Under the pieces are notes generated by a model, which saw nothing but the letters and a program-made list of their open reading frames with translations, searched no databases and had not been told where the DNA came from. From Prochloron sp. SulCav_FS08_3_32_3330 (lineage in GTDB: Bacteria; Cyanobacteriota; Cyanobacteriia; Cyanobacteriales; DYNF01): a stretch of 54,865 nt of DNA. The DNA is taken from contig DYNF01000010.1 of assembly GCA_020721205.1 (NCBI GenBank), forward strand, positions 1 through 54,865, read 5' to 3'. This document shows, piece after piece, positions 1 to 54,865 of the stretch (positions within the stretch are counted from its first letter, which is position 1; the number at the start of each line of letters is the position of its first letter). Made by a program: the position numbers and the translations under genes.

Positions 1-20
1 TAATTTTTTTCTAAAAATAC

Positions 21-283
21 CGATCGCTTTTTGGAGAATGAAAACGCCCTGCTTTATAAGCAGAGCGTTTTCATTCTCGGGAGGCAAGGGGTTTCAACCC
101 CTTGCTACATAAACAAAACCTGCCTACGCAGGTTGAATTTTTTAATATTAGTTAATATTTAATCTCGAAACCCGGGTCGCCCGTGGTTTTGTTTGGGTAG
201 CAACGGGTTTTAACCCGTTGAAAAAAAAGAATGAAAACACCCTGCTTTATAAGCAGGGCGTTTTCATTCTCCAAAAAGCGATC
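21..283. mobile_element. MITE-like element bounded by ~55-bp terminal inverted repeats, each itself a hairpin, with an AT-rich interior carrying terminator-type hairpin modules
   Basis: Left end 21-77 (cgatcgctttttggagaatgaaaacgccctgctttataagcag...) is the reverse complement of the right end 225-283 (...ctgctttataagcagggcgttttcattctccaaaaagcgatc). Internal modules recur at 6915-7470 and 30575-30736. The window starts at 1, so the left flank may be truncated. Confidence 0.45.
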
Positions 284-400
284 ATTATAACCTTTTTGTA
301 ATCAATTTTTTTAGCTTGTTTTTGATATTAATTAATCAAAAATCATTAAATCTTAAAAAGTTGCCCACCTTACTTGTAAAAATCAAAAGTCGGGGATTTA

Positions 401-1171
401 TTAAATAATTAATTGTAAATCTTCATTAAAAAATTTACGATAAACTCCCGTAGTAATTAAAGAAGTCATAATTAAATTTGTTACTACAATCATAAATAAT
501 ATTAAAATTTGATAAGAAGCGGCTTCTAAAGGTTTAATACCTGCTAAAATTTGTCCTGTAAAAATACCCGGAAGACTAACTAAACCCATAACCATCATAT
601 TATTTAAAGTGGGGATTAAACTAACTCTAATTGCCTGTTTTCGATAATTTTTAATTGCCTGTAAAGGAGTAGCTCCTAAACTTAAATATGTTTCAATTTC
701 TAAACGATTATTTTTAATATTACTAGCTAATCTTTCCCCTGCTAAAGAAGCACTATTCATCGTATTTCCTAACACTAATCCTGTTAAAGAAATTAAATAT
801 TGAGGCTCATACCAAGTTTTAGGTTGAATAATTAAAATTAAAGTATAACTTAAAGTGAATAAAATACTGACAAAAATTGAGCCAAAAATAATCGGAAATA
901 ATCCTTTAATTTCTTTACTAATATTATTTTTTATTACCTGAGTAGCGATAGTTAACATCATAATTAAAATGATAACTACGGGTAAAGGTTGATTTATTTC
1001 AAAAATAAACTCTAAAATATATCCTATCATTAATAATTGTAAAATAGCTCTACCACTAGCAATAATTAATTGACTTTCTAATTCTAATTTTTGCCAAAAA
1101 GATAGGGTAAGAGAAACTCCTAACATTCCTAATAATAAAACTAAATCAATAATATCTAATTTTTCAATCAT
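401..1171 (-). CDS. ABC-type permease of the UPF0014/FetB (YbbM) iron-export family; polytopic membrane protein
   Basis: 256 aa with about 7 hydrophobic helices. Length and topology fit the FetB-like permease family. No cognate ATPase gene is adjacent; the upstream side is occupied by the tnpB element. Confidence 0.5.
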   Translation of the reverse strand: MIEKLDIIDLVLLLGMLGVSLTLSFWQKLELESQLIIASGRAILQLLMIGYILEFIFEINQPLPVVIILIMMLTIATQVIKNNISKEIKGLFPIIFGSIFVSILFTLSYTLILIIQPKTWYEPQYLISLTGLVLGNTMNSASLAGERLASNIKNNRLEIETYLSLGATPLQAIKNYRKQAIRVSLIPTLNNMMVMGLVSLPGIFTGQILAGIKPLEAASYQILILFMIVVTNLIMTSLITTGVYRKFFNEDLQLII

Positions 1172-1260
1172 AAAAAAAATTTAAAATGCAAAGTTAATCT
1201 GATTTGACTTCCTCACCGCCCTCCGTTTCACTCGCATGGCGGTGATTCCTACTAAAATAG
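1172..1260 (-). ncRNA. Candidate TnpB guide RNA (omegaRNA/reRNA) scaffold at the 3' end of tnpB / right end of the IS
   Basis: Minus strand just downstream of the tnpB stop carries a stem-loop caccgccatgcgagtgaaacggagggcggtg (7-bp GC stem). In IS200/IS605 elements the omegaRNA spans the tnpB 3' end and right end. This is inference only. Confidence 0.25.
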
Positions 1261-2472
1261 TGTTAATTGCTCAAATCTATTTTCTCGGTGGGTTGACGCT
1301 TCACGGGATGTTGCTACTTTAGAAGTAGTCTTACACGCTCCTCCACGTCCGTTTAATGTCTCCGAATGCCCTCCGGCGACTAAAATATTCACACTGGCAT
1401 TAACATCTCTATCGTGATTTGTACCGCAATTTAAACAAGTCCACTCCCTAATATTCAACTCTTTTTTACCACCTTTAAAGCCACAAACAGAGCAAGTTTG
1501 AGATGTGGGTGTCCATCTATCAATTACTCGAAAATCCCTCCCGTACATTAAGGATTTAGCTTCTAACATAGTTCGAAAACTACGCCAACCTAAATCACTA
1601 ATCGCACGGGATAATTTTCGATTTTTCATCATTCCTGAAACATTCAAATCCTCTAAAACAATTACTTGATTTTCGTTAATTATTTTAGTTGACAATTTAT
1701 GTAAAAAATCGCTTCTAGTATCAGAAATCTTAGCGTGAAGTTTAGCTAATTTCTTTCTAGCTACTTCCCTTCTATTACTACCTTTTTCTTTTCTTGATAG
1801 ATTTCTTTGTAACTTTCTTAAACGCTTTAATTGACGTTTTAAAGGTTTAGGAGATTTAACTTTTTCCCCATTACTTAAAGTAGCAAAATCCGTTATTCCT
1901 AAATCAATACCTACTGAGTTATTATTCTCAGGTAATTGTTCAGGAGTAAACTCCACTACAAAGCTAACAAAGTATCTATCAGCAGAATCTTTAATGATAG
2001 TAACACTAGAAGGAATAGCGGGTAATTCTCGACTCCAGATTACTTTTATATCGCCTATTTTAGCTAAGTAAATGTAATCAGAATTAGGACATATTTTAAA
2101 GCCATTATCTGTAAATCTAGCTGATTGTTTTGACTTTCTTTTTTTAAATTTAGGTGGTTTAACTTTCTTTCCTTTTCTCTTACCTTTACAGGAGTTAAAA
2201 AAGTTAGAATAACCTTGTTCTAAATCTCTTAAACTTTGTTGTAAAGGAATAGCAGAAACTTCTGTTAACCAGATAGTTTCCTCCTCTTTCTTGAGTAAAG
2301 TTAATCTTTTAGAAAGTTCAGTATTTTTAGGCTTTTTCTTATTTTCTTCATACTCTTTTTTACAATGAGCTAAAGTATCGTTCCAAACAAACCTACAACA
2401 ACCAAACAATTGAGACAAATGTCTTTTTTGTTGGTTAGTTGGGTAAGCTCTGTAACGATAGCGTAGTTTCAT
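1252..2472 (-). CDS. tnpB: IS200/IS605-family OrfB transposase / RNA-guided endonuclease TnpB (IS1341-like, no TnpA present)
   Basis: 406 aa with N-terminal MKLRYRYRAYPT...HLSQLFGCCRFVWN typical of OrfB_IS605. RuvC-I is IDLGITDF, RuvC-II is VIVLEDLNV, zinc finger is CSVCG...CLNCG and RuvC-III is HDRDVNASVNI. All catalytic residues are present. Confidence 0.85.
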   Translation of the reverse strand: MKLRYRYRAYPTNQQKRHLSQLFGCCRFVWNDTLAHCKKEYEENKKKPKNTELSKRLTLLKKEEETIWLTEVSAIPLQQSLRDLEQGYSNFFNSCKGKRKGKKVKPPKFKKRKSKQSARFTDNGFKICPNSDYIYLAKIGDIKVIWSRELPAIPSSVTIIKDSADRYFVSFVVEFTPEQLPENNNSVGIDLGITDFATLSNGEKVKSPKPLKRQLKRLRKLQRNLSRKEKGSNRREVARKKLAKLHAKISDTRSDFLHKLSTKIINENQVIVLEDLNVSGMMKNRKLSRAISDLGWRSFRTMLEAKSLMYGRDFRVIDRWTPTSQTCSVCGFKGGKKELNIREWTCLNCGTNHDRDVNASVNILVAGGHSETLNGRGGACKTTSKVATSREASTHRENRFEQLTLF

Positions 2473-2523
2473 TTGATTTAATTTGATTTTAGTGTTATAT
2501 TCTAATTATAGACTTTTATTTAG

Positions 2524-2679
2524 ATTATATCAAGATCAAAAAAGATTCAATTTAATGTTAATGAACGGGAGTATCTTATACTCAAAAAATATGCTGAGTA
2601 TCTCAATATCTCAATGGCAGAAGTGTTAAGGGATTATATTAAGTCACTAGAAAGCCGTCCTAGAAGGACGGGGTTTTAA
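2524..2679 (+). pseudogene. Remnant of a ribbon-helix-helix (CopG/ParD-like) antitoxin-type gene lacking a start codon, probably truncated by the IS insertion
   Basis: Open frame ...NVNEREYLILKKYAEYLNISMAEVLRDYIKSLESRPRRTGF stop has an RHH-like pattern (beta-strand then helix). There is no ATG/GTG/TTG before the internal Met at 2614. It abuts the IS left end. Confidence 0.3.
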
Positions 2680-2780
2680 ACCCATTCTTTCTGATATAAT
2701 TATCTCATAGCATTAATAAAAAGACAAGATGAAATATAAGATAAAAAAGTGATAACGGATACATTAAATAATATTTTACT

Positions 2781-5537
2781 ATGAAAATCAAACCTAATTT
2801 ATTAAATTTTATTCCTAAACTTCCTTTAAGAATTGTTTTTACTGTTCCTTTTGTATTACAAATTATTGTAATAGTGGGTTTAGTAGGTTATTTTTCCTTT
2901 AAAAATGGACAAAAAGCTGTTAATAATTTAGCGAATCAATTAATATTACAAACAGCAAAATCAATTGAAAATGAAGTTACCTGTTTTCTACAAAAACCTC
3001 CCGAAATTACCCAAAATCATCAAAATTTAATTAATAACAATATTTTAAATCTTAATAATTTAGATCAATGGATATTTTATTTAGTTGATGAGGCTAAACT
3101 TTATCAATCTAGTTATATTAATTCTATTAAAATTGCTAATAATCAAGATGAATTTCTTGGGGCAGGTTTTACTTATATTAATAACGAAAAAAGATCAGGA
3201 ATCTCTATTTCCGGGGCAAAAACTAATTATCAATGGCAAGGTTATGAGAATATTAAAAGAGGACAACCTTTACAAAAACCTAGTATAATTAACCCTAATT
3301 TTTATGCGACTAAACGCCTTTGGTATCAAGAGGCTATTCAGCAAAAAAAAGCCAGATGGATTGATATTTCCACCGCCAAAAGTGATAAAACTCAGTTAAC
3401 TTTAAATTTTAGTCAACCTCTTTATAATCAAAATCGAAGTCAAATTTTAGGAGTTTCATCTGTGCAAATTAATTTAGTTAATCTTAATTATTTATTAGCT
3501 AGATTAAATATTCACAAAAAATTAGGACAAATTTTGATTATTGAAAAAGATAGTAATTTAGTCGCAACTTCTACTTTAGAAAACCCTTTTAATCCTCTGG
3601 ATCAAAAAAATCCTAGATTATCAGCTTTAAATAGTAATAATTCCTTAAGTAGGGATATTGCTAATTATTTAAAATCCTATAATCAAGATTTTTCTTCTTT
3701 TAATAATAAACCGACTATTAAGTTAAAATTTAATCAAGAAAACTATTTTTTAACTATATTTAAAGTAGAAGATCCTTATGGTTTAGAATGGTATATTGTA
3801 ATTACTGTGCCTGAATCCCATTTTATGGAGGAAATTAATGATAATACTCAAAAAACTGTTCTCTTTTCAATTTTAGCTTTAATTATTGCGATTATTCTTG
3901 GCATTTTTACCAGTAATTGGATCACAAAACCTATTTTAATACTTACTCAATCTGCTCAATTTTTTGCTCAAGGAAAATGGCAAGAAAGAGTTAATTTAAA
4001 AAGAAAAGATGAACTAGGTCAACTCGCAAATTCTTTTAATTTTATGGCTCAAGAATTACAAGGTTATGTGGAAAATTTGGAACATAAAGTACAAGAAAGA
4101 ACCGCAGAATTGGCGATCGCAAAGGAAAAAGCAGAAGTAGCAAATCAAGCAAAAAGTTTTTTTATTGCGAATATGAGTCATGAGTTAAGAACTCCTTTAA
4201 ATGCGATTTTAGGATTTTCTCAAATTATGATCAAATCAAAATTATTATCTCAAGAATATCAAGAAAATCTAAATATTATTTATCAAAGTGGAGATTATTT
4301 ATTAACTTTAATTAATAATATTTTAGACTTTTCTAAAATTGAAGCTGAAAAAATGGTTTTAAATTGCCAAGATTTTGATCTTTATTGTTTATTAAATGAA
4401 GTGAAAAATTTATTAAGTTTAAAAGCAGAAACTAAGGGTTTAAATTTAATTTTTGATATAGATCAGAATGTGCCTCAATATATTTCTACTGATCAAACAA
4501 AATTGCGTCAAGTGTTAATTAATTTAATTAATAATGGGATTAAATTTACCGAAAATGGCAGTATTTCTGTCACCGTTAATCGTCAATTAAATGATAAATT
4601 AAATGGAGATAATTTAGCTCTCAAAATAACAGTAGAAGATACGGGAGCGGGTATTTCTAAGGAAGAATTAAAGCAATTATTTCAAGCATTTAGTCAAACT
4701 GAAACAGGAAAAAATAGTAATGAAGGAACAGGTTTAGGATTGGCGATTAGTCAAAAATTTATTAATTTAATGGGGGGCAATATTGAGGTTAAAAGTAAAG
4801 TAGGAAAAGGCTCTATTTTTAGTTTTCAAATTAAAGTTAGAAAAGCTAATCAACCTAATATAAATAATCAAAAAATAAAACTTAATGTTATTGCGTTAAA
4901 ACCCCATCAACCTGAATATAAAATATTAATTGCTGATGATCAAGAAATTAATCGGTTATTATTAATTAAATTATTACAACCTTTAGGATTTAAACTAAAA
5001 GAAGCGAAAAATGGTAAAGAAGTTATCAAAATCTGGGATGAATGGCAACCTCATTTAATCTGGTTAGATCTGCGAATGCCGATCATGAATGGTTATGAAG
5101 CTACTCAATATATTAAGGGTACAATGAAAGGTAATGCTACGGCAATTATTGCTTTAACTGCTAGTGTTTTAGAGGAAGAAAAACAGATCATTTTATCCGC
5201 AGGATGTGATGATTTTATCAGAAAACCTTTTCAAGAATCGGTAATTTTTGAAACTATGGCGAAACATTTAGGAGTAGAATATATTTATGAAGAAAATGCA
5301 CCCGATCAAGATATAATAAAATCAGAATATAAGCTTAATTGTGAAAGTTTAAAAGTTATGTCTCAAGACTGGATCTCAAAATTAAATCAAGCATCCATGA
5401 GTTTAGATGATGAAATAATTTTAAATTTAATTCAAGAAATTCCTCCCGAATATCATTTATTAGGGGAAGCTTTAACGGATTTAGTTAATGATTTTCGTTT
5501 TGATAAAATTAGAATTTTAACGGAGAATATAGAATAA
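2781..5537 (+). CDS. Hybrid sensor histidine kinase: N-terminal TM + dCache-like periplasmic sensor, second TM, HAMP, HisKA (H-box SHELRTPLN), HATPase_c, C-terminal receiver domain
   Basis: 918 aa. H-box [17 protein letters not shown] and N/G1/G2 boxes ([25 protein letters not shown]). C-terminal REC carries ILIADDQ...D and the conserved K. Confidence 0.85.
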
Positions 5538-5539
5538 TT

Positions 5540-6910
5540 ATGAATAAACAAGATCAAGAAATCAAATCGGCAAATATTTTAATTGTAGATGATCAAATTG
5601 CTAACTTAAAAGTGCTTAATCAAATGTTACAAAATAAAGGTTATAAAGTGAGAAAAGCGATTAATGGAGAAATTGCTTTAATTGCGATCAAACAAGAATT
5701 TCCTGATTTAATTTTATTGGATATTATGATGCCAGAAATGGATGGTTATGAATTATGTAGAAGGTTAAAAAATAGTCCAAAAACTCAGGAGATTCCTGTT
5801 ATTTTTATTAGTGCTTTAAATGAAGTTTTTGATAAAATTAAAGCTTTTGAAATCGGAGGAATTGACTATATAACTAAACCTTTTCAAGAAGGGGAAGTTT
5901 TAGCAAGAATTAATCATCAATTAATCATTAAACAGCAAAAAGAATTATTAGAAAAAAAACAGCAAAAATTACTATTAGAAATTAAACATAGAACAGAAAC
6001 TGAAGCTATATTATATCAGTCAAGGGCAATTATTTCTGGTATTTTAAATAGTTCTCTTGATGGGATTGCGGCTTTAGAGGCTGTAAGAGAGGCAAAAACA
6101 GGACTTATTCAAGATTTTCGTTGTTTAGTTGTTAATCCAATTTTAGCACAATTTTTTAATTTAGATGCTGATGATCTTAGTGGTAAAATAATTTTTAGAC
6201 GCTTTATCAACAAAATAAATCATGATTTATTTTCTTTATTTATTAATGTTATTGAAACAGGGGAAGCATTAAAACAAGAATTTAATTATTTTCAGGGGGA
6301 AAAATCCTTATGGTATGAGGTTTTTGCTGTTAAATTAGGTGATGGTTTTGCGATAACAGTTAGAGATATTACAAAACGGAAAAATTTGGAGTTAAAATTA
6401 GATATTCTTGCTAGTACAGACAGCTTAACAGGAGTCGCAAATCGTCGCACATTTGATCATATTTTAGATCAAGAATGGAAACGTAGTTATCGAGAAAAAT
6501 ATCCTTTATCTTTAATATTAGCTGATATTGATTATTTTAAATTATATAATGATTATTATGGACATCAAAAAGGAGATGATTGTTTAATAAAAGTTGCCCA
6601 AACTATTAGGAATAGTTTACAACGTCCTGCGGATTTAGTTGCCCGTTATGGGGGAGAAGAATTTGTAATTATTTTACCGAATACTGATTTAGAAGGAGGG
6701 TTAAATGTGGCTGAAAATATTAGAAATAATCTGGAACAAATGAAGTTAGATCATGTTAAATCAAAAGTGCATAATTATGTTACTTTAAGTTTAGGTATTG
6801 CTAGTATAATTCCCACTCAAGAATTATCAATTTATCATTTAATTAAAATAGTAGATCAAGCTTTATATAAAGCTAAACAAAATGGCAGAAATCAAGTTAG
6901 TTTTAATTAA
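5540..6910 (+). CDS. Response regulator with REC-PAS-GGDEF architecture (diguanylate cyclase)
   Basis: 456 aa with ILIVDDQ...LLDIMMPEMDG (receiver). GGDEF core is RYGGEEF and the I-site-like motif is RxxD. Its start lies 3 bp after the kinase stop, so it forms an operon with 2781-5537. Confidence 0.85.
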   Translation: MNKQDQEIKSANILIVDDQIANLKVLNQMLQNKGYKVRKAINGEIALIAIKQEFPDLILLDIMMPEMDGYELCRRLKNSPKTQEIPVIFISALNEVFDKIKAFEIGGIDYITKPFQEGEVLARINHQLIIKQQKELLEKKQQKLLLEIKHRTETEAILYQSRAIISGILNSSLDGIAALEAVREAKTGLIQDFRCLVVNPILAQFFNLDADDLSGKIIFRRFINKINHDLFSLFINVIETGEALKQEFNYFQGEKSLWYEVFAVKLGDGFAITVRDITKRKNLELKLDILASTDSLTGVANRRTFDHILDQEWKRSYREKYPLSLILADIDYFKLYNDYYGHQKGDDCLIKVAQTIRNSLQRPADLVARYGGEEFVIILPNTDLEGGLNVAENIRNNLEQMKLDHVKSKVHNYVTLSLGIASIIPTQELSIYHLIKIVDQALYKAKQNGRNQVSFN

Positions 6911-6914
6911 GAAA

Positions 6915-7470
6915 AAGCAACAGCAACAGGTTGAAACCTGTTGGGGAAAAAAGGAGGGCGTTTTCATTTTCCTGAATGCAACGGGTTGAAACCCGTTGCT
7001 ACATAAGCAAAACCTGCTTACGCAGGTTGAATTTTTTTAATATTAGTTAATATTTAATCTTAAAACTCGTAAAGACGGGTTTTGTTTGGGTAGCAACAGG
7101 TTTTAACCTGTTGAAAAAAAAGAATGAAAACGCCCTGACTTTAATCTTAAAACCCGTAAAGACGGGTTTTGTTTGGGTAGCAACGGGTTTTAACCCGTTG
7201 AAAAAAAAAGAATGAAAACGCCCTGACTTTAATCTTAAAACCCGTAAAGACGGGTTTTGTTTGGGTAGCAACAGGTTTTAACCCGTTGAAAAAAAAGAAT
7301 GAAAACGCCCTGACAGGTAAGATGCCTGTTTCACGGTTGAATTTTTTTAATATTAGTTAATATTTAATCTTAAAACCCGTAAAGACGGGTTTTGTTTGGG
7401 TAGCAACGGGTTTTAACCCGTTGAAAAAAAAGAATGAAAACGCCCCGGGAAAAAAAGGAGGCTTTTTTAT
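6915..7470. repeat. Tandem/shuffled array of hairpin repeat modules from the same family as the MITE at 21-283 and the element at 30575-30736
   Basis: Repeated units of about 88 bp: cttaaaacccgtaaagacgggttttgtttgggtagcaacgggttttaacccgttgaaaaaaaagaatgaaaacgccctgactttaat occurs 4 times. Two copies of the dual-hairpin + T-tract module ...tacataagcaaaacctgcttacgcaggttgaatttttttaatattagttaatatttaatc are also present. It lies between the convergent GGDEF and map genes. Confidence 0.8.
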
Positions 7471-7476
7471 TATTTA

Positions 7477-8352
7477 TTAAATTTGATTAGGATCTGTAAG
7501 AATTTCATAACCATTTTTGGTTACTAAAACCGTATGTTCAAACTGTGCTGATAAAGATTTATCCATTGTCACTACAGTCCAGCGATCTCGCAGAGTACGA
7601 GTGTGTTTTGACCCCATATTAATGATAGGTTCAATCGCTAAAGTCATCCCCGGTTTTAATTTTACATTCGGTATTTCTCTAGTACGATAATTAAAAACTG
7701 GAGGTTCTTCATGTAAATTTCTCCCCACACCATGACCTGTATAATTTTCCACAATTGTATATTTGTGAGGCTTAACGTAGTCCTCGATCGCCCCGGCAAT
7801 ATCCGTTAAAAAATTCCCGGGTTTTACCTGTTCAATCCCCTTATATAAAGCCTCCTCCGCTACTTTTACCAATCTCTGAGCTTTCTGAGTTATCAGACCC
7901 ACCCCCACAGTAATACAAGCGTCGCCATGAAAACCATTATAATAAGCCCCCGTATCCACTTTAACCAGATCACCTTGACGGATCACCTTTTTGCGATTAG
8001 GAATACCATGGACCACCTCATTATTAACAGAAATACAGATAGAAGAAGGGAAACCATGATAACCTTTAAAACTTGGTTTAGCATTCATTTCTAAGATGCG
8101 TTTTTCCACATATTGATCCACATCAGCAGTAGTCATTCCCGCTTCAATAAATTCAGAAACTTCCTTTAAAACTGTAGCCACAATTTTGCCAGAAACGCGC
8201 ATAATTTCGATTTCTGGAGGAGTTTTAAGAGAAATACCCTTTTTCGCACGAGGGGACGCATATTTTTCTTGTTTCTGATGTTTATGCTTATTATTTTCCT
8301 GTACTTTAACAGGAGTTTCTTCCCCGAATAAAAGTCTTTTTAATAATCTCAA
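7477..8352 (-). CDS. map: Methionine aminopeptidase type I with a basic N-terminal extension
   Basis: 291 aa. MetAP metal-ligand context is present (DxxD...H...E...E with [20 protein letters not shown]). Confidence 0.85.
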
Positions 8353-8433
8353 TTTTCCCTAACCTCAAATAAATTAAATTTTAGAATTAGTAACATTTTA
8401 TAACAAAAGGGTAAAATAAACTTCAATAAATAT

Positions 8434-8886
8434 TTATTCCCCAGCAATTATTAAAGCCTCCTGTTTCAAATTATAACTAAGGTAAAAACCATTATTTTCT
8501 AAATCATCTAATAAAGGTTTAATTTGATCAATAATTCCTTTTTGTTTAGCTTGAATTAAAATTCCTATTGTACCAATAAAAGTAACCTTCATTTTTTTTG
8601 CTACTTTACGAGCTTGTTGATCATCTAAAATAACTTTAATCTTTGTCTCATAAGCAAGGGTGATCGCTTCCGCCTCACCATCATCAACTAACATTTTTAA
8701 AGATAAGGTTAATCCTTGATCAGAAATGGACTTAATTTTTAACCAAGATAAACTAATCCCAAACTCCTTAGCGACTTCAGGAGGAATAAAAATTGAATCA
8801 AATAGTTGAGGTAAAATATCTAATTGACCAATTCTTTCTAAACCTATTAAACAGGTACTATCTGCAATAATAATTTGATTATTCAT
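8434..8886 (-). CDS. DUF3368 (PIN-like) domain protein, toxin-like partner of a UPF0175 gene
   Basis: 150 aa with N-terminal IIADSTCLIGLERIGQLDIL typical of DUF3368. It overlaps the upstream UPF0175 gene by 4 bp (ATGA). Confidence 0.6.
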   Translation of the reverse strand: MNNQIIIADSTCLIGLERIGQLDILPQLFDSIFIPPEVAKEFGISLSWLKIKSISDQGLTLSLKMLVDDGEAEAITLAYETKIKVILDDQQARKVAKKMKVTFIGTIGILIQAKQKGIIDQIKPLLDDLENNGFYLSYNLKQEALIIAGE

Positions 8887-9107
8887 AAACCCAATTCTTC
8901 TCGTAATTCTTCAGGGGAATAGTTAAAGATAGGAACTTTATATTTTCCCAAAATTTCTATAAATGTTGCTTTAGATAATCCAGCAATTTTAGAAGCTTGT
9001 CCTAAAGTTACTTTGTTTAATTCATACATTTTTATTGCTAATAATAGCTTAATTTCATTTTCAGAAATTTGATTAGGTAAATTGAGATTGATGATTTGAG
9101 TATTCAT
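8883..9107 (-). CDS. UPF0175-family small protein (antitoxin-like partner of DUF3368)
   Basis: 74 aa. This conserved two-gene arrangement is common in cyanobacteria. Confidence 0.6.
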   Translation of the reverse strand: MNTQIINLNLPNQISENEIKLLLAIKMYELNKVTLGQASKIAGLSKATFIEILGKYKVPIFNYSPEELREELGL

Positions 9108-9168
9108 AATGTAATAACAGGATTAATTATTATTTAATAATATAACATTTTTTATTTAAAATTGATCA

Positions 9169-10038
9169 TTATAACACTCCCATATCCTTAAAACAACGAC
9201 GAGTTAATTCAATCCGATAAGCGGGATCATTTTCGTTACGAATATCAATATTTGTCGCAAAAAAATAAACTTTTTCCCCCCTTTCCACATAACCCACATA
9301 CCAACCAATATTAGGTATTTCCTCATTACCAAAACCATACCAACCAGTTTTAGCCCTAATAGTATAATCAGGGGTTTTTTCACTAATCATAATATCTTTA
9401 ACAATAGACATTGTACGATCAGAAAAAGGTAAATTATTCTCATACAAACGCTGTAAAAAATCAATTTGTGCTTGAGGAGTAATTTGTAAATTTCCATTTA
9501 ACCAAAATTGATCAATATCCTCTTTTTTTCCAATATTTTGATTACCATAACTCACTTTTGTGAGCCATTCCTGCATTTTATCATAACCTACTCGTCTAGC
9601 TAAAACTTGATAAAACCATACACCAGAGACCTTAAAAGCCTCTCTTAAATTCAAATCTCGATTCCATGTCGGCAGATCTCTTGTAATACCATCCCAAGTT
9701 AAAACCGCAATTTCATCCTCAATAACCTCCGTTTCTAAAGCAATTAAAGAATTAAGAATTTTAAAAGTGGAAGCAGTAGGAAAAGACGTTATATTACGTT
9801 GAGGATTATGTTGAAAAATACGGTCATTTTTTAAGTCATAAATAATAATTGATCCTTCCACATTTAACTCCTGAAAATGTCTGGAAAAATCAAGATTTTG
9901 AGCAACTTCTAAAGTAGGAAAAATATCCCTTTCAGACTTGCCTATAGAAAAAGCAGATTTTGCTGTTTCAACTAATATTAAATTAGCAGAAATTAAGCAA
10001 ATCAAAGTAAATTTAGTTAAGACCAATATTTTATTCAT
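9169..10038 (-). CDS. Class D (OXA-type) beta-lactamase-like protein with signal peptide
   Basis: 289 aa with a hydrophobic N-terminus. Motifs are S-T-F-K (STFKILNS), S-x-V (SGV), Y-G-N (SYGNQN) and K-T-G-W (AKTGWYG). There is no BlaR1-type membrane/protease region. Confidence 0.7.
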   Translation of the reverse strand: MNKILVLTKFTLICLISANLILVETAKSAFSIGKSERDIFPTLEVAQNLDFSRHFQELNVEGSIIIYDLKNDRIFQHNPQRNITSFPTASTFKILNSLIALETEVIEDEIAVLTWDGITRDLPTWNRDLNLREAFKVSGVWFYQVLARRVGYDKMQEWLTKVSYGNQNIGKKEDIDQFWLNGNLQITPQAQIDFLQRLYENNLPFSDRTMSIVKDIMISEKTPDYTIRAKTGWYGFGNEEIPNIGWYVGYVERGEKVYFFATNIDIRNENDPAYRIELTRRCFKDMGVL

Positions 10039-10064
10039 TTTATTTTTAGTAAACTAATTAATTT

Positions 10065-10123
10065 AGGTTTGTTGTTGGGCTTTAGCACCATCTAATTATA
10101 GTGCTAAAGCCCAACAACAAACC
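10065..10123. repeat. Palindromic repeat unit (GTTGTTG-GCTTTAGCAC family) forming a perfect ~23-bp stem hairpin
   Basis: ggtttgttgttgggctttagcac - catctaattata - gtgctaaagcccaacaacaaacc. Relatives lie at 14070-14112, 19749-19806, 31886-32138, 35868-36104, 51725-51760 (half) and 54639-54865. Confidence 0.75.
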
Positions 10124-10156
10124 TACATTTATTTAATTATGCTCAAAAGCAAATCC

Positions 10157-13100
10157 TCATAAAACTCTAAAAAAGTTTTCCGCCAATCCAGCGATATGAG
10201 TAGCCTGATCAAGCCCATTGATAACCCTTCTGGCATTATAAAAGTCTCGCATTGACCCATTAACATATTGACTCAGACGACGACTCGTAAAAGTACCATC
10301 ACGCATTCCTAAAACTAGGATTTTAGCAGAAATAGCATAATCAGTGGCTTTATCAGGATAATTCACCAGATCAATCCCTAAACGCTTAGACCAATCAGTA
10401 TAATTACGTCGTCCCGTAATTTGGACAAAACCTCGACCTTTATAGCGTGGTCCATCTCCAGCGTTAATATTGCCTAAATCCCGCCGTCCCTCGTACGCTT
10501 GACCCGTCGCAAATTCTACCATCCATTGCCCCAAACGAGACTCATGTTGAGCCGTTGCTAAAATATACGCAATTTGTCCCTTATCTACAATATTATATTT
10601 CTGTGTTTCTTGTAGAATTAAAGGAATAGATTGAGAGGCATAGCGTTTAATAGTAGCATTAGTAATAACTTTTATAAGATTATTAACAAGATTAAGATTA
10701 CTAAATTGGCGGAAAGGAAAATAAGTATTAATCGGTTTTTGAGCTAATAAAGACCAAGTTTGTTTCCCGACAATACCATCAGGGTTTAATTTATTATTTT
10801 TTTGAAAAGTTTTAACGGCGGTTTCAGTAGCTTTACCAAATAAACCATCTATTATCTTAATTAAATTATATTGTTTTAATAAAGTTTGTAAAGATTTCAC
10901 TTCATTAATTAACTCAGGAAAATCAATCCCATCTTGAAGTTTTAAAACAGGTTTAACGATTGCTTTTCCATCAATTAAACTTTCTAAAAATTGCCAAGTT
11001 TTCTCTCCAATCACCCCATCAGGAGTTAAATTTTGAGTTTGTTGAAAAGTTTTAACAGCCTTTTCTGTTTCCGCACCAAATAAACCATCTATTAAAGTAT
11101 TTTCAGGTAAAAAATGATAGGTTTTTAACATAGTTTGTAACTTTTTAACCACATCTTTTAATTCAGGAGTTTTAATCCCATCTCCTAATTTTAAAACAGG
11201 ATATTTATTAATCACAGGAGTTGTCACCACAGGAGATTTAATCGGAGTAGTAGGGGGAGTTAAAACAGGAGGATTTTGTTGCAAAAATTGCCATGTTTTT
11301 TGTCCCACAATACCATCAGCTACTAAATTTTTACTCTTTTGAAATTCTTTAACAGCACTGTCTGTACTTTTCCAAAATAGTCCATCTATAATCGTATTTT
11401 TTGGTAAAAATTGATGTTTTTGTAACAGAATTTGTAACTGTTTTACCGCCTCTTTTAAGTTAGGGGTATCAATCCCATCTTTAAATTTTAAAATAGGGTA
11501 TTTATTGACAGAATTATTAATAACAGGAGGAGGAGAAATAGGAGGTTGAATTTGAGGAATAGAGGGCGGATTTTTTTCTAATAATTCCCATGTTTTTTGT
11601 CCCACAATACCATCAACTACTAAATTTTTACTCTTTTGAAAAGCTTTAACACCTTCCTCTGTGGCTTTCCAAAATAATCCATCTATAACAGTATTTTGAT
11701 GTAAACTATTCCATTTTTTTAATAAAGTTTGTAATTTTTTTACATCCTCTTTCAGATTAGGAGTATCAATCCCATCTCTTAATTTTAAAACAGGATATTT
11801 TTTCGCAGAAATAGAAGGAGTATTAACCGGATTTTTTGCTAAAGTTTTCCCTGTTTTTTCGCCTAACTTTTCTAAAGCATTCCAAGTGATCTTAGCGACA
11901 ATTCCATCTACTAATAAATTTTGACTTTTTTGTAATGCTTTAACGGCGGTTTCTGTTTTATGCCAAAATAAACCATCAATTAAAGCATCTTGAGGTAAAA
12001 ATTTATATTGTTTAAGGAGAGTTTGTAAATATTTTACTTCTTCTTTTAAGGTTATATTATAAATACCATCTCCTAATTTTAAAGTGGAATGTTTTTTAGT
12101 TGAAGACACATTAAAACCGATCATTTTAGGCGGATTTTCTTGACTTAAATTTTCCAGATTAGGATTAATTTCCTCCTCTTTTATTTGAGGAGTAAATATT
12201 TTTTCAGAAGGTACACTTTCTAACTTAGTTTTAGGAGTAACATTTTCTTCACTTTCTAAAACTTCTAAATTTTGAGAAAAAGTAGATAAATTATTAGATA
12301 AATTATTAGAAGTTTGTAAGCCTTCTAAAGCCATCCAAGTATCTTGATTAACAATCCCATCCACAGTTAAATTATTTCTTTGTTGAAAAATTTTAACCGC
12401 CCCTTCTGTTTCACGCCAAAATAAACCATTAACTTCCAGATCAATCCCTAATATTCCCCATTCTTGTAACAAAGTTTGTAAATATTTTACTTCATCTTGT
12501 AACTCAGGAGTATCTATACCAGAACCTAACTTTAAAGTTAAATGATTTTTCCGATTAATCTCATTAATCTCATTAATTTCGATAGTTTGATTAGTTAAAA
12601 TAACCGGATTTTGACTAACATTTTCTTCCTTTAATAAACCTTGTTGAAAACCAAATTGATTTTGTTCATTTTCTGGATTAATTTCTGAGATTAATTCCTG
12701 ATCTTCTTTATTTTCTAAAGCCCTCCAAGTCTCAGGATTAACTATCCCATTATCAGGTAAATTTTTACTTTTTTGAAAAGCTTTAACTCCTTCTTCTGTT
12801 TCTTGCCAAAATAAACCATCAATAAAGGAATTTTCAGGAAAAAAGCCCTGATTTTGTAATAATGTTTGTAATTTTTTTACTTCTTCTTGTAATTCTGGTG
12901 TATTTAAACCATCTCCTTTTTTTAAATTAGGATAGGAAATATTTTTATAAGAATTAATTAGATTAAGATCAATATTTTTAATTTCTTCATTAGAGTTATA
13001 ATTAGAATTAGAATCAGGAAGATTAACTATTTCTAACTCGGTTATTTTTTCCTTAATTAAAATCGGCTCATTTTGGACTTCAATCGTTTCAATATTAGTT

Positions 13101-14029
13101 AAATTATCGGGAATAATTCTATTTTCTAAAACTTGCCAAATTTCTCGATTAACAATCCCTGTTTCCCCTAAATTACGACTTTTTTGTAATTCTTTAATCG
13201 CCGTTTCTGTTTCTGTCCAGAAAAAACCATCTAAGGAGAAATTTTGTGCCAAAAATCCTTGTTTTTGTAATAATTCTTGTAAATATTTTACTTCCCCTTG
13301 TAAATGAGGAGTATTAAGTCCATCTCCTATTTCTAAACTAGGATATTGACTTTCAAATTGATTAATATTTTGATTAATATTCATAGTTTCAGTCCCATTA
13401 ATAGATGAAGAAATAGAAAAATTTTGATTAGGAGAAATCTGATTAGTTTCAATTTTTTCCTCAATCATAGATTGAATAACTTGACTTTCTAAACTCTGCC
13501 AAGTTTGTTCATTTACGATCCCATTTTGTAATAAATTATGACTTTTTTGAAATTCTTTAACCGCTAAGTCGGTTTTTTGCCAAAATAAACCATCTGTTAA
13601 AGAATTTTTCTCTAAAAATTTCTGCTCTTTTAATAAAGTTTGTAAATATTTTACCTCATCTTGTAACTCAGGAGTATTAATCCCATCTCCTAATTTTAAA
13701 ATATGATGTTTACTCGACTTATTACTTGCCGAATAATCAATTAAATTAGCAAATTTTGGTTCATTTTTTACCGTAGAAATAAGATTAGAATAAGACTCTA
13801 AAAAAGTCCAAGTTTGTTCCCCCACAACTCCATCTGTTGTTAAATTTTTACTATTTTGAAAAGCGATCACCGCTCTTTCCGTTATCTTGCCAAATAAACC
13901 ATCAATGAGGGCATTTTCTGGTAAAAAACTTCCGGCTTTTAATAAAGTTTGAAGTTCTTGCACATCTTTTTTAAATTCTGGAGTTTCAAAGCCGCTACCA
14001 ATTCTTAAAATAGGTTTTTTATTAGTCAT
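10157..14029 (-). CDS. Giant cell-wall hydrolase-like protein: about 10 tandem peptidoglycan-binding (PG_binding_1-type) repeats followed by a C-terminal GH19 (chitinase/lysozyme-like) catalytic domain
   Basis: 1290 aa. Repeats follow L-K/R-x-G-D-G-I-x-T-P-E-L-x-x-x-V-K-x-L-Q-x-L-L...D-G-L-F-W-x-x-T-x-x-A-V-K-x-F-Q-K-S-x-N-L-x-x-D-G-I-V. C-terminal domain has AQHESRLG (GH19 H-E-S/T acid), a second Glu about 14 residues on and RYKGRGFVQITGRRNY matching GH19 GRGPIQL(T/S)WNYNY. No obvious signal peptide. Confidence 0.7.
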   Translation of the reverse strand: MTNKKPILRIGSGFETPEFKKDVQELQTLLKAGSFLPENALIDGLFGKITERAVIAFQNSKNLTTDGVVGEQTWTFLESYSNLISTVKNEPKFANLIDYSASNKSSKHHILKLGDGINTPELQDEVKYLQTLLKEQKFLEKNSLTDGLFWQKTDLAVKEFQKSHNLLQNGIVNEQTWQSLESQVIQSMIEEKIETNQISPNQNFSISSSINGTETMNINQNINQFESQYPSLEIGDGLNTPHLQGEVKYLQELLQKQGFLAQNFSLDGFFWTETETAIKELQKSRNLGETGIVNREIWQVLENRIIPDNLTNIETIEVQNEPILIKEKITELEIVNLPDSNSNYNSNEEIKNIDLNLINSYKNISYPNLKKGDGLNTPELQEEVKKLQTLLQNQGFFPENSFIDGLFWQETEEGVKAFQKSKNLPDNGIVNPETWRALENKEDQELISEINPENEQNQFGFQQGLLKEENVSQNPVILTNQTIEINEINEINRKNHLTLKLGSGIDTPELQDEVKYLQTLLQEWGILGIDLEVNGLFWRETEGAVKIFQQRNNLTVDGIVNQDTWMALEGLQTSNNLSNNLSTFSQNLEVLESEENVTPKTKLESVPSEKIFTPQIKEEEINPNLENLSQENPPKMIGFNVSSTKKHSTLKLGDGIYNITLKEEVKYLQTLLKQYKFLPQDALIDGLFWHKTETAVKALQKSQNLLVDGIVAKITWNALEKLGEKTGKTLAKNPVNTPSISAKKYPVLKLRDGIDTPNLKEDVKKLQTLLKKWNSLHQNTVIDGLFWKATEEGVKAFQKSKNLVVDGIVGQKTWELLEKNPPSIPQIQPPISPPPVINNSVNKYPILKFKDGIDTPNLKEAVKQLQILLQKHQFLPKNTIIDGLFWKSTDSAVKEFQKSKNLVADGIVGQKTWQFLQQNPPVLTPPTTPIKSPVVTTPVINKYPVLKLGDGIKTPELKDVVKKLQTMLKTYHFLPENTLIDGLFGAETEKAVKTFQQTQNLTPDGVIGEKTWQFLESLIDGKAIVKPVLKLQDGIDFPELINEVKSLQTLLKQYNLIKIIDGLFGKATETAVKTFQKNNKLNPDGIVGKQTWSLLAQKPINTYFPFRQFSNLNLVNNLIKVITNATIKRYASQSIPLILQETQKYNIVDKGQIAYILATAQHESRLGQWMVEFATGQAYEGRRDLGNINAGDGPRYKGRGFVQITGRRNYTDWSKRLGIDLVNYPDKATDYAISAKILVLGMRDGTFTSRRLSQYVNGSMRDFYNARRVINGLDQATHIAGLAENFFRVL

Positions 14030-14069
14030 CTTTATATTTTTTAAGAGAAAATATTGAAGTTTTAATTAA

Positions 14070-14112
14070 AGTTTATTGTTAGACTTTAGCACTCAAGATA
14101 CAACAACAAACT
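14070..14112. repeat. Degenerate copy of the palindromic GCTTTAGCAC repeat family
   Basis: gtttattgttagactttagcac-tcaagat-acaacaacaaac. Confidence 0.4.
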
Positions 14113-14138
14113 TCACAACAATTTAATTATACTATGAA

Positions 14139-14545
14139 TTAATCAGATACAATTATTGTACCGATCATTCCTGCCTCTGTATGTCCTGCTACTTTACATC
14201 TTAAAGGATAAGTTCCTTTCATCCCCACATTTCCCACCTCAACTTTTTGCGTCCAAATGCGATCGGCAAATTCTCTGGCGTAAAATAATGTTTCGTGGGG
14301 CTAGGATTGTCTAATAATAATTTATATTTTTGCCCCACTACAAATTTTAACTCATTTGGGACAAATTTTAATTCCCCAAAAGGTGTTCCCAGATGAACTT
14401 TTACCTCTACTATCTCTTGATTCGGTGCGATCGCATTAACGGCTTGAGCATCAGGAAAGGAAATAATACAGTAGCAAAAAATACTTATAAGTATTAGAAT
14501 TAAAAAAGATGAAAGTTTTTTCTTCATCCCTAGGAATGGATCCAT
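14139..14545 (-). pseudogene. Type-1 copper protein (cupredoxin; plastocyanin/amicyanin-like) split by a +1/-1 frameshift
   Basis: ORF 14219-14545 encodes a signal peptide plus N-terminal cupredoxin half (...NPSPTKHYF...) ending ...LRWEMWG stop. An adjacent frame continues MKGTYPLRCKVAGHTEAGMIGTIIVSD stop (to 14139) with the Cys-x2-His-x4-Met copper ligands. The junction is at a GGGG run (14222-14226). Combined length of about 133 aa fits a cupredoxin. Confidence 0.55.
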
Positions 14546-15061
14546 AATGACTTAATTCTCCTTTAAGAAAGAAAGTAATCTTATTACTAATTTTAATTAA
14601 GAATTAGTCTTAATGTCCAATTTTTTACTTAATTTTGTTTGAGTAAGGGAACAAGATACTTTGATCCCTAATCAAACAAAGTTTTGCACAATCAGAAGAT
14701 TTCTGTCATCATAAACTTATTCTTTTTTTGATAAATTTGATGAATAAATCTAGTTAAATCTAGGTTTAAGTATCAAAAGGATCGAAAGTTAAAGGATTAA
14801 CTAATAAATGAGTTTAAATTTAAAATAATAAGCAATCTAAAATTTTAAGAAAAGCTTAAGAATAACTCTAATTAGATTTAATCTTTTATACTTGAGGATC
14901 GTTAACTTTGCTTGGATAAGCAATACCAACAAATAATTAAAGCCTTTTTGCTAGTTCAAGAAGGTAGGTAAGATAGAACCTGATAACACCGTAAAGTTTA
15001 GATTTTTCTAAATTTTACTGAGTTAAAATCTATTGGTACAATTATATGGTTAAGAACATAC

Positions 15062-15898
15062 ATGACTGTAGCTACCTATGATACGGAACGGGAACTTGAC
15101 TGGACAAATATATTTTACGTCATTGGAATGCACGCTTTCGCTTTACTCGCTTTTATTCCCGGAACTTTTAGTTGGAAAGCAGTGGGAGTTGCATTATTAT
15201 TCCATTGGATAACGGGCGGACTGGGTGTGACTTTAGGACTACATCGCCTTCTTTCTCACCGCAGTTTTGATGTCCCCAAATGGCTAGAATACTTTTTTGC
15301 CTTCTGTGCGACTTTAGCCTGTCAAGGTCAACTTTTCAACTGGGTCGGACTTCATCGTTTACATCACAAATATTCTGATCAACCGACACCCTTGGATCCC
15401 CATAACTCAATGAAAGGTTTTTGGTGGAGTCATATCGGCTGGATGTTTTTCAAATATCCAGAACCAGAACTGATTAAACGCTTAACACAGGATATAAATG
15501 AAGATCCTTTCTATAAATTCTGTGACACTTATTTTGTCTTGATCCAAAGCGTATTAGCTGTTCTTCTCTATTTATGGGGATCATGGCCATTTGTGATCTG
15601 GGGCATTTTTGTGCGCTTAGTGGTGGTTTTCCATTGTACTTGGTTTATCAACAGTGGAACTCATCAATTTGGTTATCAAACTTATCCTGAATCTAATGAT
15701 AACTCTAAAAATTGTTGGTGGATTGCTTTATTAACCTACGGTGAAGGTTGGCACAATAATCATCATGCTTATCAATATTCTGCTCGTCACGGTTGGAAAT
15801 GGTGGGAACTAGATATTACTTGGATGACGATTTCCTTGTTAAAATCTTTAGGTTTAGCCACTAATGTAAAAATGGCTCCTGTGATTGGGAAAGAATAA
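15062..15898 (+). CDS. desC: Acyl-lipid delta-9 fatty acid desaturase
   Basis: 278 aa with three His boxes: HRLLSH, HRLHHKYSD and HNNHHAY. Four TM segments are present. Confidence 0.85.
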   Translation: MTVATYDTERELDWTNIFYVIGMHAFALLAFIPGTFSWKAVGVALLFHWITGGLGVTLGLHRLLSHRSFDVPKWLEYFFAFCATLACQGQLFNWVGLHRLHHKYSDQPTPLDPHNSMKGFWWSHIGWMFFKYPEPELIKRLTQDINEDPFYKFCDTYFVLIQSVLAVLLYLWGSWPFVIWGIFVRLVVVFHCTWFINSGTHQFGYQTYPESNDNSKNCWWIALLTYGEGWHNNHHAYQYSARHGWKWWELDITWMTISLLKSLGLATNVKMAPVIGKE

Positions 15899-15931
15899 AT
15901 TATAGCTTTTTTTTAAAACAGTAATAAAAAA

Positions 15932-15977
15932 GAAAAAAAACCTGATTTCGTCAAGAGATCGGGTTTTTTTCTTTTTT
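15932..15977 (+). terminator. Rho-independent terminator after desC (A-tract / hairpin / T-tract, potentially bidirectional)
   Basis: aaaaaaaacctgatttcgtcaagagatcgggtttttttcttttttaaa: stem cctgat/atcggg with one G-U pair, then a T-run. Confidence 0.5.
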
Positions 15978-16020
15978 AAATAAATACTTAGAGATTGTTT
16001 AAAAAGTATCAATATTTTAT

Positions 16021-16419
16021 TTAAGATAAGTTTAAATATTCTAAAATTAATAATCGTAAATAATCTAACATCCGTAAATAAGATTTAATATTCGGATATG
16101 AAGAAGAATTATGAAAATAAAATTGAGCAATTATGGGAATTTCAAACAAAAGCATTTGTTGTAATATTTCAACAGTTTGTTGTGGATTTTCTATATAATC
16201 TTTAAATTTAATTTGACTAGCATAACCCCGCAGATCTGTCGTTAATAATTCAATTTCTTCTAATAAACTAAATTCATCATCAGATGTAGAAAATTCAGAA
16301 CTAATTAATTTTCGTTCAGATTTAGTATTTTGATAATCAATAGTTAGTTGATCTAATAATTGAATGATGTAATTTTTGGTTAATTCAGGTTGAAGATTAG
16401 TAATAGTTGTTTTAATCAT
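16021..16419 (-). CDS. Hypothetical acidic protein (about 132 aa from MIKTT...), second gene of an overlapping pair
   Basis: The ORF track gives 144 aa from 16455. The internal ATG at 16419 overlaps the stop of the upstream gene (ATGATTAA), suggesting translational coupling. Acidic stretch is SDDEFSLLEEIELL. Confidence 0.4.
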   Translation of the reverse strand: MIKTTITNLQPELTKNYIIQLLDQLTIDYQNTKSERKLISSEFSTSDDEFSLLEEIELLTTDLRGYASQIKFKDYIENPQQTVEILQQMLLFEIPIIAQFYFHNSSSYPNIKSYLRMLDYLRLLILEYLNLS

Positions 16420-16747
16420 AATTAATACCATAAGTAACAATTTTTTCAAGACCAAATTGATCTAAACGAACAATTAAATACTCATTTCCCTTCCGATAAA
16501 CGGCTGATCCATCTCGACGAAAACCTATTTTTGGGACTCTTGTTGTTCCTTTTTTCTTAAAATTATGTGCTTTGCGAAGCAATTTTAAGGGATCAAGTTG
16601 TTTTCTTTTAGCATGGTCTAAAATATTATGGGAAACGCTAATATAACTAGCTTGATTCCACTCAGTTAAATATTGCTTAATTTCAGCAATTTCTGAAGAT
16701 TGATAACCTTGACAGAGTTGTTCAAAAAATGGATCGTCATTTAACAT
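16412..16747 (-). CDS. Hypothetical basic protein (111 aa), first gene of the overlapping pair
   Basis: Lys/Arg-rich C-terminal half (KRKQLDPLKLLRKAHNFKKKGTTRVPKIGFRRDG...). No family recognised by eye. Confidence 0.45.
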   Translation of the reverse strand: MLNDDPFFEQLCQGYQSSEIAEIKQYLTEWNQASYISVSHNILDHAKRKQLDPLKLLRKAHNFKKKGTTRVPKIGFRRDGSAVYRKGNEYLIVRLDQFGLEKIVTYGINYD

Positions 16748-17088
16748 TATTATATAACTTAATTCCTCTTTTTTATTTTACTTGATCAATTATTGATCAT
16801 AAGTTATTGATTTTACATTTATATTAATATAAACCAATTAAATAAGCATTAGGAAGATTAGGATTTCCTGTTTCATATTGATCTATTTTTGTTATGAATA
16901 GTTGCTATCGTCAAGTAAAAATTGCTCAAAAACTTCATTATCTTTTTGGTCAAGTGAGCGGTACAATCAGGATAATACCATGAAAATAGTAAATGATAAT
17001 TCTCTACCAAAACTTATTAATAATTCCTGAAAAGATATGTTAGTGTAGAAATGAAGATTTAGATCCGCAAAGAAAGGAAATTAAAATT

Positions 17089-19719
17089 ATGACTACCACC
17101 GAATATACAAGTTATACTTCAGCTTCCGCCGAAATTAATACAGGGGTAATACGTCTTAAACCTCAACAATTTATTCACATTTTAGATAATAATACCGGGG
17201 TGACACGCCTTGAAGTGGGACCTCAAACGATTACGTTAGGGGATGCGGAAAGGCTTGTTTTACAACCTACTCAGATGATTATTATACCCCCACGTCACTA
17301 CGGTATTATTGCTAATCCGGTTCTGCGATCTGAGGATAATCAGCCGATCGCTGATCAATATGGGCAAATTCGTTTAAGCTATGGAGATGAGGAAATTCGT
17401 TTTGCTCAAGAGCCTTTTCCTCTGTATCCGGGTGAAGAATTGAAAGGAAAAGTCACAAAACTTCAAGTAGTTGAAACGAATCAAGCGTTAAGATTAAAAG
17501 CAATTCGAGATTTTTCTGAGGCAATTAATATTAATAATGAAACAGAAATGATTAACCGCATCGCTGGAGATGAATGGTTATTTGAAGGTCCCGGTACTTA
17601 TAATCCGCGCATTGAAGTGGAAATAATGGAAAGTGTGAGTGCTTTGATTATTAAACCTAATCAGGCTTTGCGGTTGATGGCACGGCAAAATTGCGTAGAT
17701 CGTCAAGGTTATCGTCGTAAAGCGGGGGAAGAATGGCTGGTAAGGGAAGAAGGGGCTTATTTACCCGGTGTAGATGAAGAAGTGATAGATGTAATTAATG
17801 CTTATGTACTAACGGAACAAAAAGCTCTACATTTAAAAGCTAAACGCACTTTTACGGATCTTTTTAACCGTCAACGGAAAGCAGGGGATGAATGGTTAGT
17901 AACTTTTGAGGATACGGAGATTCATCTTCCTGACGTTTATGAGGATGTAGTGGGAGAAGTGAGGATTACGACTTTAACCGATCGCCAGTGGTGTGTGGTG
18001 TTAAACCCGATTGATAGTAATGGTAAACCCCAGTTAGGTTTTCGGGAAGTACGTCAAGGCTTAACTTCTTTCTTTTTACATCCGGGGGAATATTTGGAGA
18101 GTGGCATCCGTAATGTGTATGTATTAGGAGAGCAGGAAGCGTTATTATTAAAGGCAAGAGAGACTTTTGCTGAGGTGGTAGATCAGACCAATATCACTCA
18201 TCAACCCGGAGATTTATGGATGATTACAGGACCAAGAGATTATATTCCAAGAGTAGAAGTAGAAGTAATTGAAACGAGAAAAGCTATACCTTTAGATAAA
18301 AATGAAGGTATTTATGTGAGGGATATTCAGAATGGAGAATTAAAGTTAGTGAGTGGACCTCAAGCTTATATGTTAAGTCCTTATGAGGATTTATGGTCAA
18401 AAGAACTACCAAAAGTGGTAGAAGATTTAATTATTCAAAAAATTGATCCTTTTTCCGATCGAGGAGGACAACAATATCGGGATATGACCTATTTAAGAGA
18501 AGCGGAGGCAGTTTCTGCTCCTGAAATACCTACTAAAAGGGATAAAACCAGAGCAGTGGTTTTTCATGTGCCTCAGAATGCGGCGGTACAGATCCACGAT
18601 TATAAAGAGCGTACGGCAAGAACGGTTTTTGGACCTGATTTAGTGATGTTAGGACCTGATGAATCCTTTACGGTGCTAAGTTTATCAGGGGGTAAACCCA
18701 AACAGGCTAATTTAATTAAATCTTTAGCTTTATTATTAGGTCCTGATTTTATGACGGATATTTTCACCGTAGAAACTTCGGATCATGCGCGTTTACAGTT
18801 ACAATTATCTTATAATTGGTATTTTGATATAGATAAAAATGATGAAAAAACAGCATTAAAACTCTTTCAAGTACCGGATTTTGTGGGAGATGCCTGTAAA
18901 GCGATCGCATCGAGAGTAAGGGGGGCAGTAGCCTCACAAAAGTTTGATGAATTTCACCGTAATTCTGCCAAAATTATTCGTCATGCGGTTTTTGGTATAG
19001 ATGATGAGGGTAAAACTCGTAATGAATTTCGTTTTAATGCGAATAATTTAGTTATTACCAATATTGATATTCAATCCGTTGAACCAGTGGATGAAGAAAC
19101 TCTTAAAAGCCTTCAAAAATCCGTACAAATTGCCATTCAAATTACCACCGATGCTCAAGAAGCCGCCGCTCGTCATGATGCTGAACGCATTGAACAAGAA
19201 GCGAAAGCCCGTTTAGAGCGTCAAGTCATTGTGGATCAGGGAGCGGCAGAAGAACAGAAAAAACATCTTTTAGAATTACAAGCTCAGAATGCGGCGATTA
19301 AATCCTCCGGTCAGGCGATCGCTGAAGCAAAAGCTAAAGCAGAAGCCTCACAAATCGAAGGACAATTAGCCGTACAATTAGCTCAACAGGATGCTGAGGC
19401 TAAACAGATTCGTGCCGAGTCAGAATTGGCATTATTATGCGCTCGTCAAGAGGCAGAATTAGCTCATAAACAAGCTTTAGTTAACCTCGAAATTGAACAA
19501 GCTCAGAAAATGGCAGAAATTACGACGAAGGAATATGAGGCAAAAGTAGCCGCTTTAGGTAGTGAAACCATACAGGCGATCGCCCAAGCGGGACCGGAGT
19601 TACAGGCGCGTTTATTACAGGGATTAGGTATTCAAACCATGTTAATAACGGATGGTAACACTCCCATTAATTTATTTAGTACAGCACAGGGTTTAATTCA
19701 ATCTCAAATAAAAGATTAA
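17089..19719 (+). CDS. mvp: Major vault protein (MVP) homologue, full length and eukaryote-like
   Basis: 876 aa. Tandem MVP repeat domains of about 55 aa (QALRLKAIRDF..., AGDEWLFEGPGTYNPRIEVEI, QALRLMARQNC..., AGEEWLVREEGAYLPGVDEEV, KALHLKAKRTF..., AGDEWLVTFEDTEIHLPDVYEDV). Shoulder region has VPDFVGDACKAIASRVRGAVAS. C-terminal Ala/Glu/Gln-rich cap-helix coiled coil (AQEAAARHDAERIEQEAKARLERQ...). From memory these motifs are near-identical to metazoan MVP. Confidence 0.85.
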   Translation: MTTTEYTSYTSASAEINTGVIRLKPQQFIHILDNNTGVTRLEVGPQTITLGDAERLVLQPTQMIIIPPRHYGIIANPVLRSEDNQPIADQYGQIRLSYGDEEIRFAQEPFPLYPGEELKGKVTKLQVVETNQALRLKAIRDFSEAININNETEMINRIAGDEWLFEGPGTYNPRIEVEIMESVSALIIKPNQALRLMARQNCVDRQGYRRKAGEEWLVREEGAYLPGVDEEVIDVINAYVLTEQKALHLKAKRTFTDLFNRQRKAGDEWLVTFEDTEIHLPDVYEDVVGEVRITTLTDRQWCVVLNPIDSNGKPQLGFREVRQGLTSFFLHPGEYLESGIRNVYVLGEQEALLLKARETFAEVVDQTNITHQPGDLWMITGPRDYIPRVEVEVIETRKAIPLDKNEGIYVRDIQNGELKLVSGPQAYMLSPYEDLWSKELPKVVEDLIIQKIDPFSDRGGQQYRDMTYLREAEAVSAPEIPTKRDKTRAVVFHVPQNAAVQIHDYKERTARTVFGPDLVMLGPDESFTVLSLSGGKPKQANLIKSLALLLGPDFMTDIFTVETSDHARLQLQLSYNWYFDIDKNDEKTALKLFQVPDFVGDACKAIASRVRGAVASQKFDEFHRNSAKIIRHAVFGIDDEGKTRNEFRFNANNLVITNIDIQSVEPVDEETLKSLQKSVQIAIQITTDAQEAAARHDAERIEQEAKARLERQVIVDQGAAEEQKKHLLELQAQNAAIKSSGQAIAEAKAKAEASQIEGQLAVQLAQQDAEAKQIRAESELALLCARQEAELAHKQALVNLEIEQAQKMAEITTKEYEAKVAALGSETIQAIAQAGPELQARLLQGLGIQTMLITDGNTPINLFSTAQGLIQSQIKD

Positions 19720-19748
19720 TTCCTCAGAAGATAGTTTGAAAAAAAATA

Positions 19749-19806
19749 GGTTCGTTGTTGCGCTTTAGCGCCACAATTCTATAGTGCTAAAGCACAACAA
19801 CGAACA
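19749..19806. repeat. Palindromic repeat unit (GCTTTAGCGC variant) between convergent mvp and the NB-ARC gene
   Basis: aggttcgttgttgcgctttagcgcc-acaattctata-gtgctaaagcacaacaacgaac. It probably also acts as a bidirectional terminator. Confidence 0.7.
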
Positions 19807-19828
19807 TTTTGCTAACAGGATCATTCGA

Positions 19829-21235
19829 TTAAACCTGATTTTTTCTTAATTGTTTAAAATATTCTTTTGCAATGCGAATTAATTGAAAACTATGCTGATT
19901 ATTATTTTCTTGCTTTAAAAAAGCTTGTTCTTTTAAACTTTGTAAAGCAATTAAAATCTCAGAAATAGAATAACTTGATCCTAGATAATCAATAATTTCT
20001 TTAGTAGACATTTTTTGACCATTTTGACTATTAACAAAAAAACTAATAATTTCATTTTCTAACTTTGACCATCTTTGAGATTGTTTTAACAAAGTTTCGG
20101 AAAAATTACCAATTAAAATTGTCCCCAAATTAACAAATTCAGAAATATTCCCATCAAACAATTCCTGAATATAATCACTAACTTCATTCAAAAGAAAAGG
20201 ATTACCACAATAATCATTAATTAAAACATCAAAATCTTTTTCTCGATCAGCCATTAAACCTTTTTGTTTCAATAATTCTTTCCCATCATGTTTAGATAAA
20301 CCTGTCACAGTTTTTATTTTGACTGCATCGAGATTTTTTGCCAGTAAATTAACCTCAAATAAAGACTCTTGAGAAGTAATTAATAAACAACTTTGATGAG
20401 AAGATTCCCCAATTCTTTTCAGAAAAGTACCATAATTTTCAAAACCTTCTTTATATTTTTTAAAAGGATCTTTTTCCTTAATTAATAATTCTCCCCGATC
20501 TAAAATTAAGAGACATCGGTATTTATGTAAATAATAAATTAAAGTTTCTATTTGTTGATTAATATTATTAGTTTGGGGATAATCAGGAGCAATTTGTTTG
20601 AGAAAATCAGCTAAAATTTTATCAAGAACCGGATTATAAGCTAAAGATTTCCAATTAATAAATTGAAATTGATTTTGATTTTCCTCAATCAATTTTTTCG
20701 CCAAAAAAGTTTTACCCGATCCCCCTATTCCTACTAAATTAACAAGATGACAATTCTCCTCAATAATCCATTTTTTTAGATGATTTAATTCAGTTTTTCT
20801 GCCATAAAAATTAGCAATTTTCGGGGATTGTACCAAATCATAATAAGGAGAAGATTCTGAATCAATAATAGGCACAAAAGTTTCTGAAATTTCACACAAA
20901 CCTCTGATCGCAGAAGCAATATTTTCCTTATTCAGATGACACTCAAAAATACCAGAAAGTATTTTCAATAAACGAGGACCTACCACTTTTTGTAAATAGG
21001 TTTCTTGATATCCTGTTAAATCCGCTATTTCCCGATAAGTTTTTCTTTGTAATGCCCCCTCTAAAAACTTAGTTTGTACATCATTCAAATGTTTTTTTGT
21101 CTCCCGAAAAACCTTTTTATCTAAATAAGCAATTATACTTTCTATTTCCTGTAATTTTTCATTACTATTTTTATTTAAAGAGATATCATCAAAAGTTGTT
21201 TGTTGATCTTGATTCATTTCCATTAGGCATACCAT
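19829..21235 (-). CDS. STAND NTPase: N-terminal sigma70-r4/LuxR-like HTH domain + NB-ARC (AP-ATPase) domain + winged helix; no repeat sensor domain
   Basis: 468 aa. Walker A is VGIGGSGKTFLAKKL, Walker B is CLLILDRGE and the GxP-like motif is YCGNPFLLNEV. N-terminal about 130 aa (KHLNDVQTKFLEGALQRKTYREIADLTGYQETYLQKVVGPRLLKILSGIF) is paralogous to the N-terminus of the 172-aa protein at 52896-53414. Confidence 0.75.
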   Translation of the reverse strand: MVCLMEMNQDQQTTFDDISLNKNSNEKLQEIESIIAYLDKKVFRETKKHLNDVQTKFLEGALQRKTYREIADLTGYQETYLQKVVGPRLLKILSGIFECHLNKENIASAIRGLCEISETFVPIIDSESSPYYDLVQSPKIANFYGRKTELNHLKKWIIEENCHLVNLVGIGGSGKTFLAKKLIEENQNQFQFINWKSLAYNPVLDKILADFLKQIAPDYPQTNNINQQIETLIYYLHKYRCLLILDRGELLIKEKDPFKKYKEGFENYGTFLKRIGESSHQSCLLITSQESLFEVNLLAKNLDAVKIKTVTGLSKHDGKELLKQKGLMADREKDFDVLINDYCGNPFLLNEVSDYIQELFDGNISEFVNLGTILIGNFSETLLKQSQRWSKLENEIISFFVNSQNGQKMSTKEIIDYLGSSYSISEILIALQSLKEQAFLKQENNNQHSFQLIRIAKEYFKQLRKNQV

Positions 21236-21970
21236 TTTAGTCTTTATGTTTTTATTATAGTTATATATTTGTTACATTGTTAACAAATATTTCTTTCTCA
21301 AGATTAACTATGTTTTCAGGAAAATATAGTTAAATTATAAAGAAAGATAATCTAGCTTTTCTTAGCTTTATGAAGTAGATTCAACCCTGACAAATAGTCT
21401 TAAAAATCCGAACTTTTAAAACTATTTTATCTAATTAATCCCAACCTTTTATAAGAGGAATAAACGTAATTGATTAAACTTTTATTTGACCGATGAAGAT
21501 TTAATTTCTACTATTAAATAAGCCTGAATTAAAGTAACTTAAATTAAGAATATTTTTCCTTAAACTTGTTACTTTTCAGAGATATTGACATTCTTTTTAT
21601 TATTACTGTAATATAAAAAAGGGTAATATCAATTAATTGCCGCTAGGATCAACACTGGCGGTTTTCTTTGACCAGAAAACACAAAAACCTTATTTTAAAA
21701 GACTTCTACAGATTATAAGGGTATTTTGTAAAGAAATATTAAAAATACTTGACACTTAAGTACCCTCTTACGGTATAACATATATATTACCGTAAATTTA
21801 CTGAGGTAAGCAGACATTAGGGAATTGAGGTAAGTAGGGGAATTGAGTTTTAATCCTTTCAGTGTATAGCTTTTAAGCTTCCCTGAAAAGAATTACAGCA
21901 AAAACTGCATAAGTTAATTCAGATTTTCCGAATAACTAATTAAGTAAGTAAATTTACGCAAACTCGATCA

Positions 21971-23209
21971 ATGAAAATTCTCTTTCTCCACTCTAATTTT
22001 CCTGCTCAATTTCGTCATCTAGGAACAGTTTTGGCGAAAAATCCCGATCATGAGGTGGTTTTTATCACCAAACGTCGTGAGGGGGAAATTACTGGAGTTA
22101 AGAAGGTGATTTATGAGGTATCCCGTCAACCTTACGAGCAAACTCATCATTATGTGCGCTCCTTAGAAAGTGCAGTTTTAGAGGGGCAAGGGGTGTATAG
22201 GGTCGCTCTGGAGTTGAAAAAGTCTGGCTTTTATCCTGATCTAATTTATGCTCATTCTGGTTGGGGTGTGGGTTTATTTATGAAGGATTTATTCCCGAAA
22301 GCTAAATATTTGTGTTATTTCGAGTGGTTTTATCATGCTCATGGCACAGATGCGGATTTTGATCCCAGTGATCCCCTTTCTGCTAATGATGAGACACGGA
22401 TCAGGGTGAAAAATGCTCCCATTTTGCTAGATTTAGCTAGTTGTGATGGTGGTTTATGTCCTACCTTTTGGCAACGTCAGCAGTTTCCCCCTGAGTTTCA
22501 CAGCAAACTTAAGGTTTTACACGATGGGATTGATACTAGCTTTTTTAAACCTCATCAAACTCTCCCCTTAGAAAGGGGGGCTGGGGGGGATCAAACCTTA
22601 ATTAATATGCCTGGGGGGGATCAACTAGACCTACCGAAAAATGCCGAAATTGTCACCTACGTTTCACGAGGATTTGAGCCATATCGAGGTTTTCCTCAAT
22701 TTATGGAAGCGATCGCAATTCTCCAAAAACAACGCCCTCATACTCATGTGGTGGTAGTTGGGGATGATCGGGTTGCCTACGGGAAAAAGCTACCGGACGG
22801 AAAGACTTACAAGGAGGCAATGTTAGCAAAATTAGATTTAGATCTATCTCGCTTACATTTCACAGGTAGTCTACCCTATACGGAATATTTGAAGGTTTTA
22901 CAGGCTTCTAATGTTCATATCTATCTTACTCGACCCTTTGTCCTTTCATGGTCAATGTTAGAGGCAATGTCAGTAGGTTGTGTGGTAGTAGGCTCAAAAA
23001 CTTCACCTGTAGAGGAGCTAATAACCGATGGAGTCAATGGCTTTTTAGTGGACTTCTTTCAACCCCAAGCGATCGCCGCTAAAGTAAGTGAGATTTTAGA
23101 CAACTTACCATCAATGAGGTCAATAGGACAGAAAGCCAGAAAAACCATTTTAGATCATTACGATCTAGCCAGTTTATTACCAGTTCATTTGCATTGGTTG
23201 AGGTCTTAA
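21971..23209 (+). CDS. Glycosyltransferase family 4 (GT-B, glycos_transf_1 C-terminal domain)
   Basis: 412 aa. N-terminal MKILFLHSNFPAQFRHL is GT4 N-domain-like. C-terminal region with E...E around VGCVVVGSKTSPVEELITDGVNGFLVD is typical of GT4 donor-binding. It is preceded by a 735-bp ORF-free AT-rich region. Confidence 0.7.
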   Translation: MKILFLHSNFPAQFRHLGTVLAKNPDHEVVFITKRREGEITGVKKVIYEVSRQPYEQTHHYVRSLESAVLEGQGVYRVALELKKSGFYPDLIYAHSGWGVGLFMKDLFPKAKYLCYFEWFYHAHGTDADFDPSDPLSANDETRIRVKNAPILLDLASCDGGLCPTFWQRQQFPPEFHSKLKVLHDGIDTSFFKPHQTLPLERGAGGDQTLINMPGGDQLDLPKNAEIVTYVSRGFEPYRGFPQFMEAIAILQKQRPHTHVVVVGDDRVAYGKKLPDGKTYKEAMLAKLDLDLSRLHFTGSLPYTEYLKVLQASNVHIYLTRPFVLSWSMLEAMSVGCVVVGSKTSPVEELITDGVNGFLVDFFQPQAIAAKVSEILDNLPSMRSIGQKARKTILDHYDLASLLPVHLHWLRS

Positions 23210-23243
23210 TGATGATTATTTTGGGTTTAAAATTCCATTCTCT

Positions 23244-23376
23244 TAGTCGCTTTAGCCGACTTCTGCTATTAGCCTTGTCAATTTATTGCAAGGCGATATG
23301 GAGCCTCAAACCCTTAACTCGCCTTGAATTAAAATTCAAGGCTAATAGCTAAAGTCTGCTAAAGCGACTGAAGCAT
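23244..23376. other. Long imperfect palindrome (nested inverted repeats of about 130 bp) between GT4 and the RTX gene
   Basis: cttagtcgctttagc pairs with gctaaagcgactgaag. gctattagccttg pairs with caaggctaatagc. caaggcga pairs with tcgccttg. Central ttgaattaaaattcaa is self-complementary. It shares the GCTTTAGC core with the palindromic repeat family. Confidence 0.5.
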
Positions 23377-23439
23377 AGCTTAAAACCAACAAACAATTTT
23401 CGATCAACAAACATTTTATTTTTTTGGAGCATAAAACCA

Positions 23440-23756
23440 TGAGTACATCTACCATTCTCGCTCCGATTCTTGAAAATTATCTTCAAGAAATTTACACAAC
23501 TTTAACTGAACTTAATCCCTAAACAAAAAGATAAATCATCTATAATAATGAGATTATTTATCAATAACAAATCCACTATTATCTTTAATGTATGGAGTAA
23601 AAATCCACAATTTTTGCACAATTTAAAGATAAACTCTAAAAAACTCCACTATTATCTTTACCATTTGTAGTTAATATCCACAACAAATGCACAATTTAAA
23701 GATAAACTCTAACCAAATCTCAAAAAAATTATTGAATATTTAAGGAGACTTAAATC
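23440..23756 (+). promoter_or_regulatory. Duplicated leader of the RTX gene: a 27-codon decoy copy of the gene start followed by two ~60-bp direct repeats
   Basis: 23449-23523 atgagtacatctaccattctcgctccgattcttgaaaat... encodes MSTSTILAPILENYLQEIYTTLTELNP stop and mirrors the true start at 23757 (MSTSTILDPILEN). Direct repeats tccactattatcttta...tccacaa...tgcacaatttaaagataaactctaa lie at about 23571-23640 and 23641-23712. Confidence 0.4.
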
Positions 23757-26700
23757 ATGAGTACATCTACCATTCTCGATCCAATTCTTGAAAATCCGAT
23801 TGAAGATTTATCTGATCCCATTCTCGAAAATGTGATCTCATATACATCTGATCCCATTCTCGAAGAAGCTTTACAAGACGTATCAGCAACATTAGCAGAA
23901 TTTGTCTATAGTGAGGATTTTCTCCCAACGATTGAAACTGTTTTCGGTAATAATTACGATACTGCTACCTTAGAAAACATCCGTCAACAGTGGGCAAACG
24001 GTGATTTTTCTAACCTACCTCAGATTGAGATTCTTTCAGGTAGCCAGTTACAGGGTGCGAATGCGGCTTATGCTGGTAAGACGAATACTATTTATTTTTC
24101 TTCTGATTTCTTAAGTCAATATGGTGATAATTCCCAAGCGTTAAAGAGTGTTTTAATTGAGGAAATTGGGCATTATGTGGATTATCAAATTAATACAGTT
24201 GATACCGTTGGCGATGAAGGGGAATATTTCTCTAATTTAGTGCGAGGGATTAAGTTGAGTGAGAGTCAAGTTCAGAGTTTAAAACAAGAAGATGACTCCA
24301 ATGTTATCAGTGTAAATAATCAGGATATCATGGTTGAACAATTTCTTCCTACAGGAACTTATACAGATGGACTTGATGGAGGGCGTTATGTTTTTCAAGC
24401 TGAAACAGCAGACTATATAGAAAAGTTTTTTGGAATACAGATCAATAACTCTTATCAGTACGATTCTGGAGACTCTTTAATTCTAAGAACACAATATTCT
24501 GGCGATGAGAAAACTTTTTTTGAAGGTGGTGGATTAACCGCAGGAATTAGTTACAATGGAGGCTCTTTTGGTGCAGGGTTTAAAGCCTATGCAGGTATAA
24601 ATTTAGGTGAAATAGATTTTGATCTGCCTTTACAAGCTCTTTTAACTGCAAGTAATTCAGGTAAAACACTTAACTTTGATTTTACAACTATTTTTGATGC
24701 CAAACTGGACTATACAATTCCTTCTGCCTATGCAGTTTTAGATTCAATTTTTGAGTATAATATTGGCTCACTGGATATATTTGCCAGTGCTGCAGGTGAA
24801 TCTATAGAAAGGACTATTTTTAATGGTGTGTCTGATACTTGGACACACAGAATGGTTAATATCAATACCTTAAATGATCCGATCGTACAAATAAATTTAT
24901 TACCCGGTCAAGTTAATTTTTTATCTTCTTCATTGAGTATTAATTCAGTCTCTTTATTAGGAGGTTTAGCAACTTTTAAAGCAAGTATTCTTCCCAATTT
25001 TAATTTTAGTATGGAAAACTCATCTACAGAGGATCAGTTTTCTATCAAGATTAGTAATCAAAGACCTCCTGATCCTGAAGATATTACTCCGGGTGATCCT
25101 AATCCTGATCCGGCTCTTCCAGATGAGTTAGCTCGTATAACCTTAAATTTTGATAAACTTCTTGATCTAGGTTTAACTGCTTTTGCAGGATTTCCATATC
25201 TTTCTGAAGATGTAACTGTTGGACCTTTCAGTGCAGGATATCGGTTACTACCAATAGAATTAACTGGTATAGCAAGTGCAATTTATGAACTTGAAGTTGG
25301 TATCAGAAATACTGAACCCAAAATAATTGAAGGTGAATTTTTAGATATTGCTACCTCATACACTGAGCTTGATGAATTACTTGCCAAAGATACAGATAAT
25401 GATTCAAAAATAGATGTCACATTTGAACTAAATCCAGATATTTTCTTGAAACCAAACTTGGCATTAGACTGGCAAACAGAGTTTAATGTAGATATCGGAA
25501 GACTTACTGCAAAAGTAGATTTTAACAAACTTCCATTTCCGTTAAATTCTATTCCATTTCTAAACAATATTAGTGGAAGTGTTAATCTTATTGATTTACC
25601 TGAAATTGTTATTGATGGATTAAGTTTTCGCATTGATATTCTTGATAAGCTAGGTATTCCTAAATCTGATTTAAGTATCTCTTTTAACGATCTATATGCA
25701 ATGTTTAATAATGGTCAAAAACCTGACTTTAACAAAGTTTCTGTTGAGATACCTTTTAATGCAATTTATCCAAATATAGGAACAGCCCAAGATGATGTGA
25801 TGAGCTTACCTGAATATTTTGGAGCAGAAAACCTTTATGGTGAAGCTGGTAATGACATTCTTTACGGTAATTCTTCTGCTAATCGAATTATGGGAGCAGA
25901 AGATAATGATACTATCTATGGTCGAGCAGGGAATGATCAACTTTACGGAGAATGGGGGAATGATCTTCTTTTAGGTGAACAAGGTAGTGACTATATTAAT
26001 GGTGGTACTGGTATAGACACCGTAAGCTATAGTAATTCAGCAAATGGTGTTATTGTCAATATTAATCAATCTCTTAATTATGGCAATCAAAAACTAACTA
26101 CATTTGATCTTGAACCAAATTTCTTTATTGGTGCTGGTCAAGCTTTAGACGGTTTTGGCAATGTTGATAGTTTGGCTAACCTTGAAAATATCATTGGTTC
26201 TGCTTATAACGATATTTTAATCGGCAATGCCTTAAATAATATTATTGAAGCCGGATCTGGAAATGATATTTTAATCAGTAGTGCTGGTAGTGATCAATTA
26301 TTGGGAAATAGCGGTATTGATACAGCAAGTTTCCGCCGTGATCCTAATGGTGTTTATGTCAGTCTTCAAGATAACATTGCAATAGATGGTTTTGGTTATA
26401 TTGATAATCTTTCCAGTATCGAAAATGTTGTTGGTTCTAATTTTGATGATGAAATATGGGGTAATAATGGGATCAACGTCATTCTCGGTGGTGCTGGAAG
26501 TGATCTTGTTTATGCTTTAGATGGAGATGATCTAGTTTATGGAGAAAGTGAAAACGATACCATCTTAGGTGGTTCTGGGAATGACTACATTGAAGGTAAT
26601 GATCAAGATGATCGCCTGTTTGGTAATACCGGAAATGATGTCATCTCAGGAGGTAATGATCAAGATTATATCGAAGGTAACGAAGGTGATGATCGCCTCT

Positions 26701-29700
26701 TTGGTAACTCTGGTTATGATACCATCTTAGGTGGCTCTGGTAACGATTATATCGAAGGTAATGGTGAAGATGACAACCTTTACGGAGAATCAGGCTATGA
26801 TACCATTTTAGGTGGTTCTGGTAATGATTACATCGAAGGTAACAGCGAAGATGATCTAATCTATGGTGAATCAGGTTTTGATATCATCAAAGGTGGTACA
26901 GGCTATGACACTATTTATGGTGGTTCAGAAAATGATTATATCGAAGGGAATGAACAGGATGATCGTATTTTTGGTGAAACTGGAAATGATACCATCTTAG
27001 GTGGTAATGATAATGACTACATTGAAGGTAACGATCAAGATGATAAACTTTATGGTAATACCGGAAACGATATTATCTTAGGTGGCAATGATCAAGATTA
27101 CATTGAAGGTAACGAAGGTGATGATCGTCTTTACGGTAACTCTGGTTATGACACCATTTACGGTAACTCAGACAATGATTATATCGAAGGTAACGATCAG
27201 GATGACAAACTTTATGGTAATACCGGAAATGATGTGATCTTAGGTGGCAAAGATCAAGATTACATTGAAGGTAACGAAAATGATGATCGTCTCTTTGGTA
27301 ACAGTGGCAACGATCTCATCTATGGTAACGATGGCAACGATTATATCGAAGGAAATCAAGGTGATGACCTAATTTACGGTGATAATCCCTTTAATCCGGG
27401 TGTTGATACCCCACCAACCGACAATACCAACCATCAAGATACTATCTTTGGTAACGATGGTAATGACCAGATTCACGGTGGAGAAGATAAAGATATCATC
27501 TCAGGTGGTATTGGTAATGACCTCATCTATGGTGACTTCAAAGACGATCTCTTTGCAGGTACAGGAGATGTCATTGACGGTAACGAAGGAGATGACACTA
27601 TCTTTGGTGGTGGTGGCGAAGATACCATACATGGAAACGATGATAACGACACCATCCGAGGTGAAGGCGGGAATGATCTAATCTTTGGTGATGCCGGAGA
27701 TGACTATATTACCGGAGGTGATGGTGATGATACCATTTACGGTGGTACAGGCAATGACCTCATTTTTGGTGATAGCGGTGTTGGTAATGACCTCATTTAC
27801 GGTAATGAAGGTGATGATACTTTACATGGGCGTGTTGGTAACGATCGCATTTACGGCAATGAAGATAATGACTTAATTTTTGGTGAAGAAGGAGAAGACT
27901 ATATCGAAGGTAACACAGGTAATGATACTATTTCCGGTGGTGATGGTAACGATCACATCTTAGGAAATGAAGGTACAGACCTCATTCACGGTGATGCCGG
28001 AGATGATAATATTACTGGTAATGAAGAAAATGATACCATTTTTGGTGATACTGGTAATGACTACATTGAAGGTAACGATGGTAATGACCTAATCTCAGGC
28101 GGTGCTGATAATGATACCATTTCGGGTAATATCGGTGATGACTTCATTTATGGTGATAGCGGACAAGACACTATTCACGGTAACGAAGGCAATGACCTGA
28201 TCAGTGGTGGTACAGACAACGATATTATTTATGGTGATACCGGAAGCGATCGCATTCAAGGAGATGACGGCGATGATAATATCTATGGTGGTGCTGATAA
28301 TGATATTATTTCGGGTAACAACGGTGCTGATAATATCTATGGTGAAACCGGAAACGACCTAATACATGGAAACGATGGTGATGACTACCTCAGTGGTGGT
28401 GATGGTACTGATCTCATCTATGGTGACAATGGTAACGATAACATGGACGGTGATCTAGGGGAAGATCAACTCTTTGGTGGTGAAGGTAACGATACCATGC
28501 GTGGTGGTGATGATAACGACTCCCTCTATGGCGAAAATGGTGCTGATATTATGGAAGGTAATAACGGTAATGATAGCCTCGCTGGTGGAGCAGGTAACGA
28601 TATCATGAGTGGCGGTACCGGAGATGACTTTATCAATGGTCAAACTGGTAACGATATCATGTATGGTGATGATGGTAACGATACCATGTATGGAGAAGAA
28701 GGTGATGACAAGCTCTATGCAGGAAATGGAGATGATTACCTCGTAGGAGGTGCAGGTGGTGACTTATTAGATGGTGGTGCAGGTAAAGACTTAATTTCTT
28801 ACTACACATCCAAGGGCGGTGTTACTGTACAATTAAGCTCTGGTCATAATAAAGGTGGCGACGCTCAAGGTGATAATATTACAGGAGTAGAAAACCTTGA
28901 AGGTTCATATTATGATGACTGGCTCATTGGAGATAATGGCAAAAACACCATTATCGGACTTTCCGGTAACGATCGCCTTGATGGAAAAGCAGGTCATGAT
29001 ACCCTATTCGGAGGCTTAGGTAACGACTCTTTAGAAGGTCGTCAAGGAAATGATATCTTAATGGGTGATCAAGGTAATGATTATCTCGACGGTGGCTCAG
29101 GTAATGACTGGCTTTCCGGCGGTTTAGGAGATGATCAACTTTACGGAGGGCGATCGGGTGATGATATCCTTTCTGGTGGCGATGGTAACGACTACATAGA
29201 CGCTAGTTCAGGTGTAGACCTCATTTTCGGTGGTAATGGTAATGATACCATTGATGCAGGTTCTCATAACGATACCGTTTATGGTGGAGCAGGAAACGAT
29301 ATTATTGACGGTGGTACGGGTAGTGATATCCTTTTTGGTAACGAAGGCAATGACACTATTTATGGAGGAATGGATGATAACCTCTTATATGGTGGTCAAG
29401 GTGACGATTTACTCTATGGTGGCACAGGTAAAAGTGTTGATACCTTTGCGATCGCCCTAGCGGAAGGGATTGATACTCTCTTTAACTTCCAAGTGGGTAC
29501 GGATCGGATCGGATTAGTAGGTGATTTTACTGCTAATGATATTCTGATTAACTCAGGTCAAGGAAAGAATAAAGACGTTACCCTCACCTATAAATCTACG
29601 GGAAATACCCTCGCTATTTTGAAAGATGTGCAACTCAATAAAAATCAAACTCTGAATTTTATTGCCCTCAGTTTACCTACGATAGCAGTGGATCCTCTTG

Positions 29701-29822
29701 GTAGTGTAACTCAACCTGTACCTCCTCCAGTTTTAGGTGGTAGTGATATTTTTCCGGGTATAGTTGAACCAGCAAAACCGATTGATTCTATTCCTAGTTT
29801 TAATGAGGTAACTCTTGTTTAA
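23757..29822 (+). CDS. Giant RTX-type calcium-binding beta-roll protein (hemolysin-type nonapeptide repeats); probable type I secreted surface/S-layer or adhesin-like protein
   Basis: 2021 aa. About 650-aa non-repeat N-terminal region, then more than 100 GGxGxDxUx nonapeptides (GNDGNDYIEGNDQDDRLFGNTGNDVISGG...). DNA units at 26560-27360 are nearly identical 57-nt repeats. C-terminal about 130 aa is non-repeat (possible T1SS signal). No T1SS ABC/MFP genes are in the window. Confidence 0.8.
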   Translation: MSTSTILDPILENPIEDLSDPILENVISYTSDPILEEALQDVSATLAEFVYSEDFLPTIETVFGNNYDTATLENIRQQWANGDFSNLPQIEILSGSQLQGANAAYAGKTNTIYFSSDFLSQYGDNSQALKSVLIEEIGHYVDYQINTVDTVGDEGEYFSNLVRGIKLSESQVQSLKQEDDSNVISVNNQDIMVEQFLPTGTYTDGLDGGRYVFQAETADYIEKFFGIQINNSYQYDSGDSLILRTQYSGDEKTFFEGGGLTAGISYNGGSFGAGFKAYAGINLGEIDFDLPLQALLTASNSGKTLNFDFTTIFDAKLDYTIPSAYAVLDSIFEYNIGSLDIFASAAGESIERTIFNGVSDTWTHRMVNINTLNDPIVQINLLPGQVNFLSSSLSINSVSLLGGLATFKASILPNFNFSMENSSTEDQFSIKISNQRPPDPEDITPGDPNPDPALPDELARITLNFDKLLDLGLTAFAGFPYLSEDVTVGPFSAGYRLLPIELTGIASAIYELEVGIRNTEPKIIEGEFLDIATSYTELDELLAKDTDNDSKIDVTFELNPDIFLKPNLALDWQTEFNVDIGRLTAKVDFNKLPFPLNSIPFLNNISGSVNLIDLPEIVIDGLSFRIDILDKLGIPKSDLSISFNDLYAMFNNGQKPDFNKVSVEIPFNAIYPNIGTAQDDVMSLPEYFGAENLYGEAGNDILYGNSSANRIMGAEDNDTIYGRAGNDQLYGEWGNDLLLGEQGSDYINGGTGIDTVSYSNSANGVIVNINQSLNYGNQKLTTFDLEPNFFIGAGQALDGFGNVDSLANLENIIGSAYNDILIGNALNNIIEAGSGNDILISSAGSDQLLGNSGIDTASFRRDPNGVYVSLQDNIAIDGFGYIDNLSSIENVVGSNFDDEIWGNNGINVILGGAGSDLVYALDGDDLVYGESENDTILGGSGNDYIEGNDQDDRLFGNTGNDVISGGNDQDYIEGNEGDDRLFGNSGYDTILGGSGNDYIEGNGEDDNLYGESGYDTILGGSGNDYIEGNSEDDLIYGESGFDIIKGGTGYDTIYGGSENDYIEGNEQDDRIFGETGNDTILGGNDNDYIEGNDQDDKLYGNTGNDIILGGNDQDYIEGNEGDDRLYGNSGYDTIYGNSDNDYIEGNDQDDKLYGNTGNDVILGGKDQDYIEGNENDDRLFGNSGNDLIYGNDGNDYIEGNQGDDLIYGDNPFNPGVDTPPTDNTNHQDTIFGNDGNDQIHGGEDKDIISGGIGNDLIYGDFKDDLFAGTGDVIDGNEGDDTIFGGGGEDTIHGNDDNDTIRGEGGNDLIFGDAGDDYITGGDGDDTIYGGTGNDLIFGDSGVGNDLIYGNEGDDTLHGRVGNDRIYGNEDNDLIFGEEGEDYIEGNTGNDTISGGDGNDHILGNEGTDLIHGDAGDDNITGNEENDTIFGDTGNDYIEGNDGNDLISGGADNDTISGNIGDDFIYGDSGQDTIHGNEGNDLISGGTDNDIIYGDTGSDRIQGDDGDDNIYGGADNDIISGNNGADNIYGETGNDLIHGNDGDDYLSGGDGTDLIYGDNGNDNMDGDLGEDQLFGGEGNDTMRGGDDNDSLYGENGADIMEGNNGNDSLAGGAGNDIMSGGTGDDFINGQTGNDIMYGDDGNDTMYGEEGDDKLYAGNGDDYLVGGAGGDLLDGGAGKDLISYYTSKGGVTVQLSSGHNKGGDAQGDNITGVENLEGSYYDDWLIGDNGKNTIIGLSGNDRLDGKAGHDTLFGGLGNDSLEGRQGNDILMGDQGNDYLDGGSGNDWLSGGLGDDQLYGGRSGDDILSGGDGNDYIDASSGVDLIFGGNGNDTIDAGSHNDTVYGGAGNDIIDGGTGSDILFGNEGNDTIYGGMDDNLLYGGQGDDLLYGGTGKSVDTFAIALAEGIDTLFNFQVGTDRIGLVGDFTANDILINSGQGKNKDVTLTYKSTGNTLAILKDVQLNKNQTLNFIALSLPTIAVDPLGSVTQPVPPPVLGGSDIFPGIVEPAKPIDSIPSFNEVTLV

Positions 29823-29850
29823 AAAGGGAGTTTTTATAAGCTAAATTTAA

Positions 29851-29890
29851 AGAGATATCATTTGTTAAAATAAATGGTATCTCTTTTTTT
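29851..29890 (+). terminator. Rho-independent terminator after the RTX gene
   Basis: agagatatcatttgttaaaataaatggtatctct followed by ttttttt. Confidence 0.5.
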
Positions 29891-29943
29891 GATCATGCTT
29901 ATTTTTATGGTAAAATTAAAGCTTAATTATTAAGATTCTAATT

Positions 29944-30549
29944 ATGGAAAATATTATTTTAAATCGTACTGCTTCCGTTAAACGTACTACTAAAGAAACC
30001 GATATTCAAGTTTCTCTTAATTTAGATGGTACGGGAAAATGTAATGTTAATACGGGTGTTCCTTTTCTGGATCACATGATTAATCAAATTTCTTCTCATG
30101 GTTTAATTGATTTAGATATTCAGGCAATCGGTGATATTCATATTGACGATCATCACACTAATGAAGATGTGGGTATTACCCTCGGTCAAGCTTTGGCTAA
30201 GGCGATCGGCGATCGCCAGGGAATTGTGAGGTTTGGTCATTTTATTGCTCCCTTAGATGAGGCTTTAATTCAAGTAGCTCTTGATTTTTCCGGTCGTCCT
30301 CATTTAAGTTATAATTTGGACATTCCAACGGAAAAAGTAGGTAAATATGATACTCAATTAGTTAAAGAATTTTTTGTAGCAATTGTTAATCATAGTCAAA
30401 TTACTTTACATATTAGACAATTAGACGGGATAAACTCTCATCATATTATAGAAGCAACTTTTAAGGCTTTTGCGCGCGCCTTACGCATGGCTTTAGAAAT
30501 TGATCCTCGTCGTGCCTCAGAAATTCCTAGTTCAAAAGGAGTATTATAA
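29944..30549 (+). CDS. hisB: Imidazoleglycerol-phosphate dehydratase
   Basis: 201 aa with [20 protein letters not shown] and [15 protein letters not shown] motifs of IGPD. Confidence 0.9.
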
Positions 30550-30574
30550 CTATTATTGATCTATTTTCATTTCA

Positions 30575-30736
30575 GAAGGCAACAGGTTTTAATCTGCAAC
30601 AGGTTGAAACCTGTTGCTACATAAACAAAATCTGCATACGCAGATTAAATTTTTTGAATATTCGTTAATTTTTAATCATAAAACCCTCGCAGGAGGGTTT
30701 TGTTTGGGTAGCATCGGGTTTTCAACCCGATGGAAA
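30575..30736. repeat. Hairpin repeat element (same family as 21-283 and 6915-7470) immediately downstream of hisB
   Basis: ggcaacaggttttaatctgcaacaggttgaaacctgttgctacataaacaaaatctgcatacgcagattaaattttttgaatattcgttaatttttaatcataaaaccctcgcaggagggttttgtttgggtagcatcgggttttcaacccgatgg. Stems differ from the other copies by compensatory changes (cctgc/gcagg to tctgc/gcaga; caacggg/cccgttg to catcggg/cccgatg). Confidence 0.7.
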
Positions 30737-30835
30737 CTTGGTCAAGTTCTTGACATAGTGTAAAAAAAACACTACACTAATAATTAAGATAATAAAATTT
30801 TCAAGGTTAAATTTTGACTTAATTAAGAGGTTATT

Positions 30836-31885
30836 ATGATCGCTACAACTCAAAAACAATTACCCATTCCGGCTTTTTTTGATCCTCGTAAAGTTCAAGA
30901 AGTCTGGCGAGTTCCCTACCAACAACGGGCGCAAGATGCTCAAAATTGGGCTAAACAATATAAAATTAAACCCGCCGCTAGTGATAAAACTCGCATTTGT
31001 TTAATGATTATTGATGTACAAAATACTTTTTGTATTCCTGATTTTGAGTTGTTTGTCGGAGGACGCTCAGGTATGGGGGCAATAGATGATAATATTCGTT
31101 TATGTGAGTTTATTTATCATAATTTAAGTGTAATTACGGAAATTGCTCCCACAATGGACACTCACACTACGATGCAAATTTTCCATCCTTTATTTTGGGT
31201 AAATGAGGCGGGAGAAAATCCTCAACCCCATACCATGATTAGTTTAGAGGATATTCAAAAAGGAATCTGGAAAGTTAATCCTGCGATCGCCTATAGTGTG
31301 GCAAAAGGTAATTATATTGGTTTACAACAACACGCCTTACATTATACCAAAAAACTGAGTGATAACGGTAAATATTTATTAACTATTTGGCCCTATCATG
31401 CTATGTTAGGAGGGATTGGACACAGTTTAGTTTCAGCCGTTGAGGAGGCTACTTTTATTCACAATGTGGCACGTCGTAGTCAAACTAATTTTGAAATAAA
31501 AGGGGGAAATCCTCTCACGGAAAATTATTCAGTTTTGCGTCCAGAAGTGTTAGAAGGGGCAAGTGGGCATCCGATCGCTCAGAAAAATACTCGTTTTATT
31601 CAACGATTATTAGAATTTGATGGCGTAATTATTGCTGGACAAGCGAAAAGTCATTGTGTAGCATGGACTATTGATGATTTACTCACGGAAATTATGGCGG
31701 TGGATCCGGCTTTAGCTCAGAAAGTTTATTTATTAGAGGATTGTACTTCCCCCGTCGTTGTCCCCGGAATTATTGATTTTACCGATCAGGCAAATGAGAG
31801 TTTTCAGCGTTTTGCTGGGGCGGGTATGCACCTTGTGAAATCTACAACGGCGATCGCTGATTTTCCAGATTTAGACCTAAAATAA
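30836..31885 (+). CDS. Isochorismatase-family cysteine hydrolase (nicotinamidase-like) with a large internal insertion
   Basis: 349 aa. Signature is [13 protein letters not shown] (IDxQNDF-like Asp) and the catalytic Cys context is [19 protein letters not shown]. About 130 extra residues between the signature regions relative to about 200-aa family members. Confidence 0.5.
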
Positions 31886-32138
31886 CATTTTTTGGTTCGT
31901 TGTTGTGCTTTAGCACCACTTATTTTCGCGCTGAAGCGCAACAACAAACCTTTTTTGGTTCGTTGTTGTGCTTTAGCACCACTTAAAGCGCTCAAGCACA
32001 ACAACAAACCTATTTTCGCGCTAAAGCGCAACAACAAACATTTTTTGGTTCGTTGTTGTGCTTTAGCACCACTTAAAGCGCTCAAGCACAACAACAAACC
32101 TATTTTCGCGCTGAAGCGCAACAACAAACCTTTAAAAT
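31886..32138. repeat. Tandem array (about 5 units) of the palindromic GTTGTTGTGCTTTAGCAC repeat family
   Basis: ttttttggttcgttgttgtgctttagcaccacttaaagcgctcaagcacaacaacaaacc tattttcgcgctgaagcgcaacaacaaacc ... Full palindromes and half-sites alternate. Track ORFs 31804-32127(-) and 31892-32230(+) are artefacts of this array. Confidence 0.8.
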
Positions 32139-33242
32139 TTATCCTAATCCGGCAACGACAGGATGAAAGAAAAATGCTAATCCTAAAACGGCATAAGTCG
32201 CTAAAAGTAAACTCCCTTCTAGCCAGTTAGACTTGCCATCAGCATTAATCGAGTTAACGATTAAGACAGCTACAGCTACAGCTACTAACTCAAAAGGATT
32301 AAAATCTAAATCCATCGGTTGACCAATGATCCACCCTGCAATCACTAACACCGGGGCGACAAATAACGCAATTTGCATACTTGATCCTACCGCAACGGAG
32401 ATAGATAAATCCATTTTATTTTTCATTGCCACCGTTACCGCCGTAGCGTGTTCCGCCGCATTACCGATAATTGGCAATAAAATAACCCCTGTAAACAGAG
32501 CGGGTAAACCTAGTTGAGAGGTAGCAGACTCTAAAGATTCTACTAATAACTCCGATTCTACCGCTACAGCTAAAGTCACCGCCAAAAGTACCCCTACCCA
32601 TAATTTAATATTGACTTGAGCAGGATCCACTTTTTCCCCTTCTTCTTCTTCTAAATCAGCCATTCCCACATCATACATATAGGAATGGGTTTTCATCGAA
32701 AAAAGTAAAGTTAAACCATAGACAATAATTAAAATCACTGCCACAGCCACACTTAAATTTTGTAAAGTAGAACTTTCAATCCCCGTAGAGGTATATTGTA
32801 CCGCCGTTGGCACAAGTAAAGCGATCACCGCTAAATTCATTAAACTAGAGTTAGTGGAAGCCACATCAGTTTTAAATACCTGCTCTTTATAGCGTAGTCC
32901 TCCTAACAACATGGCAAAACCCATAACTAGCAATAAATTACTAATAATAGAGCCTGTAATAGTAGCTTTGACCACTTCCACTAAACCAGATTTAAGGGCA
33001 ATAAAAGCTAAAATTAACTCCGTAGCATTACCAAAAGTAGCGTTAAGTAAACCGCCTAAGTTTGGTCCCACTACTACCGCTATTTCTTCCGTAGCTTCCC
33101 CCATAAAAGCGGCAAGAGGTACAATACCTAAACCTGCGGTAATAAAGATGAAAGAAGAATCCCAATCTAAAAAATGTGCGGTGATAGACACTGGCACAAA
33201 TAACAACAGGATCAAAAAAAGAGTTTTTTTGTTGAATTTCAT
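32139..33242 (-). CDS. Ca2+/H+ antiporter (CaCA/CAX family)
   Basis: 367 aa with about 11 TM. Two alpha-repeat signature motifs GNATE (ATFGNATELILAF) and GNAAE (IGNAAEHATAVTVA). Central acidic loop is DLEEEEGE. Confidence 0.85.
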   Translation of the reverse strand: MKFNKKTLFLILLLFVPVSITAHFLDWDSSFIFITAGLGIVPLAAFMGEATEEIAVVVGPNLGGLLNATFGNATELILAFIALKSGLVEVVKATITGSIISNLLLVMGFAMLLGGLRYKEQVFKTDVASTNSSLMNLAVIALLVPTAVQYTSTGIESSTLQNLSVAVAVILIIVYGLTLLFSMKTHSYMYDVGMADLEEEEGEKVDPAQVNIKLWVGVLLAVTLAVAVESELLVESLESATSQLGLPALFTGVILLPIIGNAAEHATAVTVAMKNKMDLSISVAVGSSMQIALFVAPVLVIAGWIIGQPMDLDFNPFELVAVAVAVLIVNSINADGKSNWLEGSLLLATYAVLGLAFFFHPVVAGLG

Positions 33243-33718
33243 AAAGAATTTCTTAGTTTTAAGATCTGAAATATTGCCTTAATCTTAGGTGATTTTCGAG
33301 ACACAAGTATCGGTTTCTTGAAAAATTCTCCCATCTGATCAGGGATTTACAAGAAGATCCAGGGAGATTTTTTTCCCTGTAAATGTCCTCGCACCAAAAA
33401 AAAACGATTATTTCTGATCAAGATGTAAAGCTTGTTATCAGAGCAGTTGAAAGGGAAAAAATTGTTAAATTGAGAGTATTTTTTAAGACAAGAGGAAGGG
33501 AAAAATTTTAAAATTTTCCCCAAATTCTCATTTATTCGTTATAATTAAGAGCAATAAGTTCTACAATATCATTTTTCTCATCTTTGTTAAGGCACATATA
33601 ACAACTGATTTGTCTTATATTTTGCCAAAATGTGAACTTTTTTTGCTCCTCCCAAGATTAGATGAGAAGACTATTTTAATCAAATTTTAATAATCAACTT
33701 TAAAACCAAATATAAATT

Positions 33719-35854
33719 ATGAATATTAAACAAAAATACATCTTACTGATCAGTATTCATGGTTTAATTCGAGGTCAAAAACTAGAATTAGGTCGAGATG
33801 CCGATACAGGCGGTCAAACTAAATACGTTTTAGAGTTAGCTCAATCCCTCTCAAAACGTCCTGAAGTGGCAAGGGTTGATCTGATGACTAAATTAATTAT
33901 AGACCCCCAAGTTAGTGAGGATTATAGCAAAACCCATGAAAAGCTAAATAAAAAAGCGAATATTATTCGTGTTTCTTGCGGTATTGATGACTATATACCT
34001 AAAGAAGAATTATGGAATTATTTAGATAATTTTGCTGATAATGCTCTTAATTATCTAAAACTTCAGAAAAAAATGCCCGATGTAATTCATACCCATTATG
34101 CCGATGCAGGATATGTAGGAACGAGGTTATCTCATCAGTTAGAAATCCCTTTAATCCATACAGGACACTCTTTAGGGCGTAGTAAACGCAAAAGACTTTT
34201 GGCAAGTGGAGTCAAAAGGGAACTAATCGAAAAACGCTATAACATGACTCGTCGCATTAATGCGGAAGAAGATACCCTCAGTTCAGCCGAAAGGGTTATT
34301 ACTAGCACTAATCAGGAAATAAATGAGCAATATGCTCAATATGATTATTATGACCCTCAGCAAATGCAAGTAATTCCTCCCGGCACTGATGTGGAAAAAT
34401 TCTATCCTCCCGAAGGAAATGAATGGGAAAGTAATGCGTTTAAAATCATTGCTAAGTTTTTAAAAAAGCCAAAAAAACCGATGATTTTAGCGATTTCCCG
34501 TTTAGATCAAAGGAAGAATATTGAGATGTTAATTGAGGCTTTTGGTCAATCTTCACAGTTACAGGAAAAGGCAAATTTAGTTATTTTTGCCGGAACAAGA
34601 AATGACGCAAGGGATTTAGAAAATAGCGCTCAAGACATATTTAAGGATTTATTATTGGCGATTGATCGTTATGATTTATATGGCAAAGTTGCCTATCCGA
34701 AAATGATTGGGTCTGAAAGTATTGGCGTTGTGTATCGTTTGGGGGCGATATCGAGGGGGGTATTCGTGAATCCGGCTTTAACAGAGCCTTTTGGCTTAAC
34801 TTTGATTGAAGCGGCGGCTAGTGGTTTACCCATTGTCTCGACGAAAGATGGTGGTCCTGTAGATATCATTAAAAACTGTCAAAATGGTTATTTAATTGAT
34901 CCCCTTGACCCTCAAGATATTGCTGATCAGATTTTAAAAGTTTTAACAGACTCTGAAATATGGCAGATGTTAGCTCAGAATGGAATCAAGAAAGTTAAAG
35001 AGTTTTATACTTGGGATTCCCATGTAGACAGTTATATGGAGATGTTAGAACCGATCATTGATCAGGCTCAAAGGTTGCCCCGCATGGCTTTAAAACGTCG
35101 TTCTATGATGTATCATCGTGGAGCAATTGTTTCTAGTATTGATCAAAATTTACTCGGTGATTCTGAATCATTACAAGAATTAATGAGTATTTTAACGGAA
35201 AAACGGAATAATATTAGTTTTTGTATTGCGACGGGAAGACGTTTAGATGGGGCTTTAAAGATATTACGTCAATATAATATCCCCCAACCTGATACTCTGA
35301 TTACCAGTATGGGAACGGAAATTTATTATGCACCCGATCTAACTAAAGATGAGGCTTGGACGAACCATATTAATTATTTATGGAATCGGCAAAGAGTGGC
35401 TTCTTTATTAATAGAATTACCCGGACTAAAATTACAACCAAAAGATAAACAAAGTCTCTATAAAATCAGTTATTTTTATGATCCAATGATCGCTCCCACT
35501 GTGGAAGAAATTAAACGGATTTTGCATCAAAATGAACAAACTGTTAATGTGATCTTTTCCTTTGGTCAATTCTTAGATATTGTCCCCATCAGGGCTTCAA
35601 AAGGTTATGCTGTGCGGTGGTTTGCCCAACAAAGAGATATTCCTTTAGATCATATTCTCACGGCGGGAGGCTCTGGTGGTGATGAGGATATGATGTTAGG
35701 AAATACTTTATCTATCGTGGTGGCAAATCGTCATCAAGAGGAACTTTCTAATATTTCTAAGATTGAGCCGATTTATTTTTCCCAAAAACAATTTGCGGCG
35801 GGGATTATTGACGGGTTTAATCATTATGATTTCTTTAATCTTTGTGGATATTAG
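33719..35854 (+). CDS. sps: Sucrose-phosphate synthase (GT4 glycosyltransferase domain + C-terminal SPP-like HAD domain)
   Basis: 711 aa. N-terminal LISIHGLIRGQKLELGRDADTGGQTKYVLELA is typical of SPS/SuSy. C-terminal about 250 aa is HAD-like. It sits in a sucrose cluster with spp and a fructokinase. Confidence 0.8.
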   Translation: MNIKQKYILLISIHGLIRGQKLELGRDADTGGQTKYVLELAQSLSKRPEVARVDLMTKLIIDPQVSEDYSKTHEKLNKKANIIRVSCGIDDYIPKEELWNYLDNFADNALNYLKLQKKMPDVIHTHYADAGYVGTRLSHQLEIPLIHTGHSLGRSKRKRLLASGVKRELIEKRYNMTRRINAEEDTLSSAERVITSTNQEINEQYAQYDYYDPQQMQVIPPGTDVEKFYPPEGNEWESNAFKIIAKFLKKPKKPMILAISRLDQRKNIEMLIEAFGQSSQLQEKANLVIFAGTRNDARDLENSAQDIFKDLLLAIDRYDLYGKVAYPKMIGSESIGVVYRLGAISRGVFVNPALTEPFGLTLIEAAASGLPIVSTKDGGPVDIIKNCQNGYLIDPLDPQDIADQILKVLTDSEIWQMLAQNGIKKVKEFYTWDSHVDSYMEMLEPIIDQAQRLPRMALKRRSMMYHRGAIVSSIDQNLLGDSESLQELMSILTEKRNNISFCIATGRRLDGALKILRQYNIPQPDTLITSMGTEIYYAPDLTKDEAWTNHINYLWNRQRVASLLIELPGLKLQPKDKQSLYKISYFYDPMIAPTVEEIKRILHQNEQTVNVIFSFGQFLDIVPIRASKGYAVRWFAQQRDIPLDHILTAGGSGGDEDMMLGNTLSIVVANRHQEELSNISKIEPIYFSQKQFAAGIIDGFNHYDFFNLCGY

Positions 35855-35867
35855 TTATTAGTTATCT

Positions 35868-36104
35868 TTCAATCTTTAAGTTTGTTGTTGCGCTTCAGCG
35901 CTCAATCTTTAAGTTTGTTGTTGCGCTTCAGCGCTCAATCTTTAAGTTTGTTGTTGCGCTTCAGCGCTCAAAATTATAGGGCTAAAGCACTCAATCTTTA
36001 AGTTTGTTGTTGCGCTTCAGCGCTCAATATTATAGGGCTTCAGCGCTCAATATTATAGCGCTAAAGCAGTTTTAATTATAGCGCTGAAGCGCAACAACGA
36101 ACCT
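35868..36104. repeat. Tandem array of palindromic-repeat half-sites and full units (GCGCTGAAGCGCAACAAC variant) between sps and spp
   Basis: tcaatctttaagtttgttgttgcgcttcagcgc occurs 3 times at 34-bp period, then variant units, ending agcgctgaagcgcaacaacgaacc. Confidence 0.8.
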
Positions 36105-36130
36105 TTTTTATAATTAAAATATCATCAACA

Positions 36131-36979
36131 ATGACTAATCAAAAAATTTTAATTTGTACCGATTTAGATCGCACTTTAATTCCGAATGGAGACCATCCAG
36201 AATCCCCTAATACTAGGGTATTATTTACTCAATTAGTATCAGATTCTCAAGTTAATTTAGCTTATGTTACGGGTAGAGATCAAGGATTAGTAGAAGATGC
36301 GATCGCTGAGTATAATTTACCGATTCCTGATTTTGTAATCGCCGATGTGGGGGCGAATATTTATGAAATTAAAAATCAAAAAGAATGGTTAAAAATTCAT
36401 GATTGGAGTAGTAAAATTTCCGTTAATTGGCAACAGAAAACTCAGCCGGATTTAGTGCCTTTTTTTGAAGATTTAAAAGAATGTCGTTTACAGGAAAATC
36501 AAAAACAAAAGTTACATAAATTAAGTTATTATGTGAATTTAGATGCAGATATTCAAACTTTAATCAAAGAAATAAAATTAAGGTTAGAAAATATCGGAAT
36601 TGAAGCTAATTTAATTTGGAGTATTGATGAACAGGAAAATGTCGGATTACTTGATATTTTACCCGAGAGTGCTAATAAAAAATTAGCGATGGAATTTTTA
36701 ATGAATCATCAAGAATTTTCCCTTAAAAATACTGTTTTTTCGGGAGATAGTGGTAATGATCTTGATGTTTTAATTAGTCCAATTAAATCAATTTTAGTGG
36801 CAAATGCTCATCCCGAATTGAAGAAAAAAATAACAGCAGAAATTGCCATAAATAAGCATTTAAGTAACTCTCTTTATCTTGCCCAAGGTAATTACTTAAA
36901 TCTTAATGGTAATTATAGTGCAGGAATTTTAGAAGGAGTTAATTATTATTTTCCTGAATTAATTAATTTTAATTATTAA
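36131..36979 (+). CDS. spp: HAD-IIB phosphatase, probable sucrose-6F-phosphate phosphohydrolase
   Basis: 282 aa. Motif I is ICTDLDRTL (DxDxT), motif II is YVTGR and motif III is SGDSGNDLDVL. It lies between sps and the fructokinase. Confidence 0.6.
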   Translation: MTNQKILICTDLDRTLIPNGDHPESPNTRVLFTQLVSDSQVNLAYVTGRDQGLVEDAIAEYNLPIPDFVIADVGANIYEIKNQKEWLKIHDWSSKISVNWQQKTQPDLVPFFEDLKECRLQENQKQKLHKLSYYVNLDADIQTLIKEIKLRLENIGIEANLIWSIDEQENVGLLDILPESANKKLAMEFLMNHQEFSLKNTVFSGDSGNDLDVLISPIKSILVANAHPELKKKITAEIAINKHLSNSLYLAQGNYLNLNGNYSAGILEGVNYYFPELINFNY

Positions 36980-36984
36980 AAAAT

Positions 36985-37866
36985 ATGATGAATCAACAAG
37001 TTGTTATTTTTGGTGAAGTTTTATTTGATTGTTTCCCCGATCGCAAGATCATCTTAGGGGGAGCGCCTTTTAATGTAGCTTGGCATTTACAAGCTTTTGG
37101 TATTTCTCCTTTATTTATTTCTCGGATTGGTAATGATCAATATGGGGAAAAAATCAAAGAATCTATGCTAAATTGGGGCATGAATATTAATGGTTTACAA
37201 ATAGATAATATTCATCCCACAGGGATAGTTAAAATCCAATTTATTCAGAATGAACCTAATTATGAAATAGTGGAAAATAGTGCTTATGATTTTATTGAAT
37301 ATGATCAAATTCCTGAGTTTAAAAAAGACAGTATTCTCTATCATGGTACTTTAGCTTTAAGAAATAAAAATTGTTTACAAACTTTACAACAAATCAAAAA
37401 TAAAATTAATCCGGCTATCTTTTTAGATGTTAATTTAAGAAGTCCTTGGTGGAATTTAGAAACGATTAAATTATTATTAGAAAAAACAACTTGGTTAAAA
37501 TTAAATGAAGATGAATTACCCTTAATTGTACCTCAAGAAAGTAATATAGAAGATCAAATTAATTTTTTATTTAATAATTATTCTTTAAAATCTATTACTT
37601 TAACTCAAGGAAAAAAGGGAGCAATTACATTTTTCCCCGATCAAACTAATGATAAAATTGCCCCTTCTCAAACCAATAAAGTAATAGATACAGTAGGGGC
37701 AGGAGACGCTTTTTGTAGTGTTTTAATTTTAGGTTTAGTCAAAGGTTGGAAAATGGAAAAAACCTTAACAAGAGCGCAAGAATTTGCTAGTATGATCGTA
37801 GGGATCAGGGGAGCAACTATTCAAGATCAATCTTTTTATCATTCAGTGTTAAAAAAATGGGATTAA
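36985..37866 (+). CDS. PfkB-family sugar kinase, probable fructokinase
   Basis: 293 aa. N-terminal GEVLFD...GGAPFNVA and C-terminal DTVGAGDAF (PfkB signature 2). Its start lies 5 bp after the spp stop. Confidence 0.7.
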   Translation: MMNQQVVIFGEVLFDCFPDRKIILGGAPFNVAWHLQAFGISPLFISRIGNDQYGEKIKESMLNWGMNINGLQIDNIHPTGIVKIQFIQNEPNYEIVENSAYDFIEYDQIPEFKKDSILYHGTLALRNKNCLQTLQQIKNKINPAIFLDVNLRSPWWNLETIKLLLEKTTWLKLNEDELPLIVPQESNIEDQINFLFNNYSLKSITLTQGKKGAITFFPDQTNDKIAPSQTNKVIDTVGAGDAFCSVLILGLVKGWKMEKTLTRAQEFASMIVGIRGATIQDQSFYHSVLKKWD

Positions 37867-37993
37867 AATTTAGGCGTTGCATAATTAAGGTATGATAAAA
37901 TCTCGCAAAGGCGCAAAGAACGCAAAGAAATATTTTTAAATCCATTTAAAGCTAATATAAATCGTTAACTAAAGTTAACTAAAAAAATACAAT

Positions 37994-38746
37994 TTACTTC
38001 GACTTTGAAAAATGTAAATTTACCCAGTTAAAAGCACTTTGTACATCCCCAACTTGATCCCCTTCTGGTAAGAGAGGACGTTGTATCATAACCACAGGTA
38101 AATCCATTTCTCTAGCGGCGATAATCTTGGCATAAGTAGCATTCCCCCCACTATTTTTACTGACAATAACCTCAATTTTATGTTCTAATAATAAAGAACG
38201 TTCTTGTTCTAAAGAAAAAGGACCTCTCGCTAAAAGTAATTTCCCCGGTGGGATCGAAATATTAGATTCGGGAGGGTCAATCATACGCATCAAAAACCAG
38301 ATTTCCTGAAGTTTGGCATAAGTTGCCAGTTCTTGACGACCAATCGTCAGAAATACCCGTTTTGCTAGGTTTGGGAGCATTTTTGCGGCGGTTTCATTAT
38401 TTTCTGTTTCAATCCAACGATCGCCCGTTACTTTTTCCCAAGGCGATCGCACTAATTTTAATCTGGGAATACCCACTGAAAGACAAGCATGAAAGGCATT
38501 CCAAGCCATTTGAGAAGCAAAAGGATGGGTGGCATCAATCAGAAAATTAATTTTTTCCTGTTGTAAATAATTTATTAATCCGGGAACACCACCAAATCCA
38601 CCAATACGAGAACTTTGGCTTACAGGTTGACGAGTCCTCCCTGCTAAAGAAGTAATCACTTCTAAATCAGAAAGAGTGTTAACTAAAGACTGTAATTTTA
38701 CAGCATCCGTTGTACCACCTAAAATAAGTAATCGTGGTTTTACCAT
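37994..38746 (-). CDS. cobK: Precorrin-6A / cobalt-precorrin-6A reductase
   Basis: 250 aa. N-terminal RLLILGGTTDAVKL and overall length are typical of CobK/CbiJ. Confidence 0.75.
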   Translation of the reverse strand: MVKPRLLILGGTTDAVKLQSLVNTLSDLEVITSLAGRTRQPVSQSSRIGGFGGVPGLINYLQQEKINFLIDATHPFASQMAWNAFHACLSVGIPRLKLVRSPWEKVTGDRWIETENNETAAKMLPNLAKRVFLTIGRQELATYAKLQEIWFLMRMIDPPESNISIPPGKLLLARGPFSLEQERSLLLEHKIEVIVSKNSGGNATYAKIIAAREMDLPVVMIQRPLLPEGDQVGDVQSAFNWVNLHFSKSK

Positions 38747-38749
38747 GAT

Positions 38750-38840
38750 TCACAAAAACGAAGGGAAATAGAAATTAAGATTATCCTCGTCAATTCTACA
38801 AGATTAGAAGAAATCTGGATCATGAAATTTCTATTTCCCT
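38750..38840 (-). terminator. Long-loop hairpin terminator downstream of psaD
   Basis: Perfect 15-bp stem gggaaatagaaatta / taatttctatttccc with about 47-nt loop. On the minus strand it is followed by a U-rich tract (ttcgtttttgtg). Confidence 0.45.
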
Positions 38841-38873
38841 AAGTTTTAACTAAATTTAATTAAACAAAGTTAA

Positions 38874-39299
38874 TTAAACTTCGTAAGGTGCTTTACCAGA
38901 AAATTTTACAGTTGCAGGTTCAGGATTTTGTCCGATCCGTCTGTCAACTTTACCAGCGAAGGCGCGACCTTCATTTACTTTTTCAGGGAACACGCCATCA
39001 GCCGGATGCAGATAGGTGGTTTCACCACTAGCACAAATCCGATAGATTTTGTAATCTTGGATTTTGGGTTTGAAAGTAGTGCGAAACTGTGTTCCAAGAG
39101 CGAGACATTGCTCTTTACGAGCGAAATAAATAAGGTTTTCACCTTGATTCATGGTTGCTGCGCCACCTGTAGGTAGTTCAAAAACTTGCTCTTTAGAACT
39201 TGTCCAAGTGATCGCATATTTTTCTTCCCGTTCAGCCGCAGATAGTAAACCACCTGTGCTACCGCCGAACTGAGGAGTTTTTCCAGTAAGCTCCGTCAT
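38874..39299 (-). CDS. psaD: Photosystem I reaction centre subunit II
   Basis: [32 protein letters not shown]...[21 protein letters not shown] matches PsaD. True start is taken at the internal Met (track ORF starts 19 codons earlier at 39356). Confidence 0.85.
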
Positions 39300-39442
39300 A
39301 AATTTTAAGTCCCAGTTTGTTTGAGTTTTCAAAAGGTATTTAACGAATGTTATCACTTTGTTTAGATTGATCTACATATTTCGTCAAGAAATGTAACAAT
39401 TTGTTATTAGTTATTGGTTTTTGGTTTTTGGTTCTTGGTTAT

Positions 39443-39484
39443 TCACTGTTCACTGTTCACTGTTCACTGTTCACTGTTCACTGA
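39443..39484. repeat. STRR heptamer array (TTCACTG)x6 overlapping the dusA stop codon
   Basis: ttcactgttcactgttcactgttcactgttcactgttcactg. Read on the minus strand it is CAGTGAA repeats encoding ...VNSEQ stop of dusA. Confidence 0.8.
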
Positions 39485-40432
39485 TAGAAGGGCATTTTTA
39501 ATCACTTGAGAGTCAGCACCCATAAGATGAGCGTTTTCACTAATAAATCTTTTCCATGCTTTAGTACCCGGCTCACCTGCAAATATTTGCAATAAATGAC
39601 GACTGATAGAATGTAATTTTAAGCCTTTACTTATCCACTCATCAATATAAGGGTACATTTTTTCGATAATTTCAACACGAGTTAAAGGTGTAACATCCTT
39701 GTGATAAATGTCTCGATCTACTGTGGCAAATAAATAAGGATTATCATAAGCGGCTCTACCGATCATTACTCCGTCTACAAATTTTAAATGCTGTTTAATT
39801 TCTTCTATTTTTGTAATACCTCCATTTATTTCGATCAATAAATGAGGAAAATCCTCTTTTAAACGATACACATCCTCGTAACGTAAGGGGGGGATTTCTC
39901 TATTTTCCTTTGGGCTTAAACCTTTTAACCATGCTTTGCGCGCATGAATGGTAAAACGCTCACATCCGGCTTCTGAGACAATCCTGATAAAATTCACTAA
40001 ATCCTCATAACGATCCAGATCATCAATTCCGATGCGATTTTTAACCGTAACGGGAATTGTAACAGCTTTTTGCATGGCGTTAACAGCGATCGCCACTTTT
40101 TCAGGAGTTGCCATTAAACAAGCGCCAAAACTGCCATTTTGCACCCGATCGCTAGGACATCCCACATTGAGATTAATTTCATCATAACCCCAATCTTGGG
40201 CAATTTTGGCACAAAAAGCTAAATTTTGAGGATTATCACCCCCTAGTTGTAAAGAAAGAGGTTTTTCTTCAAAAGAAAAATCTAATAATTTCGGGCGATC
40301 GCCATAAATAATGGCTGGAGTTGTGATCATTTCCGTATAAAGGAGAGTACACTGGGTAATTTGACGCAGAAAATAACGAAAATGACGATCAGTGCGATCC
40401 ATCATTGGTGCTAAACTTAAAGGATTAAACAT
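39464..40432 (-). CDS. dusA: tRNA-dihydrouridine synthase A
   Basis: 322 aa starting MFNPLSLAPMMDRTDRHFRYFLRQI. FMN-binding TIM-barrel motifs are present, including the catalytic Cys context LNVGCPS. Confidence 0.85.
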   Translation of the reverse strand: MFNPLSLAPMMDRTDRHFRYFLRQITQCTLLYTEMITTPAIIYGDRPKLLDFSFEEKPLSLQLGGDNPQNLAFCAKIAQDWGYDEINLNVGCPSDRVQNGSFGACLMATPEKVAIAVNAMQKAVTIPVTVKNRIGIDDLDRYEDLVNFIRIVSEAGCERFTIHARKAWLKGLSPKENREIPPLRYEDVYRLKEDFPHLLIEINGGITKIEEIKQHLKFVDGVMIGRAAYDNPYLFATVDRDIYHKDVTPLTRVEIIEKMYPYIDEWISKGLKLHSISRHLLQIFAGEPGTKAWKRFISENAHLMGADSQVIKNALLSVNSEQ

Positions 40433-40435
40433 AGT

Positions 40436-40545
40436 GGATAGTGGATAGTTGATAGTTGATAGTTGATAGTTGATAGTTGATAGTGGATAGTGGATAGTGG
40501 ATAGTGGATAGTTGATAGTGGATAGTTGATAGTTGATTTAATATT
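40436..40545. repeat. STRR heptamer array (GTGGATA/GTTGATA, about 15 units) abutting the dusA start codon
   Basis: gtggatagtggatagttgatagttgatagttgatagttgatagtggatag... The repeats end 3 bp from the dusA ATG (minus strand). Confidence 0.8.
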
Positions 40546-40560
40546 AATATTAATAAAAAT

Positions 40561-40647
40561 GGAGTGTGAGCGTCTCGCTCACTAGATTTGAGCATAAGTG
40601 AGCGAGACGCTAGATTTGAGCATAAGTGAGCGAGACGCTCACACTCC
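40561..40647. other. Nested perfect palindrome (22-bp outer stem, 43-nt loop containing a direct repeat)
   Basis: ggagtgtgagcgtctcgctcac-tagatttgagcataa-gtgagcgagacgc-tagatttgagcataa-gtgagcgagacgctcacactcc. The track ORF 40425-40649(-) is an artefact of these repeats. Confidence 0.6.
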
Positions 40648-40755
40648 AAAATTTGCCCAACCTATTTAGGATTACTATATTTGACAGTTGACAACTATTA
40701 ACTATCCACTGTCAACTGTCAACTAACTGATTATTGTCTCAAACAATCATAAAAA

Positions 40756-41136
40756 TTGCTTATGTCCTTTGAAAAACTACAACCAGCCTCCAAAGGGGAA
40801 GTCATGATTTATATGCCTTATTATCCCCAAAATAAACATGGTTTTCTACCCTACGCTATTAGTCTTTATCATCAATCTTCTTTAGAAGGAAAACGCAGAA
40901 TCGAAGGCGGGGATGGGATTCCCTTTATTGCTACTTGGTCTTTGTCTAAATTACCCTCAGAAATGACCCGTTGTCGTTTACAATTTGATGGTAATGCGGA
41001 TTATAGTTATGAAGTATCCCTCCCTAATTCTGAATTTATTGAATATTTAATTGAGGTTATTCGTAGTAATAAACAATCAAATGCGACGGATTTCCCTCAG
41101 CCTTTCTATCGTAAATTATTATCTTTAGCCTCTTAA
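40756..41136 (+). CDS. Hypothetical protein (about 124 aa)
   Basis: ORF with a plausible start at MSFEKL. No family recognised. Confidence 0.4.
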   Translation: MLMSFEKLQPASKGEVMIYMPYYPQNKHGFLPYAISLYHQSSLEGKRRIEGGDGIPFIATWSLSKLPSEMTRCRLQFDGNADYSYEVSLPNSEFIEYLIEVIRSNKQSNATDFPQPFYRKLLSLAS

Positions 41137-41216
41137 ACTAAGATTTTTAGTGAACAGTTAACAATTATCATTTATATATTTAATAATTAAATTTTTACTG
41201 TAAATTAGGAGTTAAT

Positions 41217-42287
41217 GTGTCAAATAATCCTCAAAAAAATTTATTGATCGGCTCAACAAATGCTTATAGTGGCAAATCCGCTGGAATTATTGGCTTAATT
41301 CCTCAACTAGAAAAAAGGGGCAAAAAAGTGGCTTACGGTAAGCCTTTGGGTACTCTTATTCGAGCTTCGTCTTCCCCGGCGATCGAGGAAGATTTACAAT
41401 TTATTCAACAAGTTTGCTCTTTAATGGATGATCAAGTTATATCTCCGGTTTTATTTTTAGATCATCCTACCATTAATAACAGAATAAAAGGCGAAGATAC
41501 TACGGATTATTCTAGTCAATTACAGGCTAAAATTAAAGAAATATCAGCAGATATTGTCTTATTGGAAGGTCCGGCTACTCTTTGGGAAGGAAGTTTATTT
41601 AATCTTTCTACTATTCAAATGGCGGAGGCTGTGAATGCTTCTATTTTGTTAGTTGTACCTTATAGTGCTGTGGCTTTAGTAGATAGTCTTTTAACTGCTC
41701 AACAATTTCTCGGCGATCGCTTGTTAGGGGTATTAATTAATCAAATTCCTGAAGAAGATTGGGATAATACTCATAATGCAATTACTCCGTTTTTAGAGGG
41801 TCATAATATTCCCGTTTTAGGAATGTTACCGAAAGATCGTTTACTTCATAGTTTGAGTGTGCGAGAAATAGCCCGTCGTTTAGATGCGAAAGTCTTATGT
41901 AGGGCTGATCGTCTTGATCTGATGGTGGAAAGTTTAACGATCGGGGCGATGAATGTCAATTCGGCGTTAGAATATTTCAGACAAAGGGAAAATATGGTGG
42001 TGGTAACAGGGGGCGATCGCACGGAGTTACAGTTAGCGGCGTTAGAAACTTCTACTCAATGTTTAGTTTTAACGGGGCGTGTAGCACCTGTGCCGTTAAT
42101 ATTAAGTCGTGCTGAGGATTTAGAAATTCCAATTTTAGCAGTAAATTATGATACTTTAACGACTGTGGAAATTATTGACAATGCGTTAGGAAAAGTACGT
42201 TTACAAGAATCAATTAAAGTGCAACAAATTAAAGATATTATGACACAATATTTTGATGTAGATCGGCTACTTTCACTGATTAGTTAA
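41217..42287 (+). CDS. BioD/CobQ-like P-loop N-domain + DRTGG-domain protein (homologue of the N-terminal region of phosphotransacetylase)
   Basis: 356 aa with GTG start and AGGAG RBS. N-terminal LLIGSTNAYSGKSAGIIGL is P-loop-like. C-terminal MVVVTGGDRTELQLAAL matches the DRTGG motif. Confidence 0.5.
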   Translation: MSNNPQKNLLIGSTNAYSGKSAGIIGLIPQLEKRGKKVAYGKPLGTLIRASSSPAIEEDLQFIQQVCSLMDDQVISPVLFLDHPTINNRIKGEDTTDYSSQLQAKIKEISADIVLLEGPATLWEGSLFNLSTIQMAEAVNASILLVVPYSAVALVDSLLTAQQFLGDRLLGVLINQIPEEDWDNTHNAITPFLEGHNIPVLGMLPKDRLLHSLSVREIARRLDAKVLCRADRLDLMVESLTIGAMNVNSALEYFRQRENMVVVTGGDRTELQLAALETSTQCLVLTGRVAPVPLILSRAEDLEIPILAVNYDTLTTVEIIDNALGKVRLQESIKVQQIKDIMTQYFDVDRLLSLIS

Positions 42288-42307
42288 TAATTTATTGACA
42301 TCTTGTC

Positions 42308-42355
42308 ATAATCCTTGTAGAGCCGTAAAATTTTACGTCTCTACAAGGATTTTAG
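42308..42355 (+). terminator. Hairpin (13-bp perfect stem) downstream of the DRTGG gene, terminator-like
   Basis: aatccttgtagag-ccgtaaaattttacgtct-ctacaaggatttt. Confidence 0.4.
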
Positions 42356-42485
42356 ATGATCAAAAATATTTTCCTTTGACAAATCTAATCAAATCGTCTT
42401 AAATTTATTATTATATGCAATCGGATCATCAAAAATCAAAAATTAATTTTTGATTTTTTGATTTTTATATATTTACTTTATTTTC

Positions 42486-44969
42486 ATGAAAATCCAACAA
42501 AGAATTTTAATTACTACCACCGTTTTTTTATCTTTTATTTTAATACCTACTTTTTTAGTTTTAATTTTAATTTCTCGTCATTTTTTATTAGAAAGAACAA
42601 AAGAAGATGGTATTAGAATAGCTCAAACTGTGTCTAAAGGATTACAATTTGTAGAACAAACTCCGACAAAAGTTGAAGAAATTGTCGGAGAACAAATGGT
42701 AGTTCAAGCTACTATTACTGCTCATTTAATTAGTATTGCTAAACAAGCTAATTTAAGTAATTCAGAAATTATGAACCATTTAGATCATATTACTAATAAA
42801 ACCGAATTAGATGAATTTGTAATTACTGATGCTAAAGGTCACGCCTTTTTAAACAGTGTAAAAGGTGCTAATTTTACTTTTAATCCTGATCCAAAAATTC
42901 AACCTCAAGCTCATGTTTTTTGGGACTTATTAACAGGTAAAAAAGAGGTAGTAATTCAATCAGCTATGACAAGAGAAATTGATGATAAAGTGTTTAAATA
43001 TGTAGCAGTAGCGGGAGTAGATCAACCGAGAATTATTGAAATTGGTTATGAATTAAAATATTTAGATAAACTTAAACAAGAATTAGGTTTAGAAAATTTA
43101 ATTAGAGACTTATTAACGGATCATGAAGTAACTAGAATTATGGTATTTGATCCTAATTTAGAGATAATTATAGATGAAAATAAGACTAATTTTAAACAAG
43201 ATTTAGATCAAGATGAAGTAAAATTATTAAAACAATCTATTACCCAAAAAAATACCCATATTGATTTACATTCTAATGCCTTTAAAATAGCTACTCCTTT
43301 ATTAAATGAAAAGGGAGAAGTGATCGGTGTAACTTTGCTTAATTTTTCGACTCAATCTATTAATAATCACCTAAGAATTTTAGCTATTTCTTTTATTTTA
43401 GTAGGTTTATTTATCCTCGGAATTGGAATTTTCTTTTCTCTCCTTTTTGCTAAATATTTATCTCAACCAATTTTAGAATTAAATGAAGAAACTCAAAAAT
43501 TTTCTTTTGATGAATTTGAACCAATTAAAATTAAATCAAATATTTATGAGATCGCAACTTTATCTAATTCTTTTAATCTGATTGGAAGCAAATTAAAACA
43601 CAGTTTTAGGGAATTAGAAACGCAAAATTTACAATTACAAGAATTTAATCTCAATTTAGAAGAAAAAGTTAATCAAAGAACAGAAGAATTGGCAAAAACT
43701 AATCAAGAATTGAGAATTGCAACGGCTAAATCAGAAAAAGCGAATCAAGCTAAAAGTGAATTTTTAGCAAATATGAGTCATGAAATTCGTACTCCTATGA
43801 ATGGTATTATTGGTATGACAAGTGTTTTAGAAGATACAGAATTAAATGAAGAACAAAGGGAATTTTTGACCATAATTCGTAATAGTAGCAATGGACTTTT
43901 AACTATTATTAATGATATTCTTAATTTATCAAAAATTGAATCGGGAAAATTAGAATTAGAAAAAACCATTTTTAATTTAAAAAATTGCCTAGAAGAATGT
44001 TTAGATGTAATGAGGATCAAAGTGATAGAAAAAAAGTTAAAATTAACCTGTATAATCTCTCCTAATACCCCGGAAATAATTGAAGGTGATGAAACAAGAT
44101 TAAGACAAATTTTACTTAATTTATTAGGCAATGCTGTTAAATTTACCGAGGAGGGTAAAATCACTATTAATATAACAAGTAAACCCTTATTTTCTTTAAC
44201 AGAAAATGTTAATAATTCTGAAAATTATTATCTAATTGAATTTGCAATTAAAGATACGGGAATTGGTATTTCTCTTGAACAAATGGAGCGTTTATTTAAA
44301 CCTTTTAGTCAAGGAGATACTTCTACTACTCGTAATTATGGTGGAACAGGTCTAGGCTTAGTTATTAGTCAGCGTTTAACAGAAATGATGAAGGGTAAAA
44401 TGTGGGTATATAGTCGAGGAAATCTAGGAGGAAATCCTCCTGAAAATTGGCAATTTTCTTCACAAATTAATCAAGATCAAGGGGCAACTTTTTTCTTTAA
44501 TATTATTGTTAATCAAGCTAAACTTTCCTATCAATATAAAACTTTTAAACCGATTAAATCTGATTATGTTAATCAAAAAATCGCTCAAAAAATTCCCGCC
44601 TATATCCTTTTAGCAGAAGATAATATTGTTAATCAAAAAGTAGCTGTGTATCTTCTCAAAAAATTAGGATATTCCGTAGATATTGCTAATAATGGACTTG
44701 AAGTTTTAGAAGTGTTAAAATATCAATTTTATGATATTATTTTTATGGATATGCAAATGCCAGAAATGGATGGCGTAATGACAACTAAATCTATTCGTAA
44801 ACATTATCCAATGTATTCCCAGCCTTATATTATTGCGATGACAGCTAATGCAATGGAAGGCGATCGTCAAATTTGTTTAGATGCGGGAATGAATGATTAT
44901 ATTAGTAAACCGATTAAAAAACAGGATTTAATTAATGCTTTAGTTGACTATCAAAAAAGCATTAATTAA
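42486..44969 (+). CDS. Hybrid sensor histidine kinase (TM-dCache-TM-HAMP-HisKA-HATPase_c-REC), paralogue of 2781-5537
   Basis: 827 aa. H-box [19 protein letters not shown] boxes [15 protein letters not shown] and [11 protein letters not shown]-terminal REC carries ILLAEDN...[14 protein letters not shown]. Confidence 0.85.
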
Positions 44970-45362
44970 AGTTAACTAAGAATTGTATTTTACCTATTCT
45001 TTATTTTCTATTTCCACAGATAACAAAGGAAGACGATCGCCCCGGAAAATTTCTTCACTCATTTTACCGAGTTCAATTAAATTATGATGAATATGAGTAA
45101 AAGTAGCTATTCCTACTAAAAAAGGAAGGGTAACAAAACTTAAACTAAGAGTTTTTGGACAGGGATTATTCTGTGTGTTAAGAGGAATATGAATTTTGGA
45201 TTGTTCTTGATCAAGATTAATCATAATTTTAAAAATTGGGTGATAATAAAAATAAATAACTTTTTCTCCATTTTAATCCAACAGATTACAATCAATCCCC
45301 TTGTACTCTGACAAAATTTAGATTAAAGTAATCTTAAATTCTTACGGTAAATTCTTGACGGT

Positions 45363-48300
45363 ATGTTGAAAGAAAGTCAACGCCCATCTCTAACTCCCAC
45401 ATCTAACTCCCCCACCTTGAAAAAGTGGGTGATTCAAGGTGTGCAAAAAGCAGTGGGTGAATCGCAAAAAATTCGCTTACAAGTTCGTTTACGGGGCAAT
45501 CATTTACATCTTTTGTGTGAAACTTCTCAAGAAACTCAACCCCAACAGATTCTACGCTATTTAATCGCTGGAATTAAAAAAAGTTTTAAACTTAATCCCG
45601 ATAATTTTTCCCTTTTTACCGATAATTTTTCCCATCCTATTTATCAAATAGTTGTCTATGGTAAAGTTTTCGGACGAAAAAAACATGATTGGGTTAAAAC
45701 TATTCATATTCATTCCTCTGAACACTCTCAAGATACTGAGCATTCTTCAGAATTTGAGACGATAGGAGGGGCGATTATTTCTTATGAAACCCTCGCTAAA
45801 TCTGGTTCACCAGAGGCAATTGCTCGTTATTTAAGCCATCAATTTAGTTATTTAGGTGTAAGTATTCGAGTTAAAAGAGAAAAACTCCCAATTAAAGAAC
45901 AATTAGAAGAAGCAAAATATCGCCTTAAAGTAATTTGTGAGTGTAATTATAGTCCTGAACCTACGCTTTTAGCTGAACCGATTACCCAAGAATTAAGAAA
46001 ATTAGAACTGCAAGGTTTTCGAGAAGGAATAATTTTAGCTCAAGTTACGGGGGAATATGAGCCAGATTGGACTTTAAAAATTGATCTGACTCATCCTGAT
46101 TTAATGCTCAAAGAATGGGCGAATTGGGGTGATCCAGAGTCCATTATTCGCCTTTTAAATGATAGGTTTAAATCTCAAAAAATCTCAATTAGAGGAGAAT
46201 TAAAACAAAAAACCCTTCATTTATTTTGTTCTCATTCCTCAGAAGAAAGTCCTGATCAAAAAAATACCGTTACAGAACTTACTAATTATTTAGATGCTCT
46301 TTCCCCCCAAGGGATTGAAGCAGTTAGTATTTACGGGATCCGCCCAGTCAAAAATCAACCGATTTTTATAGACCCGGATCTCCAGCAAGAAAAGCCTGTG
46401 TGGATTGATTGGCATAAATTACCCGCTTCTTATAGTGAGGAGTTACGGAAAACTCCCTTAGAATTAGCTCAAGAAGATAACCTTGACGCTCTTAATTTTC
46501 TGATTAATCGAGCTTTAAATCAGGATTTAGATTGGCGTTTAAATACGGGAGGTATTCGCATTCAACTACGCCAAAAACAAGATTTATTACACATTTTAGC
46601 AGAAGCAGTGGTTTGTCCGGCACAAAGTCAGGTTTTACCCTCTCTGGAAAAATTATTTCGTCATTTAACGATTACGGGGGTAGGAGGAATCCGTATTTAT
46701 GGACGAAGATCCGGTCAACTTAATTCTTTATGGCATGAAAATATTGATTTTATTAAGCGAAAATCCTCTAATCATGAGCTTTTACCCGAATTTACCTCTC
46801 TTTATTATTTAGAAATTGATCCGTCGTTTTTAGAGGATGATCTCCCTTTAACCGAAACTCAAGTTCAACCTCTTTTTACTCGTAAAACTCAAAATACTCA
46901 TTTTAAACAATTAATACACCGTCTGCAATGGTTATTAGGAAAATCAGGCTTATTTATTTCTAATACTCACAATACTTTTTCTGCCCCTTCTTTCTCTGTA
47001 GATCAAAGTCAGTTAGCGGCTTATAAAGGCTTAAAAGTGGCTACTGTGTGGGGTGTGTTGGGTATTTTATTAACCTTTCAAATGGATTGGTTGTTTGGGC
47101 GGATGGTTTCTCCGTCGCTCCAAGGGGAAAATTCAGAGGTTATCGTAAATCAAGCAACGGCAGAAACTCCACCTCACAATATTACTTTACCCGAAATTTC
47201 TTTACAAAAATCAGAGTGGAAAGGCACAGATTCCTCTGAAAATAGTAGTTTTACTCAAATTGGTTCAAAAGAAATTATTAGTGAAGTGGAGGCAAGGGAT
47301 AATCAGCGATCGCAACAATCGGTAACAGAAATTTTAACTACTTATAAAGCGAAAAATCCTAAGTTTAATAATCCCTTTTTAGAAGAAAAATTGGCACTTT
47401 ATCAACATCGAATAGAAGAAGAAGGTGTAGCAGACATTATGATTATTGGTAGCTCAAGAGCCATGCGGGGCATAGATCCTTACGCTTTACAAATGGCATT
47501 AAAAGAGCAAGGATATCCCGACTTAAATATATTTAATTTTGGAGTTAATGGGGCAACAGCAAAAATAGTTGATTTAATTTTAAGACAATTATTAACCTCG
47601 GAAGAATTGCCTAAAATAGTAATTTTTGCAGATGGGGCAAGGGCTTTTAATAGTGGCAGAAGTGATATTACTTATCAAATGATTGAAAAATCCGAAGGTT
47701 ATAAACAATTATTAGCAGGAATATTTCCTCCAGCGAAAGAAAATAATAGTAATATTTCAGCTAATTCTAATTTAATTAAACCCACTTTTTCCCAACAATA
47801 TAAAGCCGTAGATCAATGGTTAAATGAAAGTATTTCCCAATTTTCTTCAGCTTATAATGAAAGAGATCAATTAAAAACAAAAGCGAGGGATCAATTTGTT
47901 AATTTGTTTCAATTTATCAACATTCTTAATCAAAAAGAAAATCCAAATATTAAACAAAATAAAAATGAAGAAATAGTAACACCAAATGGGATTGATTATG
48001 ATGGCTTTTTTCCCCTTTCGATTAAATTTAATCCTGATACTTATTATCAAGATCATCCTTTAGTAATGGGTGCTTATGATAGTGATTATCAAAACTTTAA
48101 TTTAGAAGGAGAACAAGAGGAAAGTTTAGTAACATTAATTAATTATTTACAAGAAAAAAATGTCCAATTTGTCTTTATTAATCAACCTTTAACTGATAAT
48201 TATTTAGACACAACAAGACTTAAATATGAGAAACAATTTAATAGTTATATGCAAAATTTAAGTGAAAAGTATCCCCTCGTTTTTCGGGATTTTGTTAATC

Positions 48301-48434
48301 GTAAATCATGGCAAAGTGAGTATAACTTTTTCTCAGATCCTAGTCATTTAAACCGTTATGGTGCTTATAAAGTATCCCAAGAATTAGCAGTAGATCCAGT
48401 AATTAATTGGGGGAGTTTAAACAGTGAACAGTGA
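45363..48434 (+). CDS. Large membrane-anchored protein: cytoplasmic N-terminal region with about 5 repeated modules, one TM helix, C-terminal SGNH/AlgJ-DltD-like O-acyltransferase domain
   Basis: 1023 aa. Repeats of pattern GIRIQLRQKQDLLHIL / KISIRGELKQKTLHLFC / KIRLQVRLRGNHLHLLC. TM is VATVWGVLGILLTFQMDWLF near residue 560. SGNH block I is IMIIGSSRAMRGID and block V is FSDPSHLNRYG (DxxH). The C-terminus ...NSEQ stop is encoded by CAGTGAA heptamer repeats. Confidence 0.6.
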   Translation: MLKESQRPSLTPTSNSPTLKKWVIQGVQKAVGESQKIRLQVRLRGNHLHLLCETSQETQPQQILRYLIAGIKKSFKLNPDNFSLFTDNFSHPIYQIVVYGKVFGRKKHDWVKTIHIHSSEHSQDTEHSSEFETIGGAIISYETLAKSGSPEAIARYLSHQFSYLGVSIRVKREKLPIKEQLEEAKYRLKVICECNYSPEPTLLAEPITQELRKLELQGFREGIILAQVTGEYEPDWTLKIDLTHPDLMLKEWANWGDPESIIRLLNDRFKSQKISIRGELKQKTLHLFCSHSSEESPDQKNTVTELTNYLDALSPQGIEAVSIYGIRPVKNQPIFIDPDLQQEKPVWIDWHKLPASYSEELRKTPLELAQEDNLDALNFLINRALNQDLDWRLNTGGIRIQLRQKQDLLHILAEAVVCPAQSQVLPSLEKLFRHLTITGVGGIRIYGRRSGQLNSLWHENIDFIKRKSSNHELLPEFTSLYYLEIDPSFLEDDLPLTETQVQPLFTRKTQNTHFKQLIHRLQWLLGKSGLFISNTHNTFSAPSFSVDQSQLAAYKGLKVATVWGVLGILLTFQMDWLFGRMVSPSLQGENSEVIVNQATAETPPHNITLPEISLQKSEWKGTDSSENSSFTQIGSKEIISEVEARDNQRSQQSVTEILTTYKAKNPKFNNPFLEEKLALYQHRIEEEGVADIMIIGSSRAMRGIDPYALQMALKEQGYPDLNIFNFGVNGATAKIVDLILRQLLTSEELPKIVIFADGARAFNSGRSDITYQMIEKSEGYKQLLAGIFPPAKENNSNISANSNLIKPTFSQQYKAVDQWLNESISQFSSAYNERDQLKTKARDQFVNLFQFINILNQKENPNIKQNKNEEIVTPNGIDYDGFFPLSIKFNPDTYYQDHPLVMGAYDSDYQNFNLEGEQEESLVTLINYLQEKNVQFVFINQPLTDNYLDTTRLKYEKQFNSYMQNLSEKYPLVFRDFVNRKSWQSEYNFFSDPSHLNRYGAYKVSQELAVDPVINWGSLNSEQ

Positions 48435-48472
48435 ACAGTTATTTCTTTATAATAATAGATAGGAGTGTTAAA

Positions 48473-48889
48473 TTGGCTAAAGATTTAGTTCATCAATCCG
48501 CAAAAAATGCGTTAATTAAAGATAATTGGATTATAACTCATGATCCTTATAAAATAACTTTTGGAGGAGTAAATATGGCTGTTGATCTAGGAGCGGATAA
48601 ATTAATTGGCGCAACTAAAAATAAACAAAAAATTGCTGTTGAAATTAAAAGTTTTTTAGAACAATCTTCAGCTATTTCTCAATTTCATACAGCTTTAGGT
48701 CAATTTATTAATTATCGTACTGTTATTAATAAAAAAGAACCAGAAAGAATTTTATATTTAGCGATACCAGATTTCAGTTATAATAGTTTTTTTACCTTAG
48801 AGTTTACTCAATTAATGGTTCACGAAAATAACTTAAAATTAATAGTTTTTGATCCTGAAAAAGAGGTAATTATTCAATGGATAAATTAA
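48473..48889 (+). CDS. xisH: XisH-family protein
   Basis: TTG start after RBS ataggagtg. LAKDLVHQSAKNALIKDNWIITHDPYKITFGGVNMAVDLGADKLIGATKNKQKIAVEIKSF matches the XisH family. The track ORF begins earlier at an in-frame ATG that overlaps the upstream gene. Confidence 0.7.
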   Translation: MAKDLVHQSAKNALIKDNWIITHDPYKITFGGVNMAVDLGADKLIGATKNKQKIAVEIKSFLEQSSAISQFHTALGQFINYRTVINKKEPERILYLAIPDFSYNSFFTLEFTQLMVHENNLKLIVFDPEKEVIIQWIN

Positions 48890-49212
48890 ATAAATATAGT
48901 AAAATAGTTCAAGATATTCTATCAGAATATACTCAAGATAATCTGTCTACAGATAATATCGAAACTCAAGTAATTTTTGATACATTAAGATGTCATTATC
49001 AAGTAGTTACTTTAGGCTGGGAAGGTCAAAAATGGGTGCATTATTGTCTGATTCATATTGATATTAAATCTCAAAAAATTTGGATTCAATGGAATATGAC
49101 AGAAAAAGATATTGCTCAAGATTTAGTTAATTTAGGTGTACCAAAACAGGATATTGTCATTGGTTTTCATCCGCCTTTTATGCGTAAATTAACAGAATAT
49201 GCGATCGGATAA
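48877..49212 (+). CDS. xisI: XisI-family protein
   Basis: 111 aa starting MDKLNKYSKIVQDILSEY... It overlaps xisH by 13 bp. The XisH-XisI pair is the classic arrangement. Confidence 0.75.
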   Translation: MDKLNKYSKIVQDILSEYTQDNLSTDNIETQVIFDTLRCHYQVVTLGWEGQKWVHYCLIHIDIKSQKIWIQWNMTEKDIAQDLVNLGVPKQDIVIGFHPPFMRKLTEYAIG

Positions 49213-49256
49213 AATATTTTACTCAATCAAAAATATCTAATTACAAATAACTAATA

Positions 49257-50759
49257 ATGAATTTTATCTCTCAAAGTTACGGCATTTTTTTATTATCTTT
49301 AATTTGTATTTATTGGGGAATTTCAACTTTTTTTCCTCAATTAAATCAATTTAAAATATTACTAATTCTGGTTTTTAGTATTGCCTTTTATCGTACCTAT
49401 CAAGACAATTTTTTAATTATAATTTTACTCTTTTTAATCTTACTTATTAACTTTTTTCTTGGATTAGCTTTAGCAAATCATAAAAACGAAGATTCTAGCC
49501 ATATTAATGATTTTTGGGCTACCCATAAACCCATTTTATTAAGTATCGGAATTACCTTTAATGTCTTATTATTATTAGGCTTTAAATATATACCCTTTTT
49601 TCTTAATTCTATCGGTACATTATTTAATTTACCGATCGCTTTAGATGGAGCAACTTGGGTAGGAGATAACTTCATTATTCCCCTCGGTTTATCCTTCTTT
49701 ACCTTTGAAAATTTAGCCTATTTAATAGATGTTTATCGAGGCGCACCTCCTACTAATAATTTCTTATCTTTTGCCGGATATAAATTCTTTTTTCCAAAAT
49801 TAATTTCCGGTCCAATTACCCGTTATCATACCTTTGCTAATCAATTAAAAAATCAACCTTTTCCCGCTTTTGAAGAATGGATCGAAGGACTATGGTTAAT
49901 TGCTTGTGGAGCAATCAAAAAAGCCTTAATTGCAGACCGTTTAGGGGTATTTGTAGAGTTATCTTTGAATAGCGTAGAAAGAGCAGGAAGTTATGATTTA
50001 TGGCTCACAATTTTAGCATACGGATTACAATTATATTTAGACTTTAGTGGCTATGTAGACATAGCTAGAGGCAGTGCAAAATTACTCGGTTTAAACTTAC
50101 CCGAAAACTTTGATTTTCCCTATTTTACTACCAGTATTGCTCAATTTTGGAGACATTGGCATATAACCTTAGGAGATTGGTTAAGAAATTATTTATATTT
50201 CCCTTTAGGTGGCTCAAGAAAAGGACATTTTCGCACCTGTTTAAACTTATTTTTAGTAATGTTAATTGCCGGAATTTGGCATGGGGCTTCTTGGGGTTAT
50301 ATTTTATGGGGTGCTATTCATGGAATAGCCTTAGTTATTCACCGTTTAACTGATACAATTAGCCATAATTATGAAGGTTTAAAAAAGTGGTGGTTAAGCC
50401 TTCCGGGTATCATTTTTGCATGGTTAATTACTCAATTAATGGTATTTACTTCATGGATTAGTTTTCGATTACCAAATGTAGGACAAGCGGGGTTAGTTTA
50501 TCAACATTTATTCAATTTTAATGGGGATGCTCAATTCTTACAAAAAGTTTATACCGAAGCATTAGGAATTGAGAGAAATTATGTCACATTAATATTAATG
50601 ATAATCGTAATTTTAATGTCATTAATTTATCTCATTCAAAGACGTTGGAAAATGCACTTAAATTACCCCGTAAAAATTGTTTTAGTACCCCTTTGTTTAT
50701 ATTTAGTTTGGCTTTTTTCTCCCGACGGAGGCGCACCTTATATTTATTTTGATTTTTAA
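49257..50759 (+). CDS. MBOAT-family membrane O-acyltransferase (AlgI/DltB/PatA-like)
   Basis: 500 aa with about 10 TM. Conserved His motif is FWRHWHITLGDWLRNYLYFPLGGSRKG, matching MBOAT RWHISLSxWxRDYLYIPLGG. Confidence 0.8.
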   Translation: MNFISQSYGIFLLSLICIYWGISTFFPQLNQFKILLILVFSIAFYRTYQDNFLIIILLFLILLINFFLGLALANHKNEDSSHINDFWATHKPILLSIGITFNVLLLLGFKYIPFFLNSIGTLFNLPIALDGATWVGDNFIIPLGLSFFTFENLAYLIDVYRGAPPTNNFLSFAGYKFFFPKLISGPITRYHTFANQLKNQPFPAFEEWIEGLWLIACGAIKKALIADRLGVFVELSLNSVERAGSYDLWLTILAYGLQLYLDFSGYVDIARGSAKLLGLNLPENFDFPYFTTSIAQFWRHWHITLGDWLRNYLYFPLGGSRKGHFRTCLNLFLVMLIAGIWHGASWGYILWGAIHGIALVIHRLTDTISHNYEGLKKWWLSLPGIIFAWLITQLMVFTSWISFRLPNVGQAGLVYQHLFNFNGDAQFLQKVYTEALGIERNYVTLILMIIVILMSLIYLIQRRWKMHLNYPVKIVLVPLCLYLVWLFSPDGGAPYIYFDF

Positions 50760-50916
50760 TTTAAAAATAATCCTTTTAATTAACATAATTTAAGGGTTAA
50801 TGATGGGTTAGGGCATGACATTTTATAATTTAATGATTAATAAAAAAGTTATTGATGTCATGCCCCTACGGATTGATTGGTTTTAAATTTTATAGTGTTA
50901 CCAACCAATGTTAGGA

Positions 50917-50952
50917 CAAAAAGTCGGGGATTTAACAAATCCCCGACTTTTG
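50917..50952. terminator. Bidirectional terminator-like palindrome between convergent MBOAT gene and the small-protein operon
   Basis: caaaaagtcgggga-tttaacaaa-tccccgacttttg, with an A-tract on one side and a T-tract on the other. Confidence 0.45.
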
Positions 50953-51034
50953 AACCCCAAGATTAATGTCCTAATATTAATGGATAGCACAATACAAGCT
51001 ATGATGATCCCTGCCACATAATATCTATTGAGGA

Positions 51035-51415
51035 CTAAATTTCTTCCTCAAAAGATTGATTCATATTCTCTTTGTTATTGATGGCTGTCTCAATATGTGA
51101 TTTAAAATTTTTGCATTGATCTTTAACTCGATTTTCAATCCATGCAAGAAATCCTAATTCACTTTCGTTATTTGCTTTAGCCGTTATCCCCACAATTAGA
51201 TCTTCCATTGTTAAATGTGAGCGATTACATAGATGTAGTAAATTAACCGTTTCTTCAGAAGATACATCATTACTACCAATTAGCCAAGCATTCATTATTC
51301 CCTGTCCATAAGCAACCTTTCTTTCTTCATCTGTTAAGGTAACTCGAATCACAGTTTCATAATAAGTGCCACCAAAAAAACCCTTCTTTTCTTGGCGATC
51401 AACCGATAATTTCAT
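51035..51415 (-). CDS. Hypothetical protein, 126 aa; fifth and last gene of the small-protein operon
   Basis: RBS gaggt lies 8 bp upstream. Starts 11 bp after the membrane-protein gene. No family recognised. Confidence 0.5.
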   Translation of the reverse strand: MKLSVDRQEKKGFFGGTYYETVIRVTLTDEERKVAYGQGIMNAWLIGSNDVSSEETVNLLHLCNRSHLTMEDLIVGITAKANNESELGFLAWIENRVKDQCKNFKSHIETAINNKENMNQSFEEEI

Positions 51416-51426
51416 TTACAACCTCA

Positions 51427-51708
51427 CTAAATTTTAGTAATAGCACGAAAGATAGACCAGGCAAAGACAAGTATAGAAATAGGAGGATAGCAATACCAAA
51501 CAATTTCCCATTGAATTGGAACTTCCTTTTTAAATTTAGTTATCAAGTAACTTAATCCCAAGAAGAATAAGCCCGCAAAACACAATCCTAAAGTGTAAAA
51601 TACGATAAATCCTAATCCTTCACTTGAACCAATTACAATAGATAGTAGTAATGAACTAGGAATCCAGCCAATGAAATATTTGGGTACAAACTTTTTAGTT
51701 TCAAACAT
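51427..51708 (-). CDS. Small membrane protein, 93 aa, 3 predicted TM helices; fourth gene of the operon
   Basis: Hydrophobic segments IGWIPSSLLLSIVIG, FIVFYTLGLCFAGLFFLGLSYLI and YCYPPISILVFAWSIF. Confidence 0.5.
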   Translation of the reverse strand: MFETKKFVPKYFIGWIPSSLLLSIVIGSSEGLGFIVFYTLGLCFAGLFFLGLSYLITKFKKEVPIQWEIVWYCYPPISILVFAWSIFRAITKI

Positions 51709-51823
51709 GATTTAAACCTCGTTAATTTTTGTTCGTAGTTGGGCTTTAGCCCTATTTACTTAGTGCCAATTCCTAACTACAGACTTCCTCAATAAATAAG
51801 GTAAGTCTGCGTTAATTTTGACG

Positions 51824-52144
51824 TTAGTTGTGGTTACTTTTGCCGTGTTGTCCCCTATACTCATAGCAGACAGTACAAGCCATTGCTGTTTGTGTTTGCT
51901 CATCCCAAACCCAACCAACCGCACGAGATTCAGCAACTTCTTTTGAAGATGCGGGATGGAAGGAAACCTGTAAATCTTTCTCTACAGAAACCATCCCTTT
52001 TGGCAAAGGTGCATATTCTCCTGTTTCAGGATCATGTTGATGGGGCATAAAAACTCCTAAGCCATACTCAGAAAGTTTTTTCATCATTTCTTGAACTTCA
52101 GAAGTTGCGATCGCATCGTGAGCTTTTTCTACCATTGGGTGCAT
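51824..52144 (-). CDS. Hypothetical protein, 106 aa (His-rich N-half, C-terminal CTVCYEYRGQHG); third gene of the operon
   Basis: RBS aggagg lies 7 bp upstream. Possible metal ligands are HQHDPETGE and C-x2-C. A weak, unverified resemblance to nitrile-hydratase-alpha-like proteins was considered. Confidence 0.5.
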   Translation of the reverse strand: MHPMVEKAHDAIATSEVQEMMKKLSEYGLGVFMPHQHDPETGEYAPLPKGMVSVEKDLQVSFHPASSKEVAESRAVGWVWDEQTQTAMACTVCYEYRGQHGKSNHN

Positions 52145-52166
52145 ATAGAAACCTCCTAATTTTTTA

Positions 52167-52409
52167 CTAAATTTTAAAAGTCATAACTTGTCTAAGTTCG
52201 CCATTATGGACTTGATGACCATTAACAAAGACTTCTCCTTTAGCGGGTAAATCCAGCTTAGAAAAAAGCACTTCACCATCTCGGTTTGTTATTTCAGAGC
52301 CATACACACCACCGACATCTAAAAAGCCAGAGCTATGACGACTGATATAAACTTTTTCACCCGGAGCGGGTTTACCATCAGAAAACCTTATTAAACGAAT
52401 TGTTACCAT
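52167..52409 (-). CDS. Hypothetical small beta-rich protein, 80 aa (carboxypeptidase-regulatory-domain-like pattern); second gene of the operon
   Basis: IRLIRFSDGKPAPGEKVYISR...ITNRDGEVLF resembles small beta-sandwich (CarboxypepD_reg / Cna-B-like) domains. Pattern only. Confidence 0.45.
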   Translation of the reverse strand: MVTIRLIRFSDGKPAPGEKVYISRHSSGFLDVGGVYGSEITNRDGEVLFSKLDLPAKGEVFVNGHQVHNGELRQVMTFKI

Positions 52410-52418
52410 AGAAATGCC

Positions 52419-52583
52419 TTAGTTGTCGTGACTATCATAGAAATCCTCACCATTACACTTATTACACGTTAGAACAATTCGTGTAACACCATTACCTTTA
52501 TTCACATAACGCTCAACTCTCATGTCAGTTGAACCACAATGTCCACAGATATATGCACCTGTATTCTTGTCTACCTTAGCCAT
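52419..52583 (-). CDS. Zinc-ribbon protein, 54 aa (C-x2-C ... C-x2-C); first gene of the operon. Below the ORF-track length cutoff.
   Basis: Reverse-strand translation MAKVDKNTGAYICGHCGSTDMRVERYVNKGNGVTRIVLTCNKCNGEDFYDSHDN stop. Strong RBS aaggag lies 6 nt upstream of the ATG. The next gene starts 9 nt after its stop. Confidence 0.55.
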   Translation of the reverse strand: MAKVDKNTGAYICGHCGSTDMRVERYVNKGNGVTRIVLTCNKCNGEDFYDSHDN

Positions 52584-52711
52584 GTTGTTCTCCTTTCAAT
52601 TTTTTATCTATTGTTTAATGAATTAAAATCAATACTAAAGACAAGACTTATTATGATTTAACCTAATCTATTAGTATTTTTTTGAATATTAAATCATTTG
52701 TCTTAAAAATA

Positions 52712-52865
52712 AAAGCGGAAAAAGTCGGATTTTTTATTAAGTTTTATAACAAATTGTAACAAAGACGGATAATAGCGGAAAAAGACTGGTAAAGTCGGAA
52801 AAAGTCGGATTTATATTAATTTTAATTAACTCAGGTACAAAGTCGGAAAAAGTCGGTTATAATAT
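52712..52865. promoter_or_regulatory. Array of 9 AAAG(T/A)C(G/T)GG-type direct repeats at about 10-11 bp spacing in the divergent intergenic region, overlapping the -35/-10 (TATAAT 52858-52863) of the HTH gene
   Basis: gcggaaaaagtcgg (52715-52729); gacggataatagcggaaaaagactggtaaagtcggaaaaagtcgg (52761-52810); aaagtcggaaaaagtcggttataat (52840-52863). Helical phasing suggests a cooperative protein-binding site array. Confidence 0.45.
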
Positions 52866-52895
52866 TCTCATTTATTTTTGTTAATTACTTAATCA

Positions 52896-53414
52896 ATGGA
52901 TATTAAAGAAGTGTTAGAATTTATAGATGAAACGATCTTTAATAAAACGGGAAAACATCTTAATGATCTCCAAAGAAAGGTTATTGAAGGGGCTTTAAAT
53001 CATCAAAAATATGCGGATATTGCTGATCATAATGGCAAAAGTGAAGGTCATGTTAAAGATATAGGTTATGAAGTTTTACAATTATTATCTAATATTTTTG
53101 ATGAACCTGTTAGTAAATATAATCTTCAATCTGTTTTAGAAAGAAAGGGTAATTTTAATTTATCTTTAGGTGAACAAGGTAATATTAATAGTAGTGTTAA
53201 TGGTCATGTTATTGGTTGTGTTAATTTTGGTAATGATGAATCTAATAATAATTCTAATAAAAATAAAGTAAAAACTACTCGTCGCAGAAAGAGTAAAGAA
53301 ATAACTAAAATTAAAAAATTAAAAGCAAAAGGTTTAAGTGATGAGGATATTGCAGATATTTTAGAGGTTAATTTAGAATTAATTAAAGCGATAGAAATAG
53401 AAGAATCTGATTAA
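52896..53414 (+). CDS. Standalone HTH-domain protein (sigma70-r4/LuxR-like) with low-complexity linker and basic C-terminal segment; paralogue of the NB-ARC protein N-domain
   Basis: 172 aa. KHLNDLQRKVIEGALNHQKYADIADHNGKSEGHVKDIGYEVLQLLSNIF aligns with residues about 45-115 of the 19829-21235 protein (KHLNDVQTKFLEGALQRKTYREIADLTGYQETYLQKVVGPRLLKILSGIF). C-terminal region is KVKTTRRRKSKEITKIKKLKAKGLSDEDIADILEV. Confidence 0.55.
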   Translation: MDIKEVLEFIDETIFNKTGKHLNDLQRKVIEGALNHQKYADIADHNGKSEGHVKDIGYEVLQLLSNIFDEPVSKYNLQSVLERKGNFNLSLGEQGNINSSVNGHVIGCVNFGNDESNNNSNKNKVKTTRRRKSKEITKIKKLKAKGLSDEDIADILEVNLELIKAIEIEESD

Positions 53415-53536
53415 AACATAGATTTAATAAAAGTCGAGGATTTTGAAAATACCTGACTTTTGAAACTCCATATTGTGGGTTAAAAAATATTTTGTTATAA
53501 TCAATAATTATTAATTTTAAAATTGAGGTTAATTTT

Positions 53537-53839
53537 ATGACTACCAATAATCAAGAAAGAGAAAGATGGACTGATGAAAAGTTAGATAAATTTGCTGATT
53601 CTGTAGCTCTGGATCATGAGCAATTTCGTCAAGAATTAGCTGAGTTAAGAGAGGGTATTGCTGAGACAAAAGATAGTGTTGATGGCTTGAGAATAACGGC
53701 ACAAGCGTTATTACAGTTAGCCGCTCAACATCAACAGGAAGATCGGGAGCGTCAAGAACAAATGAGACTCATTAATGAGCGTCTTGACGTACAACAAGGA
53801 CAAATTAAAGTTCTTTTAGAAAAATTATTAGGGACATAA
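53537..53839 (+). CDS. Hypothetical coiled-coil protein, 100 aa
   Basis: Heptad-rich, Gln/Glu/Arg-rich sequence (ELAELREGIAETKDSVDGLRITAQALLQLAAQHQQEDRERQEQMRLINERLDVQQGQIKVLLEKLL). Confidence 0.45.
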   Translation: MTTNNQERERWTDEKLDKFADSVALDHEQFRQELAELREGIAETKDSVDGLRITAQALLQLAAQHQQEDRERQEQMRLINERLDVQQGQIKVLLEKLLGT

Positions 53840-53980
53840 TATTACTAATATTATTAATATTTAAGTTAAGTTCAATCATAACTCAAAAGCATTCAATTTA
53901 TTTAACTAAAATTACTTCTTAATCAACTCGTTTTCTGTGATATAATTAATCATGAAATAACTATCGCAATTTTAACAACC

Positions 53981-54637
53981 ATGATCAAATTATACCACGT
54001 TCCCCTTTCCTTTAATTCTCGAAGAATTTGGATTACTTTATTAGAAAAAGGCTTAGATTTTGAATTAATTGAAATGCAACTTAATGGAGATCAAATGACT
54101 CCCGAATTTGTTAAACTTAACCCTTTTCACCATATTCCCGTGTTAACAGATGGAGATTTTCGGGTAATCGAATCTTTTGCTATTCTTGACTATTTAGAAG
54201 CAAAATATCCTACCCCTCCTTTATTACCAAAAAATCCTGAATCTTTGGCAATAGTTAAAATGGTACAAATGGTAATAGTTAATGAGTTTGTCGGCTTAGG
54301 AATGCAACCTTTAATGCGTAAATCTATGCTATTAGGAGAAATCAGTGATGAGCAGTTAGAAAAAGCCCAAAAACAAACCGCTACTGTGTTAAATTTCTTA
54401 GAGGAATTATTGGGTGAAAATCCTTTTTTTGGAGGTGATCATTTAAGTTTAGCTGATATTGTGGCAGGGACAACTATTCCTTGGTTAAATATGTTAGGAT
54501 TTAGTCTTAATTCCTATCCAAAAATTCAAGCTTGGATTGCTAACTTAAATCAGCGTGAAAGTTGGCAAAAAACTGAACCTACGAAAACACAAATTGATGA
54601 TTTTGTTGGTAGAATGAAAGCGAGAATGGGTAAATAA
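53981..54637 (+). CDS. Glutathione S-transferase
   Basis: 218 aa. N-terminal thioredoxin-like GST domain is IKLYHVPLSFNSRRIWITLLEKGLDFELIE, followed by a C-terminal helical domain. Confidence 0.8.
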   Translation: MIKLYHVPLSFNSRRIWITLLEKGLDFELIEMQLNGDQMTPEFVKLNPFHHIPVLTDGDFRVIESFAILDYLEAKYPTPPLLPKNPESLAIVKMVQMVIVNEFVGLGMQPLMRKSMLLGEISDEQLEKAQKQTATVLNFLEELLGENPFFGGDHLSLADIVAGTTIPWLNMLGFSLNSYPKIQAWIANLNQRESWQKTEPTKTQIDDFVGRMKARMGK

Positions 54638-54638
54638 A

Positions 54639-54865
54639 AGTTTGTTGTTGTGCTTTAGCACCACTTAAATTATTAAAAAACTTTTTGATTTTATAAAGGA
54701 TTTTTTTTCTTAATTTATTAGTGCTGAAGCACAACAACGAACCTTTTTTTGTGCTGAAGCACAACAACGAACCTTTTTTTGTGCTGAAGCACAACAACGA
54801 ACCTTTTTTCGTGCTGAAGCACAACAACGAACCTTTTTTCGTGCTGAAGCACAACAACGAACCTT
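54639..54865. repeat. Palindromic repeat unit followed by at least 5 tandem copies of one arm (GTGCTGAAGCACAACAACGAACC + T7), running off the window end
   Basis: aagtttgttgttgtgctttagcaccac...; then (gtgctgaagcacaacaacgaacc ttttttt) 5 times with exact 30-bp period. The track ORF 54579-54857(-) is an artefact. Confidence 0.8.

Follow-up and report, generated by a model that had tools for sequence, protein, structure and literature searches.

The intergenic element at the start of the window (the whole stretch of 54,865 nucleotides analysed here), together with its relatives further along, is best read as a cyanobacterial REP-like unit arranged as an inverted doublet and, in places, enlarged into clusters, presumably multiplied by a RAYT and acting secondarily as a terminator, and to this reading we give a probability of about 0.6. 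It is based on a combination of properties: a GTAG-tagged hairpin, stem changes that are complementary from one sub-family to another, an arrangement in inverted dimers and clusters, nesting within other palindromes, and a position 3′ of genes. The kind of element is already known, as small mobile hairpin repeats of the REP/BIME type have been reported before in cyanobacteria. A preliminary description of this DNA had proposed a short MITE-like element, and a short non-coding inverted-repeat element is indeed what is found; of the three options which it offered for the conserved hairpins (RNA terminators, sRNAs, or hairpin DNA recombination sites), the last comes closest to the best explanation.

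The repeat unit and its distribution

When all the copies are anchored on a conserved linker and each is read on its own strand, one unit of about 64 nt recurs, formed in order by a first hairpin (H1), the linker, the tetranucleotide GTAG, and a second hairpin (H2). H1 is G+C-rich, with the form AACCNGN-loop-NCNGGTT and A or T runs on either side; the linker is T-rich and near-invariant, TTTTGTTT(G/A)(G/T), also written TTTTGTTTG(G/T), with GTAG at its end; and H2 is a perfect hairpin with a 9–10-bp stem and a loop of 2–4 nt, starting directly after GTAG, as it does in 9/9 units of the window. Two such units, inverted with their GTAGs inside and separated by an A+T-rich centre of about 30 nt, make up the full element, whose termini are AGGGCGTTTTCATTC...GAATGAAAACGCCCT, and each of the three loci of the window contains doublets with this arrangement, as do 11 related contigs. 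The arms form consistent sub-types, left and right differing in H1, in ATGTAG versus GGGTAG, and in an H2 loop of TC versus TT. A third hairpin, H3, is attached to the outer side of H2, with A8 or TTTTTGGA in between, in 17/21 occurrences in the sequence examined; it is therefore the outer end of the arm, a complete hairpin in some copies and only its first half in others. The modules B and C of the preliminary description, presented there as distinct, collapse into this single unit, B being the reverse complement of a C-type unit; therefore, each element carries the unit in both orientations, and the orientation of an element is set only by the small differences between its left and right arms.

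A covariance model made from 53 units finds exactly 9 units in the 55-kb window, all within three intergenic loci (Table 1). The core 18-mer GGTTTTGTTTGGGTAGCA, with ≤3 mismatches allowed, is present 9 times against 0.08 expected, and the half-motif GAATGAAAACGCCCT of H3 also 9 times, against 0.09 expected. Three relatives of the first copy had been announced, of which the loci 6915-7470 and 30575-30740 are real, and these two were the only ones named. Copy 1 is a composite in which the full element (62-243) is enclosed by an outer palindrome: repeat finding gives inverted arms at 17-77 and 228-288, of 61 nt and 89% complementary, and each outer arm holds a 20-bp hairpin, GAGAATGAAAACGCCCTGC-7 nt-GCAGRGCGTTTTCATTCTC, at 34-78 and 227-272, which bears out the long terminal inverted repeats, hairpins in themselves, that were first described. 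The 44-nt H3 hairpin of this copy is also a direct repeat, 193 nt apart (35-78, 228-271), and the region 17-288 folds at -87.7 kcal/mol compared with -30.2 +/- 3.8 for its shuffles (z = -15). The region 6915-7470 is made up of a solo H2, a full element, two tandem extra right arms that both terminate in A8 and GAATGAAAACGCCCTG, and a variant element of a type which is also present in contigs L058 and L065; repeat finding there gives an inverted pair at 6955-7014 and 7165-7224, with 60-nt arms, 82% complementary. As for the window itself, its gene content includes PsaD, XisH/XisI and sucrose-phosphate phosphatase, and it has 20 HIP1 sites and 33% G+C; it is cyanobacterial.

Table 1. Coordinates, in the window, of the repeat units and the parts of each copy.
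Feature	Position	Strand	Description
Copy 1, whole composite	17-288	n/a	Outer palindrome around an inverted doublet of REP-like units
Copy 1, left H3 (module A of the preliminary description)	34-78	n/a	GAGAATGAAAACGCCCTGC / TTTATAA / GCAGAGCGTTTTCATTCTC
Copy 1, left arm unit	79-142	(-)	Covariance-model score 74.4 bits
Copy 1, left arm H2	84-105		
Copy 1, left arm GTAG tag	105-108		Appears as CTAC
Copy 1, left arm H1	117-134		AACCTGC-4-GCAGGTT
Copy 1, centre	135-165		A+T-rich, roughly palindromic, GAATTTTTTAATATTAGTTAATATTTAATCTCG; source of the T-runs after the H1 hairpins
Copy 1, right arm unit	161-226	(+)	Covariance-model score 65.0 bits
Copy 1, right arm H1	168-189		Followed by linker TTTTGTTTGG
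Copy 1, right arm GTAG tag	197-200		
Copy 1, right arm H2	201-220		CAACGGGTT-tt-AACCCGTTG
Copy 1, A8	221-228		Follows right arm H2
Copy 1, right H3	227-272		Minus strand reads 20-bp stem, then T8
Solo H2-type hairpin of the 6915-7470 array	6924-6943	(-)	CAACAGGTTGAAACCTGTTG; 14 nt past the GGDEF gene stop
Copy 2, complete element	6955-7137		Left terminus AGGGCGTTTTCATTTTC, right terminus GAATGAAAACGCCCTG
Copy 2, left arm unit	6973-7036	(-)	Followed by the centre
Copy 2, right arm unit	7056-7119	(+)	Followed by A8
Two tandem extra right arms	7138-7312	(+)	Period 87-88 nt; units 7143-7206 and 7231-7294
Variant element	7313-7470	(+)	Small different hairpin CAGGTAAGATGCCTG in place of the left arm, then the centre
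Variant element, right arm unit	7366-7429		Followed by A8
Variant element, degenerate H3	7432-7470		
Copy 3	30575-30740	n/a	Between hisB (stop 30549) and the ORF at 30836
Copy 3, left arm unit	30591-30654	(-)	H1 AATCTGC/GCAGATT
Copy 3, right arm unit	30674-30738	(+)	H1 AAAACCCTC-GCAG-GAGGGTTTT; H2 CATCGGGTT/AACCCGATG

Beyond the window, a 596-Gb genome collection was scanned with an 18-mer containing two degenerate positions, which gives many chance matches; among the matches listed, the same H1-linker-GTAG-H2 architecture is present in at least about 20 cyanobacterial genomes (e.g., aacccgcGCAGgcgggTTTTGTTTGTGTAGCAgcggttTCaaccgc), with carriers in Rivularia, Calothrix, Waterburya, Microcoleus, Nostoc and Oscillatoriales, and there the unit is often an inverted doublet. 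A metagenome scan recovered the unit in 29 contigs with differing flanks, 11 of which hold full window-type elements of 137-145 nt in varied genomic contexts, and further contigs, from a second organism, contain arrays of up to 12 units. Across 110 full-length covariance-model matches, conservation of the four GTAG columns is 92-98%, and GTAG stands at the expected place in about 42/53 of the matches not retrieved via a GTAG-containing pattern. The plasmid collection and the viral contigs gave no match to the unit, and a literature search with sequence strings of the element returned nothing relevant.

Compensatory change in the hairpin stems

The preliminary description held that the stems are kept by compensatory change, and the covariation analysis agrees. 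In the 53 units, changes on both sides affect 11/18 of the proposed pairs (70 cells), a result reached by 0/500 shuffles and far above that of the slid controls. In a model-based alignment of 128 distinct units, the figures are 15/18 pairs and 210 cells, with 0/500 shuffles on every measure, bearing in mind that a covariance-model alignment is biased to the structure of its model and that many of the sequences were retrieved by linker-containing patterns. In the H2 stem, 8/10 pairs have changed on both sides in the 128 units. Among the H2 variants are CAACGGG/CCCGTTG, CAACAGG/CCTGTTG, CAATAGG/CCTATTG, CCATAGG/CCTATGG, CCACGGG/CCCGTGG, CAAGGGG/CCCCTTG, and CATCGGG/CCCGATG. The paired substitutions first pointed out, cctgc/gcagg versus tctgc/gcaga and caacggg/cccgttg versus catcggg/cccgatg, are present in the sequence, as is the variation of loops over preserved stems, which is seen in H1.

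The level at which pairing is maintained can be read from the 11 full elements. Within their four local hairpins, 7 pairs (13 cells) show double changes, with 0/500 shuffles doing as well, whereas 0 compensatory pairs result when the left and right arms are paired with each other, and 500/500 shuffles are at least as good; moreover, in 5/11 of these elements the two arms carry different H2 variants, each compensated individually. Therefore, it is each small local hairpin that is maintained, and not the long hairpin of the doublet. Stems read on the GTAG strand contain G.T in preference to A.C pairs, 15 to 1 (small numbers), which suggests folding of the GTAG strand rather than of its complement.

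As for the cause, the preliminary description deduced selection on secondary structure, of RNA terminators or sRNAs or of hairpin DNA recombination sites. The compensation does go beyond both the shuffled and the slid controls, but covariation in a DNA palindrome is not in itself proof of selection on RNA. Template-switch correction in quasi-palindromes could restore pairing without any selection.

Likeness to the REP family and a possible mode of propagation

The published definition of REPs places a GT[AG]G tetranucleotide on the 5′ side of the foot of a hairpin, at a distance of 0-2 nt (PMC6006769), and the position of GTAG with respect to H2 agrees with it. The H2 stem and loop also lie within the usual ranges (about 6-20 bp and 2-5 nt), with sub-families distinguished by complementary changes, as known for REP families (PMC3733652). 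The units are dispersed, extragenic, and mostly downstream of genes (9 units at 3 loci in 55 kb, and in 29 contigs), and they form inverted dimers and mosaic or tandem clusters, seen at the three window loci, at 7138-7312, and in the arrays of contigs L056 and L060. A rule used when searching for REPs, at least 3 G/C in the first four stem bases (PMC6006769), does not hold here, as the base of the H2 stem in window-type units is CAAC, with 2/4; this rule is a search heuristic and not a biochemical requirement.

The nearest reported examples are the GTAG-12, -15, and -16 families of Anabaena, Nostoc, and Cyanothece (Di Nocera et al. 2013, PMC3733652), compared here by their description and not by consensus sequence; RAYT subclasses 2.4, 2.7, and 2.8, associated with GT[AG]G-tagged REPs, are also reported from cyanobacteria (PMC3733652, PMC6006769). 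With the GTAG-tagged REPs, BIMEs, and REPtrons (E. coli REP/RAYT), to which these families belong, our units share a GTAG immediately preceding a short perfect hairpin, the complementary sub-families, the inverted dimers 20-100 bp apart with GTAG inside (the “TT” type of Di Nocera et al.), tandem clusters, the intervals between convergent or co-directional genes, and dimers nested in palindromes. Nesting occurs in copy 1 of the window and in contig L074, just as GTAG-15 dimers of Anabaena sit inside other palindromes (PMC3733652), and similar nesting in other hairpins is a trait of the small dispersed Nostoc repeats (Elhai et al. 2008), compared by description only. There are also differences. 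Unlike classical REPs, these units carry an additional upstream H1, joined through the near-invariant T-rich linker, and often a capping H3, both of them terminator-like; REPs are usually species-specific, whereas here the linker is conserved across cyanobacterial orders; and, unlike in REPtrons, no cognate RAYT is seen in the window or the related loci. REPINs (Bertels & Rainey 2011, PMC3116915) are likewise two inverted REPs with a short spacer and a presumed dependence on RAYT, and the whole doublet here can also fold into one long hairpin; however, the inverted REPs of Pseudomonas REPINs pair and change together, which is not the case for the arms of our elements, in which it is each arm's own hairpins that co-vary.

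If the assignment to this family is accepted, a Y1 (HUH) transposase of the RAYT type, working in trans, would recognise the units as folded single-stranded DNA, cut at GTAG, and copy or rearrange them into doublets, tandem arms, and insertions in other palindromes; the hairpins would persist since copies unable to fold would lose propagation. The copies which came to lie downstream of genes would have been tolerated and possibly retained, H1 and H3 there probably working as two-way terminators or 3′-end stabilisers. The E. coli RAYT, according to work cited in PMC3733652, binds single-stranded REP DNA and cuts at GTAG. A motif regex on six-frame translations and Pfam scans of 30 window ORFs revealed no RAYT/Y1 gene, either within the 55 kb of the window or across related loci totalling about 0.5 Mb, and tblastn with an approximate sequence of the E. 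coli RAYT gave no match; absence from the searched loci is expected for a single-copy gene. No pair of empty and filled sites was recovered, as same-strain contigs contain the element or break at it; therefore, the mobility that we infer rests on the different genomic contexts of the copies.

Possible function in transcripts, other possible origins, and significance

A first alternative places the function in the RNA: the element would be a dispersed cassette acting as two-way terminator and 3′-end stabiliser, or an sRNA, with the structure of the transcript under selection and mobility incidental. The terminator-like sites count for the REP-like reading as well. In the window region 1-8000, 16 terminator-like sites are found where 3.7 +/- 1.9 would be expected, and 9/16 belong to these elements; the terminator-like character first attributed to several of the hairpins holds for H1 and H3. 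H1 has T-rich tracts on both strands and is flagged on both in the left arm (in the right arm, by eye only), and, on the strand that reads inwards, H3 followed by T8 makes a strong terminator-like site turned towards the minus-strand genes beside copies 1 and 2, in copy 1 the UPF0014 gene (401-1171). Like bidirectional intrinsic terminators, H1 and H3 each have a G+C-rich stem placed between an A-run and a T-run, and therefore both strands read a hairpin and a U-tract; the G.T excess on the GTAG strand also agrees with a folded RNA. Cyanobacteria are without Rho, and in Synechococcus elongatus no more than about 30% of the transcription units are accounted for by canonical terminators, most cyanobacterial transcript ends being unexplained (PMC12642595).

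The position of the elements, nearly always 3′ of genes, points in the same direction. Copy 2 follows the stop of the plus-strand GGDEF gene by 68 nt and copy 3 that of hisB by 47 nt; copy 1, where the window begins with no upstream sequence, adjoins the minus-strand UPF0014 gene at its 3′ end, and the degenerate H3 of the variant element does the same with a minus-strand M24 peptidase gene. By ORF context, 12 clusters of units are convergent, 17 co-directional, and 3 divergent, which recalls the published location of REPs between convergent or co-directional genes (PMC3733652), and of 97 units, 86 are outside ORFs, the remaining 11 comprising ten in spurious ORFs of the L060 array and one in L047. 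It had been claimed that module B always stands in plus orientation directly after a plus-strand stop, and this is correct for the two window copies that can be tested; in the related contigs, the arm turned towards the 3′ end of a co-directional gene is the left one in 9 cases and the right one in 5, gene-element-gene intervals transcribed one way are divided 3 to 1 with L074/L077 as the exception, and the opposite arrangement is found there and in L072, so the rule is not general.

Against this alternative, H2, the best-conserved hairpin, has no T-tract and in the doublet arms is not flagged (it is flagged only in the solo copy 6924-6943), being a GTAG-tagged palindrome and not a terminator; in addition, the sequence of GTAG and the linker is kept across cyanobacterial orders, and a terminator has no need of either. 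Here our units depart from bidirectional terminators, as H1 and H3 stand within a repeated, sequence-conserved unit together with the non-terminator H2 and GTAG. Module B, which had been interpreted as a dual-hairpin terminator cassette of fixed orientation, is just an inverted arm with an H2 of this type. Furthermore, the arms are on opposite strands, and therefore one of the two is always present as antisense in any given transcript; no promoter was found inside the element; and no family of Rfam 15 reached the gathering threshold in the whole window, the sub-threshold matches in the elements being generic long hairpins (miRNA-like) and a weak NsiR8. A primary role in RNA seems to us unlikely. 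H1 and H3 probably act as two-way intrinsic terminators or 3′-end stabilisers, judging by their sequence, and this would likely be a secondary function, and not the reason for the persistence of the hairpins, because a terminator does not require a near-invariant GTAG and linker.

Another origin, which we regard as improbable, would be that of a classical MITE comparable to Nezha or MaeMITE: it would have arisen from an IS by deletion, a DDE transposase would act on its long terminal inverted repeats, and the hairpins would be incidental. MITEs are abundant in cyanobacteria (PMC3184786). The cyanobacterial ones (Nezha, MaeMITE, and those of Anabaena), as well as the Nostoc repeats mentioned above, are, like our elements, short, non-coding, dispersed, and intergenic, with hairpin-forming inverted repeats; the long terminal inverted repeats of copies 1 and 2, in small non-coding elements found in many contexts, would also suit this origin, as would the 11-14-nt direct repeats that flank copy 1 (GCTTTATAAGC) and the copy 2 array (GGGAAAAAAGGAGG). 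However, these direct repeats are part of longer partial tandem duplications of the element ends, and the borders of 17 doublet elements (11 of window type) reveal no consistent target duplication of fixed length. Arms standing alone or in tandem are frequent, as are variable termini, and covariation of local hairpins would be unexpected if a transposase recognised double-stranded ends. The lack of a fixed target duplication and, within the window, of matching IS ends distinguishes our elements from the cyanobacterial MITEs (Nezha being compared by description only): the ends of the sole IS there, a TnpB element at 1252-2472, are unrelated. A link to this neighbour was ruled out by its unrelated end hairpins, and these, along with the lack of target duplication, argue against both an IS-derived MITE and an IS200/IS605 derivative. 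The latter, a PATE moved by an IS200-type TnpA through left- and right-end hairpins and perhaps carrying a remnant of a TnpB guide RNA, is very improbable, for although there is a conserved tetranucleotide close to the foot of a hairpin, a TnpB gene lies 1 kb away, and IS200/IS605 elements are frequent in cyanobacteria (PMC6006769), an IS200/IS605 derivative should have different subterminal hairpins at its two ends, on the same strand, and no terminal inverted repeats, in contrast to our elements, whose arms repeat one unit in inverted orientation, and no TnpA gene was found in the window and related loci.

Returning to the REP-like doublet, its maintenance through local hairpins rather than through the hairpin of the doublet departs from the picture drawn from the REPINs of Pseudomonas, and its unit couples a GTAG-tagged hairpin to terminator-like hairpins via a linker conserved across cyanobacterial orders. 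If these units truly terminate transcription, they would constitute a testable source of dispersed terminators in cyanobacteria, which lack Rho, and also a useful natural set of two-way terminator parts. More speculatively, and on balance unlikely, H1-linker-GTAG-H2(-H3) could be a “mobile terminator” extending to the whole phylum, in which a REP hairpin copied by a Y1 transposase would have been permanently fused to two-way terminators that benefit the host. If this were so, the element would seed terminators downstream of genes in genomes where the canonical ones are scarce.

Variation and nesting of the GTAG-type elements

When the tip of H1, the G+C-rich hairpin of each unit, was compared in right arms (in the window, the + strand units of the doublets), setting window positions 7066-7087 against three related metagenome contigs (L064, L072 and L054), its loop was found in both orientations across copies, CCCGT-AAAG-ACGGG versus CCCGT-CTTT-ACGGG, and from these sequences it looks as if the tip of the hairpin had been inverted between copies. 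In a second metagenome organism of higher G+C content the units form arrays of up to 12 (contigs L060, 11531-12845, and L056, 5027-5207), with periods of ~237 nt in alternating orientation or of 58 nt in direct orientation, and spurious ORFs traverse the unit array.

In two cases the doublet is nested inside another hairpin, namely copy 1 of the window and metagenome contig L074 (2040-2330; L077 carries the same sequence), where an unrelated 22-nt palindrome, GGAGTGTGAGCGTCTCGCTCAC / GTGAGCGAGACGCTCACACTCC, flanks it.

Genes and host of the elements

The remaining features of the window are collected in the table. The hairpins at the ends of the TnpB element bear no relation to the GTAG-type repeat. 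A near-consensus match to a sigma-70-type promoter directly follows copy 3, with 58 nt left before the ORF at 30836; copy 3 therefore has a terminator-like region on one side and the next putative promoter on the other.

Features of the window besides the GTAG-type elements
Feature	Position	Strand	Characteristics
TnpB-only IS605-family element	1180-2700	minus	ORF 1252-2472; OrfB_IS605, Cas12f1-like TNB and HTH domains
DUF3368 (PIN-like) gene	8434-8886		
ORF, 1290 aa	10157-14029	minus	~297-nt repeats
ORF, 2021 aa	23757-29822		made up of 27-nt repeats (nonapeptide, GGxGxD-like)
HisB	29944-30549		
Putative promoter	30750-30778		TTGACA-17-TACACT
Sucrose-phosphate phosphatase	36131-36979		
Tandem heptamer array	40417-40551		GATAGT(T/G), ~19 copies
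Inverted partner of the array	40692-40725		
Second intergenic palindromic family	10051-10133, 19734-19805, 31879-32136, 35852-36109, 51715-51762, 54624-54860		GGTT(C/T)GTTGTTG-NGC(T)TTAGCN-C

In metagenome contig L078, which covers this locus at 99% identity, the 286 bp of window 8560-8845, within the DUF3368 gene, are missing at position 1179; as this gene adjoins a UPF0175 gene, with which it probably forms a toxin-antitoxin pair, the difference is a deletion polymorphism in that probable pair. HisB and sucrose-phosphate phosphatase are each the sole member of their 90%-identity cluster in a collection of ~15 billion proteins, which therefore holds no close sequenced relative of the organism.

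Other repeats and the NsiR8 model

The heptamer array is akin to cyanobacterial STRR (short tandemly repeated heptamers). The second palindromic family, whose units are without the GTAG tag, occurs as single units, inverted pairs, and tandem arrays of 30-33 nt or 90 nt, and in three related contigs (L058, L064 and L080) it directly adjoins GTAG-type elements.

NsiR8 is a cyanobacterial nitrogen-stress sRNA. Its Rfam model, whose gathering score is 61, gives sub-threshold matches of 16-22 bits at window 202-273, 7182-7255 and 7405-7424 (minus strand), and these weak matches overlie H2, the 9-10-bp hairpin, and H3, the capping hairpin; the NsiR8 model may contain a hairpin of the same kind as that of the GTAG-type repeat.

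Follow-up and report, generated by a model that had tools for sequence, protein, structure and literature searches.

The DNA analysed, a stretch of 54,865 nt from Prochloron sp. SulCav_FS08_3_32_3330 (GCA_020721205.1, DYNF01000010.1) referred to below as the window, carries at positions 1204..2693 (minus strand) a non-autonomous insertion sequence of ~1490 bp, the left end (LE) of which is uncertain by ~3 nt (2693-2696). Read along the tnpB strand, the locus comprises a target/TAM-like motif in the flank, the LE with two hairpins, a short gene of the predicted ribbon-helix-helix (RHH) type, arc, on the opposite strand, predicted back-to-back promoters, tnpB, and a conserved 3' scaffold, which overlaps the end of tnpB and has a hairpin followed by GTCAA at its terminus. 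A previous sequence-only reading had placed the element at 1172-2680. The element is indeed there, and each of the sequence features listed in that reading was found, but the range includes 32 nt of flank (with the predicted guide) and misses the last 13-16 nt of the LE, because the element runs from 1204 to ~2693-2696. The subterminal hairpins at both ends, the lack of terminal inverted repeats (no long inverted repeat joining the two ends was found) and a right end (RE) finishing in a cleavage motif mark membership in the IS200/IS605 family. As had been stated, the window is devoid of tnpA, and neither a second copy of the element nor orphan ends were found elsewhere in it. We are therefore dealing, in our view with high probability, with a tnpA-less cyanobacterial IS200/IS605-family insertion sequence that keeps tnpB, a predicted guide-RNA scaffold and its own putative repressor gene. 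Genes of the tnpB type are among the commonest in prokaryotes, and, taken by itself, the element is a further TnpB insertion sequence. It resembles the IS1341-type solo-tnpB elements in having tnpB without tnpA between IS200/IS605-type ends and in being presumably mobilised in trans, and differs from them in the possession of a second gene, arc.

The tnpB gene (1252..2472, minus strand) is an uninterrupted ORF encoding 406 aa. Its product matched the Pfam families OrfB_IS605 (1.7e-35), Cas12f1-like_TNB (3.7e-23) and HTH_OrfB_IS605 (4e-20) and scored 378.9 bits against the NCBIfam model guided_TnpB (cut-off 100), while an exact-protein look-up returned no record. The RuvC motifs IDLGI, VLEDLN and HDRDVNASVNI, located at residues 189, 272 and 353, supply D190, E274 and D356, and two CxxC pairs at 327 and 346 supply the zinc-finger cysteines C327/C330/C346/C349. 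The protein is homologous to TnpB of ISDra2 from Deinococcus radiodurans over residues 7-384 (E 1e-78) and shares with it the D/E/D triad and the zinc finger, D190, E274 and D356 being aligned to D191, E278 and D361 (PDB 8BF8/8EXA/8H1J); the integrity of the triad and of the zinc finger, earlier read from the motifs, is thus supported by alignment. Substitutions at these residues throughout the homologues, which would have spoken against an active nuclease, were not observed: the triad and the four cysteines are kept in 62-63 of the 63 intact relatives. Considering the above, TnpB encoded here may well be an active RNA-guided nuclease. A TldR-type exapted nuclease-dead regulator was ruled out, since both the RuvC triad and the two transposon ends are intact.

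The position of the RE at 1204 (the element ending in ...GGAAGTCAA) was established by comparison with 60 unique related cyanobacterial elements. All 60 end in ...GTCAA, after which the sequences are unrelated and would represent the variable guide, and they have in common an RE of the form GGAATC-hairpin-GGAGGATGTCAA. The terminal GTCAA (1204..1208, minus strand), invariant in an alignment of 27 sequences, includes the tetranucleotide TCAA, known in IS608 as the right cleavage site, and terminates 10 nt beyond the foot of the hairpin on its 3' side, the same distance as in IS608 (PMC3201880). The subterminal hairpin itself, UCACCGCC...GGCGGUGA (1213..1245, minus strand), was delineated by folding and compensatory changes; it corresponds to the caccgcc...ggcggtg stem-loop noticed earlier, which on the coding strand spans nt 7-39 past the tnpB stop codon, and consequently the ends of the element do not exclude it, as they might have done had the RE lain elsewhere. 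As RNA it folds with -17.8 kcal/mol (z = -3.1). Among 59 relatives there are 49 distinct sequences of this hairpin with a median of 10 bp, and all 49 fold; the loop in the present copy is ~13 nt longer than in most of them. The hairpin is likely to be the one recognised by TnpA, and, as judged by its conservation, it also closes the 3' scaffold as its terminal stem-loop, at the place expected for an omegaRNA.

The conserved part of the putative omegaRNA scaffold extends over 1204..1376 (minus strand) and overlaps the last ~125 nt of tnpB. RNAalifold and pair counts revealed four helices in it (1376-1372/1366-1362, 1349-1347/1208-1206, 1328-1324/1318-1314 and 1244-1240/1218-1214), with 95.6% of the cells paired and 10 pairs changed on both sides; none of 500 shuffles was as good, and slid controls were 31-50% paired. 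A covariance model built from the relatives alone, that is, the search proposed earlier for this locus, gave a single match in the 54,865 nt, at 1204-1342 on the minus strand (94.3 bits, E 3e-24), which fits the model at full length and stops exactly at the RE. An Rfam scan of window positions 1-4000 at E<=1 detected nothing, omegaRNA or otherwise, at the 3' end of tnpB, its sole matches being chance ones in a palindromic repeat at 17-346. The hairpin 3' of tnpB thus does occupy an omegaRNA position, lying inside the RE and covarying among relatives, and we infer an omegaRNA from conservation and covariation together with the analogy to ISDra2, the scaffold of which likewise overlaps the tnpB 3' end and the RE, with a flank-derived guide following it. 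The predicted guide, ATCAGATTAACTTTGCATTT (1184..1203, minus strand), would be the flanking DNA just 3' of the RE, if its length is 16-20 nt, as assumed from ISDra2; the same sequence is part of the 32-nt leader of a fetB-like gene (ATG at 1171). The two elements differ in gene content, as ISDra2 has its own tnpA and no RHH gene, whereas the present copy is devoid of tnpA and has arc.

At the opposite side, the LE carries two subterminal hairpins (2655..2683, minus strand), CCGTCCT-TCT-AGGACGG at 2671-2655 and GGGTTTAAAACCC at 2683-2671. They belong to a ~45-nt hairpin-bearing block conserved in >20 relatives, and an nhmmer search for the LE gave one match in the window (E 5e-16). The LE boundary was defined from the relatives plus two other copies with different flanks, in which the LE is common up to TATCAG and then differs. 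Comparison of copies, suggested earlier as the way to the IS ends and the TAM, therefore fixed the RE at 1204 but placed the LE only at ~2693-2696, and both the TAM and the exact left junction are deduced from conservation. The putative target/TAM motif in the flank next to the LE (2694..2698, minus strand) reads TATAT, while TTTAT, GTTAT, TTGAC, TTCAC or TTTAC occupy this position in the relatives; the respective tetranucleotides are ATAT here and TTAT, TGAC, TCAC or TTAC in the relatives, and the LE junction of this copy (TTATATCAG) departs from their TTATCAG. The TAM would accordingly be TTNAY-like (e.g., TTGAC or TTTAT), resembling the TAM of ISDra2, TTGAT. The general geometry is that of IS608 of Helicobacter pylori: hairpins at both ends, the putative target tetranucleotide outside the element, at ~20 nt from the left hairpin on its 5' side, TCAA at the right terminus and no inverted terminal repeats. 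It differs from IS608 in the putative target motif (TTAT/TGAC-like rather than TTAC), in the absence of tnpA from this copy, and in the divergent orientation of tnpA or arc with respect to tnpB. The hexanucleotide ATCAGA is present at the start of the LE and also in the RE flank.

A co-oriented permease gene, the product of which belongs to UPF0014 (3.5e-86), begins 32 nt downstream of the element. The earlier description of this gene as a FetB-type permease without a cognate ATPase gene holds as regards the permease and the lack of an adjacent ATPase gene, but the protein, with 149.5 bits, fails the cut-off of 410 of the NCBIfam FetB equivalog TIGR00245 and is better called FetB-like. The insertion took place into a former ~119-nt divergent intergenic region, between a histidine-kinase gene and the permease gene, and nothing was deleted; transposition of the IS200/IS605 type neither gains nor loses flanking DNA (PMC3201880). 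The view that the insertion had displaced neighbouring sequence is contradicted by the position of the RHH frame inside the element and by Stanieria PCC 7437, in which the homologous permease likewise has no adjacent ABC ATPase, so the insertion does not account for the missing ATPase gene. Likewise, the partial upstream neighbours covered for two closer relatives contained no ABC-ATPase family. The element has cut the permease gene off from the sequence formerly upstream of it. No promoter-like site was found in the stretch from the RE to the start of the permease gene, and the gene may therefore now depend on read-through transcription from the element.

The same insertion was found in three other assemblies (L081, L082/L083 and L116) with 97-100% identity. 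A search of the metagenome collection for an empty-site junction pattern gave no match; an 18-mer from the LE flank hit 26 loci, of which L116 alone is related and carries the same insertion, and in the species with a 90%-identical permease the region upstream of the gene is not syntenic, hence it provides no empty site. These data could be taken to mean that the copy is a fixed immobile relic, in which the intact tnpB merely reflects a recent insertion or a host use, such as driving the permease gene. The deviating flank motif (ATAT/TATAT versus TTAT/TTTAT in relatives), the enlarged loop of the RE hairpin, the absence of tnpA from the window, the loss of the arc start codon described below and the possible need of the permease for element read-through are all compatible with this explanation. 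It is challenged, however, by the 406-codon tnpB without a stop or frameshift and with all catalytic and zinc residues kept, by the retention of all invariant family positions at both ends, and by the full-length fit of the covariance model at 94 bits. Moreover, another copy, flanked by different sequence, occurs in the metagenome sample that yielded L081, and contigs break within the element, from which the element family appears to have been active recently in this lineage. On balance, we consider an immobile relic rather unlikely, although it deserves more weight than the other alternatives discussed below.

The second gene, arc (2527..2679, plus strand), consists of 50 codons and is located between the LE hairpin and tnpB, within the boundaries of the element. 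It begins with ATA (2527-2529), whereas its relatives begin with ATG: Met is the first residue in 32 of 32 aligned homologues, and a single ATG>ATA change removed the start in both strains that cover it. The observation that this RHH frame lacks a start codon, be it ATG, GTG or TTG, is thus correct, but its interpretation as a truncated neighbouring gene is not, as the frame is of full length and only the start codon differs; it is the element's own putative repressor gene with a lost start codon. Owing to the G>A change at window 2529, this copy probably produces little Arc or none. The homologues of arc form 41 clusters, most of them of 50 aa, and all clusters named by organism are cyanobacterial. 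Divergent from tnpB, arc recurs in this location in L001, L059, L063 and L084-L088, including a differently flanked copy (L084/L086), and four further RHH-like sequence types, one of which reaches the Pfam cut-off, fill this position in other relatives. The gene is under purifying selection, with dN/dS of about 0.06 (pN 0.08-0.15 versus pS 0.65-0.95) and 16-25 of the 24-38 differences at third codon positions. The 8 codons at its 3' end extend across the LE hairpin, and this tail is variable and changes frame between homologues.

The AlphaFold2 model of Arc (pLDDT 76.5) displays an extended N-terminus and helices at residues 13-26 and 30-42. Most of its top Foldseek matches were RHH proteins (MazE-mt1, VapB, ORF56, CopG and Arc), which individually were not significant (E about 1). 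Matches of the protein from the window to Pfam families of the RHH type remained below the cut-off, while the variant from L018 passes that of DUF6290 (29.3 bits versus 27); a profile search against PDB sequences gave nothing meaningful.

The putative tnpB promoter, TTGATA-17-TATAAT (2505..2533, minus strand), is the best sigma-70 match within 1100-2900 (11/12), and its -35 box (2533-2528) shares bases with the start codon of arc. At this site L001 and L063 have the perfect consensus TTGACA-17-TATAAT. The predicted promoter of arc, TTGATT-17-TATATT (2473..2501, plus strand), stands back to back with it and matches at 9/12 with a TG before the -10 box; it is a weak call, because the count of promoter-like sites over the whole region was not above shuffle expectation. 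Over the tnpB -10 box lies an inverted repeat (2499..2514, without assigned strand), AGTCTA-TAAT-TAGAAT in this copy and ACTCTA-TAAT-TAGAGT in L001, L063, L087 and L088, which we read as a candidate Arc operator. Position 2529 is common to the arc start and the tnpB -35 box, the latter being changed by the same G>A from TTGACA to TTGATA; therefore a single transition would remove the repressor and weaken the promoter at once.

RHH genes of this kind in IS605 elements were first noted by Zedaveinyte et al. (10.1101/2023.11.20.567912), and Arc proteins encoded inside elements of this family were recently shown to bind a bidirectional promoter and repress tnpB, an arc-plus-tnpB-only architecture being among those described (Moon, Zedaveinyte, Wiegand & Sternberg, bioRxiv 10.64898/2026.09.24.754181, Sept 2026). 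By analogy, the present element matches this architecture, in which Arc represses the tnpB promoter: it includes a putative RHH gene of <=50 aa divergent from tnpB, with back-to-back predicted promoters in between. In addition, the N-terminal strand has alternating polar residues, K6, Q8, N10 and N12, which are invariant or nearly so among the homologues and recall the pattern of N5, N7 and T9, reported to contact DNA. There are also differences. The described examples come from Clostridia-type hosts, cyanobacteria not being mentioned (bioRxiv 10.64898/2026.09.24.754181); the published arc adjoins and overlaps tnpA, while here arc and tnpA are alternatives in one position; and the present copy is a natural start-codon mutant. 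The likeness is one of architecture.

It could be argued instead that the RHH protein is a protein-level partner of TnpB, such as an antitoxin-like inhibitor, or that it acts on the transposon ends. Antitoxins of the RHH type are common, an archaeal RHH/MazE-TnpB pair (RIIIr-4), in which a small RHH gene also adjoins tnpB, was proposed to be a toxin-antitoxin system (PMC10691335), an interaction of Arc with TnpB and omegaRNA is an open model (bioRxiv 10.64898/2026.09.24.754181), and the arc ORF does overlap the LE hairpin. Nevertheless, in the archaeal clade the RHH gene is upstream of tnpB, the RuvC-III motif has D>H and the locus is non-mobile (PMC10691335), in contrast to the divergent genes, the retained D356 and the location within mobile-element ends observed here, and membership in RIIIr-4 was ruled out on the first two grounds. 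Furthermore, the 54-nt intergenic region contains predicted consensus-like divergent promoters and the inverted repeat over the -10 box, that is, exactly such promoters as the tested IS605 Arc proteins bind and repress (bioRxiv 10.64898/2026.09.24.754181), and the part of arc over the LE hairpin is the variable tail that changes frame between homologues. Either role thus seems quite improbable to us in comparison with repression of tnpB. Finally, it is hardly credible that the frame is what remains of an antitoxin gene of the host, the 5' end of which, along with a fetA ATPase gene, was displaced or deleted by the IS: the lack of a start codon and of an ATPase gene beside the permease, as well as weak matches of the frame to DUF6290, NikA-like and RelB_antitoxin families, would fit such a history, yet the same gene with ATG stands at the same place inside the element in other genomes and in a differently flanked copy, it is as long as most of its homologues, and the permease neighbourhood in Stanieria and the mode of IS200/IS605 insertion, both mentioned above, speak against such losses.

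Under the preferred interpretation, i.e., an element with its own tnpB repressor gene, the following scheme may be proposed. The Y1 TnpA of a sibling element would recognise both subterminal hairpins and cut after the target motif and after TCAA, and the top strand would move as single-stranded DNA. The tnpB transcript would be processed to omegaRNA, the last 16-20 nt of which, copied from the RE flank, would here be the guide given above. TnpB with this omegaRNA could then cut the empty site left by excision, given the TAM and the match to the guide, and recombination after the cleavage would restore the element. In elements with a functional arc, Arc dimers presumably occupy the candidate operator at the tnpB -10 box, keeping tnpB down, and probably hold down their own expression as well.

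Several practical consequences arise. In annotation, a small RHH frame beside tnpB of this kind should be assigned to the element and not be taken for a broken host antitoxin or a sign of deletion. The Arc-regulated IS605 architecture would be extended to cyanobacteria, and a natural series with tnpA, arc or nothing in one slot, together with the start-codon mutant, could be used for testing Arc repression in native hosts. The defined ends, the guide position and the probable TAM would also allow testing the TnpB as an ISDra2-like editing enzyme.

The position of arc in this copy is occupied in nine siblings (L007, L009, L011, L015, L016, L062 and L067-L069) by a Y1_Tnp ORF of 126-139 aa, located between the same LE and tnpB and identified as tnpA by Y1_Tnp (1.2e-37) and transpos_IS200 (132.6 bits, cut-off 55). 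Close relatives accordingly show three states of the slot: tnpA, arc or neither, with arc and tnpA being alternatives on the same strand. One element, L017, which had been assigned to the arc type by gap length, was rejected, as it contains no RHH ORF but an internal tnpA deletion. Most arc and tnpA genes share their final codons, which are encoded by the LE (...KPS, the stop codon lying in the hairpin loop), and the last ~11-19 codons of arc, covering the second half of helix B (EVLRDYIKSL), are homologous at the DNA level to the 3' end of tnpA (EVLKSYIKNQ). We tentatively propose, as a possibility that we hold somewhat doubtful, that in this cyanobacterial IS clade the repressor gene arose on what was left of the transposase gene; in that case an element without tnpA would gain a repressor from sequence that it needs anyway for the LE. 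The presence of at least five RHH-like sequence types in the slot suggests that the transposase was repeatedly replaced by a chimeric regulator. Derivation of arc as a whole from tnpA by deletion was rejected, since DNA homology between the two types is limited to the LE-proximal ~75-90 nt. Similarity of the N-terminal part of Arc to the HUH region of TnpA (blastp E 0.05-0.7 in a tiny database) is at chance level and topologically inconsistent, and the C-terminal match is the sole part with some support (hhalign P 0.0017). The 3' codons of tnpA are still kept in the elements that have neither gene.

The segment from 1204 to about 2693 (minus strand) is a non-autonomous element of the IS200/IS605 family with an intact TnpB. 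It carries a probable Arc-type ribbon-helix-helix (RHH) gene, arc, which is a natural start-codon mutant, and it represents a cyanobacterial addition to the already known arc + tnpB kind of IS605 element. The tnpB gene was recovered in the ORF listing as an uninterrupted frame of 406 aa (1252-2472, minus strand), whose product contains the domains OrfB_IS605 (1.7e-35), Cas12f1-like_TNB (3.7e-23) and HTH_OrfB_IS605 (4e-20) and scores 378.9 bits with the NCBIfam model of the RNA-guided TnpB subfamily (cut-off 100). Its residues 7-384 align with the solved ISDra2 TnpB (8BF8/8EXA/8H1J; E 1e-78). Counted along this alignment, D191, E278 and D361 of ISDra2 correspond to D190 (IDLGI), E274 (VLEDLN) and D356 (HDRDVNASVNI), and the CxxC pairs start at residues 327 and 346, so the RuvC triad and zinc finger described as intact in the sequence-only reading are indeed present. 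Of 63 intact relatives, 62 or 63 conserve the triad and the four cysteines. Searching one genome per species yielded 80 loci, cyanobacterial by name in all but two cases, with TnpB proteins 50-83% identical to that of the window.

The hairpin that had been noticed directly after the tnpB stop lies on the coding (minus) strand at 1213-1245 and folds as RNA at -17.8 kcal/mol (z = -3.1 versus shuffles), its loop being about 13 nt longer than usual. In the alignment of relatives, every copy continues after the stop codon with GGAATC, the hairpin and GGAGGATGTCAA, and then passes into unrelated sequence, this sharp boundary having no exception among 60 unique elements. Since the window reads ...GAGGAAGTCAA at the common boundary, the right end (RE) was placed at 1204, and the predicted guide of the omegaRNA would comprise the bases just past it, ATCAGATTAACTTTGCATTT (1203 down to 1184, minus strand). 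The hairpin covaries: among 59 elements, 49 distinct hairpin sequences occur, every one of which can fold (median 10 base pairs). RNAalifold, applied to an alignment of the final 200 nt from 27 sequences, predicted four helices on the minus strand (1376-1372/1366-1362, 1349-1347/1208-1206, 1328-1324/1318-1314 and 1244-1240/1218-1214), in which 95.6% of the cells are paired and 10 pairs show changes on both sides; none of 500 column shuffles matched this pairing, and sliding the partners by 1-3 columns lowered it to 31-50%. A covariance model built from 24 relatives with the window sequence left out, i.e., as an independent test, gave a single match in the 54,865-nt window (1204-1342, minus strand; 94.3 bits, E 3e-24), which spans the full model length and terminates at the inferred RE. 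No Rfam family matched the tnpB 3' region. With RE at 1204 and the covariance match ending there, the hairpin lies inside the ends of the element. Judged from these comparisons, the predicted omegaRNA scaffold and guide position are well supported.

The left end (LE) is marked by a block of about 45 nt upstream of tnpB, conserved in more than 20 relatives (tnpB-strand sequence TATCAGAAAGAATGGGTTTAAAACCCCGTCCTTCTAGGACGGCTTT), whose sole occurrence in the window is at 2650-2693, minus strand (nhmmer E 5e-16). Closer copies, retrieved as metagenome contigs via the RHH protein, share one flank in L084, L085 and L086 and another in L087 and L088; they agree with the block as far as TATCAG and are wholly different thereafter, which puts LE at 2693-2696 and the length of the element at about 1490 bp. 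Immediately beyond LE, relatives have TTTAT, GTTAT, ATTAT, TTGAC, TTCAC, TTTAC or GTTAC, by appearance a TTNAY-like motif at the place expected for the IS200/IS605 target site and TnpB TAM. The geometry matches that of IS608: on the left the spacing is about 21 nt, and on the right TCAA ends 10 nt past the hairpin foot. The left junction in the window (2693-2700) reads TTATATCAG, compared with TTATCAG in most relatives, and reflects either a slip by two bases (AT) or a mutation in the target/TAM motif (ATAT versus TTAT); this alteration could impair both excision and homing of the window copy. Searches for related loci, including those in the metagenome collection, found no empty site free of the element. 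The hexamer ATCAGA occurs on the minus strand both as the first bases of LE (2690-2695) and as the first flank bases past RE (1198-1203), i.e., at the guide start, and the right flanks of relatives are devoid of such a repeat; the doubling may be a coincidence or the footprint of an insertion or homing event.

Between the LE hairpin and tnpB lies the RHH frame (2524-2679, plus strand), which reads IISRSKKIQFNVNEREYLILKKYAEYLNISMAEVLRDYIKSLESRPRRTGF*. It had previously been taken for a truncated neighbour; instead it sits inside the ends of the element, recurs in relatives and bears the marks of purifying selection. By tblastn, a homologous protein with an MSR start was found in identical place and orientation in the related loci L001 (84% identity), L059 and L063, and more distant RHH-like ORFs occupy the same place in L018 and L080. 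Among the window, L001 and L063, pN was 0.08-0.15 and pS 0.65-0.95, 16-25 of 24-38 differences fell at third codon positions, and dN/dS was about 0.06 where computable; by this substitution pattern the gene is under purifying selection, and by its position it belongs to the element. A large protein collection contained 41 clusters of Arc homologues, mostly unannotated, and those with an organism name were all cyanobacterial (Crocosphaera, Planktothrix, Microcoleaceae). Residues 1-41 are strongly conserved, the tail is variable, and all 32 aligned homologues start with Met. In the AlphaFold2 model (pLDDT 76.5), the N-terminus is extended and two helices (13-26 and 30-42) come after it; its best Foldseek matches are mostly ribbon-helix-helix proteins (MazE-mt1, VapB, ORF56, CopG, Rv0298, CdbA, NikA and Arc), with TM-scores of 0.53-0.67 but E-values close to 1, which is normal for a chain of 50 residues. 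The window protein stays below the cut-off of RHH-type Pfam families, and the L018 variant passes that of DUF6290. Another copy of the element, on L084 (1-330; JGI 3300000236) and L085 (GCA_973786425.1), has a 25-nt insertion within the LE hairpin, which alters the Arc tail (61 aa, ...RRRCTEAPRSDGVLNP); this copy adjoins a HicA-toxin gene and a small gene with a weak match to DUF7387.

Sorted by the distance between LE and tnpB, the relatives fell into three classes: 25-110 nt without a gene, about 160-210 nt with an RHH-like ORF of 46-55 aa, and 415-455 nt with an ORF of 126-139 aa, both kinds of ORF being encoded opposite to tnpB. The longer ORF is a Y1 transposase (Y1_Tnp 1.2e-37; transpos_IS200 132.6 bits versus a cut-off of 55); siblings that share these ends are thus autonomous, and the window copy has arc in the place of tnpA. 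Most ORFs of either kind share a final stretch of codons supplied by LE (...KPS), and their stop codon falls within the hairpin loop; the window and L001 have ...SRPRRTGF there because of a frame shift. At the DNA level, arc-type and tnpA-type elements are homologous only over the LE-proximal 75-90 nt, which take in the last ~19 arc codons (AEVLRDYIKSL...) and the tnpA end (LEVLKSYIKNQEKPS); gene-less elements retain those tnpA codons, e.g., VLKSYIQNPEN in L005 and L008. Profile-profile comparison aligned Arc 23-45 with TnpA 110-132 (P 0.0017), an indication that Arc built its second helix on a retained 3' stump of tnpA. A similarity between the N-terminal part of Arc and the HUH region of TnpA was at chance level and was rejected. 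Five RHH-like sequence types (the window type, L018, L014/L030, L027 and L031) together with decayed forms of tnpA, namely L005 and L008 (about 2890-2930) with only the last ~11 codons left, L017 with an internal deletion and L023 with a frameshift, show rapid turnover between LE and tnpB.

The first arc codon, ATG in relatives, is ATA in the window (2527-2529). It is likewise ATA in L116, an independent metagenome contig with the same insertion (97.4% identity), so the change is fixed in the lineage of this insertion. The promoter scan of 1100-2900 gave as its best match a predicted tnpB promoter (2533-2505, minus strand; TTGATA-17-TATAAT, 11/12), and an arc-side promoter was predicted at 2473-2501, plus strand (TTGATT-17-TATATT). 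The tnpB promoter of L001 and L063 is the perfect consensus TTGACA-17-TATAAT. Because the first arc codons (ATG TCA A) contain the -35 hexamer of tnpB in reverse complement, one G>A exchange at 2529 both destroys the arc start and turns TTGACA into TTGATA. AUA and AUU initiate translation at only a small part of the rate seen with AUG, so the window copy probably yields little Arc or none. An inverted repeat across the tnpB -10 box, AGTCTA-TAAT-TAGAAT in the window and ACTCTA-TAAT-TAGAGT in L001, L063, L087 and L088, is a candidate operator.

A 2023 paper noted Arc-like RHH ORFs in TnpB elements (10.1101/2023.11.20.567912). According to a preprint of 28 September 2026, Arc proteins of the IS605 family, including those of elements with only arc and tnpB, bind the bidirectional promoter in the intergenic region, in reporter assays repress the promoter of tnpB, and act via polar residues of the N-terminal strand (10.64898/2026.09.24.754181). 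The window element has the same architecture, and the invariant or near-invariant K6, Q8, N10 and N12 of its Arc type are compatible with a DNA-reading strand of this kind; cyanobacteria go unmentioned in that work. In contrast, the archaeal RHH/MazE-TnpB pairs, proposed as toxin-antitoxin systems, have the RHH gene upstream of tnpB and a RuvC-III His (PMC10691335), neither of which is found here.

That the window copy can no longer move seems rather unlikely; pointing to a fixed and perhaps immobile copy are the recurrence of the same insertion in three further assemblies, an unusual target motif, the missing arc start codon and the enlarged right-hairpin loop. The family looks alive: the metagenome sample of L081, a 98.3% match to the window locus, contains a contig with another, differently flanked copy, whose arc starts with ATG, and the short-read assemblies L082 and L083, with an identical permease gene, break at 1272-1273, some 70 nt inside RE, which is the usual sign of a repeat in these genomes.

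Downstream of RE, after 32 nt, comes the ATG (1171) of a UPF0014 permease gene in the same orientation (401-1171, minus strand; 256 aa), and LE lies about 84-87 nt from the start of a sensor kinase gene (2781-5537, plus strand; 918 aa); without the element, a gap of about 119 nt would separate these divergent genes. The sequence-only reading, sound as to the nuclease and its guide RNA, failed in regarding the insertion as having displaced its neighbours. The window permease, which had been called FetB-type, indeed lacks a partner ATPase gene beside it, and it scores 149.5 bits with the NCBIfam FetB equivalog (cut-off 410); homologues are still named FetB in public annotation. No ABC ATPase gene adjoins the permease homologue of Stanieria cyanosphaera PCC 7437 either, and in two related species the partial upstream neighbours scanned encode an aldehyde dehydrogenase (L091) and a protein with no more than a weak membrane-domain match (L089). 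Considering these facts, and that IS200/IS605 transposition neither adds nor removes flanking DNA (PMC3201880), displacement of fetA is unsupported. The promoter scan gave no promoter-like site between RE and the permease start, so the permease gene may depend on read-out transcription from the element. Beyond the permease gene, a 272-nt palindromic MITE-like repeat (17-288), in which 44-nt hairpins (35-78 and 228-271) bracket a 36-nt inverted pair, accounts for weak chance matches to Rfam in 1-346; its relatives stand in tandem at 6950-7445, after a GGDEF gene ending at 6910, and once at ~30.6 kb (30596-30736).

Follow-up and report, generated by a model that had tools for sequence, protein, structure and literature searches.

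What is a 1290-residue protein with ten predicted wall-binding modules, a lysozyme-like domain and no export signal doing in the chromosome of a cyanobacterium? The question arises from one gene in a 54,865-nucleotide stretch of Prochloron DNA, which was analysed over its whole length and is called the window below. The gene was taken from the list of open reading frames.

10157..14029, minus strand: whole gene, leaderless multi-PG_binding_1 / GH19-type lysin; stop codon at 10157-10159

The frame is intact, starts with ATG and encodes a protein (hereafter the lysin) that is identical to P0121 in a public protein collection. Its N-terminus is conserved among orthologues, and an upstream extension of the frame is impossible. 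Given that the frame spans 3.9 kb in local DNA of 33% GC and that its orthologues are under purifying selection, it is far beyond what chance would produce. No signal peptide or transmembrane segment was found in the 1290 residues (the Kyte-Doolittle 19-residue mean, taken over the full length, peaks at 0.84), and the same holds, with the lipobox added, for every clade member examined. The initial annotation was therefore right to call the protein signal-peptide-less; it has neither an N-terminal nor an internal hydrophobic segment. Judged by its sequence, the lysin would be made in the cytoplasm without a secretion signal, as phage endolysins are.

Most of the protein consists of repeats, numbered here from the N-terminus.

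13793..14014, minus strand: R1, aa 6-79; canonical G-type, motif DGLFG, acidic, pI 4.7
13484..13705, minus strand: R2, aa 109-182; W-type, motif DGLFW, acidic, pI 5.2
13121..13342, minus strand: R3, aa 230-303; W-type, acidic, pI 4.6
12710..12931, minus strand: R4, aa 367-440; W-type, acidic, pI 4.7
12320..12541, minus strand: R5, aa 497-570; W-type, acidic, pI 4.2
11867..12088, minus strand: R6, aa 648-721; W-type, basic, pI 8.9
11573..11794, minus strand: R7, aa 746-819; W-type, basic, pI 9.3; AF2 model
11276..11497, minus strand: R8, aa 845-918; W-type, basic, pI 9.6
10979..11200, minus strand: R9, aa 944-1017; canonical G-type, pI 5.7
10739..10951, minus strand: R10, aa 1027-1097; canonical G-type, basic, pI 9.1; directly abuts the catalytic domain

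The Pfam model PF01471 (PG_binding_1) matches 10 stretches (E 2.4e-141; 460.4 bits versus a cutoff of 23), and an HMM built from the lysin's own repeats finds exactly 10 units, each of 74 aa (71 aa in R10). The linkers between them are 9-77 aa long and amount to 360 residues; repeats and linkers together make up 85% of the protein. According to the AlphaFold (AF2) models, both R10 and the W-type repeat R7 adopt the three-helix-bundle fold of PG_binding_1. The R7 model (pLDDT 97.2) matches 6tci, 5tv7, 4xxt and 3bkh (phiKZ gp144) at TM 0.76-0.78, with TM 0.78 and an rmsd of 1.7 A to the N-terminal domain of SleB (6tci), and the R10 model superimposes on 5tv7 with an rmsd of 1.2 A over 69 columns. 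The Pfam search and the folds of these two repeats thus bear out the proposed ten PG_binding_1-type modules. Their suggested length of 65-70 aa was of the right order, but the conserved unit is slightly longer, because a conserved stretch of ~15 aa (P-x-L-K-x-G-D-G-I-x-T-P-E-L) adds to the 57-aa Pfam core on its N-terminal side. The claim of strongly repetitive DNA fails: repeat copies are only 60-81% identical in DNA (41-69% in protein), and Tandem Repeats Finder reported no array at the repeat period. The lysin also exceeds the cutoff of the SleB equivalog TIGR02869 (296.9 versus 236.5), but only because each of its ten repeats matches the peptidoglycan-binding part of that model, the best stretch covering model positions 14-87 of 201; its C-terminal domain is GH19 and the SleB catalytic domain is absent, so that the result is a false pass for automated naming.

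The comparison of repeat number in related proteins, which had been proposed at the outset, reveals a graded series of 1, 2, 4, 6, 7, 8, 10 and 11 modules, with the lysin near its top. The 11-repeat orthologue P0122 is itself of stable length, all 10 full-length members of its cluster having exactly 1351 aa. Position by position, the repeats are 69-84% identical to those of orthologues (R1 to R1 of P0122, 73%; R5 to R5, 82%; R9 to R10, 84%), compared with the 41-69% found among the lysin's own repeats, which argues that the array is old. Purifying selection acts on each of the ten repeats, whose individual dN/dS values are 0.12-0.39.

Within this old array, two features look new. The published binding motif of PG_binding_1 reads D-G-(Pho)2-G-K/N-G/N-T; its first-motif Gly is kept in R1, R9 and R10, and Trp stands in its place in the seven internal repeats R2-R8. 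Among the proteins sampled, such W-type repeats occur only in the three orthologues with 10-11 repeats. Charge is also polarised: R1-R5 are acidic (pI 4.2-5.2) and R6-R8, R10 and the enzyme are basic, with R9 at pI 5.7, and the split between an acidic N-terminal and a basic C-terminal part is conserved. Since the motif Gly is replaced in seven of the ten modules, their ligand may be something other than peptidoglycan. It is conceivable, if unlikely, that the W-type repeats are a lineage-specific PG_binding_1 subtype which, with the acid/base split, forms a second functional unit. Such a set might bind, for example, a polysaccharide of the sheath or of an outer layer, on whose sugars the Trp would stack, and the lysin could then reach across wall layers as a tether of at most some 100 nm; alternatively, the acidic half might work as an intramolecular "safety catch", covering the basic catalytic end until the wall is met. 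If true, a second ligand or a safety catch would amount to a new principle for regulating or targeting a lysin.

Downstream of R10 lies the enzyme.

10160..10729, minus strand: catalytic domain, aa 1101-1290; GH19 fold, endolysin (GH19_1) type, pI 9.9
10541..10543, minus strand: Glu1163 codon (H-E-S motif; first of the two catalytic Glu); aligned with the H-E-S Glu of DS6A and D29 LysA
10514..10516, minus strand: Glu1172 codon (second of the two catalytic Glu, at +9 from Glu1163)

The catalytic signature quoted in the initial annotation is present (QHES...VEF...RYKGRGFVQITGRRNY, with H1162, E1163, E1172, Q1203 and T1205). A search of PDB sequences with the catalytic domain retrieved 9hnv (8.6e-16) and 9hqw (1.7e-11), a profile search reached 2.5e-26, and the PHROG endolysin family phrog_181 matches the domain at 1.2e-29. 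When the AF2 model of aa 1020-1290 (pLDDT 92.4) was run through Foldseek, the GH19 endolysins 9ms7, 4ok7 and 9eoi came out on top, followed by GH19 chitinases, all at a probability of 1.00. The +9 spacing of E1163 and E1172 is that of E53/E62 (DS6A), E228/E237 (D29) and E51/E60 (PaGH19Lys), and the chain of an inactive D29 mutant (9hnu) has Gln at the site aligned to Glu1163. Across a 37-sequence alignment of relatives, the residues of H-E-x8-E, Q-x-T and I-N are invariant, in agreement with the list of active-site residues of PaGH19Lys. Thus, fold and catalytic dyad establish the C-terminal domain as GH19, though it stays below the Pfam threshold: PF00182, a model built around chitinases, gives 19.9 bits against a gathering threshold of 25.5 and matches only at profile positions 100-148, while several close relatives pass it in precomputed annotations. 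Of the classical GH19 signature ([FHY]-G-R-G-[AP]-x-Q-[IL]-[ST]-[FHYW]-[HN]-[FY]-[NY]), the lysin (K-G-R-G-F-V-Q-I-T-G-R-R-N-Y) keeps G-R-G, Q-I-T and N-Y and deviates at four positions; solved GH19 endolysins carry the same version, G-R-G-x-[IV]-Q-I-T-G-x-x-N-Y. By sequence and fold matches, the domain belongs to the endolysin/muramidase branch (CAZy GH19_1) and not to the chitinases; of the earlier label "lysozyme/chitinase-like", the first half is therefore right and the second unlikely. GH19_1 enzymes have been described as muramidases, and PaGH19Lys is a proven muramidase without chitinase activity. By analogy with PaGH19Lys and the GH19 domain of D29, we infer that the domain cleaves MurNAc-beta-1,4-GlcNAc bonds by an inverting mechanism.

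The surroundings of the gene are those of an ordinary cyanobacterial chromosome, with PsaD, SPS, HisB and similar genes around the lysin. Orthologous loci show synteny with the desaturase and methionine aminopeptidase that flank the gene: the desaturase (79% identical) also flanks the 11-repeat orthologue, and in L013, L014 and L041 the gene immediately after the corresponding lysin encodes an M24 peptidase (62-65% identical). In total, the flanks are syntenic in at least three other lineages, and the gene has the GC content of its surroundings. Neighbours and synteny alike thus confirm that the gene is chromosomal. A small ORF upstream of the lysin is a frameshifted cupredoxin. Also in the neighbourhood are a gene of the TnpB/IS605 type and one for a candidate defence system (a DUF3368 gene that matches PDC-S70).

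We give about an even chance to the reading that the lysin is a chromosomally fixed, vertically inherited (that is, domesticated) muramidase of endolysin type, which reaches the wall only after a breach of the membrane and whose likely role is self-lysis. Made in the cytoplasm, it would gain access to the wall when the cytoplasmic membrane opens, be it through a holin-like protein encoded elsewhere, membrane damage or infection. It counts against this reading that the window yielded no holin, spanin or other device for release; its sole holin-sized multi-TM ORF (51427-51708) lies 37 kb from the lysin and has no support as a holin. Once at the wall, R6-R8, R10 and the enzyme, which form the basic catalytic end, would attack the thick cyanobacterial sacculus, and the long flexible ten-module chain may keep the enzyme on the wall of its own cell by multivalent binding, which would make lysis fast, local and self-limited. 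The argument that tight binding spares neighbouring cells from freed lysin is weaker here, since cyanobacteria have an outer membrane. The probable outcome would be the regulated self-lysis of a subpopulation, with release of cell contents or abortive death, and not the release of phage. The lysin is, in short, a candidate agent of cyanobacterial self-lysis.

A housekeeping enzyme of wall remodelling, exported by an unrecognised route other than Sec or Tat, active in the periplasm of living cells and positioned or restrained in the thick wall by its modules for growth, daughter-cell separation or turnover, is a less probable but serious alternative. The stability of the locus, its synteny and the purifying selection on it would suit such an enzyme, and Firmicutes multi-PG_binding_1 hydrolases with signal peptides resemble ordinary autolysins. 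Short members of the family often adjoin, or are fused with, an M15/VanY-like peptidase, suggesting a wall-processing pair; as this peptidase, and not a lysis gene, is the commonest partner of the short homologues, their gene context fits wall remodelling just as well as self-lysis. Against it stand the lack of any signal peptide, lipobox or membrane segment noted above, the fact that leaderless PG_binding_1 plus GH19 is the endolysin design, and the finding of no secretion genes linked to the lysin.

We consider it improbable that the lysin is an antibacterial weapon, a bacteriocin-like lysin or effector freed against competitors whose walls the repeats would recognise. GH19-like folds do serve as antibacterial effectors, and the T6SS effector TseP is among the fold matches. 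However, the searches for an immunity gene, a secretion or delivery system, toxin-type polymorphism and a translocation or receptor-binding domain found none, Gram-negative targets have an outer membrane that would need to be crossed, and the locus is vertically conserved and not mobile. The earlier suggestion of a bacteriocin-like lysin thus finds no support.

That the protein is a non-enzymatic scaffold or tether, its GH19 domain vestigial or a mere binding module, is more doubtful again. The share of repeats and linkers in its length, together with the W-type repeats and the acidic/basic polarity, would suggest specialised binding, but all active-site residues are intact and the catalytic domain is, by sequence comparison, the most strongly conserved part of the protein (dN/dS 0.10; 76% identical to P0123, versus 46% overall).

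The endolysin of an integrated or decaying prophage is a reading that is largely refuted. Phages are rich in this catalytic domain family, with more than 1000 phage records carrying it annotated as endolysin, and the TnpB/IS605 and DUF3368 genes lie close by. Yet within 54 kb there is no capsid, tail, terminase, integrase, holin, spanin or tRNA gene, and hence no phage lysis cassette of the kind a functional phage endolysin has; synteny, GC content and purifying selection speak against it as well. The phage relatives reach at most about 47% identity in GenBank phages and 58% in IMG/VR contigs, and among the best 80 viral homologues the median length is 245 aa and none has the lysin's repeats. 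The suggested prophage origin therefore stands only in a distant evolutionary sense and does not apply to the locus.

Least credible of all is that the lysin is a GH19 chitinase with chitin or chito-oligosaccharides as its substrate. The weak Pfam Glyco_hydro_19 (chitinase class I) match and the name "predicted chitinase" given to relatives by some database sources would speak for it, but endolysins are the best matches in sequence and fold and chitinases clearly weaker ones, the nearest type that has been characterised shows no activity on chitin, the chitinase-derived signature is only partly matched, and the accessory modules are PG_binding_1 and not the CBMs that, within GH19, associate only with chitinase groups. 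The chitinase class GH19_2 was rejected on the same grounds, as its loops, its CBMs and a chitinase as best match are all absent from the lysin.

Among known systems, the Gram-negative phage endolysins PVP-SE1gp146 and OBPgp279 have the same layout, being leaderless with an N-terminal PG_binding_1-type part and a C-terminal GH19 domain; they share the D-G-(Pho)2-G motif of the lysin's canonical repeats, their catalytic motif GRG-x-x-Q-I-T is related to its own, and OBPgp279 already has two binding sub-domains. However, they have 1-2 binding modules in about 230-330 aa and belong to phage lysis contexts, whereas the lysin has ten modules, seven of them with Trp, 360 linker residues and a chromosomal, syntenic locus. 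The solved sequences closest to it are the GH19_1 domains of mycobacteriophage LysA (DS6A, 9hnv; D29, 9hqw and 9hnu), which align with its dyad Glu for Glu and are, like it, of the "loopless" GH19 type, but are phage-encoded and joined to domains with peptidase or amidase function and, at the C-terminus, to a wall-binding domain of another kind. Firmicutes multi-PG_binding_1 hydrolases (4-8 modules; NlpC/P60, Amidase_3, CHAP or GH25) also place many modules on one wall hydrolase, but with other catalytic domains, fewer modules, repeats only 25-32% identical and, in many cases, signal peptides. Short cyanobacterial proteins of about 260-370 aa that combine PG_binding_1, LysM or SH3 with a GH19-like domain (e.g., in Floridaenema, Hormoscilla, Microcoleus and Phormidium), for which no experimental characterisation was found in the literature searched, are also chromosomal and of the same catalytic family (52-64% identity). 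Those with PG_binding_1 begin with the same leaderless N-terminal pattern as the lysin, M-x(3-5)-P-[IV]-L-[RK]-x-G-D-G; they differ from it in having 1-2 modules, all with the canonical motif Gly. For a chromosomal leaderless GH19 lysin retained by its host, there is a precedent by analogy in PaGH19Lys (Lys, PA0629; PDB 9eoi) of the P. aeruginosa pyocin cluster, which has the active-site pattern H-E-x8-E, Q-x-T and I-N in common with the lysin, is released by the holins Hol, AlpB and CidA, some of them encoded elsewhere, and serves explosive cell lysis. In contrast to the lysin, Lys is a single domain of 209 aa without PG_binding_1 modules, and its gene belongs to a tailocin lysis cassette that can be recognised as such and includes a holin. 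Set beside these systems, the lysin represents a known enzyme design in an extreme yet recognisable form.

The open reading frame at 10157-14029 on the minus strand, taken from the ORF list of the window, starts with an ATG and encodes 1290 aa (hereafter, the lysin). The initial annotation had described about ten peptidoglycan-binding repeats joined to a GH19 domain, and this was borne out, as the long ORF carries ten PG_binding_1 units and a C-terminal GH19-type domain. The Pfam PG_binding_1 model matches ten stretches (E 2.4e-141), and an HMM derived from the repeats delimits ten units (R1 to R10, from the N- to the C-terminus) of 74 aa each, with 71 aa for R10; all ten are PG_binding_1 by profile.

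Layout of the lysin (R1 to R10 as delimited by the repeat-derived HMM)
aa 6-79, R1
aa 109-182, R2
aa 230-303, R3
aa 367-440, R4
aa 497-570, R5
aa 648-721, R6
aa 746-819, R7
aa 845-918, R8
aa 944-1017, R9
aa 1027-1097, R10
about aa 1101-1290, catalytic domain, C-terminal to R10

The linkers (in order, 5, 29, 47, 63, 56, 77, 24, 25, 25, and 9 residues; 360 in total) are rich in Asn, Gln, Glu, Ser, and Ile where they precede R2-R6, and in Pro and Thr where they precede R8 and R9. The claim of strongly repetitive DNA did not stand: the repeat copies are 60-81% identical, and Tandem Repeats Finder reported no array with that period, since the copies have diverged too far and their spacing is too irregular. 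They were resolved instead by a DNA repeat search and the HMM. The structural model of R7 (pLDDT 97.2) has TM scores of 0.76-0.78 to the SleB N-terminal domain, 5tv7, CtpB, and the binding domain of phiKZ gp144, and the model of R10 superposes on the solved PG-binding protein 5tv7 at 1.2 Å.

Within the lysin, the repeats are 41-69% identical to one another. Compared position by position with P0122, an orthologue of 1351 aa with 11 repeats, R1-R6 are 69-82% identical to their counterparts, R7 is 77% identical to the R8 of P0122, R9 84% to its R10, and R10 73% to its R11, while Nei-Gojobori dN/dS between the two proteins is 0.12-0.39 per repeat and 0.10 for the catalytic domain. Given this positional orthology and low dN/dS, the array is old and each module has been individually maintained; the positional match and the per-repeat values rule out a recent amplification. 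For such domains the published binding motif reads D-G-(Pho)2-G-K/N-G/N-T, and its Gly is kept in R1, R9, and R10, with Trp (DGLFW) in R2-R8. This Trp-type pattern recurs in both long orthologues, and no other sampled family member (1-8 repeats or single-repeat) has it. The protein is also polarized in charge, R1-R5 being acidic (pI 4.2-5.2) and R6-R8, R10, and the catalytic domain basic (pI 8.9-9.9), a polarity that is broadly similar in the orthologues.

For the catalytic domain, the Pfam match to GH19 is weak and below threshold (Glyco_hydro_19, 19.9 bits, under the gathering score of 25.5). In a PDB sequence search with the last 207 aa, DS6A LysA (9hnv, 8.6e-16), D29 LysA (9hqw, 1.7e-11), PWe2, PWe1, and SPN1S lead, and plant and bacterial GH19 chitinases trail at 1e-5 or weaker; a profile of 37 relatives found 9hnv more sharply, at 2.5e-26. 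The AlphaFold model of R10 plus the catalytic domain (mean pLDDT 92.4) gave as best Foldseek hits the GH19 endolysins 9ms7, 4ok7, 7r6s, and 9eoi, followed by GH19 chitinases. In the motif Q-H-E-S...V-E-F, Glu1163 and Glu1172 are spaced nine residues apart and fall, in the alignment, on the catalytic dyads of DS6A (E53/E62) and D29 (E228/E237), the first dyad position being Gln in the inactive D29 E228Q chain 9hnu. The residues H, E, E, Q-x-T, and I-N are invariant in the 37 relatives of the domain, and the listed active-site residues of PaGH19Lys, the Pseudomonas aeruginosa enzyme Lys, correspond to them. PHROG endolysin families are matched as well, and so are over 1000 phage records carrying an endolysin or GH19 annotation, with 36-47% identity among the matches listed. 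From these sequence and model comparisons, we conclude that the domain has a GH19 fold of the endolysin branch with its catalytic machinery intact, and we infer muramidase chemistry. The lysin also exceeds the NCBIfam SleB "equivalog" cut-off (296.9 versus 236.5 bits), solely because each of the ten repeats matches the PG-binding part of that model. Automated pipelines could thus misname the protein, as repeat multiplicity carries it past the SleB cut-off and it fails the Pfam GH19 one despite being GH19.

The window is ordinary cyanobacterial chromosome, with genes for PsaD, a sucrose-phosphate synthase/phosphatase/fructokinase cluster, HisB, CobK, DusA, two-component systems, and a fatty-acid desaturase. 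DusA reaches no more than 75-78% identity to named taxa (Gloeothece, Xenococcaceae, Crocosphaera, and Pleurocapsa), which places this low-GC (33%) lineage near cyanobacteria of the Chroococcales/Pleurocapsales type. Scans of the window found no tRNA and no riboswitch or other Rfam family, promoter and terminator scans did no better than on shuffled sequence, and no compositional anomaly was seen at the lysin gene. Upstream of the lysin lies a 278-aa desaturase, and a 79% identical one flanks the 11-repeat orthologue in locus L003. An M24 methionine aminopeptidase (62-65% identical) is directly downstream of the lysin in L013 and L014 (both with 7 repeats) and in L041. In the window, two inserted genes separate the lysin from the M24 gene, and both are missing at that position in these three loci:

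9169-10038, minus strand, OXA-like class D beta-lactamase/PBP-transpeptidase homologue with a signal peptide
8434-8886, minus strand, DUF3368 protein matching the PADLOC candidate system PDC-S70

The OXA-like gene was considered as an operon partner and rejected, as orthologous loci are without it and have the M24 peptidase or other genes after the lysin. A sibling strain has a deletion of about 287 nt spanning 8559-8846. A third orthologue locus, L001, is chromosomal too, adjoining PetL and SLH-OprB porins. Synteny and chromosomal neighbours thus make the lysin gene a vertically inherited chromosomal resident and not a prophage gene.

Among the neighbours of the lysin, no holin, spanin, or phage functional family was matched. 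The 108-aa ORF upstream (14140-14545, minus strand), tried as a holin, was rejected as a frameshifted cupredoxin: it has a signal peptide, an N-terminal hydrophobic segment, and a cupredoxin-like body, and the copper-ligand motif C-x2-H-x4-M (CKVAGHTEAGM) runs on in another frame, the result either of a frameshift in a plastocyanin-like pseudogene or of an error in sequencing. The sole holin-sized multi-TM ORF outside the annotated genes of the window encodes 93 aa with three predicted membrane segments (51427-51708, minus strand); it is 37 kb away, and nothing links it to the lysin.

Other features were recorded along the same stretch. At 17089-19719 (plus strand), a 876-aa protein has the full eukaryote-type Major Vault Protein domain set (Vault repeats 2.4e-63, MVP shoulder 7.1e-55, Vault_2, Vault_3, and Vault_4), placing a bacterial vault-protein homologue gene on a cyanobacterial chromosome 3 kb from the lysin. 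Adjoining it, in convergent orientation, is the gene of a 468-aa NB-ARC/AAA_16 STAND-type NTPase (19829-21235, minus strand) with a weak match to PADLOC PDC-S27. A 2021-aa protein at 23757-29822 (plus strand) has 47 stretches of RTX calcium-binding nonapeptide repeats (E 1.8e-209) and is likely a type I secretion substrate. An IS605-family OrfB/TnpB (1252-2472, minus strand) has HTH_OrfB_IS605, OrfB_IS605, and Cas12f1-like TNB domains, and a relative of it, 33% identical, occurs close to a lysin homologue in locus L040. Finally, an 88-nt unit with a GC-rich hairpin, AAACCCGTAAAGACGGGTTT, occurs in three tandem copies at 7053-7314 (96% matches), with a further partial copy at 185-242, close to the window start; the unit is possibly a small dispersed repeat, or else an element that carries a terminator.

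An exhaustive HMMER scan for the catalytic domain gave 12,143 proteins with E ≤ 0.001, of which 305 have E ≤ 1e-30, many of the relatives being long. A word-indexed search returned proteins of 146-345 aa only and missed the query itself, so its biased length distribution was left unused for architecture. Close leaderless relatives have 4 (P0168), 6 (P0169), 7 (P0172, L013, and L014), or 8 (P0179) PG_binding_1 modules, named cyanobacterial genomes mostly 1 or 2, and in other relatives the domain is fused to S8, M23, CHAP, or M15 domains. Just three clusters at 90% identity reach 10-11 modules, those of the window protein, P0122, and P0123 (of L001); all come from 33% GC DNA, and they form a clade in 60/60 bootstraps of an NJ tree that uses about 190 residues and is unreliable at deep nodes. 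The P0122 cluster has ten full-length members, each of exactly 1351 aa, and a sibling strain of the window organism (98-99% DNA identity) has an unchanged R1-R6 layout, its contigs L164 and L165 breaking within R6-R10 and giving no independent count there; copy number is therefore stable within lineages. The comparison of repeat number in related strains, advised initially, thus gives stability within lineages and 1-11 modules across the family. On L001, P0123 (1231 aa) has two more repeats upstream of its called start (9100-10000), broken by a frameshift in R1 and by stops in a hexanucleotide microsatellite-like linker that encodes IQIQ, YRYK, or TDTN in its three frames; the interruption could be an assembly error, gene decay, or slippage-prone sequence. 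IMG/VR viral contigs carry the catalytic domain at 58% identity or less, and among the best 80 viral ORFs (median 245 aa) none has these repeats. An M15/VanY-like peptidase is the commonest neighbour of short cyanobacterial homologues (14 of 53 loci) and is fused to the lysin in some. Four Hormoscilla genomes (L006, L010, L017, and L034) have two lysin paralogues 0.2-1.2 kb apart on the same strand.

The best-supported reading is that of a domesticated endolysin-type muramidase. Its biochemical identity is very probable and the role of a lysis-gated autolysin tentative, and therefore the reading as a whole is held with about even confidence. The lysin would be synthesised in the cytoplasm, harmless before a membrane breach, and after the breach it would attach multivalently to the sacculus of its own cell. 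Cyanobacterial peptidoglycan is thicker and more cross-linked than that of typical Gram-negatives, and the ten modules with 360 linker residues, if extended, could reach about 100 nm, which together offer a rationale for avidity and reach. Among the rivals, an exported remodelling enzyme would suit the wall-binding modules, and is to be weighed against the N-terminus: R1 opens the protein directly, the peak 19-residue hydrophobicity mean over the entire protein is 0.84, an upstream extension of the ORF is not possible, and orthologues share its leaderless start, M-x(3-5)-P-[IV]-L-[RK]-x-G-[DS]-G, with it, as do most PG_binding_1-bearing relatives with 1 to 7 repeats. A weapon and a non-enzymatic scaffold are both unlikely, the scaffold because the active-site residues are intact. 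PADLOC gave the lysin no defence-system match. A prophage gene is at odds with the synteny. A chitinase is the weakest, as PaGH19Lys is a proven muramidase that does not attack chitin and chitosan, and the D29/DS6A study places "loopless" domains in CAZy GH19_1 (peptidoglycan muramidases) versus GH19_2 (chitinases).

By sequence, we identified a large family of leaderless, chromosomal, endolysin-type GH19 predicted muramidases, with closest relatives mostly cyanobacterial, and the window lysin is among its most elaborate members. If these enzymes perform lysis, they would be testable markers of the end of blooms and the release of nutrients, and could serve to lyse production strains in a controlled way. 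The natural series, with 1-11 modules joined to a single catalytic scaffold, also amounts to an existing experiment in avidity tuning, relevant to engineered enzybiotics. A 2022 review on regulated cell death in cyanobacteria leaves endolysin, holin, and autolysin unmentioned, and our literature searches turned up neither an account of cyanobacterial members nor one of GH19 lysins with many modules. Both the parts and the design with two domains are already known; the novelty lies in the extreme number of modules that this GH19 lysin carries, in the gene being fixed at a syntenic chromosomal site, in the Trp-type subtype of repeat, and in the acidic/basic polarity. In the GH19 Engineering Database, PG_binding_1 is noted only as an occasional accessory of endolysin groups, and the multi-PG_binding_1 hydrolases of Firmicutes differ in carrying 4-8 modules with catalytic domains of other kinds. 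The closest functional parallel is P. aeruginosa Lys. This GH19 muramidase, chromosomal and leaderless, is moved by three holins, of which two lie outside the pyocin cluster; by analogy, the lack of an adjacent holin would not be decisive for the lysin. In P. aeruginosa, Lys drives explosive cell lysis.

Follow-up and report, generated by a model that had tools for sequence, protein, structure and literature searches.

The dispersed hairpin repeats in this contig are very probably a GTAG-type REP (repetitive extragenic palindrome) family with a cyanobacterial RAYT, a transposase of the HuH-Y1 type that has been domesticated, as its cognate enzyme. REPs are miniature selfish DNA that a RAYT disperses among the genes of bacteria. 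The window, i.e., the whole 54,865-nt (54.9-kb) stretch of DNA that was analyzed, carries 24 copies of a 23-nt unit, GGTTYGTTGTTG-N-GC-TTYA-GC-N-C, at seven intergenic sites, where the units stand alone, pair up as inverted doublets or form tandem or mosaic arrays. The family is a GTAG-type REP in which position 8 has changed from A to T, with REPIN- and BIME-like arrangements. It was assigned to the GTAG type because GTAG is found in most relatives at the place of the window's GTTG. An earlier note on this DNA described a REP/BIME-like element that could not be placed in a named family; it can now be placed as a GTAG-type REP with a cyanobacterial RAYT clade. Cyanobacteria are already known to have REPs, REPINs and RAYTs, and the window repeat belongs to a known class with slightly unusual tag letters. 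Current understanding is not overturned by it.

Repeat Units in the Window

Searching the window with the core GTTGTTGNGCTNNAGCNC at up to 2 mismatches gave 27 matches vs 0.08 expected, and all seven sites listed in the earlier note were found to exist. GGTTCGTTGTTGTGCTTTAGCAC at up to 3 mismatches gave 16 matches vs 0.00 expected. A stricter definition leaves 24 full units, one relic with 4 mismatches plus its tail-only partner, and three fragments consisting of the mini-palindrome only:

10066–10088, + strand: REP unit, left arm of a perfect inverted doublet (GGTTTGTTGTTGGGCTTTAGCAC)
10101–10123, − strand: REP unit, right arm of the doublet, spacer 12 nt
14070–14092, + strand: degenerate REP unit, 4 mismatches (AGTTTATTGTTAGACTTTAGCAC)
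14101–14112, − strand: tail-only remnant (AGTTTGTTGTTG), decayed partner of the degenerate unit
19749–19771, + strand: REP unit, GCGC/GCGC stem, doublet left arm, between convergent MVP-like and NB-ARC genes
19784–19806, − strand: REP unit, GTGC/GCAC stem, doublet right arm
31894–31916, + strand: main array unit 1, GTGC/GCAC stem, starts 8 nt past the stop codon at 31883–31885
31928–31950, − strand: main array REP unit 2, GCGC/GCGC stem
31957–31979, + strand: main array REP unit 3, opens the 90-bp composite period
31988–32010, − strand: main array REP unit 4, T.G wobble at pair 13-22
32018–32040, − strand: main array REP unit 5
32047–32069, + strand: main array REP unit 6
32078–32100, − strand: main array REP unit 7, polymorphic base 32088
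32108–32130, − strand: main array REP unit 8
35879–35901, + strand: REP unit, tandem copy 1 of three exact 33-bp copies
35912–35934, + strand: REP unit, 33-bp tandem copy 2
35945–35967, + strand: REP unit, 33-bp tandem copy 3
35979–35990, no strand assigned: mini-palindrome-only fragment GGGCTAAAGCAC, without tail
36001–36023, + strand: REP unit, fourth same-orientation copy
36035–36046, no strand assigned: mini-palindrome-only fragment GGGCTTCAGCGC
36058–36069, no strand assigned: mini-palindrome-only fragment GCGCTAAAGCAG
36081–36103, − strand: inverse REP unit closing the 35868–36104 cluster, followed by T6
51730–51752, + strand: singleton REP unit, canonical GTAG tag, GGGC/GCCC stem (TGTTCGTAGTTGGGCTTTAGCCC)
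54639–54661, + strand: REP unit, starts 1 nt past the GST stop codon
54721–54863, − strand: five tandem REP units, 30-bp period (unit + T6-7 linker)

Five inverted doublets are present in the window. The description of the sites as pairs of roughly 23-bp perfect hairpin arms fits these doublets and not the tandem and singleton sites; even among the doublets only 10066–10123 is perfect, and the others have 2–3 arm mismatches. The doublet loops are 8–12 nt long (5–12 nt in the earlier note). The doublet region 10060–10130 folds as ssDNA at −29.4 kcal/mol (z −10.7). The arms of the 19749–19806 doublet differ, yet both mini-hairpins are intact. What had been listed as a half site at 51725–51760 is the singleton unit at 51730–51752.

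TRF reported a 30-bp period at 54714–54865 (5.1 copies, 97% matches), a 33-bp period at 35869–36028 (5.2 copies) and a composite 90-bp period at 31921–32133 (2.4 copies, 96% matches). The 30-bp period proposed before was thus recovered and the proposed 34-bp period is actually 33 bp. In the main array (31886–32138), the 90-bp period is composed of one + and two − units with linkers T6 and TATTTTC, and the array ends 8 nt short of the stop codon (32139) of a convergent Na/Ca-exchanger gene. Site 35868–36104 holds four same-orientation units and one inverted unit, and its 33-bp tandem array is placed between the sucrose-phosphate synthase and S6PP genes. At 54639–54865 one + unit is followed by five tandem − units (54721–54743, 54751–54773, 54781–54803, 54811–54833 and 54841–54863), and the window end cuts this array. 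The REP/RAYT assignment explains the assembly breaks here and allows annotators to mask or label the repeat.

Every window site falls between ORFs and the flanks of the window units are unrelated to one another. A further match with 4 mismatches lies inside the GST gene (54357–54379) and was dismissed as chance. No Rfam match at the gathering threshold was found in the whole window, and a known structured RNA family was rejected. A CRISPR-like reading of the arrays was also rejected because the "spacers" are only 6–12 nt long and identical between periods. None of the viral contigs carries the unit, and a phage origin was rejected. A literature search with 12-mers from the unit returned only unrelated aptamer and primer matches.

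Stem and Tag of the Unit

The 5′ part of the unit is a conserved, single-stranded tail of 11 nt holding the tag (GGTTY-GT[T>A]G-TT) and the 3′ part is a 4-bp G+C-rich stem with a TTYA tetraloop. Positions 2–4, 6–7, 9–12, 14–17, 19–21 and 23 are near-invariant among the 24 window units and 113 units profiled from S06, a MAG with more than 100 copies of the window's 23-mer. The pairing was counted in 129 distinct units that had been collected without requiring pairing. Stem cells were paired in 96.5% vs 71.5% in shuffles (0/500), all four stem pairs show compensatory changes, 102 stem cells were changed on both sides vs 20 expected, and the covariation score was 0.641 vs 0.179. Slid registers of the stem were 13–62% paired. 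Pair 13-22 is T-A, C-G or G-C and pair 14-21 is G-C or A-T, with mismatches at or below 5%. Selection on pairing in a REP/BIME-like element, as claimed earlier, therefore holds.

The conserved pairing is the 4-bp stem plus tetraloop within each unit. It is not the 23-bp long stem that had been taken as the selected structure; the 4-bp mini-hairpin is found in every unit. Likewise, the matched arm changes noticed before are real as covariation within the 12-nt mini-palindrome (position 13 with 22) and not as covariation between the long arms. One of them, GGGC...GCAC, is actually a G/A mismatch common to both arms. As ssDNA, the single-unit stem folds at −2.4 to −3.9 kcal/mol (z −1.4 to −2.2), and it is shorter than the stem of classical REPs.

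The GTTG tag is carried by 23/24 window units and 93/113 S06 units, and GTAG by 1/24 and 13/113, respectively. Strictly, most window units have T in place of the canonical GT[AG]G letter at tag position 3. The GTTG tag clearly occupies the same element position as the GT[AG]G tag of REPs. In 24-nt units, mostly from other loci, A is found at tag position 3 in at least 90%. Units at any one RAYT locus all carry the same tag type, either GTTG or GTAG. We suggest tentatively, at somewhat below even confidence, that a shallow RAYT sub-lineage replaced GTAG by GTTG as its recognition tag, with the entire REP population changing alongside, and that the window genome (23/24 GTTG) is a member. The putative GTTG sub-lineage comprises L010, L071, L072, L074, L076 and L150. 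No RAYT residue was found to follow the GTTG tag; the two sets are separated at position 97 (W/W/W/R) only, and weakly. The L150 locus (P0005) belongs to another organism and shares no nucleotide similarity with the window, and the window organism's own RAYT was not found there.

The tail, tag, 4-bp stem and TTYA loop form a compact module beside one RAYT clade, which gives a good substrate definition for biochemical work, and the GTAG/GTTG difference is a natural experiment on tag recognition. For the E. coli enzyme, mutation of GTAG abolishes cleavage (as cited in PMC3733652). If the tag switch is true, a HuH-Y1 enzyme would have changed its specificity in nature, and the system would be a minimal and tractable one for studying tag reading because the unit is only a 4-bp hairpin and an 11-nt tail.

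RAYT Linkage and Related REP Families

Since a motif scan of the 54.9-kb window found no RAYT gene, RAYT linkage in this organism is predicted from its relatives. The S06 MAG encodes a RAYT of 196 aa (L010:1257–1847) with NHYH...YIHFNP motifs, and arrays of the window-type 23-mer are found on both sides of the gene. The protein scored 93 bits on NCBIfam NF047646 (REP-associated tyrosine transposase; cut-off 80) and 23.8 bits on Pfam Y1_Tnp (cut-off 23). Its best PDB match is 4ER8 (E. coli TnpA_REP, E = 1.5e-10), to which it aligns over the HuH and YI..NPvkH motifs. Among 29 RAYT homologs, N84, H85, Y86, H87, Y144, H146 and N148 are invariant. Sub-repeats of the 12-nt tail also adjoin the RAYT in L010.

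The RAYT association check proposed in the earlier note was positive for the family. Among 57 loci outside the window, a RAYT bracketed by units of the window's architecture was found in all six that come from genome records and in 49 of the 51 from metagenomic contigs. Besides S06, the genome records are Gloeothece PCC 7424, Cyanobacterium aponinum, Calothrix NIES-2098, Capilliphycus salinus and a Microcystaceae MAG. Up to 400 nt from the gene, the metagenomic RAYT loci have 6.48 units/kb, compared to 0.29/kb elsewhere and 0.17/kb in shuffled sequence. With 49/51 loci linked at ~22-fold local enrichment, the RAYT-unit association is not incidental. S06 also encodes a second RAYT; the hairpins flanking it belong to another family, of which the window has no copies. 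Hosts in which the module is conserved beside this RAYT clade range from 35 to 66% G+C.

The RAYT clade has the motifs of TnpA_REP subclass 2.8 (Quentin et al., 2018, PMC6006769), a putative assignment made by motif alone and not with their HMMs. The shared features are the NHYH HuH motif, the YIH[YF]NP tyrosine motif, a length of ~196–199 aa and a proline-rich N-terminus. Subclass 2.8 is restricted to cyanobacteria and flanked by REPs with a 5′ GT[AG]G (PMC6006769). These REPs are called "long", whereas covariation marks the short mini-hairpin as the conserved module here. The metagenome loci extend this subclass 2.8-like clade to hosts of up to 66% G+C. The REP families GTAG-12/15/16 were described from Cyanothece/Gloeothece PCC 7424, Anabaena and Nostoc (Di Nocera et al., 2013, PMC3733652); their tag is GTAG, in contrast to GTTG in the window copies. 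The PCC 7424 RAYT is flanked by GGTTAGTAGTAGGGCTTTAGCCC units with the same architecture as in the window. GTAG-15 dimers sit within long palindromes ending in TATAG...CTATA (PMC3733652). A composite element in S06 has exactly this arrangement, with TATAG...CTATA ends, while the window copies are without the outer palindrome. The window family is probably the same as, or sister to, cyanobacterial GTAG-15/16, as compared by description and not by consensus sequence.

The window family resembles E. coli REP/BIME elements in its short extragenic hairpin units with a conserved 5′ tetranucleotide tag, in its singletons, inverted pairs and mosaic clusters with stereotyped linkers placed after genes, and in a cognate HuH-Y1 protein flanked by units. 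It differs in the stem (4 bp and a TTYA tetraloop vs a roughly 10–12-bp imperfect stem in E. coli REPs), an extra conserved pentamer GGTTY 5′ of the tag, 2–3 nt between tag and stem, and the GTTG tag itself. Binding of IHF, gyrase or Pol I to BIMEs has been reported. As in the REPINs of Pseudomonas fluorescens and others, fixed-spacing inverted doublets with systematically non-identical arms dominate in S06 and a RAYT is nearby. Unlike in REPINs, doublets are a minority in the window (five), where tandem arrays of units in one orientation are prominent, and S06 has many singletons. Nostoc punctiforme was among the genomes analyzed in the REPIN study of Bertels and Rainey (2011, PMC3116915).

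Placement, Spread and Variation Among Relatives

The clusters were intergenic in 79 of 80 cases (P = 2e-50), with a strong bias to gene 3′ ends, in agreement with the earlier claim that all copies are intergenic. Clusters were present in 50% of the intergenic regions between convergent genes, in 31% of the tandem ones and in 8% of the divergent ones. GTAG-type cyanobacterial REPs show the same bias to unidirectional and convergent intergenic regions (PMC3733652). Neighboring unit pairs in S06 have their hairpin ends facing in 32/39 cases, with stereotyped gaps of 6 or −4 nt, and 40/74 S06 clusters are singletons. In S06 the doublet clone with the most copies (14) forms part of a ~128-nt element that is bounded by terminal inverted repeats of its own (TATAGTRATTYCAA...TTGGAATTACTATA); this outer element is absent from the window. 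Because the clone sits within a TIR-bounded element, part of the unit spread may be hitch-hiking on a MITE-like element rather than transfer by the RAYT.

The downstream placement might also be expected if the hairpins were selected by the host as Rho-independent terminators or 3′-end mRNA stabilizers, and cyanobacteria are not known to have Rho. Folding energies of the doublets, −15 to −29 kcal/mol for DNA and −25 to −46 kcal/mol for RNA, indicate very stable hairpins. The outer tail flank is an A-run in 55/137 units, so that many doublets read A-run, hairpin, T-run; one example is 19749–19806 followed by UAUUUUUUUU on the minus strand. However, a terminator scan did not call the arrays, and a survey of hairpins and U-tracts found terminator-like geometry at some sites only, with U-tracts missing after several hairpins. 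Many units are singletons or same-orientation tandems that are unable to form the long stem, orientation relative to the upstream gene is unbiased (63 vs 67), and relatives of 83 and 79% identity have no units at the orthologous sites. Host selection also leaves unexplained why RAYT genes are bracketed by units and why the 11-nt tail and TTYA loop are conserved in hosts of 35–66% G+C. We consider it a rather unlikely explanation of the family, which may co-exist with the REP assignment as an exapted function. GTTG doublets in a Rho-less host might additionally be co-opted as bidirectional terminators.

Two other origins concern how the units move. At IS200/IS605 ends (IS608, ISDra2), a Y1 HuH enzyme reads sub-terminal ssDNA hairpins and the guide tetranucleotide next to them, and RAYTs are related to IS200 TnpA (Pfam Y1_Tnp). 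The units could accordingly be such ends, or IS fragments or MITEs with TIRs moved by a DDE transposase, as the ~128-nt TIR element of S06 with its 14 doublet copies would suggest. But the outer element is absent from the window, the flanks of the window units are unrelated, and singletons and same-orientation arrays are no TIR pairs. No transposon body separates left and right ends, the RAYT is not multiplied with the repeats, and RAYT genes are flanked by arrays instead of defined ends. In the motif scan of the window and L001–L056, only single-copy-type RAYTs adjoin units and no tnpB or DDE gene was seen beside them; no viral contig has a unit. The units are not IS ends, and the IS/MITE origin is exceedingly improbable. 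Small dispersed repeats (SDRs) of Nostoc were reportedly described by Elhai et al. in 2008. A RAYT-independent repeat of this kind, spread by template switching or gene conversion with RAYT proximity being incidental, would be compatible with the very small (23 nt), nested or tandem units, the partial forms (mini-palindrome-only and tail-only), the 12-nt tail sub-repeats beside the RAYT in L010, and a window without RAYT. It is very unlikely given that 49/51 independent metagenomic loci are RAYT-linked with ~22-fold local enrichment and that, in one genome with two RAYTs, each gene is flanked by a repeat family of its own.

Under the REP/RAYT assignment, RAYT catalysis, an ssDNA substrate and present-day activity in this genome are extrapolated by analogy with E. 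coli TnpA_REP and IS200/IS605 TnpA. The RAYT would bind the folded mini-hairpin and tag on ssDNA such as the lagging-strand template. It would then cut and rejoin nearby, such that units or inverted doublets (REPINs) are excised and reinserted into intergenic DNA, mostly directly downstream of genes. After insertion, clusters presumably grow or shrink locally as blocks of unit plus linker are duplicated in tandem or slip; the 30-, 33- and 90-bp periods would be such blocks, giving rise to BIME-like mosaics. As a side effect on the host, it is possible that 3′-end RNA or DNA hairpins protect or terminate transcripts.

Array lengths were compared among relatives, as the earlier note had proposed. 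At site A a 91%-identical relative has 4 units vs 8 in the window, and at site B it has 1 full + unit vs 4. The 83 and 79% relatives have no units at either site, and none across 19.7 kb. Presence or absence among relatives shows lability of the arrays and says nothing of mechanism. Since copy number differs between near relatives, the arrays can serve as strain markers. The same arrays are present in L066, a metagenome contig that was assembled independently and is 99.986% identical to the window, so they are not assembly artefacts. Judged by this identity, L066 is from the same population as the window and thus provides no array-length contrast. Base 32088, in the covarying stem pair 13-22, is A in the window (T.G wobble) and G in L066 (C-G); it is a population polymorphism.

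Repeat units and their mini-hairpins

An earlier note had reported palindromic repeats at seven intergenic sites with tandemly amplified arms. The repeat is present at all seven, every site falls between ORFs, and the 30-bp and 33-bp periods found by Tandem Repeats Finder bear out the amplification. Three sites hold arrays:

31886-32138, main site; composite 90-bp period, 2.4 copies (31921-32133)
35868-36104, second site; 33-bp period (35869-36028)
54639-54865, third array, at the window end; 30-bp period, 5.1 copies (54714-54865)

The 23-mer GGTTCGTTGTTGTGCTTTAGCAC has 16 matches in the window at three or fewer mismatches (0.00 expected from dinucleotide-preserving shuffles), and the unit core GTTGTTGNGCTNNAGCNC has 27 (0.08 expected). 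A separately assembled JGI metagenome contig of the same population (L066) shows 99.986% identity to the window over 22 kb and carries identical arrays, so the arrays are not assembly artefacts. Short-read contigs from the window organism (L057, SRR1560849) and from a 91% relative (L067, SRR13391606) end at or inside REP arrays; the family therefore fragments assemblies. L066 also differs by a single-base indel in a G-run at window position 35680, within the sucrose-phosphate synthase (SPS) gene, which splits its ORF into 654 and 59 aa (711 aa in the window). The indel reflects either an error in sequencing or a frameshift variant within the population.

A position table was compiled from oriented units, 24 from the window and 113 from the MAG Synechococcales cyanobacterium S06.Bin197 (S06). 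The 23-nt unit reads G1 G T T Y5 G T W8 G T T G12 N13 G C T T Y18 A G C N22 C23. Invariance is the rule along the unit, with variation at positions 1, 5, 8, 13, 18 and 22. Position -1 is usually A and +24 usually T, and sequences further out are unrelated among copies. Positions 13 and 22 covary in the window (T-A 10, C-G 9, G-C 1, T.G 2, G/A 2) and in S06 (C-G 86, G-C 23, other 4), and pair 14-21 in S06 is G-C in 98 units and A-T in 13. From this profile and covariation, the conserved structure is a 4-bp stem (12-15 with 20-23) closed by a T-T-Y-A tetraloop and preceded by an 11-nt single-stranded tail. A lone unit folds as a 4-bp mini-hairpin at -2.4 to -3.9 kcal/mol (ViennaRNA, DNA parameters). 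Within the population base 32088 varies between A and G, so that one unit has either a T.G wobble or C-G at pair 13-22; such a wobble is expected as a step between stems of the T-A and C-G types.

To avoid circularity in the pairing test, units were re-collected from all loci by tail, tag and loop anchors only. Among distinct forms, the 4/4 Watson-Crick stem is perfect in 106 of the 129 that are 24 nt long and in 42 of the 51 that are 23 nt long. In the formal pair count on the 129-sequence alignment (A2), 96.5% of stem cells were paired vs 71.5% in shuffles (0/500), both sides were changed in 102 cells (20 expected), extra pair types numbered 15 vs 9.4, and the covariation score was 0.641 vs 0.179. 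Slid registers were 13-62% paired. It was concluded from this count that the arm covariation described earlier is real but belongs to the mini-hairpin of each unit and not to long arms. In doublets with unlike stems in the two arms (window 19749-19806; a GCGC/GGAC composite in S06), each mini-hairpin is intact and the long stem gains mismatches.

Five doublets in the window are inverted, their hairpin ends facing across gaps of 8-12 nt. Units also meet tail to tail at two junctions bridged by a T6 linker, and nine neighbours share the same orientation. S06 clusters include 40 singletons and 31 doublets; hairpin ends face each other in 32 of 39 neighbouring pairs, and doublet gaps are stereotyped at 6 nt (14 cases) or -4 nt (6 cases, an overlapping "double foot"). 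Doublet arms are less alike than random unit pairs (18.5 vs 20.0 of 23), so the doublets are composite, their left and right arms being distinct. Folded as long hairpins, doublets reach -15 to -29 kcal/mol (z -4.8 to -10.7). S06 also contains an element of ~128 nt that is bounded by terminal inverted repeats TATAGTRATTYCAA...TTGGAATTACTATA and has a REP doublet exactly at its centre. It occurs in 14 near-identical copies in both orientations (L004:565-692 and 13 others) and holds the most abundant doublet clone. The element may be a MITE into which a REPIN was captured, or a target that REPINs favour.

RAYT genes and distribution of the units

A HuH-Y1 motif scan covered every six-frame ORF in the window and the first 56 loci. 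It yielded two proteins, both in S06, and no RAYT gene in the window:

L010:1257-1847, S06 RAYT, 196 aa, motifs NHYH...YIHFNP
L036:6555-7070, second S06 RAYT, 171 aa, motifs NHFH...YIIDNP

Against NCBIfam NF047646 "REP-associated tyrosine transposase" (cut-off 80) the L010 protein reaches 93 bits, and against Pfam Y1_Tnp (cut-off 23) it reaches 23.8 bits. The top match among solved structures is E. coli TnpA_REP (4ER8, E=1.5e-10), the alignment spanning the HuH and YI..NPvkH motifs. Arrays of the window's repeat family lie on both sides of the gene, with three tandem copies of AGCGCTAAAGCGCAACAACGAACC directly upstream. The L036 gene is flanked by another hairpin family (L036:6340-6530, GTAG-GGGTAGGG-TTTAT-CCCTACCC). 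The two RAYTs thus each have a cognate repeat of their own. The L036 flank also holds 15/16-nt GGAGGGCAACCACAAG tandem repeats, and neither these nor the L036-type hairpins occur in the window. Beside the L010 RAYT (1020-1130 and 1850-1920) the unit tail has itself become a sub-repeat of 12 nt in tandem copies (GGGCTCGTTGTT). The gene upstream (454-1065) reaches into these copies, and its last ~12 codons (..KIVVGLVVGFVVGL) and stop codon are repeat-derived.

The L010 RAYT has 463 homologues at E<=1e-10; those with a source name are nearly all cyanobacterial, and several are already named RAYT by NCBI. Homologues of Gloeothece (formerly Cyanothece) PCC 7424, Cyanobacterium aponinum PCC 10605, Calothrix NIES-2098, Capilliphycus salinus and a Microcystaceae MAG are flanked within ~300 nt by units of the same architecture. 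A metagenomic sample comprised 51 loci with homologues 41-71% identical to the L010 RAYT (host G+C 35-66%). The RAYT association raised by the earlier note proved positive for the family: the gene is bracketed by units in S06 and has units next to it at 49 of these 51 loci. Unit density was 6.48/kb within 400 nt of the RAYT, 0.29/kb elsewhere and 0.17/kb in shuffled sequence. Across RAYT loci the tail ((G/C)GTTYGTAGT) and loop (TTYA) are constant and the stem letters vary complementarily (GCGC, GGGC/GCCC, GCAC/GTGC, GGAC/GTCC, GCGA/TCGC, CGAC/GTCG, CCGC/GCGG, AGGC/GCCT). Unit positions 6-9 read GTAG at most RAYT loci, and thus represent the canonical REP tag. The GTTG tag occurs only at loci whose RAYT is nearest to the S06 enzyme (L010, L071, L072/73, L074, L076, L150) and is uniform within each of these loci. 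Of the window units, 23 carry GTTG, and the one at 51730-51752 carries GTAG.

In a scan of 185,579 species genomes, GGTTYGTTGTTGBGCTTBAGCRC matched at least 56 loci. Among the 56 matches listed, 43 are in S06 and none overlaps the window; the others are in Lyngbya, Nostoc, Microcoleus, Microcystis, Planktothrix, Phormidium, Floridaenema, Limnoraphis, Capilliphycus and one Crocinitomicaceae bin. The last (L023, a 3.5-kb MAG contig binned as Bacteroidota) has one exact unit and a nearby tail fragment, and is likely a mis-binned cyanobacterial contig, not a true occurrence outside the phylum. Viral contigs gave no match to the unit pattern.

Window SPS is closest to Crocosphaera, Gomphosphaeria and Geminocystis proteins (77-79% identity), which places the host, with G+C of ~33%, among chroococcalean cyanobacteria. 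Array lengths differ among relatives. L067 (SPS protein 91% identical) keeps the gene order. Its counterpart of 31886-32138 holds 4 units in 167 nt, arranged as two doublets, where the window has 8 units in 253 nt, and its counterpart of 35868-36104 has one "+" unit vs four. More distant relatives (83% and 79% identity) have zero units at both orthologous sites and zero in 19.7 kb.

Location was analyzed for window and S06 clusters (n=80), with the longest ORF as gene model. All but one of the 80 clusters (79) are intergenic, the non-coding background being 22% (P=2e-50). Clusters are present in 20 of 40 intergenic regions between convergent genes, in 44 of 144 tandem ones and in 4 of 49 divergent ones (convergent vs divergent, Fisher's test, 1e-5). 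Orientation relative to the upstream gene showed no bias (63 vs 67, window and S06).

Interpretation and known systems

The repeats match REPs in definition and behaviour, with REPIN-like doublets, BIME-like mosaics and, in other genomes, a cognate RAYT. The REP/BIME-like reading of the earlier note is thus supported, with its structural description corrected: the conserved module is the 4-bp mini-hairpin. If it works as E. coli TnpA_REP and IS200/IS605 TnpA do, the RAYT would read the folded mini-hairpin and tag on single-stranded DNA and would cut and rejoin beside them, which would disperse units or doublets. As summarised in PMC3733652, the E. coli enzyme binds single-stranded REP and needs the GTAG tag (Ton-Hoang 2012; Messing 2012). 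We infer RAYT catalysis, the single-stranded substrate and current activity; the window itself is without a RAYT. The arrays show subsequent growth by local duplication of unit plus linker rather than repeated insertion, since linkers differ among the three arrays (T6-7, TCAATCTTTAA, 90-bp block).

If the hairpins were primarily terminators or stabilisers, this would account for the 3'-end bias of clusters, for A-run/T-run flanks being frequent (55 of 137 units) and for the high stability of doublet hairpins. It would leave unexplained why tail and loop are conserved in distant hosts, why singletons and direct tandems exist, why units are linked to RAYT genes and why relatives lack them at orthologous sites. 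The arrays were not called in a terminator scan, and a survey of hairpins and U-tracts showed terminator-like geometry at some sites only. We keep this function as a possible secondary role. An origin of the units from a MITE or IS end finds no support in the window. In S06, however, the most abundant doublet clone (14 copies) lies inside the ~128-nt element, and some copies may therefore hitch-hike. Unit linkage to RAYT at 49 of 51 metagenomic loci makes it unlikely that an SDR-type mechanism works independently of the RAYT. Dispersal by a cognate RAYT is the reading we prefer.

RAYTs and REPs are already documented in cyanobacteria (PMC3116915, PMC3733652, PMC6006769), and REPINs were analyzed in Nostoc punctiforme (PMC3116915). 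The GTAG-12, -15 and -16 families, catalogued in PMC3733652 for Anabaena, Nostoc and Cyanothece with a peak in PCC 7424, are described there with a convergent and unidirectional bias like that of the present units. The same source describes GTAG-15 dimers inside TATAG...CTATA palindromes in Anabaena variabilis, mirrored by the S06 element with its central doublet. Likened by these descriptions and not by consensus sequences, the window family is probably GTAG-15/16. TnpA_REP subclasses 2.4, 2.7 and 2.8 occur in cyanobacteria, and the present RAYT clade matches the description of subclass 2.8 (NHYH / YIHYNP, about 199 aa, proline-rich N-terminus; PMC6006769). Possible novelty over these systems is modest. 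New aspects may be the GTTG tag replacing GT[AG]G in a shallow RAYT sub-lineage, a conserved module that is a 4-bp mini-hairpin and not a "long" REP, and its retention beside this RAYT clade well beyond low-GC cyanobacteria.

Other features of the window

7053-7314, 88-bp unit in three copies (96% matches) with its own hairpins (AAACCCGTAAAGACGGGTTT), between convergent genes; unrelated in sequence to the REP family
10157-14029 (-), 1290-aa protein with PG_binding_1 repeats (ten) and, at the C-terminus, a weak chitinase/lysozyme-like match; its stop codon is directly followed by a REP doublet
17089-19719 (+), 876-aa ORF, full-length Major Vault Protein (MVP) homologue in a cyanobacterium (Vault repeats 2.4e-63, MVP_shoulder 7e-55, Vault_2/3/4)
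19829-21235 (-), NB-ARC/STAND ATPase gene, convergent with the MVP homologue gene
23757-29822 (+), 2021-aa ORF with long internal 27/81/162-nt periodic repeats of RTX/haemolysin-type calcium-binding style, abundant GGxGxD-like codons and no Pfam match on record
39399-39483, 40431-40537, 40582-40639 and 40692-40725, heptamer tandem arrays

A bacterial MVP adjoining a STAND NTPase may merit separate study. The heptamers are ATTGGTT (six copies) followed by TTCACTG (six), ATAGTTG (15) and its reverse complement CAACTAT (five). We take these arrays to resemble cyanobacterial STRR-type repeats. They flank a short region holding an exact 28-bp repeat in two copies.

Follow-up and report, generated by a model that had tools for sequence, protein, structure and literature searches.

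Two genes of the window, the stretch of 54,865 nucleotides analysed here (32.9% G+C), end in the same heptanucleotide repeat, CAGTGAA. One is dusA, encoding tRNA-dihydrouridine synthase A (PF01207, Dus), with psaD downstream; the other is an SGNH-like gene of the DUF1574 family (PF07611). The two genes are unrelated. Between the dusA array and the psaD ATG lie 142 nt, and between the DUF1574 array and the xisH start 33 nt; xisI is also present in the window. The host is a cyanobacterium of unicellular or pleurocapsalean type, the nearest named DusA homologues (about 76–77% identity) being those of Gloeothece, Xenococcaceae and Crocosphaera. The features are collected in Table 1.

Table 1. Repeat arrays and adjoining genes of the window (positions are those of the window; TRF, tandem repeat search).
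Feature	Position	Strand	Basis
(TATTAGT)x2.4, short array	35849..35865	+	TRF, exact run, ORF end, frame table
psaD, downstream of dusA	38874..39299	-	Gene calls on contig L001
AACCAAN (AACCAAG/A/T) x6.4, directly after the CAGTGAA array	39399..39443	-	TRF
(CAGTGAA)x6, perfect array	39442..39483	-	TRF, sequence, exact period-7 run
TGA stop of dusA, within the third repeat unit	39464..39466	-	ORF list, codon layout, simulation
dusA (tRNA-dihydrouridine synthase A), 322 aa	39464..40432	-	Pfam PF01207, homologues
(CAACTAT/CCACTAT)x15, equal to ATAGTTG/ATAGTGG x15.3	40431..40537	-	TRF, sequences, frame table
28-nt direct repeat x2.1 with GTGAGCGAGACGCTCAC hairpins	40566..40660		TRF, sequence, terminator-like match
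Degenerate heptamer array (CAACTAT/ACTGTCA type) x4.9	40692..40725		TRF; exact run 40708-40724
DUF1574 (SGNH-like) gene, 1023 aa, protein ending ...INWGSLNSEQ	45363..48434	+	ORF, Pfam PF07611, homologue tails
(AACAGTG)x2.9 array encoding NSEQ and TGA (48432-48434)	48420..48439	+	TRF, DNA alignment, simulation

The dusA array (TTCACTG x6.0) has a perfect period of 7 and 100% identity, and TRF and the exact-period scan agree on it. In the orientation of the gene, the 3' end reads ctt cta tCA GTG AAC AGT GAA CAG TGA and is followed by three more units, which lie past the stop in the dusA–psaD spacer. The first 20 of the 42 array bases, about three of the six units, are located inside the ORF, whose end is ...VIKNALLSVNSEQ; they encode (S)VNSEQ and the stop, and the protein terminates in ...NALLSVNSEQ. 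At the DUF1574 gene, the array (AACAGTG x2.9, 100% identity) is reached in the layout agt tta AAC AGT GAA CAG TGA ACAGT. An earlier sequence-only reading had proposed that one CAGTGAA repeat gives the stop and an NSEQ tail to two unrelated genes, the longer of them ending in GSLNSEQ, and the arrays, ORFs and domain families bear this out. Its coordinates were displaced by 1–4 nt (39442-39483 is occupied, not 39443-39484). The LLSVNSEQ tail of DusA was also read correctly; however, the array does not encode it entirely, since 20 of 42 bases are coding and the Leu codon, which reads cta and not tta, stands outside.

Both arrays are base-for-base identical in a JGI metagenome contig (L001) representing a second assembly of the same organism, which differs from the window at three of 20,969 nt, none of them within repeats. 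The 14-mer CAGTGAACAGTGAA, with at most one mismatch, has six overlapping matches in the window, all at these two array loci; the expectation from shuffling is 0.03, and none of 100 shuffles reached six.

Heptamers of other kinds are also found, and four of the roughly six heptamer loci of the window cluster around dusA. The AACCAAN array has one unit more in the window than in the closest relative, locus L002 (DusA 98% identical). A second heptamer array abutting the dusA start had been noticed before and is confirmed as the ATAGTTG/ATAGTGG array, which overlaps the AT of the ATG; every frame through it is open in the dusA direction. Promoter-like matches inside it were discounted as periodic consensus matches. 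L002 lacks this array, its ebsA–dusA spacer being 64 nt long; in the window, the 28-nt direct repeat belongs to about 260 nt of additional repeat DNA in the same spacer. A third, weaker instance of a repeat-supplied stop is the TATTAGT array, whose first unit holds the TAG of a 711-aa sucrose-phosphate-synthase-like ORF (33719-35854).

The effect of CAGTGAA on a reading frame is determined by its composition. The three frames read Q-stop-TVNSE, SEQ-stop-TVN and VNSEQ-stop-T: the unit length does not divide by three and TGA lies within the unit, so that every 21 nt of array include one stop per frame. Read from the reverse strand, as TTCACTG, all frames give the stop-free FTVHCSL. An ORF entering the array in the CAGTGAA direction closes within 3, 10 or 17 nt, with the tail Q, (x)SEQ or (x)VNSEQ. 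The same NSEQ appears in both genes because each has at least 12 array bases ahead of its TGA; the shared tail is the arithmetic of the unit and no additional coincidence.

The consequences of copy-number change were simulated by rebuilding the genes with 0–9 units (dusA) or 0–6 units (DUF1574). The predicted DusA protein is unchanged for every n of at least 3 units and the DUF1574 protein for every n of at least 2 full units. At n = 2, dusA would end in ..VNSE; DUF1574 would end in ..NSEQLFLYNNR at n = 1 and be fused in frame to xisH at n = 0. The three-frame stop thus insulates the protein from array length, such contractions excepted, and length variation above 2–3 units is predicted to be silent at the protein level. 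It had been supposed that changes in non-multiples of three would alter the C-terminus; this fails for expansions and for most contractions. Phase variation was rejected, since both proteins stay identical at and above these unit numbers.

The 3' end of dusA was compared at nine related loci besides the window, with DusA proteins 75–98% identical; two of these, L138 and L139, encode the same protein (P0007), and the DNA was read at L138 only. The window has CTAT(CAGTGAA)6 T at this place and the tail LSVNSEQ. L002 is without a CAGTGAA array; it carries a perfect 36-nt palindrome, GAGACTGTAGAGACG TAA TATATTACGTCTCTACAGTC, which contains the dusA stop (–27.6 kcal/mol, z = –9.5) and gives the tail ETVET. 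Its flanks are identical to those of the window on both sides (...AAAAATGCCCTT upstream, AATAACCAAGAACC... downstream). Repeats of more than one kind, tandem in the window and palindromic in L002, supply the stop at this site. In a clade with 83% identical DusA (L003, L135 and L136; clusters at 90% identity or more), (GTGGGAA/GTGAGAA)n or no array is present, and the tails, ETVGSEK, ETVGSEKWEVGSGK and ETVGSDQ, vary with this other heptamer, GTGRGAA, at the same place. Only its GTGAGAA variant contains a stop. L135 carries TGACCAA; L136 has no array, and its TAA directly adjoins the conserved block upstream of psaD. In the 75% lineage (L004 and L005), (ACAGTGA)3 and about eight degenerate units stand at a different junction and the tail is ..LVPLTVNSEQ; an (ATTACTT)6 array comes after the (ACAGTGA)n of L004. 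L004 has its (ACAGTGA)n and TVNSEQ independently of the window. No array is found in L137 (DusA 82%) or in L138 and L139 (78%), which have different tails. The contigs of L003 and L005 end inside arrays.

The conserved block upstream of psaD (AATAACAAATTGTTACATTTCTTGAC...) bounds the hypervariable spacer in five strains. From the ..NAL codons to this block, where seven related loci from other lineages have differing arrays or none, the segment is a hypervariable heptamer hot spot with which the DusA tail varies. Column conservation extends through ...NAL, and LSVNSEQ is lineage-specific; with 70% conservation, the V at +3 from NAL persists in the window as the GTG of the first unit. As ETV occurs both in L002 and in the 83% clade, LSV... 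in the window is the derived state. Among 120 DusA homologues, a VNSEQ end is confined to the repeat-carrying lineage (P0033 and the truncated P0017 and P0024). P0042, from an Epithemia-symbiont-type cyanobacterium and known here from protein alone, ends in ..KISEQ. A metagenome scan for other copy numbers with a 21-mer from the dusA 3' end returned only L002 and one chance match (L132).

The DUF1574 protein is conserved through ...INW, and its tail GSLNSEQ is lineage-specific. A homologue search with the last 160 aa gave only two weak matches, and the 92% identical relative comes from the cluster listing. This cluster mate, P0241 (locus L134), ends ...INWGSLKSVNSN before its stop, with the tail KSVNSN. 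All but three of 85 aligned bases match the window up to ..AGTTTAAA; P0241 then continues GT CAGTTAA CAGCAAC TAA AATCCGGTGAC, and the window has CAGTGAA CAGTGAA CAG instead, homology restarting at TT.T.TCTTTATAAT. L134 possesses 33 nt of degenerate proto-heptamers where the window has perfect units. The 74% relative reads aaa ACAGTTA at.. and ends in KTVNQK, the 72% relative in MGDQ and another in VIDNEK; no DUF1574 orthologue among those compared ends in NSEQ. Capture of gene ends by an expanding array, as the sequence-only reading had it, fits dusA, whereas the DUF1574 array seems to have originated in situ, out of unit-like codons of the ancestral tail (ACAGTTA-ACAG in the 92% and 74% relatives), the direction of change being read from only two outgroups. 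Orthologue C-termini, which that reading suggested comparing, are not conserved (ETVET in the 98% DusA, KSVNSN in the 92% DUF1574 protein). It also regarded NSEQ in repeat-free orthologues as evidence against capture; the one DusA lineage ending so, at 75%, carries the same repeat. Both tails are repeat-derived and recent, judging from these alignments.

CAGTGAA arrays are not restricted to this genome. A scan for (CAGTGAA)3 with one genome per species gave at least 120 loci. Among the matches listed, at least 55 loci or contigs are cyanobacterial, mostly of Nostocales but also of Halothece, Microcystis, Chamaesiphon, Allocoleopsis, Microcoleus and Limnoraphis; the remaining matches belong to other phyla. 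The matches listed hold 60 cyanobacterial arrays of at least three units (units with up to two mismatches merged; several arrays per genome). Sixteen of these include the stop codon of an open frame in the same orientation with at least 100 codons, four more start at most 7 nt from a co-oriented stop, five lie 8–100 nt downstream of one, and a single array is at most 10 nt from a downstream start; 40 are away from gene ends.

Placement of these arrays depends on orientation. Among the matches listed, 20 of the 25 arrays within 100 nt of a co-oriented stop sit at the stop or at most 7 nt from it, whereas beside convergent genes, which face the open orientation of the array, one of 14 within 100 nt touches the stop and a gap of 23 nt separates the next from its stop (Fisher p = 2e-5). 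The contrast among the same matches weakens when exact runs alone are counted (14:12 versus 2:12). For other heptamers in these loci, the ratio of near to mid distances is 16:29 in the stop orientations versus 7:19 in the stop-free ones (p = 0.6, not significant). The asymmetry is claimed for CAGTGAA alone and is an observation, not a law.

Nine exact cases among the matches listed have the tails NWQ, KSVNSEQ, NSYQ, KISEQ, ANQ, VTSEQ, ENSEQ, TTVNSEQ and SLSQ; eight of the nine proteins carry Pfam domains (CHAT, kinase, DUF2064, AAA_35, Fer2_2, Wzy_C, QueA and Phytase-like), and four of the arrays begin exactly at CAG TGA. The TTVNSEQ tail is that of queA in Scytonema tolypothrichoides; Rivularia and Brasilonema carry the unit as well. 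In some Nostocales loci, TAACTGA arrays come directly after CAGTGAA arrays. Long antisense ORFs through the arrays were set aside, the arrays either standing just upstream of the start codon of the antisense gene or making spurious ORFs of the repeat itself. That arrays hardly ever adjoin convergent stops is not an evident outcome of simple random birth combined with purifying selection, and counts against the explanation preferred below.

By type, CAGTGAA belongs with the STRRs, the short tandem heptanucleotide repeats of cyanobacteria. PMC2670836 describes STRRs in general as 7-bp repeats whose function is unknown. CAGTGAA resembles them in its head-to-tail 7-nt units, cyanobacterial host, mostly intergenic location and hypervariability between strains; the window differs in its low-GC (33%), Chroococcales/Pleurocapsales-like, non-heterocystous host and in showing only two CAGTGAA loci in 55 kb. 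A literature search for canonical STRR unit sequences returned unrelated primer lists only. The classical units of Mazel et al. from 1990 are reportedly CCCCAGT, TTGGTCA and CAACAGT. The window unit in the rotation GAACAGT is one base away from CAACAGT and is a variant, not a canonical STRR1-3; the TGACCAA of L135 is the exact reverse complement of the classical TTGGTCA.

REP, Correia and RPE-type small palindromic or MITE-like elements also overlap gene ends. The L002 palindrome that holds the dusA stop at the same site is similar to these, unlike the window element, a direct tandem repeat without inverted repeat or hairpin. Phase-variable contingency loci likewise have a slippage-prone tandem repeat that overlaps coding sequence with a unit not a multiple of three; however, no on/off logic is found here, the dusA stop lying within the first 20 array nt for n of at least 3.

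MacGregor (2015) described TAACTGA direct repeats in marine Beggiatoaceae, cyanobacteria and Bacteroidetes, which have stops in three frames in the forward orientation, overlap an upstream stop codon in 13 sets and encode residues confined to protein termini (PMC4679880). CAGTGAA, too, has three-frame stops one way and open frames the other, overlaps a co-oriented upstream stop (dusA, DUF1574 and the 16 of 60 arrays listed elsewhere) and encodes residues at protein termini, outside domains. The unit is another, and TAACTGA stands mostly a few nt upstream of starts, whereas CAGTGAA stands at stops and rarely near starts. Rehm et al. (2015) reported G-rich heptameric SSRs, GGGAATC in Xanthomonas and GGGGA(T/C)T in Nostoc PCC 7120, which vary widely in length and sequence between close relatives, and proposed polymerase slippage (PMC4692102). 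CAGTGAA arrays vary between close relatives in the same manner; those units, however, form quadruplexes, and CAGTGAA is neither G-rich nor structured. The folded array RNA is unstructured (–7.2 kcal/mol, z = +0.65), Rfam gave 0 matches over the whole window at the gathering threshold, and the promoter/terminator scan placed neither a promoter-like nor a terminator-like site at the CAGTGAA arrays, which do not qualify as intrinsic terminators. Heptamers abutting or overlapping stops have thus already been described for TAACTGA (PMC4679880) and G-rich units (PMC4692102); what is added here is a different unit, a non-heterocystous host and direct evidence from orthologues that tails were replaced.

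The explanation preferred here, with a probability of roughly 0.8, is that an STRR-type heptamer overwrote the unconstrained ends of both genes, NSEQ being a by-product of the three-frame stop. The arrays and their frames, the loss of the native stops, the lineage-specific presence and unit variation and the recurrence at unrelated genes were seen directly. The events behind them could be as follows. Arrays would form, and then lengthen or shorten, through replication slippage or local replacement where DNA is under weak constraint, which here includes the unconserved last codons of genes. They may often be seeded by unit-like tail codons, such as ACAGTG among the relatives of DusA and ACAGTTA among those of DUF1574. 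An array forming across the 3' end of a gene in the same orientation would remove the native stop and re-close the ORF within six codons, the replacement tail always being expected as a suffix of ...VNSEQ. In dusA, the ancestral ETV.. tail with its stop and the sequence following it would have been replaced by CTAT(CAGTGAA)6. In DUF1574, the unit-like tail codons (..TCAGTTAACAGC..) would have become 2.9 perfect units, a 2-nt frame change being absorbed by the three-frame stop. Arrays may be tolerated where only unconstrained tail codons are overwritten and the ORF is re-closed at once; in the opposite orientation, the protein would be extended by the full length of the array, and such events are presumably eliminated. 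At both genes the tail change was most likely neutral, because both tails lie past the last conserved residue. NSEQ, shared by both, is a by-product and not a functional tail.

Several other explanations have to be weighed against this one. A conserved tail, in which NSEQ would be an ancestral C-terminal motif under selection (a sorting or degradation signal, for instance) and the DNA repeat secondary, could draw on the ..KISEQ end of P0042 and on the 70% conserved V retained in the window. Among the 120 DusA homologues, though, VNSEQ is limited to the lineage that carries the same repeat, both genes have other tails in their closest relatives and the tail columns are unconserved; such a motif is extremely improbable and was rejected, orthologue comparison in practice refuting it. 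It is just as hard to credit that assembly errors created the arrays or that the short DUF1574 array is a fortuitous likeness. Repeats do often break assemblies, as the ends of the L003 and L005 contigs within arrays illustrate, and the DUF1574 array measures just 20 nt; against this stand the agreement of two assemblies in every array base, six 14-mer matches where 0.03 were expected and the CAGTGAA unit at gene ends in many independent genomes among the matches listed.

The orientation asymmetry raises the question of whether CAGTGAA-type arrays form or persist with preference on the coding strand right at stops, through a strand-specific process or through a function. We consider this unlikely as a whole; if true, the arrays would generate turnover of C-terminal tails in cyanobacteria systematically and across the lineage. 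The generative version, in which transcription- or translation-coupled slippage, or seeding by ..ACAGTG.. or CAG TGA contexts, preferentially creates sense-orientation arrays at gene 3' ends, is unlikely. It could account for the asymmetric placement among the matches listed, for the start of both window arrays at native-like ACAGTG or ACAGTTA tail codons that relatives also have, and for the four of nine exact cases starting precisely at CAG TGA. Yet the sample is small, with several arrays from one genome, 40 of the 60 arrays listed are not at gene ends, no mechanism is known, and selection against read-through in the open orientation, together with protected terminators, could produce the same asymmetry. 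The functional version, in which some action of the repeat RNA or DNA preserves arrays at gene ends, is quite improbable. The array might offer single-strand-binding proteins (S1, Csp or Csr-like) a binding platform, modulate transcript stability or translational coupling, or act as a three-frame stop pad clearing ribosomes before the next gene (psaD, xisH). Coding-strand arrays at a stop or at most 7 nt from it are indeed far commoner, among the matches listed, than arrays beside convergent genes; the G-rich heptamers, mostly transcribed, show the same bias (PMC4692102), and both TAACTGA repeats (PMC4679880) and STRRs (PMC2670836) have been suggested to be regulatory. A regulatory effect is, however, demonstrated by neither PMC4679880 nor PMC4692102. 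Presence, unit sequence and copy number vary at the same site among strains 83–98% identical, L002, L136, L137 and L138 manage without any array at the dusA 3' site, the array RNA has neither structure nor an Rfam family, and for other heptamers in the same loci the stop-bearing and stop-free orientations do not differ significantly.

With the overwriting of unconstrained gene ends as the preferred explanation, the CAGTGAA case opens no new mechanism and is an ordinary by-product of a known repeat class. Its significance is that housekeeping proteins can have their final residues rewritten by a microsatellite-like repeat and come to no harm, because the repeat brings its own stop in every frame. 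In the dusA–psaD spacer, turnover from strain to strain reveals this rewriting in progress. For annotation, C-terminal ends of the kind ..VNSEQ, ..SEQ or ..VGSEK on cyanobacterial proteins are repeat artefacts of evolution and not motifs, and contigs often break at such arrays.

In the strain studied here, the spacer between the divergent genes ebsA and dusA amounts to about 320 nt, whereas that of a relative's locus with a 98%-identical DusA (L002) measures only 64 nt (L002 690-753). The extra DNA consists entirely of repeats (Table). The promoter and 5'UTR of dusA must differ between these two strains. Arrays of the TTCACTG (open) orientation at two other loci, L035 and L111, stop 1-2 codons short of the ATG of a long gene, resembling the window's (CCACTAT)n array, which adjoins the start codon of dusA.

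At the opposite end of dusA, L002 carries a perfect palindrome centred on the stop codon TAA, the left arm of which encodes the DusA tail ETVET. This palindrome may have arisen when the native tail was duplicated in inverted orientation, or it may be a small palindromic element.

Table. Repeats and associated genes (window coordinates unless indicated).
Feature	Position	Description
ebsA-dusA spacer	40433-40755	extra DNA relative to L002: 15 heptamers; TTAATA x3; 28-nt hairpin repeat x2; second, degenerate heptamer array
Perfect 36-nt palindrome GACTGTAGAGACGTAATATATTACGTCTCTACAGTC	L002 1700-1740, orthologous to window 39442-39490	folding -27.6 kcal/mol
xisH/xisI gene pair	48473-49212	directly after DUF1574 array, ahead of MBOAT gene
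Tandem family of 30-33-nt units	31884-32133, 35869-36062, 54714-54865	three places
88-nt unit	7053-7314	3.0 copies, 96% identity; intergenic
2021-aa ORF with long runs of coding repeats	23757-29822	repeat periods 27/81/162 nt

The xisH/xisI pair is missing from the corresponding DUF1574-MBOAT site of the relatives L134 (with a 92%-identical DUF1574 protein), L006 and L007. Similar phylogenetic distributions of heptamer repeats and XisH/XisI were described by MacGregor (2015; PMC4679880). When copy number was simulated, zero repeat units at the DUF1574 array resulted in an in-frame fusion of DUF1574 to the xisH frame.

Among the matches listed (L012-L131), (CAGTGAA)≥3 was found outside cyanobacteria on at least about 65 contigs, the carriers belonging to Acidobacteriota, Bacteroidota, Chloroflexota, Desulfobacterota, Verrucomicrobiota and other phyla. 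The open strand lay within an open frame of at least 100 codons in 28 of the 71 non-cyanobacterial arrays of this set. At loci of Nostoc, Brasilonema and Scytonema (L076, L078 and L101), a TAACTGA/TGATAAC array lies immediately downstream of the CAGTGAA array, the two together making up a composite heptamer block.

Comparison with the JGI contig, a second assembly of the same organism, revealed a 1-nt indel at window position 35680. The window contains a single 711-aa sucrose-phosphate-synthase-like ORF (33719-35854), which the extra G of the JGI contig splits into 654-aa and 59-aa genes.

The tandem 30-33-nt units are built on small hairpins (GCGCTTCAGCGC or GTGCTGAAGCAC) together with AACAACAAACC, and the first of their arrays starts within the stop codon of a 349-aa ORF (30836-31885). 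The coding repeats of the 2021-aa ORF are GDDTILGGSGNDYIEGN-like, a pattern of the RTX/haemolysin-type calcium-binding kind.
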